32,000 nt of DNA from Telmatocola sphagniphila. Lineage in GTDB: Bacteria > Planctomycetota > Planctomycetia > Gemmatales > Gemmataceae. Shown here in pieces: positions 1 through 32,000 of the stretch. The notes below the pieces were generated by a model that did no database searches, was not told where the DNA came from, and saw only the letters and a list, made by a program, of their open reading frames with translations. The first letter of the stretch is position 1. Each line of letters starts with the position of its first letter. Location of the stretch: contig NZ_CP074694.1 of the NCBI RefSeq assembly GCF_018398935.1, positions 1-32,000 on the forward strand, written 5' to 3'. A program made the translations under genes and the position numbers.

Positions 1-2
1 GC

Positions 3-110
3 TCCGGCTCGGGCCGTCCTCGCAGCCGAGCTCCCGGCGGTCTCTCGCTGAAGGAATCGAAGAAGACACCGAAGCCGGGCGATATCCTCCGCCAGCTTCG
101 CGGCGGCTGA
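3..110 (+). CDS. 3' end of an upstream phage head-module gene (partial, function unknown)
   Basis: Frame open from the window edge to TGA at 108-110 (...LSLKESKKTPKPGDILRQLRGG*), just upstream of the next gene's RBS. No start codon in the window. Confidence 0.3.
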   Translation, partial: SGSGRPRSRAPGGLSLKESKKTPKPGDILRQLRGG

Positions 111-160
111 GATCAACACCATCGCCCATTATCTGAATCTCTTCGAAAGGAAATTTTTTC

Positions 161-628
161 ATGTCTATCAACATCATCCTGCCCAGCTCGCCGTCGCGGG
201 TCGGGCTCGTCCCGGCCTCGACCGCATTCGATGCCGGCGAGCTGCTCTGGCGGGATTCTGCGGACGGCCTGATTAAGCCGGCTTCGCTGTTCACCAATAT
301 GGGCGTGGACGCGACGGCGACCCAGACAAATTTCTCGGCCGTCTTCGCGGGCATCGCTCAGGATCGTCGCCTGGTGGGAGAGAACGCCCAGGCCCTGAAG
401 TCGTTCCTCGACATCGCCATCGCCGATTGCGACTGCCCGGCTCAGACCTTCAAGGTTGGCGATAAGGTGGGCGTCCTCCGGAGCGGTGTCCCCAACGTAA
501 CGAACGGCACCGTCACGGCGGCGGCTTCGCTGACCACGGCGATCGGCGTCGTCGTCGGCACCTATGGCAACAACGCGACGAAGGTCCGCGTGAAGTTCGT
601 CAGCAAGCTTTTCAACCTCATGATCTGA
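161..628 (+). CDS. putative head decoration/cement protein (DUF2190-like), hypothetical
   Basis: 155-aa ORF with RBS-like AAAGGA upstream, sitting directly before the capsid-sized gene. The C-terminal pattern FKVGDKVGV...AIGVVVG...KVRVKF resembles DUF2190-type decoration proteins. Recognised by eye only. Confidence 0.45.
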   Translation: MSINIILPSSPSRVGLVPASTAFDAGELLWRDSADGLIKPASLFTNMGVDATATQTNFSAVFAGIAQDRRLVGENAQALKSFLDIAIADCDCPAQTFKVGDKVGVLRSGVPNVTNGTVTAAASLTTAIGVVVGTYGNNATKVRVKFVSKLFNLMI

Positions 629-679
629 TCGGACTAGGATCGGATTTTTAACTCCCCGGAATCAAGCAAGAGGAAATTT

Positions 680-1984
680 ATGATTCGCAAACCTGGACTA
701 ATCGCTCTGCGGGAGTCCTGCGGCAGCGACGAACGATTCGTCGATCAGATCCACCATCATCTGGGCCTGTGCGACGAGAATGGTCGCCGGCACCTCGACC
801 ATCTCGGCCGGCAGCAGATCCGCTTCCCCGATGGCATTCGCGAAAGCGAGCGGATCCGGCTCGATGAGTTCAATTGGCGGGGTCTCACCGAGGCGATCTT
901 CGGCACCGACGATGCGTCGGCGATTCAGCGTCAGTTCAACGGCCCGAATGTGCAGCTGGCTCTGTTGCTGCAGGAAGCCGGTGAAGGGGCGGTGCTGCCG
1001 TCGCACCTGAGCAACGTCAACACGCTCAACGCGATCTATTCGGGGCTCATCCAGGCCTCCGTGCTGGAAGGCTATACGCTCCCCGAGTTCATCAATTCGC
1101 AGCTGGCGACCGAAGAGACCACCAACATCTTCGAGGGTCGCAAGTCGATCGGCGTGACGCTGCAGAATCCCCGGGCCGAAGGCCGGCAGCCCTCGCAGCC
1201 GACCAAGCGTGCCCAGGTCGGCGAACGCTGGATCACCCAGCCATTGACCGTGGAAAACTCGCTGGCGATCGAGCTCACTTATGAGGCCGTCTTCGCGGAC
1301 AACCTCACCGGTGGCGGTCTGATGACGGCAGCTCGGGACATCGGGCGTTACGTGCAGTTGCAGCGAGAATACGCGATCATCGACGCGTTTATCGGGGTGA
1401 CCAACACCTACAGCTACAAAAACAACGTGTACAACACGTACATGACCGGCGGCTACTATACCAATCGCCTCACGGCGAATCCGCTGATGCACTGGACCAA
1501 CATCCAGCGGGCACGCGTGGCCTTCCGCAACATGCGGGCGGTCGAAGTCAATCAGCCGCTGACCGTGCGTCCCTCCCGGGTGCTCTGCAACGAGGAGCTG
1601 GTCGCCCAGGCGGGCCAGGTCAAGAGTCCCACCACGGCGGTGCAGTACCGCGATCCCGCTTCCACCACTCAACCGATGAATATCCGCATCGCCGACAATC
1701 CCTACCCGGGTGCGTACGACGTGCTGACCACGCCCTATCTGTACGAGCGGCAGACAGCGGCCGATGGCCTGGGCATGGATGCCACCACGGCGGGCTCGAC
1801 CTGGTACTACTACGAGCCCGGCTGGCTGAAATGGGTGGTGAACTGGCCGTTCCGCGTGCAGGAGGCGATCGCCACCAGCATGGACATGATCGATCGCGGC
1901 CTGGTCGCGTTCTTCAAGGCCGACGAGCGCGGTATCCCGATGGTGGAAGAGCCTCGCCGGGTACTCGACAATCGAGCGGCCTAA
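680..1984 (+). CDS. putative major capsid protein
   Basis: 434-aa ORF with AGAGGA RBS. Size and position (after the decoration-like gene, before the neck genes) fit a major capsid protein. I recognise no specific motif. Confidence 0.5.
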   Translation: MIRKPGLIALRESCGSDERFVDQIHHHLGLCDENGRRHLDHLGRQQIRFPDGIRESERIRLDEFNWRGLTEAIFGTDDASAIQRQFNGPNVQLALLLQEAGEGAVLPSHLSNVNTLNAIYSGLIQASVLEGYTLPEFINSQLATEETTNIFEGRKSIGVTLQNPRAEGRQPSQPTKRAQVGERWITQPLTVENSLAIELTYEAVFADNLTGGGLMTAARDIGRYVQLQREYAIIDAFIGVTNTYSYKNNVYNTYMTGGYYTNRLTANPLMHWTNIQRARVAFRNMRAVEVNQPLTVRPSRVLCNEELVAQAGQVKSPTTAVQYRDPASTTQPMNIRIADNPYPGAYDVLTTPYLYERQTAADGLGMDATTAGSTWYYYEPGWLKWVVNWPFRVQEAIATSMDMIDRGLVAFFKADERGIPMVEEPRRVLDNRAA

Positions 1985-2039
1985 CCCGTCAAAATCATCG
2001 CCCGTATTTCCCTCATTCGTTTTTTGAGAGTCTCAACAG

Positions 2040-2441
2040 ATGTCCGAATCAGTGATCAAAATCGGCAGCGAGCCGGCCGAGGCCCGGGAGCAGGGCCATC
2101 TCGACCTGGCCAAGATGACCAAGGCGGAGCTCACCGAGTATATCTCGAAGCTGCAGGCGGAGAATAAGCAGCTCGCCACCAAGGCCTCGCAAGCCGAGGC
2201 GGCGGCCGAGTCGGCCCCGCGGGTCGCCGGCGATGGGATCCTGCGTCTGTGGCGGGTCGCGGTCGAGCACGCTCCGGAGCTGCAGGTGGAAGCAGTCGAC
2301 GAGGCCAACGCCAAGGAGGCCTACATGACCGAGCTCGGCATGATCTCGACTGCCAACAAGTTCACCGTGAAGCTGGTGGGGATCGCTCCGCCCGAGCCGG
2401 TGAAACCGAAAGTGCCCGAAACGCCCACCTCGGAGAGTTAA
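2040..2441 (+). CDS. hypothetical phage protein, coiled-coil-rich N-terminus
   Basis: 133-aa ORF in the late operon, with a charged heptad-like stretch (KAELTEYISKLQAENKQLATKASQAEAAAE). Confidence 0.6.
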   Translation: MSESVIKIGSEPAEAREQGHLDLAKMTKAELTEYISKLQAENKQLATKASQAEAAAESAPRVAGDGILRLWRVAVEHAPELQVEAVDEANAKEAYMTELGMISTANKFTVKLVGIAPPEPVKPKVPETPTSES

Positions 2442-2444
2442 GCG

Positions 2445-2663
2445 ATGGGAACCCTGGAGCTTCTAAAGCAGCGTAAAGCGGACATCCTAGCGGCCTTGCA
2501 GTCCATCGGAGTGAAGCCCGATTACTCGGTCGATGGGGAGTCCTTCTCGCACGCCTCCAACCGGGCGGCGTTGTTGCAGGAGCTGAAGACCATCAACGAA
2601 TTGATCATCGCCGAAGAGAACCTCACCGATCCCGACATCGGGGTCTTTTACACGAGAAACTAA
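2445..2663 (+). CDS. hypothetical small phage protein (head-tail connector region)
   Basis: 72-aa ORF starting 4 nt after the previous stop. Its stop overlaps the next start (TAATG). Confidence 0.55.
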   Translation: MGTLELLKQRKADILAALQSIGVKPDYSVDGESFSHASNRAALLQELKTINELIIAEENLTDPDIGVFYTRN

Positions 2664-2983
2664 TGAACCCGAAAACACTTGAATTCAACGGGCTAACCCC
2701 GGTCGATGTGGCTTCCTCCGTCTCCGGCAAATCGGTCGTGACCCTGGCGGTCTGGGTGATGGCCGATGCCGCCACCACGGTCATAATCCGCGAGAAAGGC
2801 ACCGGTCGGACTTTGCACAAGTTCTTCTGCTCGGCTCAAGGGGGTGGCGTGCTCCCCTGGGTTCCCGTCGGCAGTAGTTGTGATCCGGTCTGGGAGAAGA
2901 CAACCGCCGGCAACGGAGTGGAAGTCGTTCAGACCAACGCAGCGGCCAACGTGATTGCCAATATCATCTGGGGCTATCGATGA
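2663..2983 (+). CDS. hypothetical phage neck/adaptor-region protein
   Basis: 106-aa ORF, translationally coupled on both sides (TAATG upstream, ATGA overlap downstream). Confidence 0.55.
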   Translation: MNPKTLEFNGLTPVDVASSVSGKSVVTLAVWVMADAATTVIIREKGTGRTLHKFFCSAQGGGVLPWVPVGSSCDPVWEKTTAGNGVEVVQTNAAANVIANIIWGYR

Positions 2984-3642
2984 CTCGGGATGAGATGCTC
3001 GGCGATTACAAGATCTGGGACAATCCCCAGGCGGTCGTCTGGCGGGAAGCGACTAAGACCGGCTATGTGGATCGACCGGTCAACTGGACCAAGCCCAGGC
3101 CACCGAGTTACAAGGAGATGGCGGGAAGCGCGGGCGTTGTCCTAGGCAATGATCGCGTCTTCCTGCTTCCCGTTCCCGAGCTGCCGCTGGGCAGTCCCAA
3201 GCCCAAGCCCCGCGATGTGATCCAGCTCGACGGTGAGGACTGGGTCGTCCTGTTCGCGGATCTCAATCGCTGGAAGACCACCTGGCGAGTGACGACCCGG
3301 AATTTCGTCATTCAGTCGAACCTCTGCGACCAGGTGCGGATCGTTTCTCAGCAGATGGGCCAGGACGCCGCCGGCGGGCTGGTGGTCACCGGTCGCACGA
3401 TTCTCTTCGACAATCTCCCGGCTCGTATCCAGGCCGAGAATTCCCAGATCGATGGCACCGTCCTGGGCAAACGTCTGGGGGCCAGCAATTACACGGTCTA
3501 TACCAGCGTGCAGATCGAGCCCGGTCCCTACTGGCGGATCGAGGAGATCGGCGGCAAGTCGAGAGTCCTCCAAATCGTCAGCACGATCAACCCGGATCGC
3601 ATCACCGACCTGATGAGCATGAGCTGCGAGCAGATTCCTTAG
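2980..3642 (+). CDS. hypothetical phage structural protein
   Basis: 220-aa ORF with an ATGA overlap with the upstream gene. Its position lies between the capsid and tail modules. Confidence 0.6.
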   Translation: MTRDEMLGDYKIWDNPQAVVWREATKTGYVDRPVNWTKPRPPSYKEMAGSAGVVLGNDRVFLLPVPELPLGSPKPKPRDVIQLDGEDWVVLFADLNRWKTTWRVTTRNFVIQSNLCDQVRIVSQQMGQDAAGGLVVTGRTILFDNLPARIQAENSQIDGTVLGKRLGASNYTVYTSVQIEPGPYWRIEEIGGKSRVLQIVSTINPDRITDLMSMSCEQIP

Positions 3643-3650
3643 GGGCCAAA

Positions 3651-4016
3651 ATGGACGACGATTTCGCAACCGCCTGGTTCGAACTCGAATCGGAGGTGGC
3701 TGTCCGATTGCTGAGGACGGTAGTGGATTTCATTGGAGAGCATCAGAAGAAGGTTGGGATCTCGAATCCAAACCCCTATCTGACACCGAGCGAAGAGGGG
3801 GAATTCCCCCGAAAGCGGACAGGGTTCGGCCAGGCCAGCCTCACTTACGAGCCCGCATCATTGGACGTGATTCGGCAAACCTGGGAGATTCGCGTCGGCT
3901 ACATCGAGAATGCTTTTTACATGGAATTGTTGGTAACGCACTTTAACCGTTTGGGGTTGGAGGAGTCGATGCGGCAGCAACGCGACCGGATTGCACAGAA
4001 TCTGAAAGGCGAATGA
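3651..4016 (+). CDS. putative head-tail joining protein (HK97 gp10-like), tentative
   Basis: 121-aa ORF. The segment FPRKRTGFGQASL resembles the P-x-x-TG-x-L-x-x-S pattern of gp10-like neck proteins. The position fits. Confidence 0.4.
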   Translation: MDDDFATAWFELESEVAVRLLRTVVDFIGEHQKKVGISNPNPYLTPSEEGEFPRKRTGFGQASLTYEPASLDVIRQTWEIRVGYIENAFYMELLVTHFNRLGLEESMRQQRDRIAQNLKGE

Positions 4017-4432
4017 TGAACGTTTTCCCTCACCAGGTGGCCCAGGCCTGTCGTTCGGCCTTTGTGCCGATCACCACCAAAATTCCGGGTCAGCTCTGGT
4101 ACGGGAAAGTCGATCCAGACGCCGCATCGCCGTATGCCACCCTCAGCGTGACCCAAGAATCACGGATGCTCGATAGCCTGGGTGTGATCCAGACCTTTCG
4201 AGTTCAAATCTCGATCTGCAGCGACAGCGGCGTCTTCGAGTCTGGGGAGCTGATAAAGGCCATCGCGGATTGCTGGGACGAGCAACCGGAACGCTTCGTG
4301 ATCCTTGGGAGTGGCATCATCCGGATACGTTTAACCGAACCGGACGAGGAGATCGAGGATCAACGCCGCAACGCTTCGGATGTGGTTTCGGGCCGAGTGG
4401 CATTCCGGTTGACAACGGATACTAGGGAGTAA
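4013..4432 (+). CDS. putative tail-completion/terminator-like protein (DUF3168-like), tentative
   Basis: 139-aa ORF with an ATGA overlap upstream. The stretch LWYGKVDPDAASPYATLSV resembles the DUF3168 N-terminal pattern. It lies upstream of the tail tube gene. Confidence 0.4.
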   Translation: MMNVFPHQVAQACRSAFVPITTKIPGQLWYGKVDPDAASPYATLSVTQESRMLDSLGVIQTFRVQISICSDSGVFESGELIKAIADCWDEQPERFVILGSGIIRIRLTEPDEEIEDQRRNASDVVSGRVAFRLTTDTRE

Positions 4433-4436
4433 TCGG

Positions 4437-4955
4437 ATGGCAAGCATCAAGACTAATATCAGCCTGACGGGGACCATACAGGTGGCGGATAATACCGCTG
4501 GTCCGTTCACTCGGCAAGCGAATGGCACGCTGGGCGAGACGGGCGGCGTCCCTCGACCAATTTGGGCCTTTCAGAATCCCGCGGCGACGGGGGCGTTTAT
4601 GACCACCAAGACCGTGCTGGCGGGTGCCAGCCTGGATCTGGATTTTTTCTCCGGAACTCTGATGGAGATGGCCGCTATTCCCCTGGTCTGGTCCCGATTG
4701 CTCTTCCTTTTGTGCCAGGTCGTTAAACCTGACGGGATCAAGCTTATCCAAGTCGGCCCCCAGGGTGTTGCCAACTCGGTCGATTTAAGGATGGGCGGTG
4801 TCGCCGCCGCCAACTCGCAGGCCTCCGCCGACACAGTCTTGTGCACGAATGGCCTGGTCGGTTACGCAGTTGCGGCAGGAAGCAAAATCGTACGCATCAA
4901 GAATATCTCGGCCGTTGACCTCGATGTGAGTGTCCTGGCGATTGGGAAGGTCTAA
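4437..4955 (+). CDS. hypothetical phage structural protein
   Basis: 172-aa ORF with a GGGAG RBS, between the neck genes and the tail-tube-like gene. Confidence 0.55.
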   Translation: MASIKTNISLTGTIQVADNTAGPFTRQANGTLGETGGVPRPIWAFQNPAATGAFMTTKTVLAGASLDLDFFSGTLMEMAAIPLVWSRLLFLLCQVVKPDGIKLIQVGPQGVANSVDLRMGGVAAANSQASADTVLCTNGLVGYAVAAGSKIVRIKNISAVDLDVSVLAIGKV

Positions 4956-4977
4956 TTTTTTTTAAAGGAGAGCGATT

Positions 4978-5454
4978 ATGCCAACACCCCCGGCATCTTC
5001 ATTGACGACAGTGCATCAGGGCCATGGCGGTAAGGTGAGGCTTTACACCTTGGTCGATGGCCAGGTGAACGCAGTGATCATCGAGCTGCGGAATATGGCC
5101 TGGACCCTCAACAAAGCCGTTGGGGAAGCCAAGGCTACCAGTGCCCTATCGGGTGGGATTGAGCAAACCAAAGGCACCATCAAGAAGCACTCGGGCTCCA
5201 TCGAGTTCCTCTGGGAGGACGACCGCGATCCAGAATCCCTCGGATTCGCGGAGGGTGCAACGGTCGGCATGTGGCTGAAGATTGGGGATACCAACAAGTG
5301 CTACCACTCGCAGGAAGTGCTTATTACCGTGATGGATTTCAAGAACGACCAGGATGAGGACTGCGTTAAATACACGCTGAATTTCAAAGCCAATCAGGCC
5401 TTCATCAAAAAGGCTTACGACGTCACGCCCCTGACTGTATTCCCAATCGGATAA
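4978..5454 (+). CDS. putative major tail tube protein
   Basis: 158-aa ORF with a strong AAAGGAG RBS, immediately upstream of the G/GT chaperone pair and the tape measure. That is the canonical tail-tube slot. Confidence 0.5.
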   Translation: MPTPPASSLTTVHQGHGGKVRLYTLVDGQVNAVIIELRNMAWTLNKAVGEAKATSALSGGIEQTKGTIKKHSGSIEFLWEDDRDPESLGFAEGATVGMWLKIGDTNKCYHSQEVLITVMDFKNDQDEDCVKYTLNFKANQAFIKKAYDVTPLTVFPIG

Positions 5455-5461
5455 GGAAACC

Positions 5462-5980
5462 ATGTCGACCAACAAAAAGAAAATGCGAAACGCAGCCATC
5501 ATCTCGGCTCCCAAGCCGCTCGACCTGGGTGGCAATACCATCCTGGTCGGGCATCCCGGCGTGGATGATCAGGCGACGATGTATAGCTGGGCTCGGGTGC
5601 AGGCGATCGCCGCCAAAGCCAAGCTGAGGGGCCTTCTCACCGACGAGGATCTCGATGGCTTATCGCCGGCCAGGCAGGCCGTTTTGATAGATCGGTTCGC
5701 CAAAGCCAAAGCTTCCGGAGCGGTGGCGACCGTGAATGACGACGACCTCCAGGGAGTTTTGATGTCGGCTCCAGGGGTCCGGATGATGGTTTATCTGGCC
5801 TCGCGACGATACTCCCCGGAGATCACGCAGAAGGATCTCGAATCGTTGATCACGGAAGAAAATGCCATGGCGGTGTTCATTGCGTTTTGGCAAGCGACTA
5901 CCGATCCCATCGAGCCAGATACCGATCCGGAGTTGGCCGAGCGTCTCAGTCAGGATCCGGCGACCGGCCTCCCAAACTGA
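5462..5980 (+). CDS. tail assembly chaperone (gpG-like, zero-frame product)
   Basis: 172-aa acidic ORF directly upstream of the tape measure. It ends with the slippery heptamer C_CCA_AAC followed by TGA. Confidence 0.7.
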   Translation: MSTNKKKMRNAAIISAPKPLDLGGNTILVGHPGVDDQATMYSWARVQAIAAKAKLRGLLTDEDLDGLSPARQAVLIDRFAKAKASGAVATVNDDDLQGVLMSAPGVRMMVYLASRRYSPEITQKDLESLITEENAMAVFIAFWQATTDPIEPDTDPELAERLSQDPATGLPN

Positions 5981-6192
5981 GTTGGGTTCAGTGGATCCTG
6001 CAAAAGCATCTCGAATGCACTGAACCCGATAAGGATCACAAACACATCGCCTGGGCCAAAGTCATCGGTAACCTGATGAACGCTTATGGCATGTCACTGC
6101 GGGAGATTACCAAAGAGCTGACACTCCCGCAGCTTCTGATATTACAGTTCCCCTCCGTCTCACCAGTTGGTAATTCCAAAGGAGTAATGTGA
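5462..6192 (+). CDS. tail assembly chaperone GT-like fusion, produced by a -1 programmed frameshift at 5971-5977
   Basis: The -1 frame is open from before the slip site to TGA at 6190-6192 (...PPKLSWVQWILQKHLE...NSKGVM*). That stop overlaps the tape measure start region. Confidence 0.6.
5971..6037 (+). promoter_or_regulatory. -1 ribosomal frameshift signal: slippery heptamer, 6-nt spacer, 10-bp stem-loop and a possible pseudoknot
   Basis: C_CCA_AAC (5971-5977) is in the correct zero-frame phase. GGGTTCAGTG (5984-5993) pairs perfectly with CACTGAACCC (6018-6027). Loop GATCCT (5994-5999) is complementary to AGGATC (6032-6037). Confidence 0.6.
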
Positions 6193-7379
6193 TGGCCGCT
6201 GATCAGAAAATTGCCGGTTATTACGTCGCATTCGCCATCAAAGGGATGAGGGCTGCCTACGAACAGGTCAAGGCGGGTGTGGGCGAAATGCTGAAGGCAT
6301 TCAAGTCCGTTCAGGAAAGCGTTGACAAGATGATGAGCGGCATGAAAAAGCTCGGAACCGTCGCGGCGGGCTTATCGGCTTCTTTCCTCGGGTTGTTCGG
6401 TCGCGGGGCCATGCAGGGGACGGTCGAGGCGGATAAGCTTGCGGCCGCGTGGGAGTATCTGTCGAGAGTCATCGGTGATAGTCTGGCTCCTTACGTTCGC
6501 GTCCTCACTGATCAGCTCATCGGCGTGGCCGAAGCGTATCGCTCACTTTCCCCGCAGACCAAAGATTTCGCCGTGAAGATCGCACTCGTCGGAACGGCGG
6601 TAGGCTCGGTTCTTGCGGTCGGTGCTCTGATCGGGCCGGTCATCGCGGGTGGCTTCAGCCTGGCCGCCGGAGCGATTGGGCTCCTCTTCACGCCGATGGT
6701 CGGGCTGATCGCTCTCTTCGGAGCCGCAGGGTATGCGGTGTACGAGACGTTCCAGCTGTTCAGCTCATCGAGCTCCCAAGCGTCCCAGGATATTCAAGAA
6801 TCCAATCGCAGCTGGATTCTAAAGCTCGCTTCCGGCGTTGCGGACGTCGTGGTTTTCGTCGCCGAGAAATTCAACTGGGTGGCTCGCCAGATCGTCGGCG
6901 TCTACGACTGGCTGACGAAGAAGACGACCTGGCTACTTGAGAAGCTGCGGATCGTCGAAAAGGGAACTTATGACTTGGTGAAAAATGATCCCTTCAAGCC
7001 CTGGCAGATCAATGTCGACAAGGTCCGCGAGGGCATCGAGGGTATCGGGAAAGCGGTCGACGAAAACATCCCAGACTGGTCGGACGTCAAGAACAAGATG
7101 AGCAACTTCTGGGAAGGCTTGAAGGCGAACTTGGAAAAAGCCAAAAACAAGGGGCCAGGGGGTGGCCCGGGCTTCAACATTAAGTACACCGTGGCGTTCG
7201 AATCCTCCCAGGGCACCTACGATCGACTGGCCCAGGCCTTCACCGGAAACGCTTTCAAAACCGAAGATATCATGAAAGCCCAGCTGGGCGTCCAGTCCGA
7301 TTCACAGAAGATTCTCCAGGACATTGCTCGCGGGATTGACCGGCTCGCCAAGAGGAGTAATTCGGCGGTGGTAGAATAG
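6192..7379 (+). CDS. tail tape measure protein (short)
   Basis: The ORF follows the G/GT pair. GGAG lies 7 nt before the ATG at 6192 (GTG at 6189 is also possible). It has Ala/Gly-rich hydrophobic segments (IALVGTAVGSVLAVGALIGPVIAGGFSLAAGAIGLLF) and helical charged flanks typical of tape measure proteins. Confidence 0.75.
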   Translation: MAADQKIAGYYVAFAIKGMRAAYEQVKAGVGEMLKAFKSVQESVDKMMSGMKKLGTVAAGLSASFLGLFGRGAMQGTVEADKLAAAWEYLSRVIGDSLAPYVRVLTDQLIGVAEAYRSLSPQTKDFAVKIALVGTAVGSVLAVGALIGPVIAGGFSLAAGAIGLLFTPMVGLIALFGAAGYAVYETFQLFSSSSSQASQDIQESNRSWILKLASGVADVVVFVAEKFNWVARQIVGVYDWLTKKTTWLLEKLRIVEKGTYDLVKNDPFKPWQINVDKVREGIEGIGKAVDENIPDWSDVKNKMSNFWEGLKANLEKAKNKGPGGGPGFNIKYTVAFESSQGTYDRLAQAFTGNAFKTEDIMKAQLGVQSDSQKILQDIARGIDRLAKRSNSAVVE

Positions 7380-7437
7380 CCTCAGGGAGCATTGAACGCA
7401 AATTGGATATCATCGCCCTTCAGCCCTAGCACACCGA

Positions 7438-7470
7438 CCGGGAGCGAAAGGATCAGCTTTTCGCTCCCGG
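7438..7470. terminator. perfect 12-bp stem hairpin between convergent genes (no clear U-tract)
   Basis: CCGGGAGCGAAA (7438-7449) and TTTCGCTCCCGG (7459-7470) flank a 9-nt loop. The hairpin overlaps the stop codon of the minus-strand gene and sits 59 nt after the tape measure stop. Confidence 0.45.
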
Positions 7471-8184
7471 GACAGGCTTCTCGAATACAAGAACCTCAGT
7501 GAGAGGCTTGTCGGAATAGATGGGCTCGGATCCACTCGTCTGCCCTTCGACTTCGAGACCAAAGGAAAATCGAACCTGCTGGTATCTGTTGCCTTTGTCA
7601 TCCTCCAGCTTGGGGGCATTGAAGATCGAGCCCGGCCACTGCTCATAGGTACGCTTCTTATTCGGATCGCTGTTGGTAATCTCCAGCCGCACCTCCAGCA
7701 GATCATCTTTCGAGGGGACCTGGGACCTTCCGAACTCAAGCAAATTGATTTTCCCAGCTCGGTACTTGGTGAGCTTCACGCTTATACCCTCTTTGGAAAA
7801 AACCTCCCAGGCTTCTGCGTTGAGCGGCAGCGGCTTCTTGGGTTTGACTTCCGGTTGCTGAACGGCTTGAGGCTCTGGACGAGCGGCGACCTGCGGAACC
7901 GGCTGGCTCTTAGCTCCTTCCGTGTGTTTCTCTTTTCCCTCCCCGACAACAGCACTGGTGATCAATCCGGCAAAGCCAAACACAAACGCGGCGACAAAGC
8001 CCTCCCGACCGACACCGCCCCTGAAAAAGGATCCGAGCCATGCAATGAGTGCGACCAGGATGACCGATAGGGCCACCCATAGGCCTGTGATCGGTGCATT
8101 GAGAATTGGGAGAATGATGGCGGAAAGTCCCAGAAGGACAAGTATTCCAGCGATTGGTGTGCGGGGCGTTGTTTCGGCAGACAT
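7453..8184 (-). CDS. membrane protein with a C-terminal DUF4352-like beta-sandwich domain (reverse-oriented moron)
   Basis: 243-aa ORF on the opposite strand inside the tail module. It has about three N-terminal hydrophobic helices and a Pro/Gln-rich linker. The C-terminal pattern LEVRLEITNSDPNKKRTY...APKLEDDKGNRY...LVFEKP resembles DUF4352. Confidence 0.7.
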   Translation of the reverse strand: MSAETTPRTPIAGILVLLGLSAIILPILNAPITGLWVALSVILVALIAWLGSFFRGGVGREGFVAAFVFGFAGLITSAVVGEGKEKHTEGAKSQPVPQVAARPEPQAVQQPEVKPKKPLPLNAEAWEVFSKEGISVKLTKYRAGKINLLEFGRSQVPSKDDLLEVRLEITNSDPNKKRTYEQWPGSIFNAPKLEDDKGNRYQQVRFSFGLEVEGQTSGSEPIYSDKPLTEVLVFEKPVPGAKS

Positions 8185-8286
8185 GGGGGCTCCTGATGTT
8201 AAGATTTTCCTTATTTTCCAAACTCTCCGTCTGGTGGCAATCCAGGATTCGCATCACACATCCGGACGTCTTGTTAGAGTGGGGGG

Positions 8287-9309
8287 ATGCCAGAACCCGC
8301 ACTACTTTCGACCGAGTACGTTGAGTGGAACGAATCAACCGAAGAAACGGCGATCGATTCTCAATCCGCGACACGTACCTTCTTGCTGTACGACGACGCT
8401 AAGCGGGCTCTCTTCGAGCAGCGATTCCTAGGGTACGTCTACCTCGACGCCTTGAACTACTGGAAGATCGAATATCCGGTCGTCCATCCCGTTCGGAAAT
8501 GGCTTCGCGCGTCCGCCGTCTCCTGGCAAAATCGTGAAGAGGACTATCGCCAGGGGGACACCGGTATCCCGTACGATCCGGCCCTCGCTCAAGCCCCTCT
8601 CGCCAACGGTGCGATCGCCACGGTCACTTACACAAGAGCCCCTTGGAAGGTCGCCGGTTATGACACTGGTGAGAACCCCGATGTCCGAGATCTGATCAAT
8701 GCCGAGTTCAAGAACACTTCTCGCAATTTGACGCTTCCAAATGATCGGTATGTCTGGAGCACTCAGGGAAAGGTGGGGACGGCACCCGGAGCCGATTCAA
8801 CGCCGATCCTGCTGGCCCAGGACGGCGTACAGGCATACATCACGATCCCTACTCAGTCGATTACAGTGATTCGATTCATGGCCCCAGACTTTCCCGTCAA
8901 CGCCATCTCCCAGTTGCAAAACCGAGTGAACGAGAAGGAATACTCGATCCTCAACAAGAAGTATGCTCCTGAGACGCTGAAGCTCCTGGATGCGGAAATG
9001 GTTGATGCCTTGGGTCCGAATGGCTGGAGAGGTTGGACGATCCGTTACACCTTCGAGGCGATCCTCACTTATGACGACGTCATCGTAGCCGGAACGGGCG
9101 GAGCGGCTCCCACGAAATCGACGACTTATGTGGGATGGAATCGACTGTTCGATCCGTCTCGAAACATCTGGGACTACGTCAATCTGCTCAACAATAGCTC
9201 CCGGAAAATCTTTAAGTCCGATACCGAAGTCAAGCAAACGTTTGCTACGAGCGGCGCGAGCGAAGACGTGAAAGGCTTTGATCTGCTGTTCGACCCGAGG
9301 GCATATTAA
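8287..9309 (+). CDS. putative distal tail / tail-tip protein
   Basis: 340-aa ORF, the first gene after the tape measure on the + strand. Its stop overlaps the next start (TAATG). Confidence 0.5.
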   Translation: MPEPALLSTEYVEWNESTEETAIDSQSATRTFLLYDDAKRALFEQRFLGYVYLDALNYWKIEYPVVHPVRKWLRASAVSWQNREEDYRQGDTGIPYDPALAQAPLANGAIATVTYTRAPWKVAGYDTGENPDVRDLINAEFKNTSRNLTLPNDRYVWSTQGKVGTAPGADSTPILLAQDGVQAYITIPTQSITVIRFMAPDFPVNAISQLQNRVNEKEYSILNKKYAPETLKLLDAEMVDALGPNGWRGWTIRYTFEAILTYDDVIVAGTGGAAPTKSTTYVGWNRLFDPSRNIWDYVNLLNNSSRKIFKSDTEVKQTFATSGASEDVKGFDLLFDPRAY

Positions 9310-10687
9310 TGGCAGTCGCTCCCATCCCCGATATGCCCAGGCCGGGCGATCGAGCTATCTCTTCCCGTTTCCTGGAGTGGATTGCCAACGCAGCTCAACG
9401 CATCCTGACTTTGAGTACGGATGCCGGCGGCGTGGTGCAGGGCCCCAACGGCACCTCGATTATCATGCCGAGTGCAGCGGACGAGCCAATTTGGGTGCAG
9501 ATCGAAGGCGATCCGGTAACGGACGATCCGTTGTCGTCCATTTCCGCCGTCGAGATCTTGCCCAAGAAGGGTGGAGACAAAGAGGTCAAAGAGTTGGGCC
9601 GAAAATTCGGCGACGACTACCCGGATCGGCTGTTCCCGGCTCCGGGCGAGGAAGTGCCCGACACTGGAAAGGTAGTCCAGGCCTGGCCCTGGCTGAAACG
9701 ATTGGAGAAGAGCCCCGATCCTCCAGCTCCGGGTGATTCGACGGATCCTTATAAGTACATCCAGGAATGGGTGGTGATGGGCACCGGCGAATCCGCGGAG
9801 CCTTGCAAGGACTGGAAGTTCTACTGCCGGGCGAGGCGAATCAAGTGCATGGACGATGATCCTGAGGGCGGCGATCCCGACCCGGACCCTGACCCTGCCT
9901 GCGTGCCGATCAGCGATCTGAAGATCTGCTTCGATGACACCATCTGGCTCGTCGGCGTGCGATTCTGGGCTTCCTACTACGGCTCAGGACCGGTCCAATA
10001 TCTCTGGTCGTTCAGCGGCGGAGGAGGCAGACGCGGTTACATCACCAACGCCCCGAACCGTTCTATCTCACTTATGAAGTCCCGTATCTCACCGTTTCGC
10101 TGACCGTCTCCAACGGCTGCAGCTCGAAGACTATTGGACCGTTCGCACTTACGTTCCCTGATCCCCGGGGCAAAGATTGCGGGCCTTGTGTCGCGCCTTA
10201 CGATGTGACGATCAATTACACTCTCGCCGGCGAGCGGACCTACAAGTTCACGTCCAGCTTCAGCGGCTCGCATATTGGCGTGATTTACGAATGGCACTTC
10301 AGCGACGGCACGACTTCCGCCCTGGCCGAGCCGACGCACACCTTCGCTGGCCTCGGGCCTTACTTCGCTTCGTTGACTGTGCGGAACGATTGCGGCGGCG
10401 AAACCTCGGAAATCCTCAATCTCTGCATCCCGCCATCGATCACCGGCGTCTCCGTATCCGTGGACGGCTACAGGGTCATTGTCACGGTGAATTACCTCGG
10501 CTCCTACGAGCACTGCGTCATCGACTGGAACGACGGTTCCTCGCCGACGGAGGGGATTTCGCAGGTCCATACCTATCCGCCTATGCCGCGAACTTACACG
10601 CTCACGGTGACGCTCAGCGGCTGCGGTCAGACCGTTATTGTGGCGGCGAATGTTGCCGTTCCTGTTGGAGGGCCAATCGATGGATAA
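9309..10687 (+). pseudogene. tail fibre/baseplate-like protein with three PKD domains, split by a frame discontinuity at a C4 run (10051-10054)
   Basis: The ORF 9309-10103 ends inside a PKD domain (..VQYLWSFSGGGGRRGYITNAP). The rest of that domain (EPFYLTYEVPYLTVSLTVSNGCSS) continues in the -1 frame, which also carries the 10205-10687 ORF. Two further PKD domains follow (YEWHFSDGTTS..HTF..LTVRNDCGG; IDWNDGSS..HTY..LTVTLSGCG). Confidence 0.6.
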
Positions 10688-11447
10688 CAAATGGATCAAG
10701 CCCCCCAATGCTCCGTTCCCGGACTGGCTGCTCGATAAGCTCTGTGAGTGCTGTGAGGACGACTGCTCGACTTGTGATATTTTGCAGTATCCAAAACTGA
10801 AGGCTTATGTGGAAGTGGTCCCGGTGTCGCTGGGTTTCGCTGGCCCGGTCTATCGATGCCCTTATATTTTCTCGGTCGATCTGGACAAGACTACGCGTGG
10901 GACCGATCCGTTTCCTTCGACTCGAACGTGTGCCCTGTTTGCGGGGAACACTGATAATTATCCCGATAGCATCGCCTGCACGACACCGGGGCCATTCTCT
11001 TACAGAGGGCGATCAAGCTCTGGGCCGGTTATTCTTATTGGAAGTATAGCCATGACATGCGATGGTGGGGATGCTGATCGACCAGCGTTAGATCCCTCCA
11101 CCGATGCGACTTTCAATTGTGGAAGCAAGGCCACTACCGATTCAGTAATTTTCCCCTGCATGCAAGAGTACAATTTGGCGTGGCCGCCAGTAGCCAGCCC
11201 GTATGTGCGGTCAAAAAAATTCCTGTTGAATGCCAACTTTAGCTTTTTCGACATCGGCCCAGATAGCACTTTCAACAACGATATTATTCCACAGAACACT
11301 TTCGGAACGGCAAAAGCGATAGCCACCTCTTGCGATCCGCTGATGCTCGTCTTCCTGGTGCCAATGTGGTCCGCTTACGATGGGTTCATCAATACGACCT
11401 GCACTCAGCTCGAATGTTACTTTCGCATCACGGTGACAACGCCATGA
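10680..11447 (+). CDS. Cys-rich hypothetical tail-associated protein (possible receptor-binding protein)
   Basis: The ATG at 10680 overlaps the previous stop (ATGGATAA). The N-terminus has the cluster CECCEDDCSTC. The 3' half is visibly AT-richer than its neighbours. Confidence 0.55.
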   Translation: MDNKWIKPPNAPFPDWLLDKLCECCEDDCSTCDILQYPKLKAYVEVVPVSLGFAGPVYRCPYIFSVDLDKTTRGTDPFPSTRTCALFAGNTDNYPDSIACTTPGPFSYRGRSSSGPVILIGSIAMTCDGGDADRPALDPSTDATFNCGSKATTDSVIFPCMQEYNLAWPPVASPYVRSKKFLLNANFSFFDIGPDSTFNNDIIPQNTFGTAKAIATSCDPLMLVFLVPMWSAYDGFINTTCTQLECYFRITVTTP

Positions 11448-11812
11448 GGATCTGCACCTGCGACAAATGCGACCGGGACTTGACCTGGCCCGAGCAGAAG
11501 GCCTGGGCGTGCAAGTTCTGCTTTCTCTATCACTCGCGGGAATGCCTCCAGGAGGCCTGGGACGCACACCCCTTGGAACGGAAGGACGATGATTCAGAAC
11601 CCAAGCCGCGGCGGATCGCTCTGACTCAATGCGACTACCTGGGCAAGGTGATCGAGAAAACCGACGCCGGCGGCATCGAATGCAGCTGCCAGGGGAAGTG
11701 GCTGCGAAGGTGCCGGCTGCATGGCGAGTGCCGATTAACGCAGCCCTCGGACGTGCCCGACTGTGCGAGCTGTGACGATAACACACTCCTGCCTAAGAAC
11801 CGGCGGAGCTGA
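11444..11812 (+). CDS. small Cys-rich (zinc-ribbon-like) protein
   Basis: ATGA overlap with the upstream gene. Paired cysteines appear at CTCDKC...CKFC and CSCQGKWLRRCRLHGEC...CASC. Confidence 0.5.
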   Translation: MRICTCDKCDRDLTWPEQKAWACKFCFLYHSRECLQEAWDAHPLERKDDDSEPKPRRIALTQCDYLGKVIEKTDAGGIECSCQGKWLRRCRLHGECRLTQPSDVPDCASCDDNTLLPKNRRS

Positions 11813-11852
11813 TCGCCGACTCAGTTCGGGACGCTTTGTTATAGTCGGTTCC

Positions 11853-12224
11853 ATGAAACCCTGGTTCCTATTCAACGACGTCCCCTCGGGACTTTCCTTC
11901 ATCGTAATTCCTCCGGGAACGGAAGTGACCGATACGCCTCTGCGCTCGGCCACCTTCGATCTGAAGACCCCTGGTCTCAGCTGCAAGTCCACGCAGACCG
12001 TGAACAACCTGGAGGGCAGTACGTTTTACGGCAAGTACCAGGAATCCGCCGACGGCATCTCCTGGACCGATCTGGCCGGTGCCGCCTTCACCTTCGTCAT
12101 CACCAGCTCGAACATCCAGACCATTAACTTCACCAGCTCGAAGAGATACCTCCGCTATTCGTGCGAGTTCGATGCAGGCGATTTTGCGTCCTGCACTCTG
12201 GGAGTGAGTCTCAGCACCAGCTAA
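11853..12224 (+). CDS. hypothetical phage protein
   Basis: 123-aa ORF from the ATG at 11853 (the track ORF 11763 starts further upstream in the same frame). Its composition looks beta-rich. Confidence 0.5.
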   Translation: MKPWFLFNDVPSGLSFIVIPPGTEVTDTPLRSATFDLKTPGLSCKSTQTVNNLEGSTFYGKYQESADGISWTDLAGAAFTFVITSSNIQTINFTSSKRYLRYSCEFDAGDFASCTLGVSLSTS

Positions 12225-12290
12225 CCGGAGCCAATTCGTTCCGGAATCTCATCAGGAATTCTTTGTTTCTTGCGGCTTAAAGGAGTGCTT

Positions 12291-12668
12291 ATGGTCCGGT
12301 CCGATCCAAATACTCGCGTTGGAATCGATCCCAAAAGTTGGATCGCTCGCTGGGGCTTCCCGGGCACGATCCTGGTGTTGTTCAGTTACGCCTGCCTGGC
12401 CGCGATCGCGGACATGCGTCAGATCGCCAGTACCTTCCTCGCTCAGGCCAAAGAGGATCGAGCGGCGGATCGAGCCATGATCTTCCAGCTCGCTTCCACG
12501 GTCGAGCAGAACACGCGGGCTACCGACCGCATGGCTCACAGCATGAGCACCATGACCATGATCATCGACCGTCTGGATCGCAAGCACTCGGTCGAGATGA
12601 TCTGGCCCCAGGGGATGGAGTTCACCGCCCCGGAGAAGCTCCCCATGCCCCACGAAAAGGGCAGTTAA
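12291..12668 (+). CDS. single-pass membrane protein, holin-like candidate
   Basis: AAGGAG lies 6 nt upstream of the ATG at 12291. There is one hydrophobic helix (WGFPGTILVLFSYACLAAIA) followed by a helical charged tail. Confidence 0.55.
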   Translation: MVRSDPNTRVGIDPKSWIARWGFPGTILVLFSYACLAAIADMRQIASTFLAQAKEDRAADRAMIFQLASTVEQNTRATDRMAHSMSTMTMIIDRLDRKHSVEMIWPQGMEFTAPEKLPMPHEKGS

Positions 12669-12707
12669 ATCCTTCGCTCACTTCGAGCGATTACTCAGGA
12701 GACCGAA

Positions 12708-13538
12708 ATGAAACGTCTGTCCGCCACGATCCTCGCCCTGTGCTTCGCGTTTGCGGCCTGTGCGAGCGATCCCCAGGCCGGAGGCTCCATTCGCTGGCCG
12801 GAAATTGCTCCCGCTCAGCAAGTGGCCCCAGCTCCCAGCCCCGCCACCGATCTGCAAGCCGATACCTGGTTTGTGATTGAATCGGATGTCGATTGCTTTC
12901 TGTTCACTTCACCGAAAGGCCTGGTCAACGTCACCAAAGAAGCTGGGCCGCTTCGCTTGAAGGGGAAGTTCGCCGACTCCTCCACCGGCAAAACGGAGAC
13001 CCGCAGCTACAAGGCCAAGTGGATCTACACCATTGAGGCCAGCTCGGCCGGGCAATGCGAGATCATCGTCCTGCCGGTCGGTGCCAAGGGGGAAGACGAA
13101 GCTCAGCGTCGAATCCTGAACGTCCTGGGGGCTCAGCCTCCACCCGAGCCAGAGCCGGACTCCAAGCCCAAGCCGAAACCGTCTCCCAAGGTCGTGCCCA
13201 TCGCCGCCGAAGGCTTTCGAGTCTTGATCACCTTCGACAACGCCGATCAGTCGGGCCTCAATGAAGACCAGCAGAAAGCGATCTACGGGGCCGAGCTGCG
13301 GAGCTACCTCAATTCGCACTGCGTTCTGGGACCGGACGGCAAGCTGAGAGAGTGGCGGATCTGGGCCACCGGGATGGATGTCAGCGGCGAGTCGAAGATC
13401 TGGCGAGACGCTTATGCCCGGGACCGGCAGTCGGTCCCCTGGCTCCTGATCAGCAACGGCAAGGAAGGCTTCGAGGGGCCTCTCCCGAAGTCGTTCAACG
13501 AAACCCTCGAATTGTTGAAGAAATACGGAGGGCAATGA
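12708..13538 (+). CDS. lipoprotein, function unknown
   Basis: Signal peptide with a lipobox (MKRLSATILALCFAFAAC), an AGGAG RBS and a Pro/Lys-rich linker (PPPEPEPDSKPKPKPSPK). Its stop overlaps the next start. Confidence 0.7.
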   Translation: MKRLSATILALCFAFAACASDPQAGGSIRWPEIAPAQQVAPAPSPATDLQADTWFVIESDVDCFLFTSPKGLVNVTKEAGPLRLKGKFADSSTGKTETRSYKAKWIYTIEASSAGQCEIIVLPVGAKGEDEAQRRILNVLGAQPPPEPEPDSKPKPKPSPKVVPIAAEGFRVLITFDNADQSGLNEDQQKAIYGAELRSYLNSHCVLGPDGKLREWRIWATGMDVSGESKIWRDAYARDRQSVPWLLISNGKEGFEGPLPKSFNETLELLKKYGGQ

Positions 13539-14365
13539 TGTCGAAGGAACTCATCATCCACGATGGCAACTACAAGGATCATCTGGCCCCGATTATCGAC
13601 GGCCGGCAGGCCTCGACCGGTTTGATCGAGCGGGATTATGCGAAGCATCCTCCGGGCTGTTATGCGACCGTCGACGCCGTGGATGTGCCGATCATCCCGA
13701 GATCCGAGTGGTCCGCTCGGATCAAGGAGATGGAGGAGACCAAGAGCCGTCTCTCCGATATCCGCAATACCGGCAACTTCGGGAAGCGAATCCCCTCACT
13801 GAACCAGAACCCTTATAGCTTTTGCTGGGCTCACAGTGCGACGCACGCGACCATGATGCTGCGGGCGATCTTCAACCTGCCCTATGTGCCTTTGAGCGCG
13901 TTCGCGGTCGCCTGCATGATCAAGAACTACCGCAACGAAGGCGGCTGGGGAGCGGAGGCCCTGGACTTCATTTCGCAGCGAGGCGTCCCCGATCAGAAGT
14001 TCTGGGCTCAGCAGTCGATGAGCCGCTCTAACGACAATCCGGCCACCTGGGCGAATGCAGCTCTGCACCGTGTCACCGCGGGTTGGATCGACATCAAGGC
14101 TCCGGTTTACAACCGCACGATGCCCTTCGACCAGGTGTTCAGCTTGCTCCTCACTCGGACGCCGGGAATCGGCGACTACTACTGGTGGAGACATTCGGTC
14201 AATCTGCTCGACCCGGTCGAAGTCGAGCGCAATTCTTTCGGTATTCGCATCTGGAATTCCTGGGGCGACGAGTGGTCCGACTACGGCACCGCAGTCCTCC
14301 AGGGCGACAAAGCCATCCCGAACGGAGCCACGGCTCCTCGGTTGATCACCGCCTCGGCGGCTTAA
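13535..14365 (+). CDS. papain-like cysteine peptidase (family C1 signature), candidate lysis enzyme
   Basis: From ATG 13535 (MMSKEL...). Carries Q-x5-CW (NQNPYSFCWAHS), His (YWWRHSVNLL) and NSWG-x2-W (IRIWNSWGDEWSDYG) in papain order. No signal peptide is visible. Confidence 0.75.
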   Translation: MMSKELIIHDGNYKDHLAPIIDGRQASTGLIERDYAKHPPGCYATVDAVDVPIIPRSEWSARIKEMEETKSRLSDIRNTGNFGKRIPSLNQNPYSFCWAHSATHATMMLRAIFNLPYVPLSAFAVACMIKNYRNEGGWGAEALDFISQRGVPDQKFWAQQSMSRSNDNPATWANAALHRVTAGWIDIKAPVYNRTMPFDQVFSLLLTRTPGIGDYYWWRHSVNLLDPVEVERNSFGIRIWNSWGDEWSDYGTAVLQGDKAIPNGATAPRLITASAA

Positions 14366-14394
14366 ATCTCTTTTTTCTCTCAATGGAGTAGTCG

Positions 14395-14835
14395 ATGACT
14401 TTCAGTCTGAAAACCTTCTTGAAGCTCTTCCAGGCGTCCCAGGACCCTCGAATCATGGCCCTCGTTGACGAGGTCGAGGCCGCGTATTCGGGAGGCCTGG
14501 CCAATCTCACGCTGAAGCAAGTGCGAGCCTTGATCCGCGACTTTCACGACGTCCTTCAGGTCGCCTCGAAGGCCTTCCCCGATTCTACGCTGCTCAAGAC
14601 ACTGCAAGAGCAGATCAACGATCTGTTCGAGTTCGCTCCGAAGATGGGCAGCATCGTGGATATCGGCGTCGCCAAGCTCAAGGGAACTTTGTCGAGCGAT
14701 GCGACTCTGGAGGAAGCGACCCAGGCCGCAACGAAGTGGGTCACGGAGTTCACCGGGAAGCCGGTCAACGCCTTCGGGCCGTTCCTGCTCTTCGCGGTGA
14801 AGTTGATCGCGAGGATCCTGCTCGGTCTGCTGTGA
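14395..14835 (+). CDS. tail-anchored membrane protein, holin/antiholin-like candidate
   Basis: 146-aa ORF with a GGAG RBS and a single C-terminal hydrophobic helix (FGPFLLFAVKLIARILLGLL). Confidence 0.55.
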   Translation: MTFSLKTFLKLFQASQDPRIMALVDEVEAAYSGGLANLTLKQVRALIRDFHDVLQVASKAFPDSTLLKTLQEQINDLFEFAPKMGSIVDIGVAKLKGTLSSDATLEEATQAATKWVTEFTGKPVNAFGPFLLFAVKLIARILLGLL

Positions 14836-14885
14836 TCTCAGGATCGGTAAATCTCAATCGCCCGTTTTTTCAAAAGGAGTTGTTT

Positions 14886-15233
14886 ATGCGTTTCCTTCTT
14901 GCGGCCGTCCTGGTCGCGTCCCTCGCGAGTCTCAGCCATGCACAACGCTGTTGCCAGGCCCCGAACCCTCCTCAGGCTCCGCCGTGCCAGGTCTTCGTGC
15001 CACCGGCCGTCGCGAAGCCGCGAGTCCCGTACCCCCGCCCGAAGGCCGTCGTCGCCGAGCCGGCACCAGCGGAACCGGTCGTGATGCCAAGCTGGTCCGT
15101 CCAGGAGGCTGTCCGAACGGTCAGTGCCCGGCTCAGCAGCAGGCTCCGCCGCGCATCTTCCGCCTGTTTCGGCGGTAATGGAATTTCACCGGTGGTTTAT
15201 CCGTTGCCCAGGACTAGGGCACGGAGCTGGTGA
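14886..15233 (+). CDS. small secreted Pro-rich protein (3' end / frame uncertain)
   Basis: AAAAGGAG RBS and a signal peptide (MRFLLAAVLVASLASLSHAQ). From about 15110 the -1 frame (ending TAA at 15176-15178) looks at least as coding-like. Confidence 0.5.
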   Translation: MRFLLAAVLVASLASLSHAQRCCQAPNPPQAPPCQVFVPPAVAKPRVPYPRPKAVVAEPAPAEPVVMPSWSVQEAVRTVSARLSSRLRRASSACFGGNGISPVVYPLPRTRARSW

Positions 15234-15239
15234 TCGGAA

Positions 15240-15269
15240 GGGGCTGAGAAGGATCTCGGCCCCTTTTTT
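15240..15269 (+). terminator. intrinsic terminator closing the phage late operon
   Basis: GGGGCTGAGA (15240-15249) pairs with TCTCGGCCCC (15254-15263) with one G-U pair, around the loop AGGA. A TTTTTT run follows (15264-15269). Confidence 0.75.
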
Positions 15270-15325
15270 AAATCGCAATTTTCAATTTCGCGATATAATT
15301 TATTGCCTCAGATCTAATGAAAATG

Positions 15326-15973
15326 TTAAGTAAACAAACGAGTGACCGTTTCAATATCTGTAGGCGAAAAAAGAACTTTGAGCGTGGACAAATAGAATTG
15401 CTTATTCATCCGATCTGGCCTTCCGAAAACACCAAATGCATTAGTCAAGGTGCTGCACCCAATGTTGGCTCTAAGCAACGCTGTGGCGAACTGTCGTCCT
15501 TCGCTCGGTCTTAAAAATTCCACATACGCCATTCCATCATGATTATAGCTTGCCGGGCTCTCTTGACACGAAGCGACAGTCCTCCAATTTCTTCTCCAAA
15601 CATTCCAAATCAGATTTGCCATCTTTTCATCGACGCACACAACAAAATTGTTAAATCGAACCTCAACTTGCGGATGAGAATCATTTTGCGTCGTATTATT
15701 GAACACACCGCAGGGGCTCATTAGAACATTGTAATAGCCTAATTCAATTAGCAGCTCTCTTTCTTTATCGTTATCAGATTCAGTAAAACGATAATTGTAT
15801 AAAGACTGTGCCAAATCGAATGAATATTCAGCAACTCCAACGATTGGGCCGTCTTCGTCGTAAATCTGATTATTACTACCCATCAAGAAATATATCGACT
15901 CTACTCCAACGTGGTGTGGTTTTGTGTGACCATCGAAAGGCCCTCCAACCAGATTGCATCCTTGTGAGCCCAT
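15326..15973 (-). CDS. hypothetical protein, no recognisable domain (divergent neighbour of the SIR2-like gene)
   Basis: 215-aa ORF in the AT-rich cargo block. It is the only long ORF there. Confidence 0.6.
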   Translation of the reverse strand: MGSQGCNLVGGPFDGHTKPHHVGVESIYFLMGSNNQIYDEDGPIVGVAEYSFDLAQSLYNYRFTESDNDKERELLIELGYYNVLMSPCGVFNNTTQNDSHPQVEVRFNNFVVCVDEKMANLIWNVWRRNWRTVASCQESPASYNHDGMAYVEFLRPSEGRQFATALLRANIGCSTLTNAFGVFGRPDRMNKQFYLSTLKVLFSPTDIETVTRLFT

Positions 15974-16240
15974 ACGCCCCCCCTCTTTTTATAAATTTTA
16001 TTTTACATCTGATTCGTGAAAACACCAAAAAGTACTTTTGCTTATTATCAACTAATTCCCTGAAAAATTAATTCTATTTTTGCGAATACCTTCTACCACA
16101 CAATTTCATTTTACTTACAAAATGTGCAGAGCGTTTTTTTTGGTTCGGCTGACCAAAGAACATTTTTTGATCCAATGTAAGCGTACTCAATTTCGATATG
16201 ATCTGTACAGCGAATCTCTGTAATGTGGAGTTACATAATT

Positions 16241-17311
16241 ATGAAATGGAATTTTTTCGGAACCAATGTCGTGATTCTGGGGGCAGGCTTCTCTTCGGCT
16301 GCAACTGAGGGAAGATCACCTCTTATGCGAGGTTTCTTCGACAAACTAGAACGGGATAATTATCCCGAGCTATATGACTTTGTCAACGAGCATGGATGCA
16401 ATCAAGTTTGCACTCGCATTGAGGATGCGAATGTGGAAAATGTGCTCTTAGCCCTGGACCAGACAGATAACTGCCCTAGTCCTCTGCGGAATCGACTCGT
16501 AGGCAATTTATTTGAAAAAAATTCTATTTGCGATCAATTGGCTTATTACACCATCATGCGATTCAAGACAATGGGAGGCTGGAGTCCAGAGAATTGGGCT
16601 GTGCAAACCCTGGCAAAGGCTAGTGAGCGTACAACAGTGATTTCGATGAACTATGACGTCCTCGCCGATTCAATCTTGTCAAGCCGGACAGGCATGGAGC
16701 ATTTCCCTTCAAAGACGTTGTCTTGCCCCCACTGCAAAATGCGATATCTCCTGAGCCAGGCTTGTAATTGTACAACGCACCCAGGCTTTACTGATGAAAC
16801 AATTTGGCAAGGCGCACTCCTAAAGCTTCACGGCTCCATTGCATGGAAAAGATGTCTGAATCCTGCATGCTGCGCGTATCAATGTTTGGTTCCCGATGAG
16901 CAATGTCGCGCGTTTGAGCCGCATGAATGTCCAAAGTGTAGTCGAATGTGCTCTCCAGCCTTAGTGATGCCTACGATGAACAAGAACCTTAAGGAGACCC
17001 CTGAAATAGACGCAATGTGGCAGGCCGCTATGGCTGCGATTGAAAATGCAGAATCAATCCTAATTTTCGGATTCTCCTTTCCTAGATCGGATGAGTTGCT
17101 CATTCAATCCTTCCGAAAGGCAATCGAAACTTCGAAGCGATTGAAAAAAGTGGGCATTATCGACTTAGATCCCCAGGCTGTTGCACACAATTTTCGATGT
17201 TGTTTGCCAGTTGGCTACCATGTCGAGTATGCTTATCTCAATAGTACAAAGTCAGGTGTACCAGACTGGTTCAATGTTGAGCCGAAACAACTATTTAACA
17301 TCTGCAATTGA
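16241..17311 (+). CDS. SIR2-like (SIR2_2-type) protein with Cys-rich, probably zinc-binding, insertions
   Basis: GGAG lies 10 nt before the ATG at 16241. Motifs occur in order: VVILGAGFS, VISMNYD, LLKLHGS, ILIFGFSFPRSD. Cys clusters: CPHC, CNC, CLNPACCAYQC, CPKCSRMC. Confidence 0.7.
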   Translation: MKWNFFGTNVVILGAGFSSAATEGRSPLMRGFFDKLERDNYPELYDFVNEHGCNQVCTRIEDANVENVLLALDQTDNCPSPLRNRLVGNLFEKNSICDQLAYYTIMRFKTMGGWSPENWAVQTLAKASERTTVISMNYDVLADSILSSRTGMEHFPSKTLSCPHCKMRYLLSQACNCTTHPGFTDETIWQGALLKLHGSIAWKRCLNPACCAYQCLVPDEQCRAFEPHECPKCSRMCSPALVMPTMNKNLKETPEIDAMWQAAMAAIENAESILIFGFSFPRSDELLIQSFRKAIETSKRLKKVGIIDLDPQAVAHNFRCCLPVGYHVEYAYLNSTKSGVPDWFNVEPKQLFNICN

Positions 17312-17419
17312 GGAGCTTTTGATCTGGCCCGAGGCACTGGATTCGAGAACGCCAAAAGAGGGAAGCTACACTAAACCGATTCCAGGGATGGAGTAATCGA
17401 TCTAGGGTTCGGTCACACA

Positions 17420-17698
17420 TCATACCCGCACAAAGTAGTACGTCTTCTCCCGCTTACCGGTCGAGCTTTCAATCCGGATCAGTATCTCGAAATCCCCGGC
17501 ACCGATCAGGTAGTACCGCTCGCCTTCCTGGGGCAGGATCGCCGGCTCGGGCTCGAAGGCGTCTGGATCTTGGCGAGCGAACTTGGCCCCCTGGAGCGTG
17601 AACTCACCCCGGGTGCCGTTGAAGTAGGGATCGATTCGAAGCCAGAGGGGTCTGCGTCGAAGGTCGGCCAGTGTCCAAAGGGAGGAGCTGAGTTGCAT
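17420..17698 (-). CDS. hypothetical small protein
   Basis: A GC-richer ORF convergent with the SIR2-like gene. I chose the start at the internal Met (MQLSSSLW...); the track ORF extends to 17803. Confidence 0.4.
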   Translation of the reverse strand: MQLSSSLWTLADLRRRPLWLRIDPYFNGTRGEFTLQGAKFARQDPDAFEPEPAILPQEGERYYLIGAGDFEILIRIESSTGKREKTYYFVRV

Positions 17699-17894
17699 GA
17701 AGGCATTGGAGCAGGCGGGTAAGGCACTGGCCGAGGTCGGTTGTATTTTCATGAAGAATGCTGCAGAGCAACTTGCTGAAAACATTCGCATAGATTGGGC
17801 CACGGAGTTAGAAAATTGAGGTCTTTCTTTAAGTTTACCTCACAATTAAAGTAAGTGAAAATCAGTTCATAAAAAGCAAATCAACCTAAAAGAT

Positions 17895-17918
17895 AAAGGC
17901 ATATTTAAATATGCCTTT
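17895..17918. repeat. perfect 24-bp palindrome AAAGGCATATTTAAATATGCCTTT
   Basis: Read directly from the sequence. It is followed by T-rich sequence and lies 134 bp upstream of the RCC1-repeat gene start. Confidence 0.8.
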
Positions 17919-18051
17919 GTTTATTTCTTATTCACGGTATTTTCTGCTTTCACAAATGATTAAAAACCATCAGATTGCCATCATTTCGTGTCCATTTCGT
18001 ATTCCCTCAATAACTTTATCCTCACACATAAATTTTGATCGGAACTTTAAT

Positions 18052-19284
18052 ATGCCTAGAATTTTATTTGCTTGGACTTTAACACTCATTTTACTGCCGA
18101 CTTCTGCCCAAGCTCAATATGTCGCTTCGTGGGGCGATGACACAGAAGGCCAGTTGGGAAATGGCTCAATCGGAACCAACTCCGGATACCCCGCGATTGT
18201 TCCAGGTCTTCCTAGTGGAGCGACCGGAATTGCAACCGGGTCATCTCACTGTCTGGCTCTAATCAACGGCCAGGTCTATGCTTGGGGTTACAACCTCTAC
18301 GGTCAACTCGGGATCGGATCGAACGCAACCAATGTGACTACTCCTACTGCGATTACGAGCTTAGCCACTGGAGTTACTGCGATAGCTGCAGGTGACTCCT
18401 TTAGTTTGGCAATTCAAAATGGAAAAGTCTATTCCTGGGGTCACGGGAACGTTGGGCAGTTAGGGAATGGTGGCACTAACTCTTCAAATGCGCCCGTGGC
18501 AGTCAGTGTCCTGACAAGTGGCGTGACCGCAATCGCTGCGGGAGCAGGCCACGCCTTAGCGATTCAGAATGGCCAAGTGTATGCTTGGGGATCAAACACA
18601 TATGGGCAATTGGGGGATGGAACTACCACAACTCGAACGACGCCTGTGGCCATTGGTGGATTAAACATCGGTATTACTTCCATTTCGGCCGGGAACGGAT
18701 TCAGCCTGGCCGTACAGAATGGGCAGGCTTTGGCTTGGGGATATAACATCTATGGGCAACTCGGCGATGGAACTACCACAAATCGCTCGACGCCCGTCGC
18801 TGTAAGTGGCTTAACAACGGGCGTGACTGCGGTCGCTGCTGGTGAAAACCACAGCCTAGCAATACAGAATGGGCATGTTTACGCCTGGGGTTCTAACGGC
18901 CTGGGACAGCTTGGAAACGGAACTACGAATCCAAGCCTGACGCCTGTGGCAGTTACGGGACTCAGTGGATTGACGATTACTTCAATAGCTTGCGGGGCGA
19001 GCAGTAGTTATGCCATTACTGATACCGGCAGGTTATTTGCTTGGGGTTACAATACTGACGGAGAATTAGGAAATGGATTCGGATTTTCGTACAGCACCCC
19101 TCAAGAAATATTTGCTCCTTCGGGGGATCATTGGGCAATGGTCACCGGCTCGATAGATGGTTTCCAGACTTTGGGAATCGTTTCACCCGTTCCAGAACCT
19201 GGTTTCATTCTCGGAGTCGCAGCTTTGGCTCTTATCTCTCTGCTCGGATATTCAAATCGCAAGAAGTCACTCTCAGCAACCTGA
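18052..19284 (+). CDS. secreted RCC1-repeat beta-propeller protein with a PEP-CTERM anchor
   Basis: Signal peptide MPRILFAWTLTLILLPTSAQA. About seven repeats of the form YAWG.N.YGQLG.G. The C-terminus VPEPGFILGVAALALISLLGYSNRKK is PEP, then a TM helix, then a basic patch. Confidence 0.85.
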   Translation: MPRILFAWTLTLILLPTSAQAQYVASWGDDTEGQLGNGSIGTNSGYPAIVPGLPSGATGIATGSSHCLALINGQVYAWGYNLYGQLGIGSNATNVTTPTAITSLATGVTAIAAGDSFSLAIQNGKVYSWGHGNVGQLGNGGTNSSNAPVAVSVLTSGVTAIAAGAGHALAIQNGQVYAWGSNTYGQLGDGTTTTRTTPVAIGGLNIGITSISAGNGFSLAVQNGQALAWGYNIYGQLGDGTTTNRSTPVAVSGLTTGVTAVAAGENHSLAIQNGHVYAWGSNGLGQLGNGTTNPSLTPVAVTGLSGLTITSIACGASSSYAITDTGRLFAWGYNTDGELGNGFGFSYSTPQEIFAPSGDHWAMVTGSIDGFQTLGIVSPVPEPGFILGVAALALISLLGYSNRKKSLSAT

Positions 19285-19394
19285 GTGAGAAAATATTTTC
19301 TGAAATTCGTAGCGAGTAAACTGCCCGAATAAATTACTCGAATTCCATTTGAACTGCATCGATCTTGACGGCCGCCGAAAAATGGCGCAAACTC

Positions 19395-19421
19395 ATACCC
19401 AAATCGATACCCAAATACCCA
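19395..19421 (+). repeat. tandem direct repeats ATACCCAAAT x2 (plus a partial ACCCA), possible recombinase arm-type sites
   Basis: ATACCCAAAT at 19395-19404 and 19407-19416, then ACCCA. They lie about 90 bp on the element side of the tRNA fragment. Confidence 0.4.
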
Positions 19422-19508
19422 CGAAACGGGTCATGATGGGTTAGAACGAACTATCAAAATCCTCGGAAAACACGCATTTTCCAAGGATCGAAAATGGCTG
19501 AGTACATT

Positions 19509-19550
19509 TTGCAAAACCGTCACTCCCCGGTTCGAATCCGGGCGAGGCCT
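19509..19550 (+). tRNA. truncated tRNA-Cys(GCA): 3' portion only (anticodon loop to discriminator); putative attR core
   Basis: TTGCAAA loop (anticodon GCA), ACCGT, 5-nt variable region, T-arm CCCGG-TTCGAAT-CCGGG, acceptor strand CGAGGCC and discriminator T. The complementary 5' acceptor (GGCCTCG) and 5' anticodon stem (ACGGT) are missing upstream. Confidence 0.6.
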
Positions 19551-19734
19551 CTCGTTCTAACCTGTTGCCGTAAGCCCCTTTATGGCTTAACCTCTCCCAT
19601 CGATAGTGCACCCCTTTCAGGCACGCCCGATAATCCGACGCTAGTTGCAATCAAAATTTCCGTACCGCCTTCGCGCGGTCTGTTTGGATGCCCACAAAAA
19701 CCTTTCTATCTATCGCCTTCGAAGGAGCCCCACG

Positions 19735-20076
19735 ATGAACCTGGCCGAGTACCTGAATCCCGAGCGTTTTCCGCTGACGACCCGTGCGCAATACACACCG
19801 GAGAGCCAACTTAAAATGGACTACTTCAATTGGAAAGGCGGCCAGAAACATTTGGAAGAGGGAGGGACCTTGGATGAACAGGGCCAAGCGATCCAGCGGG
19901 AACTGGAAGAGAAGATGAAATATCATGCGGCCTGCGTGCAGGAGTTGGAGGATCAGAAGAAGCCGAGGAGTCCTTTTTATCTCAGTCCGGAGGAGGCCGC
20001 GCGAGTGGAGAAGGGGCACCGCGAGATGATGGAGATGCTGGAACGAAAGTACGGGAAAGGGTATCGGGATGGGTGA
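19735..20076 (+). CDS. hypothetical protein
   Basis: 113-aa ORF from the ATG at 19735, with a GAAGGAG RBS 7 nt upstream. It looks charged and helical. Confidence 0.55.
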   Translation: MNLAEYLNPERFPLTTRAQYTPESQLKMDYFNWKGGQKHLEEGGTLDEQGQAIQRELEEKMKYHAACVQELEDQKKPRSPFYLSPEEAARVEKGHREMMEMLERKYGKGYRDG

Positions 20077-20091
20077 GGAGCCAGCACTCGT

Positions 20092-20559
20092 TTAGCTGGC
20101 CACGCTGTCTTCGATCTGGTGGATCATCCGCCAGATTCGATCGGCTTCGCCCCGTTCGATAATCTGAATGGGCGTCTGGCCTTCGAAAGCTGGGTTGGGT
20201 TCGAGAAGCCAGTTCGCCAGTTTTTCGGCGGGGACGATTTCGCTCAACGCAGCTCGCAGGCGGTCGGTTTCGATTAACTTCTGACGGGCAGCATCGCTGA
20301 CTTGTTTTCCAGACTCCCAACCTGCAATCGACCTCACAGAATAACCTGTAATACGGGCAAAATCTACTTGAGAAACACCAATTTTCTCTCGAATCTTTGT
20401 CACTGCAATCTTTGGGCTTTTCACGACAAGCGCTTCTTCCGGGGGTTTAACTTTCGTCCCTTTTGATACTTGGGCATTTGGTTTTTCGCTACGTGTTCTC
20501 ATTATCCCATTTATTTTGCCTCGTATCAGTCGAAGAGGTTTTTGAGTATTGGGTCGCAT
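20092..20559 (-). CDS. Xre-family antitoxin with a C-terminal DUF2384 (Xre/MbcA/ParS toxin-binding) domain
   Basis: HTH segment GVSQVDFARITGYSVRSIAGWESG. The C-terminus LANWLLEPNPAFEGQTPIQIIERGEADRIWRMIHQIE matches the DUF2384 pattern. AAGAAGGA precedes the ATG at 20559; an alternative start is at 20577. Confidence 0.8.
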   Translation of the reverse strand: MRPNTQKPLRLIRGKINGIMRTRSEKPNAQVSKGTKVKPPEEALVVKSPKIAVTKIREKIGVSQVDFARITGYSVRSIAGWESGKQVSDAARQKLIETDRLRAALSEIVPAEKLANWLLEPNPAFEGQTPIQIIERGEADRIWRMIHQIEDSVAS

Positions 20560-20598
20560 CGAATAATCCTTCTTCATCGCAGATGAAAAGGTCGTATG

Positions 20599-20626
20599 AG
20601 CTGACATGCAAATTTGCATGTCAGCT
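20599..20626. promoter_or_regulatory. perfect 28-bp palindrome between the RES stop and the Xre start (operator or RNA hairpin candidate)
   Basis: AGCTGACATGCAAA/TTTGCATGTCAGCT, read directly. It begins 5 nt after the RES stop codon (20631-20633) on the minus-strand transcript. Confidence 0.6.
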
Positions 20627-20630
20627 GATT

Positions 20631-20756
20631 TTATCCCTTTTTGCCAAGTTTGTCGAGTAGCCTTGGATTTAGTACCTTCAATCGAGATTCCGACGACAAA
20701 TTTTCTGGAAAAATAAGGAGATTCTGCCCGTTTGGATCTGGCTTGGAAGCTACTAG
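20631..20756 (-). pseudogene. RES-domain toxin, C-terminal fragment (downstream of the IS insertion)
   Basis: Translates as LVASKPDPNGQNLLIFPENLSSESRLKVLNPRLLDKLGKKG*. It contains the Ser of the R-E-S triad and joins in frame to 22617 once the IS and one CTAG copy are removed. Confidence 0.75.
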
Positions 20757-22612
20757 TCCTTAAACAAGCGAAGTTTTTGATGCCAATTCCGTGGGGAGTT
20801 TTAGCGAGATAGTTCGATGAGTCCTCCGCGCCGGAGCTTTTCGCTCGGCCGAACGCATACTTCTATTTTTCAAACATTCTTCCTTTCCGCGAATAGCTCT
20901 CGGCGTTTTATCGGATCGGGACATCCGGATCCCGACTTCAGTCGGTCGAACGATCAGCACCTCAGTGCTTTCAGTAGTCGGAAGAAGATCGGCAAGTGCG
21001 GGTTCCAGCCGAGCAATCGATAGACGATGCGGCCGGCCTTCCGGACGATCTGACAAGGCAGAAGCATGAAAGCATTGAGGAAGGTTTTGAATTCCATTTT
21101 CAAAACCGACTGCTTCTGGTCCCGATGCTTTTCCCGCCAGCGACCGGGAGTTTCCGGCAACGTCAAGGCCCACCAGGCTTTCAAGTTCCAGGCCAGGGAG
21201 GCCATCACCATGTACGCCCAATTGCTTTCCAGATCGTGCAGCGGCGCGTGCAAGGCCCGGCAACCGCCCTTGAGCTGCGCTATCAGATTTTCCTGATTGC
21301 AGCGATCGTTGGCTTCGTAGACGACTTCGGCGGCCGTGCACTCCCGGTCGTTGGTGATGTAGAAGAAATAGCGTTCGTCCGGATACAGAACGGATTCGCC
21401 TTTTTCCACGGAAAGATTCTTGCGAATCACCACCAGGCGATACGCCCTTCGGCAAGCGGTCGGTTGGTACTCGAACTCGGCCACCGCTTCGGAGATCAAC
21501 TTCACATTTACGAATTCCCGCTCTTGGACGATCCGCTCCTTGGTGTTTTCCCGTCGGTGTCGCAACTTCGCTTTCGCCGAGTATTGCGCGGGACGCTCGA
21601 GCTTGTGCCAAGCCGCTTCCGGCAGTTTTTCCGCGATTGCTTCGAGGTTTTGCTTCGAATCGTAGCCGAAATAAAAGCGTACCTTGGCGTTGGCATCCCA
21701 GCCGTCGAGGCGAGTGGTCTGCGAGAAATCGGTGTCGCCGCGAAAGACGATCCTGCGAAAGCCCGCTTGAAGGCACAGCAAAAGAGCCCGGTCGAGTTCG
21801 ACCGCGGCCCCTTCGTGCGAAGGGCGATTGCCGGGACGGTTGACGATGCTCAGCGTCTCACCGGTGTTGGCCAGGGTCACCGCCAGGGGGTGGTAACACC
21901 AGTCTCTGTTATAGTTGATGTCCATCCCCGCTTTACGCTCGCCACGCGTTTGGGTAAAGCTGCCGTCGGCGTCGATCTTCGCGCATTCCCAAAAGGAATC
22001 GGGTTGCTTCGACCAGACGCGTAAACGGGTCTGGTTGAAAGCGTCGATCAAAGCCTGGATGCTGCCACTATCGAAGCGTCGACAAAAGTCGCCCGAAGTA
22101 GTCGGGTCGGGAAAACGCTGAGTGCCCAAGGCGTTGAGAAAGTTTTCGTCCGTGCGACGCAGTTCCATGTCTTGCAGGCAGGTACCCCCGCAAAGGGAAT
22201 TGTAAGCGATGGCCAACACGTGGTCCGATTCCGAGTAAGGCCTTTGAAATTGGAGCAGATGCAGCTTCTCGTCGATGTCGTCGATCAGTCCGATACGCCG
22301 GGCCAGAAGGTGCATGGCCCCGAGGCCTCCGCAACTGATCGCCCCCACGCGTTCGGAGACTTCGTAATGAATGTTGGAGGCGTCGAAAGAAGGAGCGAAG
22401 GTCATCGCGGCCTCTCGCTTAGCCAGGCGACGTTCGATTCGACTCTTGCATTTTTGAAACCAACGTCCGAAAATAACATTCACTCGAAACTCCTTTTTGC
22501 GACTGTCGATTTGTTAAGCGGTTACTTACACAAACCGCAGAAAACAAAAAGGATTTCGAGCTTTCTTCGATAAATCGAAACAATTCTCCAAAAAACTACG
22601 CTGGTTTAAGGC
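20757..22612 (-). mobile_element. IS1380-family insertion sequence (1856 bp) inserted in the RES toxin gene
   Basis: Terminal inverted repeats TCCTTAAACAAGCGAAGTTTTT (20757-20778) and the reverse complement of 22591-22612, GCCTTAAACCAGCGTAGTTTTT (19/22 match). Flanked by a direct CTAG duplication (20753-20756 and 22613-22616). Contains a single transposase ORF. Confidence 0.8.
20954..22483 (-). CDS. DDE transposase, IS1380 family
   Basis: 509 aa. Blocks are collinear with ISEcp1/IS1380-type transposases: KIDADGSF..GMDINYN, NRPGNRPSHEGA, FRGDTDF, YFFYITN, RCNQENLIAQLK, SNWAYMVMASLAWNL. Confidence 0.8.
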   Translation of the reverse strand: MNVIFGRWFQKCKSRIERRLAKREAAMTFAPSFDASNIHYEVSERVGAISCGGLGAMHLLARRIGLIDDIDEKLHLLQFQRPYSESDHVLAIAYNSLCGGTCLQDMELRRTDENFLNALGTQRFPDPTTSGDFCRRFDSGSIQALIDAFNQTRLRVWSKQPDSFWECAKIDADGSFTQTRGERKAGMDINYNRDWCYHPLAVTLANTGETLSIVNRPGNRPSHEGAAVELDRALLLCLQAGFRRIVFRGDTDFSQTTRLDGWDANAKVRFYFGYDSKQNLEAIAEKLPEAAWHKLERPAQYSAKAKLRHRRENTKERIVQEREFVNVKLISEAVAEFEYQPTACRRAYRLVVIRKNLSVEKGESVLYPDERYFFYITNDRECTAAEVVYEANDRCNQENLIAQLKGGCRALHAPLHDLESNWAYMVMASLAWNLKAWWALTLPETPGRWREKHRDQKQSVLKMEFKTFLNAFMLLPCQIVRKAGRIVYRLLGWNPHLPIFFRLLKALRC

Positions 22613-22616
22613 CTAG

Positions 22617-23093
22617 TAACCCTTCGAAGCCGATTTCGAAAGCGGCCCGACCAATAGCTTGAGTAGTCGATTCGTCTCCTCGGGCCATTATCGCACGCCA
22701 ATCTTCAATCATCAATAACGATAGGGAGCCTTAAAGTATGTCGGTGAGATCTAAGTTTGCAAGATTCAGAATGGATTCGACTTTCACTTTTATAGCCACA
22801 GTGACTTTGGGCATTTCTTGTGCTAATCGTAGTTTGTAGTAGCGATAGTTCTCTTTTGCCTCATGCATCGCCGTAATGGGATCTGCACTCAGGTACAGGA
22901 CCTTCATGACTTGGAGCGGATTCCAGCGTCCACCACCCAGATATGAGCCCATGCCCGACAGGATTTCTTTCGGAGTGGTATACCGCGGTCCGACGACTCT
23001 GAAGAATTCCGAATTCAAACTCATGGAGTCTTTTCGATGCCGTTTGAGCCATCGGCTAATTTCTCGGTACCGGGGATGGGCTTTTTGCTTCAT
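22617..23093 (-). pseudogene. RES-domain toxin, N-terminal and central part with an in-frame TAA at 22731-22733
   Basis: FFRVVGPRY...GGGRWNP...VLYLSADPITAMHEAKEN carries the Arg and Glu of R-E-S. After the stop the same frame continues as GSLSLLMIEDWRAIMARGDESTTQAIGRAAFEIGFEGLL, up to the IS junction. Confidence 0.75.
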
Positions 23094-23409
23094 TGGGCTA
23101 TATAACAAATCGAATTGGGTTACATGTAACAAGTTGCGATTAGTTCCGCGGACATATCCGAGTACTCCTAACACTACTGGACTTCTCGAACATTTTACGG
23201 CAACGGGAAAGAGGGGGAGAGATAGCTTTAACCTACGGCAGGGAATGGAGTATCCCTTATGAGAGGAATTTCGCTTGCGAAACCTTCCTTGAATCGGAAT
23301 ACGGAACTATCTCATTCTTTCGTTCCGAGGTCCGATGATATGTTGTCTCGGGTTATTTATAGTTGCATTCAATTCTGATCTTCTCAACTTCTTCCTGCCC
23401 TCAGCCTCC

Positions 23410-24468
23410 TTACTTCGGCGGCACGTAGCCCCTCGGCGGCGTCACGACTTCAAAGTCCGAGCCCTTAATTTTTCGCAATTCTTCATGGAGAATCGGGATC
23501 CGTTCGTCCGGGGCCACCGAGATCGCCCAGTCGATGCCATTGTCCGCATTGAGCATCCCATAACGTTTCAAAGCTTCCAGGATAATCTTTGTCTCAGTTG
23601 AAAATTTCGATGTGTCGAAGTCCTTGCGCAGTCGGAAACGCTCGCCCATGCGCGGAAGGTTTTCATTCGTCTTTTGACTGGCGAAATGCGTGGCGGGATA
23701 AACATAAGCACGCCGGGTATTCTGAAACGTCGCCCGCAGGGCGTGTTCGATCTTGCCCCGTTTGAGTTCGTCATAGCGCACGACCGAAGGAAAAATCGGC
23801 AACCCGGCGGCGTCCGAACTCGTCCAACCATCGGGCCGAAGTTTATTTGTGGAGAGGTCGAAAATCGACGCCTGCTCGGCCGTCCAACCCTGGTTCGTTT
23901 TCGTCAGCCGGTAGAATTCGTAGAGCTTGCGATTGACGGGATCGACGACGATGCCATGCCGGTCACTATCCAGGTTTGGCTTGCCTCGCTGAACATCTTC
24001 CAGTGTCAAGGCTCTCAAGGCCGAATCTCCACGTTTGAAATGCGCGGGCCAGCCCTCGATCGTTACGTTATCGGGAACGGGATAGGGGCCTTTATCCGAT
24101 TCCTCGCCGTAAGCGCTCAATTTGACATCGATCTTTTTTTGATCGGGCGGGACTAGAACGAAGCCCATATCCGGGCTGTAGCGCAGGGGTTTGTTTCCCC
24201 CAATGGCCGCGATCATCTTCGCCGAGTTAGAGGCCACAGGCCAAGTATCGACGGGTATGTTCCAGGGATTGTCCGGCGGAAATACTTCCAGTGCGGCGAG
24301 GATCGCGTCGGCCTCCGGCGTGTCGAACTGAATCGGCTTATCAAACTTCGGCATTGTGGTGGCTTTGAGCCGTTCCAATCGAGCCTTGTCGATGGTCACC
24401 CCCGGAGGATCCGCGGCATAAACAATCGTTTGTGCGAAAGCCACAAAGAGAAGACATGCCAGTCGCAT
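23410..24468 (-). CDS. secreted protein of unknown function
   Basis: 352-aa ORF with a signal peptide (MRLACLLFVAFAQTIVYA). I recognise no catalytic motif. Confidence 0.7.
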   Translation of the reverse strand: MRLACLLFVAFAQTIVYAADPPGVTIDKARLERLKATTMPKFDKPIQFDTPEADAILAALEVFPPDNPWNIPVDTWPVASNSAKMIAAIGGNKPLRYSPDMGFVLVPPDQKKIDVKLSAYGEESDKGPYPVPDNVTIEGWPAHFKRGDSALRALTLEDVQRGKPNLDSDRHGIVVDPVNRKLYEFYRLTKTNQGWTAEQASIFDLSTNKLRPDGWTSSDAAGLPIFPSVVRYDELKRGKIEHALRATFQNTRRAYVYPATHFASQKTNENLPRMGERFRLRKDFDTSKFSTETKIILEALKRYGMLNADNGIDWAISVAPDERIPILHEELRKIKGSDFEVVTPPRGYVPPK

Positions 24469-24805
24469 AAATTGATCTTTCGTCAGGGGCTTAAAGAAAG
24501 AGGGAATACTAAAGAGGTTGTATATAGGCTTTCTGATTGAGCCAACTTGCTCGCTTCGCTGATTGGGCGGTGAGTGCCTGGCAGTTCCTGAAACCTCCCG
24601 CGAAGCAATTCTTTTTGCCGGAGAGTCGACTGGATAACTCCGGCCCCGTTTCCAATCGGAGGCGGAATTGACAGAGATTACTTCTGGGATCGGTCTTGCG
24701 ATAAAGCAAGATGCTTTGAGCAGCTGCGGATTCGCTCGGACACTTCGCGGAACTTTTTTTTATTCGATTTTATGCATGGGAGCTAAAAACGAATTAACTT
24801 TTCTG

Positions 24806-24833
24806 TTGACTGAATCCAGTGCCAAGCTAAGAT
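24806..24833 (+). promoter_or_regulatory. possible sigma70-like promoter for the DUF3800 gene
   Basis: TTGACT (24806-24811), a 16-nt spacer, then TAAGAT (24828-24833), about 75 nt upstream of the ATG. Two small hairpins follow (24854-24867, and 24868-24885 with a GAAA loop). Confidence 0.3.
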
Positions 24834-24906
24834 ATAAATTATATGACCTGGGGGTACTTTTTAGTACGTAGGGCGAAAGCCCTACCGGGTCTCCCTTATT
24901 TCGCCT

Positions 24907-25875
24907 ATGTTCCTCTTATATCTTGATGCTTCTGGAACTCCGCAAGCTTCCGACCAGAACACCAAACACTACGTTTTGGTCGGTCTCGGGCTGAAAGAAT
25001 CGGATTGGTACAAGGCCGATTCCTCTCTCGGTTTAATCAAAAAGCGTTACCTGTATTCGAGTCAGGACATCAGTGAATTTGAGATTCACGTAAAGCAATT
25101 CGATTGCGATATTAAAGAGCAAAATGAGATTTCTGATTTCGAGAAGCTGTCCTACGAGGTGCGGCGCGAGAAGGTGCTCGAACTGCAACGCATCAAGATT
25201 GCCCGCGAACCCAAGCTAGAGCAAAAACTAAAGCGAATCAAACGATACAAGCAAACGGACCCCTACATTCATTTGAGCAGGACTGAGCGAACGAAACTTC
25301 TAGATGAAGTGCTGGAATTGATCAGCGGTCTCGACATCAAATTGTTTTCGGACGCAATAAGCAAATCGCATCCCTCCTTCATGAGCGGTTCGTTAGATCC
25401 AGTGAAAGGGGCTTTCACTCAGGTAGTAACTCGATTTGACAAGTTTCTGGATAACAGAGCAGTTTGGGAGGGTCGATATGCAGGTGAAGCTTACACGCAT
25501 TTTGGTATGTTGATTTTGGACAACGACGGCGCAACCGAACAGACGATTCACAACTTGTTTTTGGATTTTAGAAAACGTGGGCATCCCTTCGGGAAATTGA
25601 CCAAGGTAATCGATGTTCCATTCTTCGCGGAAAGTCATCAAGTGAGTGCACTTCAGCTGGCCGATGTTGTTGCAGCAGTAGTTCGCCGATATTTGGATAA
25701 AGGTGGGTTGTCGGGCAGCCGGGAAGAAGCCCGATTCCTGAAGCTATTCAAGTTTTTTGACAGAGACCCTTCTGGAAAACTTCATGGAATTCGACATTAC
25801 ATACCTGCGAAATCCTGTGACTGTCTTATTTGTCATGAACGTGGCCACGGACCTTTAGAACACGGAGTTAGCTAA
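24907..25875 (+). CDS. DUF3800 family protein with a C-terminal Cys/His knuckle
   Basis: N-terminal LYLDASGT and the late ESHQVSALQLADVVAAVVRRY match the DUF3800 hallmarks. The C-terminus is CDCLICHERGH. Confidence 0.7.
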   Translation: MFLLYLDASGTPQASDQNTKHYVLVGLGLKESDWYKADSSLGLIKKRYLYSSQDISEFEIHVKQFDCDIKEQNEISDFEKLSYEVRREKVLELQRIKIAREPKLEQKLKRIKRYKQTDPYIHLSRTERTKLLDEVLELISGLDIKLFSDAISKSHPSFMSGSLDPVKGAFTQVVTRFDKFLDNRAVWEGRYAGEAYTHFGMLILDNDGATEQTIHNLFLDFRKRGHPFGKLTKVIDVPFFAESHQVSALQLADVVAAVVRRYLDKGGLSGSREEARFLKLFKFFDRDPSGKLHGIRHYIPAKSCDCLICHERGHGPLEHGVS

Positions 25876-26046
25876 TAGCAGCCGCTTTTGAGCGGGAGTA
25901 GAAAGCGAAGGTCGTTCCCAGTTTAGCAAAATAAATCGCCAAGAAAAATATAGACGGTCTATAAGTTTTCTGGGTCCAATATCGCCCCTTTAAGCGATCC
26001 TGGAACTCTTAGCCAAGCAATAATCAGTTGTGCCCATTTCAACCCC

Positions 26047-29000
26047 TTAATGCGCCAAGCCTCCCGCGTACTTATTCGGCGCGCGGTTACCATAAAACGT
26101 GTATAGAACTGGCATTAAGTAGCGATCCACGAAAAGCGTGAGTATCATGCCGCCCACCACCACAATCGCCAGCGGTTTGGCCGTCTGAGCGCCGATCTTC
26201 GTCGACAGAGCGGCGGGGAGTAATCCCAAAATGGCCGTCATGGCGGTAATCATCACCGGTCGCACCCGCTTCCCGGCCCCTTGTACAATCGCCTCCTGCA
26301 AGGGTAGGCCCTGCAAGCGCAACGCATTGAAGTAAGAGATCATCAATAGGCCTTCCATGATCGCAATCCCAAACAGCGAGATAAAACCGACCGCCGCCGA
26401 CACGCTGAAAGTAGTACCGGTGAGATACAGAGCCCAGATGCCCCCCACGGCCACATCGAAAACGTTGGAGAAAATCACAATCGCATCCAGGAACGAACGG
26501 AACGCCATGTAAAGGAAGATGAAAATCAAAATCAAGGAGAAAGGTACAATCCACAAGAGCCGTCTTTGAGCGTCTTCCATCTGCTCGAATTCACCGGCCC
26601 ATACCATCCGATACGGAGACTGAATCAGATCCTTGGTTTTTTGTTGAGCTTCCTCGACCACGCTTCCCAGGTCCCGGCCGCGAACGCTGAATTTAATTGC
26701 GATGAGTCGTTTGCCTTGTTCGCGGAAGATGGCCGCAGCTCCGGCTCGCTCGAATTGTCCGTTCGGATCGGGAGCACCGTCCGGGCCGACCGGTGACACT
26801 AACTCCCGCAGCCGCAAACGAGGGGAATTGCTTAGTGGGTTGGCCGTGTTAGCGAGGCTGCCGGTGACTGACGGGGGCGGTAACGCATGGCCGGAAGCGC
26901 TGGGCGTGAAGCTGGAACCCTGCGGCAGAACCACCTGATTGTTCACGATATCGACGGGGATATCCAGGATTGATGATTCGTTGTTGCGCAGATTTAACGG
27001 CCAGCGAATCGAGATGTCGAACAGTTTTTCTCCTTCGACCATGCTCGACATCGCTTTGGCGCCGAGAGCACTGCTGACGACATTGTTGACGTCCGCCGTC
27101 ATGACGCCCCAACGCTGACACTTTTCGGGATCGACTCGGAACTCCAGGTGCGACTGGCCCATTTCGTGAATGACGCCGACATCTTCCATTCCAGGAATAT
27201 CCCGCAGCACGTTTTTGACTTTCTCAGCTAGAGATTCCAACTGCACGATATCGGGTCCGATGATCTTGACCGAGTTATCTCCTTTGAAACCGGAGAGGGC
27301 CTCCATCACGTTGTCGCGAATATTCTGCGAGAAATTCCAGACCACGCCGGGGATCTTGCGAGAGAATTCCTCGTTCATGCTCCTGATGACTTCGTCCTTG
27401 GTGCGGGCTCGCATTGGACCGTAAAGGATCGTTTTCCAGGTCGAGGTTTCTTCGATGATTTTGGGCCAGTCTTTGCGCGGCCGCATCGGCACGAAGTATT
27501 CGGTGTTTTCGTAGCCCTCGATATCGGTGCCATCGTCGGGCCGGCCGGACTGAGTAACGATCGATTCGACTTCGGGATAGGAAGCGATGATCAGACGGGC
27601 TTGTTTGGCGATCTGGATGTTGCGTTCCAGGGTCTGATTGAGGGGACCGGTGCTGCGAATCCAGAGATTGCCTTCCTCCAATTCGGGCATGAATTCGTGG
27701 CCGAGATGGGGAATGAGTGTGGCCGTGTAGACAATCAGTGAAGTCATCAAAAATAGGGTCATCCAGCGATATTTCAGGCAGAGCTTGAGCTGGAAGATAT
27801 AGCGGGCTTTCAGGAAGCGCACCAGGAAGTTTTCGCGGACCGGCTTCAAGTTCTTGAAGAAGATCATGCAGAGTACGGGCGTGAGAGTGAGCGTCAGAAG
27901 CAAGGCTCCGGCCAGCGAAAACGCGTAGGTCTGGGCCATGGGTCGGAAGAGTTCTCCCTCCGCACCGGACATGGTGAACAGTGGCACGAACGCGCAGACC
28001 ATGATTAATGTGGAGAAGAGCAGCGCGTTATCGATTTCGGTGACGAACTTGAGAATGCGATCCTTGATCGGCAGATCGGGATAATTTCCCGAGGCCAGGT
28101 TGCGGTAGATGTTCTCGACCATGATGACGGAAGAATCGACGATGATGCCGAAATCGACCGCACCGATCGAGAGCAGGTTGGCCGATTTGTCACGCAGAAA
28201 GAGCATCGAGAAAGCGAACAGCAGTGCCAGCGGAATGTTGACGGCAACTATCAGGGCCGTTTTGATGTTGCTGACGAACATGAAGAGGATGACGACGACC
28301 AGCAACACCCCCATGATCATATTTTCGCTGACCGTTTCGGTGGTGACGCTCAAGAGATCGGTGCGGTCGTAGTAGGGCTCAATGAAAACACCCGGTAGCC
28401 GTCGGCCGGATTCTGGATCATTGATCTCCTCGACCTTCTTTTTTACATCTTTCAGTGCGGGGAGTGTTTGTTCCCCTTTGCGCATCAGCACGATGCACTG
28501 CACCATGTCGGGTTCGTCGTGTCCGACCTCCAGAAGCGTTTCTTCGGAGCCCGGTTCTCGTTTGCGGTCGGCCTTCCAGTAACCCATCTGGCCGAGCCGG
28601 GTTTGATTACTGACGACCACTCCTTGTAAACCAATTAGGCCTGGGGAAACTCGGCCGCCGACCACCAGATCTTCCACGCGCACTGGCTGATTGTTGACCG
28701 AGGCAACCACCAAGGAGCGGATATCGCAAATCCGGCGATACTCCTCGTTTCGGAGAATGGCCGCGGCCTGATTGGGATCTTTAAGTCCGAGGACTTTATT
28801 CACCGGGTCCATGCCGCCACCGAATAACCCGACGCTACGAACGGTCAGTGCCACTTGGCCCTGATTGACGTAATCGCCACCGACGGTGGCGTTGCTATTT
28901 TGAATTGCATTTTGCAATTGGGACAGAGTAATGCCATAACGGCGTAACCGATCGGGATCGGCTTGTACCTCGTAGCGTCGGATCGTTCCGCCATAACTGG

Positions 29001-29550
29001 TGAGATCGACGACGCGCGGCACGGCCCGGAACTCCCGTTCCATCGTCCAGTCTTCCATCGCTTTCAAGTCGTTGAGTGTGTAGATCGGATTGCCGGCAGA
29101 GTTCTTGGGAGATGTTAAAACATAACGATAGATTTCACCCGTGGGGGACTCGGGAGAGATAGTTGGTTGCACGCCGGGAGGGAGCGGTTGCGAGATTGTG
29201 GCGATACGATTGATGACTTCCTGGCGGGCGGCTTCGTAAGTCCACTGGGATCCGTAGTTCCAGTTCATTTTCAAGTCGCTGAGGCCGAACAGCGACTTGC
29301 TGTGAATGAACTTCAGTCCCGGCATCCCGGCGAAGGTCACCTCAAGGGGAATCGTGACCTGCCGTTCGACTTCTTCTGCCGAGGCGCCAGGAAACTGGGC
29401 GTAAACTTCGACGATGGCAGGGGCCGGGTCGGGATACGCCTCGACGTTGACATTGAGGTAGGAATAGACCCCGATGCCGGCGAAGGCGAACGCCAGCAAA
29501 ATCACAATGATGGGATTTTCCAGAGACCAGGCGATCAGCTTGCGAATCAT
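26047..29550 (-). CDS. CusA/CzcA-family heavy-metal-type RND efflux permease
   Basis: 1167 aa with 12-TM RND architecture. N-terminus MIRKLIAWSLENPIIVILL. The TM4 motif AVDFGIIVDSSVIMVEN is HME-RND-like. Confidence 0.9.
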   Translation of the reverse strand: MIRKLIAWSLENPIIVILLAFAFAGIGVYSYLNVNVEAYPDPAPAIVEVYAQFPGASAEEVERQVTIPLEVTFAGMPGLKFIHSKSLFGLSDLKMNWNYGSQWTYEAARQEVINRIATISQPLPPGVQPTISPESPTGEIYRYVLTSPKNSAGNPIYTLNDLKAMEDWTMEREFRAVPRVVDLTSYGGTIRRYEVQADPDRLRRYGITLSQLQNAIQNSNATVGGDYVNQGQVALTVRSVGLFGGGMDPVNKVLGLKDPNQAAAILRNEEYRRICDIRSLVVASVNNQPVRVEDLVVGGRVSPGLIGLQGVVVSNQTRLGQMGYWKADRKREPGSEETLLEVGHDEPDMVQCIVLMRKGEQTLPALKDVKKKVEEINDPESGRRLPGVFIEPYYDRTDLLSVTTETVSENMIMGVLLVVVILFMFVSNIKTALIVAVNIPLALLFAFSMLFLRDKSANLLSIGAVDFGIIVDSSVIMVENIYRNLASGNYPDLPIKDRILKFVTEIDNALLFSTLIMVCAFVPLFTMSGAEGELFRPMAQTYAFSLAGALLLTLTLTPVLCMIFFKNLKPVRENFLVRFLKARYIFQLKLCLKYRWMTLFLMTSLIVYTATLIPHLGHEFMPELEEGNLWIRSTGPLNQTLERNIQIAKQARLIIASYPEVESIVTQSGRPDDGTDIEGYENTEYFVPMRPRKDWPKIIEETSTWKTILYGPMRARTKDEVIRSMNEEFSRKIPGVVWNFSQNIRDNVMEALSGFKGDNSVKIIGPDIVQLESLAEKVKNVLRDIPGMEDVGVIHEMGQSHLEFRVDPEKCQRWGVMTADVNNVVSSALGAKAMSSMVEGEKLFDISIRWPLNLRNNESSILDIPVDIVNNQVVLPQGSSFTPSASGHALPPPSVTGSLANTANPLSNSPRLRLRELVSPVGPDGAPDPNGQFERAGAAAIFREQGKRLIAIKFSVRGRDLGSVVEEAQQKTKDLIQSPYRMVWAGEFEQMEDAQRRLLWIVPFSLILIFIFLYMAFRSFLDAIVIFSNVFDVAVGGIWALYLTGTTFSVSAAVGFISLFGIAIMEGLLMISYFNALRLQGLPLQEAIVQGAGKRVRPVMITAMTAILGLLPAALSTKIGAQTAKPLAIVVVGGMILTLFVDRYLMPVLYTFYGNRAPNKYAGGLAH

Positions 29551-29590
29551 GTTTTGAGTTCCGGATTAACTGGCTTTGCCCGATCGAGGG

Positions 29591-31201
29591 TTAAGGCTTT
29601 GCCGCTTCCTTGGTATCCTTTTTCGCCTGCGATTCCAGCTTGATCAGAGTCGATTTCAATTCGCCGGTACCCGCGTAAACGACTCGCTCGCCCGGTTTAA
29701 GTTCTTCGCGGGGCAGCAGGCCATCCTCGGCCTCTTTTTCGGTCAGTTGTTCGTCTTTAGGAAATGGCTTGCTGCGGACAAAAACGGTTTTCTCATAGCG
29801 GTGCGTCACCTGCACCCGCCGCATGGTGTAGATCGGTTTGGATGGGTCCATCTGAACGAAGACCACGCTTTGATTTCCATCGTCGATCAGGGCATCGATA
29901 GGAATCTCCACAACGTCGGCCGGGGGCGACACTGGCACTGTCGCCGAGACATATTGTCCGGCCCTCAGTCGCAGACCCGGATTTTCCACATAGCCCTTGA
30001 TGACGGCCGTGTGCTGATTGGGATCAATCAGATAACCGATTTCGTCAATGTGACCGGGTAAGCCCGTTCCCGCATCCGCACCCGTGGTTCGAATCGACCA
30101 CTTGCGGCTATCCTGATTCAGAGCTTCCAGTGTGGGCAGTTGATCTTCCGGGGCATTGGCAATCACCAATAGCCGATTCACTTCGGCGACCTGGAACAAG
30201 TTCACGGTGTTGTCAACGACCATCTCATCGACGTGCAGATTGCGTTCCACGATGATGCCGTCGAAGGGCGCTCGCAGCGTTACCCGGCCCCAAGGATTTT
30301 CGCTCACCTTCACCTCGCCTTTGGCGTTTGTTTCGGCCTTCTCTCCTTTGACCCAACGCCCTTCCTTGGTCTTCAGCCAGGCGTTCTTATCGGCACTGAT
30401 TTTCTTGGCTTCGGCTTGCAGGGCATCGATGTCTTCTTGAGGAATGTCCCAGGCTTCGAGATTGTTGAGTGCGCGGTTGATGGCGTTGCGATCGCCCTGT
30501 ACGGCCCGAATCGCACCGAGCATGAAGACTTCGGGAACTGCTTCGCGATGCTCTTCGGATTGGTCGAGAATCTTCTGATCGAGTTCGAGTTGAACCAGGG
30601 CATCCAGCAGATCGTTTTTCTTGGAGCCGACGTCGACGCTGTAGAAAACGCCGAGCACATCGCCTTTGCGAACGTGATCGCCCGGTCGAAGTTCGCGAAA
30701 TTCTGTCTGGCCGGTCTTACGGTTGATGTCGGCCACCTGTCCGATTTCCACAACTCGGGCGGGAGCAAATCGGGCTCGAATACGAGCCAGTCGCGTAGGA
30801 TCGAGTGCGGTGGAACCGGGCAGCACCAGGGGTTTCATCAGGGTGGGGGCCTTGGCCACCTCGATCATCTCCTTATTCCCTTTGCGTATTCCCAGCACAG
30901 TGCGAACTTCCTCGGGGACTTCCAGGCTGTGCGGCCGGTCGGCGAACAAGGACACTCCCGTGGTGGGGGGCTCTGCCTCCGGTTTCTGTTTCGGCTCCAC
31001 TTTCTGTTTGGGTTCGCGGGCATGGAGGGGAATGCTCGGGAGTTGAATACCCAAGGAGAAGGCGAAAGCGCTTAGAACAACGCCGACCAGAATCAGGAAA
31101 AAGAATCCCTTGGCCAATCGCTGTCCCACAGCGAGTACAGGGGAACTTTGGGGAGCCGGAGCGATTTCCGGGCTGGGTGCGGGGGCGGGTGTCGCGGCCA
31201 T
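29591..31201 (-). CDS. efflux RND periplasmic adaptor (membrane fusion protein)
   Basis: 536 aa with an N-terminal TM helix. It has lipoyl and beta-barrel-type motifs (GDHVRKGDVLGVFYS; LRAPFDGIIVERNLHVDEMV). It lies 40 nt upstream of the RND permease on the same strand. Confidence 0.85.
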   Translation of the reverse strand: MAATPAPAPSPEIAPAPQSSPVLAVGQRLAKGFFFLILVGVVLSAFAFSLGIQLPSIPLHAREPKQKVEPKQKPEAEPPTTGVSLFADRPHSLEVPEEVRTVLGIRKGNKEMIEVAKAPTLMKPLVLPGSTALDPTRLARIRARFAPARVVEIGQVADINRKTGQTEFRELRPGDHVRKGDVLGVFYSVDVGSKKNDLLDALVQLELDQKILDQSEEHREAVPEVFMLGAIRAVQGDRNAINRALNNLEAWDIPQEDIDALQAEAKKISADKNAWLKTKEGRWVKGEKAETNAKGEVKVSENPWGRVTLRAPFDGIIVERNLHVDEMVVDNTVNLFQVAEVNRLLVIANAPEDQLPTLEALNQDSRKWSIRTTGADAGTGLPGHIDEIGYLIDPNQHTAVIKGYVENPGLRLRAGQYVSATVPVSPPADVVEIPIDALIDDGNQSVVFVQMDPSKPIYTMRRVQVTHRYEKTVFVRSKPFPKDEQLTEKEAEDGLLPREELKPGERVVYAGTGELKSTLIKLESQAKKDTKEAAKP

Positions 31202-31531
31202 GGGAACCTCAATTCAGTTGGCTCGAGTAAGCGTGTATCTCTGCGCGAAGTCTCTCCGAGAACGCTCCCAGGAAGCACCTGAGGCGATCGGGAACAACGC
31301 GAAAGACGTCAAAATCAATCAGAGAGAATGCGAATGCCGGTGCGAACGATCCGATCTTTCTTCGTGAGAAGTTACTGATCAATAATCCGCGGGCATTTCA
31401 CGAAAAGTATGTAAGGCAAGTTTCGTGCCGAAGGCTGTGGTGAGCGGAAGGGCCACTATTTCTCGGTAAATTTGATCGAGTATGAGTATGAAAGGATTTT
31501 ATGCTGGCGGAATGTGGTCGCCGGGAAATCA

Positions 31532-31560
31532 GGGTTGTGAGCGCGTCCCGGTCACAACCC
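31532..31560 (-). terminator. hairpin downstream of the outer-membrane protein gene
   Basis: GGGTTGTGA (31532-31540) pairs with TCACAACCC (31552-31560) around an 11-nt loop, 11 nt after the stop on the minus strand. The U-tract is weak. Confidence 0.4.
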
Positions 31561-31570
31561 CTGAGGCAAA

Positions 31571-32000
31571 TTAGAAGTGCAATACGGCTTGAAGAACAAA
31601 CCCTTGATTGGCGAGGTCGCCGCGGGAGGAGCCATTAATCAGACTGCCGACACTCCACCAGTATTCGTACTCGTAGCCAGCAAACAGACTGAATCCGGGG
31701 TTACTGGGAGAGGTCCAGTTCAGACCCAGCTGCAGATTAAGGATCGGGACATCGGTACCATCGTGAGATCGGTTCAGAGCCCAGAGTAAGGGACCGCCCG
31801 ACCCGTTGGTGGACAAGGCGGAATAACCCTGAGTGATTTTGCCCAGGTCGGTTGTGAAGTCGAGACGGCCCAGCACCGAGAACCCTGTATCCCCGATTTT
31901 TCGACTCATTTCCAACCCGGCGTGGGGGCCGACGGCAAACAGGCTATTTGTTTCCTGCAGGGAGGCGATTCCGGAGCCAGCCGCCGCCTGATTGATGGGC
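31571..32000 (-). CDS. outer-membrane beta-barrel protein (5' end outside the window)
   Basis: The frame is open to the window edge (I translated 31916-32000 and found no stop). It shows alternating beta-strand-like sequence, aromatic girdle residues and a C-terminal ...QAVLHF typical of OMP termini. Confidence 0.6.
   Translation of the reverse strand, partial: PINQAAAGSGIASLQETNSLFAVGPHAGLEMSRKIGDTGFSVLGRLDFTTDLGKITQGYSALSTNGSGGPLLWALNRSHDGTDVPILNLQLGLNWTSPSNPGFSLFAGYEYEYWWSVGSLINGSSRGDLANQGFVLQAVLHF

Follow-up and report, generated by a model that had tools for sequence, protein, structure and literature searches.

A candidate single-gene SIR2-type defence effector with a sirtuin-like cysteine tetrad on low-GC DNA of Telmatocola sphagniphila

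A gene on low-GC DNA of Telmatocola sphagniphila encodes a protein, KIH39_00135, that stands about an even chance of being a self-contained, single-gene SIR2-type effector of defence or abortive infection, and not part of a two-gene module, so far as the comparison of sequences can tell. The same estimate covers, jointly, the gene's carriage on horizontally acquired low-GC DNA beside a phage-like cluster. The protein is, by its motifs and predicted structure, a SIR2-fold enzyme whose NAD+ site is intact (GAG loop, N137/D139, H197). Since the gene keeps company with defence and mobile genes but with no fixed partner, a one-gene anti-phage system is plausible. The pertinent features of the 32,000-nucleotide stretch of DNA that was analysed (the window) are these:

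15240–15269, plus strand: hairpin followed by a T-run (GGGGCTGAG..CTCGGCCCC TTTTTT), read directly from the sequence, at the end of the co-directional, phage-like gene cluster upstream and marking the boundary of the GC drop
15326–15973, minus strand: 215-aa ORF (KIH39_00130), from the ORF list
15974–16240: divergent spacer of 267 bp, 33% GC, between the 215-aa ORF and the SIR2 gene
16027–16038: 12-bp perfect palindrome AAAAGTACTTTT, inside the divergent spacer
16223/16241–17311, plus strand: ORF of 362/356 aa encoding the SIR2-fold protein (KIH39_00135), from the ORF list; the proposed effector
16268–16294, plus strand: VVILGAGFS (residues 10–18), the NAD-binding glycine loop; G14 and G16 invariant in core and wider alignments
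16643–16657, plus strand: SMNYD (residues 135–139), equivalent of the sirtuin NxD; N137, Y138 and D139 invariant
16724–16771, plus strand: CPHC...CNC (C162, C165, C175, C177), Cys4 cluster of the small domain, restricted to the clade; a putative zinc site
16817–16837, plus strand: LLKLHGS (residues 193–199), with catalytic-type His197; H197-G198 invariant in core and wider alignments
16853–16951, plus strand: Cys-rich ribbon (residues 205–237; 33 residues, 8 Cys), holding a tetrad and an extra Cys4 set
17420–17752, minus strand: third ORF (KIH39_00140), hypothetical, 110 aa in the NCBI annotation; a 127-aa reading extends to 17803
17911–19284: fourth gene, encoding an RCC1/PEP-CTERM protein, between the third ORF and the tRNA-like remnant
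19472–19551, plus strand: remnant of a degenerate tRNA, in which the T arm, GGTTCGAATCC (19529–19539), is intact and the 3' acceptor remains

The three ORFs named in the first-pass annotation are all present, at 15326–15973 (minus), 16223/16241–17311 (plus) and 17420–17803 (minus); the third had been given there as a 92-aa version with its ATG at 17698. For the SIR2 gene, the start at 16241 is preceded at 10 nt by GGAG and is backed by alignment, the protein beginning with MKW where its homologues have MDW. The drop in base composition past the late operon is real, GC falling from 0.54–0.63 upstream to 0.40–0.49 across 15.5–18.5 kb of the window, and what had been described as a very AT-rich divergent spacer of about 270 bp measures 267 bp at 33% GC. 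At third codon positions, the GC fraction is 0.40 in the 215-aa ORF and 0.47 in the SIR2 gene, compared with 0.72–0.82 in the late genes upstream; the third ORF, at 0.73, is host- or phage-like and differs from the other two. Further genes of low GC lie nearby (RCC1, Xre, RES, DUF3800). The late-operon terminator that had been placed at the boundary of the drop is visible in the sequence as a hairpin with its T-run, but the output of a terminator consensus scan does not list it.

The region had also been called the end of a prophage, with the SIR2 gene as its cargo. That label rests on the co-directional packing of genes, one tape-measure PHROG match (E=8e-10) and a papain-like peptidase. PHROG searches with 18 upstream ORFs gave nothing beyond the tape-measure match, and no phage relatives came from tblastn against phages or from two scans of viral contigs. 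The family of KIH39_00135 did not turn up in any of the phage and viral collections that were searched, so that carriage as prophage cargo does not mark the family as a whole. The attL and integrase of such an element lie outside the window. As for the tRNA fragment that was said to follow the three ORFs as an attachment site, a remnant is indeed there, but the RCC1/PEP-CTERM gene intervenes and the remnant is called neither by ARAGORN at default settings nor by Rfam (E≤1); only at relaxed thresholds (-ps60/70) does ARAGORN report a degenerate tRNA-Leu. Its T arm is matched exactly at that one place in the window, and within the window no direct repeat matches the remnant. The remnant is a candidate att-site copy and island boundary, and carriage of the SIR2 gene as prophage cargo is plausible but unproven.

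The assignment of KIH39_00135 to the SIR2 fold holds. The AF2 model of the protein (which is 100% identical to database protein P0001) has a pLDDT of 91.6 and a pTM of 0.91, and Foldseek recovers SIR2 structures from it: the best PDB matches are the SIR2 protein of SIR2-HerA and then classical sirtuins (E 7e-7 to 1e-4), and all 19 matches at E≤1e-3 are SIR2 proteins. DSSP places strands in the model at residues 10–13, 132–135, 193–195, 236–241, 272–276, 303–308 and 329–334, which suggests a seven-stranded sheet, with a ribbon strand at 198–205. A central sheet of seven or more strands is a mark of sirims and would set the protein apart from classical sirtuins. The signature motifs that had been read from the sequence are all in place, with G14, G16, N137, D139, H197 and G198 invariant among 55 homologues and kept in the wider family; SMNYD aligns with QNID of CobB (by hhalign to a single CobB sequence, a weak match at E=0.03–0.06) and with TNYD of SIR2-HerA. 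The SIR2 fold fills the whole 356 aa of the model, bearing out the view that its length leaves no room for sensor regions of the SLOG, HerA-fusion, pAgo or DSR type.

Profile searches, which the first-pass annotation had proposed along with the search by fold, gave a divided answer. PADLOC's SIR2 model PDLC04087 matches the protein at E=3.6e-9, its PADLOC matches being to generic SIR2 models and not to a defined system, but Pfam SIR2_2 (PF13289) scores 15.6 bits, below the gathering threshold of 24.5. Neither KIH39_00135 nor 60 wider relatives match the classical Pfam SIR2 family (PF02146). NCBIfam deacylase models of the CobB type reach 17–19 bits (cut-offs 243–320), matching residues 193–279. 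Aga_SIR2 of PADLOC matches weakly (E=1e-3), and two other matches are marginal: AbiH (Pfam PF14253; E=0.22, 12 bits against a cut-off of 30.9) and the PADLOC candidate PDC-S21 (E=0.033). Membership in AbiH or PDC-S21 was rejected on these values.

The Cys-rich insert had been named as one possible seat of sensing. Twelve of them are at least 90% conserved among 55 homologues, and of these, eight are, as the alignments have it, specific to the Planctomycetota clade, while the other four form the classical sirtuin tetrad. The tetrad, C205-x4-C210...C230-x2-C233, occupies the position of the sirtuin zinc tetrad, with its first Cys at His+8 and its CxxC directly before the next core strand, as in CobB; its register matches the zinc residues of CobB in an hhalign alignment with one CobB sequence (weak, E=0.03–0.06), and SIRT7 and Sir2Af1 were matched over the ribbon in a profile search, while a direct sequence search of PDB with the ribbon segment gave no match. 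The pattern is found in 64 of 64 core and 96 of 98 wider family proteins, so the Cys clusters are not just a novel insert for sensing. The other eight remain clade-specific. Within the core family, C162 and C165 are invariant, C175 and C177 are conserved in at least 90%, and none of the four falls in a conserved column of the wider-family alignment. C211, C215, C222 and C237 form the additional clade-specific Cys4 set of the ribbon; one homologue, P0067, lacks all four together. Three Cys4 zinc sites are predicted in the region of the small domain and ribbon, flanking what in classical sirtuins is the peptide-substrate cleft.

KIH39_00135 belongs to a clade of about 90 proteins of 340–360 aa from Planctomycetota, within a wider family of 2,707 clusters (50% identity; E≤1e-10) of single-domain, SIR2_2-like proteins of the zinc-ribbon type, about 340 aa long. 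Members are at most 53% identical to one another, and their distribution is patchy. Outside the ribbon, the sequence appears to resemble immune sirim/SIR2_2 proteins: 9 of the 67 homologues carry PF13289 as a precomputed annotation, SIR2_2 matches 21 of 60 wider relatives at E≤1e-3 and Aga_SIR2 38 of 60, the wider-family profile matches the SIR2 protein of SIR2-HerA (1.7e-9) and FAM118B (2e-3), and past the ribbon, the V-x-P-T-x-x-K strand lines up with VIYPTMLKHK of SIR2-HerA.

All-against-all clustering of neighbours over 26 close-homologue loci found no conserved partner; the top clusters consisted of ORFs antisense to the SIR2 gene and lying within it, and were set aside as artefacts. The genuine recurrent neighbours, an MqsA-like pair in 3–4 loci and mad genes in 3, have no counterpart in the window. 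The surroundings of the homologues include an integrase, D5 primase and resolvase around the SIR2 gene, an integrase with mad genes and MqsA, a reverse transcriptase with NmeDI, a resolvase with Peptidase_U49, and a type I RM system 65 bp upstream. Other neighbours are AbiE, M78-HTH, HD-CE and CHAT, as well as HmaA, BrxC, QatA, MTase_I, DinG-IV and PifA; the defence systems represented are type I RM, MADS, Hma, BrxC, QatA and AbiE. Members of the clade pass from genome to genome with no set partner and often end up in defence islands and integrative elements (a qualitative statement). The proposed defence setting is borne out to the same qualitative extent, in that relatives turn up again and again in such islands and in mobile elements. 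The sirim clade is reported to be 12-fold enriched for defence neighbours, and its tested members are active NADases (bioRxiv 10.1101/2024.09.18.613514; PMC12700824).

If KIH39_00135 is a single-gene effector, infection would switch the enzyme on and NAD+ would be consumed, as it is by ThsA, DSR2, SIR2-HerA, SPARSA and Avs5, and the loss of NAD+ would arrest the cell ahead of phage release. Since there is no partner gene, recognition of the trigger and control would both have to lie inside the 356 residues. Their likeliest seat may be the Cys-rich small domain and ribbon with the three predicted Cys4 sites, and activation would most likely proceed through a change in oligomeric state. An NADase effector of this kind has a difficulty, in that an NADase acting alone would be toxic if nothing held it in check. 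The defence role, for its part, must accommodate homologues in several housekeeping-like contexts (among metabolic genes) and the generic nature of the PADLOC SIR2 models.

It is possible, if rather unlikely, that the enzyme is instead a sirtuin directed at proteins, one that attaches ADP-ribose to, or removes acyl groups from, a particular protein of the phage or the host and brings about immunity or conflict by modifying its target, the classical tetrad and the two further Cys4 sites building a platform for binding substrate. The zinc tetrad has been linked to peptide binding and is described as lacking in every immune sirim (10.1101/2024.09.18.613514; PMC12700824), "systematically absent" from sirims in one account (10.1101/2024.09.18.613514) and "missing from ... 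other SIR2_2 proteins" in the other (PMC12700824). A retained tetrad, being a sirtuin's tool for protein substrates, points away from a pure NADase, and its placement at His+8 before the next core strand, the matches of SIRT7 and Sir2Af1 over the ribbon and those of NCBIfam deacylase models to residues 193–279 all lean the same way. However, the sequence is sirim-like outside the ribbon and lacks a match to the classical Pfam family, and the context is that of mobile elements and defence islands rather than of metabolism. Sirtuins carry FGE as their substrate-staple motif; here, the sirim-type PTxxK stands in its place.

Quite improbable is that the gene serves as toxin-like addiction or selfish cargo, held under the transcriptional control of an upstream regulator and contributing to maintenance of the element and not to phage defence. 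An MqsA-like zinc-ribbon-HTH gene does end 29–30 bp before the SIR2 gene in three loci (L002, L013, L014), in another (L054) the gene ending 15 bp upstream is an HTH-Peptidase_M78 gene, and the SIR2 gene often sits inside islands bearing an integrase or resolvase. Such regulators occur in a minority of loci, however, and are absent from the window; moreover, toxin-antitoxin and defence functions overlap so heavily that addiction cargo cannot be cleanly separated from a single-gene effector.

The first-pass annotation had proposed a two-gene module in which the 215-aa protein (or the 110-aa ORF) would sense for or regulate the SIR2 enzyme, a reading now very improbable and largely refuted by comparative genomics. 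In its favour are the divergent arrangement across a spacer of 33% GC holding a palindrome, and the foreign composition that the two genes share; as other genes nearby are also of low GC, shared composition is no specific link. The 215-codon ORF is far longer than chance would give, since none of 5000 shuffles reached its length (the longest run was 183 codons). The protein is nonetheless evidently an ORFan, a neighbour and not a demonstrable component. A search of 5.8e9 proteins returned only the protein itself; searches of Pfam, PADLOC, NCBIfam and, by sequence, PDB gave no match, matches to PHROG were marginal (E about 1e-3, families of unknown function), and a single-sequence AF2 model was uninformative (pLDDT 32.7). 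By tblastn, both the 215-aa ORF and the third ORF are missing from all 28 close-homologue loci, and a tblastn search of 54 loci with these two, the RCC1 gene and a 143-aa ORF found only the third ORF's own homologue. The family therefore works without the 215-aa protein, and the partnership was rejected. The third ORF, whose one homologue lies on a contig that carries no SIR2 gene and whose GC3 is unlike that of the supposed partners, appears to be an unrelated neighbour.

Least credible of all is a housekeeping protein deacylase of Planctomycetota: the zinc tetrad, the weak CobB-type NCBIfam matches and some homologues among metabolic genes would suit it, but scores far below family cut-offs (19 against 243 bits), patchy distribution with at most 53% identity between members, foreign composition, and strong mobile-element and defence contexts do not.

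SIR2 enzymes recur as effectors in the immunity of bacteria and have human descendants in FAM118/SIRanc, and current classifications set zinc-bearing deacylase sirtuins apart from zinc-less immune sirims. A large family in which a sirim-like core is combined with the sirtuin tetrad and with life in defence islands puts that dichotomy to the test. KIH39_00135, lacking partner and sensor domain, also offers a minimal system of 356 aa in which to ask how SIR2 enzymes sense infection and otherwise stay off, and as a practical correction, work on the locus should take it as a one-gene system and drop the pairing with the ORFan. One might go further, into improbable territory, and imagine the family as a missing link from housekeeping sirtuins to immune sirims, in which the zinc module was kept (and tripled in Planctomycetota) and recognises phage protein or nucleic acid directly. 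If so, it would provide a self-sensing NADase defence protein smaller than any other known, or else the first immune sirtuin to modify a target instead of depleting NAD+; it would represent a widespread, unrecognised defence class (2,707 clusters) and overturn the rule that sirims have no zinc tetrad.

Among known systems, several can be set aside by architecture. Features of Thoeris (ThsA/ThsB) are absent, there being no SLOG or Macro fusion and no Pfam or PADLOC matches in the neighbours, as are those of SPARSA, with no APAZ region, no pAgo neighbour and only the weak Aga_SIR2 match (E=1e-3). DSR1 and DSR2 are single proteins of about 1000 aa or more with a long sensor region at the C terminus, a length not reached by KIH39_00135 and its 67 homologues (205–376 aa). 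Lactococcal AbiH, a single-gene abortive-infection protein of roughly 350 aa, sets a precedent for a stand-alone SIR2-like defence protein. AbiH is itself counted among the sirims (10.1101/2024.09.18.613514).

With the sirims (ThsA, DSR1/2, SIR2-APAZ, Avs5, FAM118), the family shares matches to SIR2_2, Aga_SIR2 and the PADLOC SIR2 model, and a defence neighbourhood. It differs in having the zinc tetrad that sirims, by published definition, lack, and KIH39_00135, unlike sirims, has no fused sensor (SLOG, Macro, APAZ, STAND or DSR C-terminal region). With classical sirtuins (CobB, Sir2Tm, Sir2-Af1, SIRT5/6/7), it shares the fold and the position of the Cys4 tetrad; it is larger than they are, has eight extra conserved cysteines and a mobile-element or defence context, finds no match in their Pfam family and falls more than 200 bits below the NCBIfam cut-off.

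The nearest relative by both structure and sequence is the SIR2 protein of SIR2-HerA (Nezha; PDB 8wld, 8sub, 8w9l, 8yhx), with a Foldseek E of 6.6e-7 at a TM of about 0.5 and a profile E of 1.7e-9. No HerA-like gene adjoins KIH39_00135 or appears in the Pfam tables of the homologue loci, the 26 close loci being without a conserved neighbour. The two proteins are of similar size (about 340–430 aa) and have in common the motifs GAGxS, xNYD, KxHGSxxW and V-x-P-T-x-x-K. Where SIR2-HerA has a short linker free of cysteine, KIH39_00135 has, at the same place, its ribbon of 33 residues and eight cysteines.

The 356-aa protein KIH39_00135 (16241-17311, plus strand) is established by structural modelling and sequence as a member of the SIR2 fold with an intact NAD+ site, and is a putative enzyme. 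The SIR2 motifs quoted in the first-pass annotation are present and conserved among homologues: G14, G16, N137-Y138-D139 and H197-G198 are invariant in 55 family members, as are C162, C165, C205, C210, C230 and C233, and conservation in the same set is 90% or higher for C175, C177, C211, C215, C222 and C237. In the HMM searches proposed there, the PADLOC SIR2 model PDLC04087 matches (E=3.6e-9) and Pfam SIR2_2 stays below threshold (E=0.017); NCBIfam adds weak matches to CobB-type deacylases over residues 193-279. An AF2 model built from the 55 homologues is confident (pLDDT 91.6, pTM 0.91), and all 19 of its significant PDB matches are SIR2 proteins. The SIR2 subunits of SIR2-HerA (8wld, 8sub) come first, then Sir2-Af1, Sir2Tm, PfSir2A and SIRT4/5, with SIRT6 just outside the significance cut.

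The main point of interest, missed at first pass, is a sirtuin-type zinc tetrad that runs through the whole family of an otherwise immune-type SIR2. C205 lies 8 residues past the catalytic His, and C230-x2-C233 directly precedes the next core strand. An hhalign comparison with E. coli CobB (sequence from NC_000913) pairs H197 with CobB's catalytic His, C205 with its first zinc Cys and CPKC with its CHCC, at weak statistics (E=0.03), and the wider-family profile matches SIRT7 and Sir2-Af1 exactly across the segment comprising HG and the ribbon. C205, C210, C230 and C233, counted at first pass among the clusters that expand the segments around the His, are therefore the classical sirtuin zinc tetrad, with metal binding predicted. 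Of the core proteins, 64 of 64 carry HG[S]-x(4-6)-C-x(2-4)-C...C-x2-C, as do 96 of 98 full-length peripheral ones. The other eight cysteines, C211/C215/C222/C237 and C162/C165/C175/C177, are confined to the Planctomycetota clade, and 49 of 55 members have the full set of twelve. P0067, the most divergent core-family protein, lacks 211/215/222/237 jointly and 175/177 jointly and keeps the tetrad; this joint loss supports a grouping of the twelve into three separate predicted Cys4 sites.

A word-indexed search returned a core family of 67 homologues (30-53% identity, nearly all 339-376 aa), placed by genome scan in Pirellulales, Planctomycetaceae, Thermoguttaceae and Phycisphaerae, plus one Acidobacteriaceae MAG. 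By exhaustive profile search the core is sharp, about 40 clusters (50% identity) at E<1e-60, with a very large periphery, whose size is 2,707 clusters with a cut at E<=1e-10 and 8,607 with one at E<=1e-3; these wider-family proteins are mostly single-domain, of 330-360 aa. Sixty peripheral members, 22-27% identical to KIH39_00135, were aligned, and G14, G16, S18, N137, D139, H197, G198, C205, C210, C230 and C233 are invariant or nearly so. Pfam assigns SIR2_2 to 21 of the 60 and its classical SIR2 family to none; PADLOC assigns Aga_SIR2 to 38, SIR2 to 32 and PDC-S21 to 10. NCBIfam has no model for the zinc-ribbon family, and its SIR2_antiphage and CobB models are each weakly matched by 5 of the 60. 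Close relatives were not found in IMG/VR or INPHARED, the only remote match from the collection searches being a Rhizobium plasmid gene (22% identical).

Single contexts of the homologues differ, though the same gene classes recur. Two sets of neighbours stand out.

MqsR/MqsA-like pairs and MADS-like sets beside SIR2 homologues in five fetched loci
L002, 4682-5971: MqsR/MqsA-like pair, directly upstream
L013, 8662-9972: MqsR/MqsA-like pair, directly upstream
L014, 800-2089: MqsR/MqsA-like pair, directly upstream
L011, 2101-3085: MqsR/MqsA-like pair, downstream
L002, 1-4493: MADS-like set, divergent to the SIR2 homologue
L009, 299-5849: MADS-like set, divergent to the SIR2 homologue
L013, 3901-8589: MADS-like set, divergent to the SIR2 homologue

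The pair joins a 123-140 aa protein to a 198-290 aa zinc-ribbon-HTH MqsA-like protein and ends 29-30 bp ahead of the SIR2 start in three loci; possible readings of it are a hitch-hiking TA module and a local regulator. The MADS-like set (an N6 methyltransferase with proteins of 128-133 and 461-497 aa, called mad2/mad3/mad8 by PADLOC) could form a recurrent defence-island pairing with the SIR2 homologue. Neither has a counterpart in the window. Individual contexts combine integrase, D5 primase, resolvase and ArdC; integrase and MADS; reverse transcriptase, NmeDI-like and AAA_16/TPR genes; resolvase and Peptidase_U49; or AbiEi/AbiEii, HD-CE and CHAT with an HTH-M78 gene whose end lies 15 bp upstream. 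The closest homologue has a type I RM system that ends 65 bp ahead of it, and HmaA, BrxC, QatA, MTase_I, type-IV DinG, PifA and HepT also occur nearby.

The proposed divergent partner, the 215-aa ORF KIH39_00130 (15326-15973, minus strand), is not a chance frame: none of 5000 region shuffles reaches 215 codons (longest run 183). A search of 5.8 billion proteins gave no homologue for it, and it has no match in Pfam, PADLOC, NCBIfam or PDB; its single-sequence structure model is unusable. The third ORF, KIH39_00140 (17420-17752, minus strand, 110 aa), has one homologue (67% identity), on a contig without a SIR2 gene, and a GC3 of 0.73, closer to phage and host genes than to the SIR2 gene. By tblastn both ORFs are absent from all fetched loci, including 28 with a close homologue, and all-against-all clustering within 6 kb of 26 close loci gave no neighbour family common to more than 4 distinct loci. 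The two-gene module was therefore dropped.

The three ORFs of this Telmatocola sphagniphila locus lie where first placed, and GC does fall after 15.3 kb, from 0.54-0.63 to 0.40-0.49; the 215-aa ORF has a GC3 of 0.40 and the SIR2 gene one of 0.47, against 0.72-0.82 in four upstream genes. A GGAG 10 nt upstream and the alignment of MKW with MDW of homologues both favour 16241 as the SIR2 start. Within the divergent spacer (GC 33%), a perfect 12-bp palindrome, AAAAGTACTTTT (16027-16038), is a possible operator common to both genes. The att-like tRNA fragment exists as one tRNA-Leu-like remnant (19472-19551, plus strand) but sits past a fourth gene rather than directly after three ORFs. That gene (17911-19284, plus strand, GC3 0.44), within the foreign stretch, encodes seven-blade RCC1 repeats, visible as 150-nt DNA repeats, with a signal peptide and PEP-CTERM tail. 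In the remnant the T arm GGTTCGAATCC, which has one exact match in the whole window, and the 3' acceptor are intact and the 5' half has decayed; neither Rfam nor ARAGORN with default settings calls it, and only at -ps60/70 does ARAGORN give a poor tRNA-Leu. It is a candidate att-site copy whose partner would lie outside the window. The prophage label is based on the tight co-directional packing of 161-15233, a tape-measure PHROG match, a papain-like peptidase and a visible terminator; no relatives turned up in the phage and viral collections searched. The last three genes of the cluster might make up a lysis cassette of the endolysin/holin/spanin type.

End of the phage-like cluster
13535-14365, plus: papain-like cysteine peptidase
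14395-14835, plus: 146-aa protein with hydrophobic C-terminus, no family match
14886-15233, plus: 115-aa signal-peptide protein, no family match

Further on, an Xre/MbcA/ParS-type antitoxin gene (20092-20619, minus strand) is separated by a DDE transposase (20954-22483) from a RES-domain ORF (22731-23174, minus strand) whose match to the RES profile covers just the initial third of that profile. The stretch 20092-23174 resembles a RES-Xre toxin-antitoxin pair, of the NAD+-targeting kind, that an IS has split or rearranged, with RES upstream of Xre, an unusual order. A foreign-looking DUF3800 gene (24907-25875, plus strand, GC3 0.49) in the same region as these IS and TA remnants suggests a mosaic island reaching about 26 kb.

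The SIR2 protein has neither fused sensor domain nor conserved partner, is horizontally mobile and often adjoins defence genes. We give roughly even credence to its being a self-contained abortive-infection effector that would consume NAD+ on a trigger. Recognition and auto-inhibition would be housed in the Cys-rich small-domain/ribbon region adjoining the NAD+ cleft, and activation would probably proceed through oligomerisation, by analogy with ThsA, SIR2-HerA, DSR2, Avs5 and FAM118 (PMC12700824 and references there). The main rival, which we consider unlikely, is a protein-directed enzyme: the zinc module that it keeps would point to a protein as substrate, with ADP-ribosylation or deacylation of a target as the activity. 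Less probable again is a role as a toxin or in addiction, governed by upstream HTH regulators. The SIR2 gene with its divergent partner is very improbable, and a housekeeping sirtuin, although three homologue contexts appear housekeeping, is the least credible of all. The sequence observation is sound; the defence reading, by guilt by association, is plausible.

The effector so proposed is likened in action to several known systems, but it is, as first noted, too short for DSR1/2; it is also without the SLOG/Macro of Thoeris (whose TIR is absent here too), the HerA of SIR2-HerA or the APAZ and pAgo of SPARSA; AbiH and PDC-S21, also alike in action, give E=0.22 and E=0.033, outside membership. 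Outside the ribbon its sequence is sirim-like, that is, like the immune SIR2_2-type sirtuins. The SIR2 of SIR2-HerA (E=1.7e-9) and FAM118B (E=2e-3) align with the N-terminal two-thirds of the family profile, and the post-ribbon strand ALVMPTMNKNLKE has its aligned counterpart in VVIYPTMLKHKE of a SIR2-HerA SIR2, not in FGE, a motif of sirtuins. The zinc site and Cys tetrad are reported as 'systematically absent from sirims' (Bonhomme et al., bioRxiv 10.1101/2024.09.18.613514), and likewise as lacking from other SIR2_2 proteins (PMC12700824), a rule from which the zinc-ribbon family departs, either as an exception or as an intermediate. The protein thus differs from each of the two big SIR2 subfamilies in one feature by which they are defined: it matches no classical-sirtuin family model, and it carries a tetrad said to be missing from sirims. 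No description of such a family was found in the open-access literature searched, and KIH39_00135 is classed as a stand-alone, zinc-ribbon, multi-Cys, sirim-like SIR2, a variant within a known SIR2 kind.
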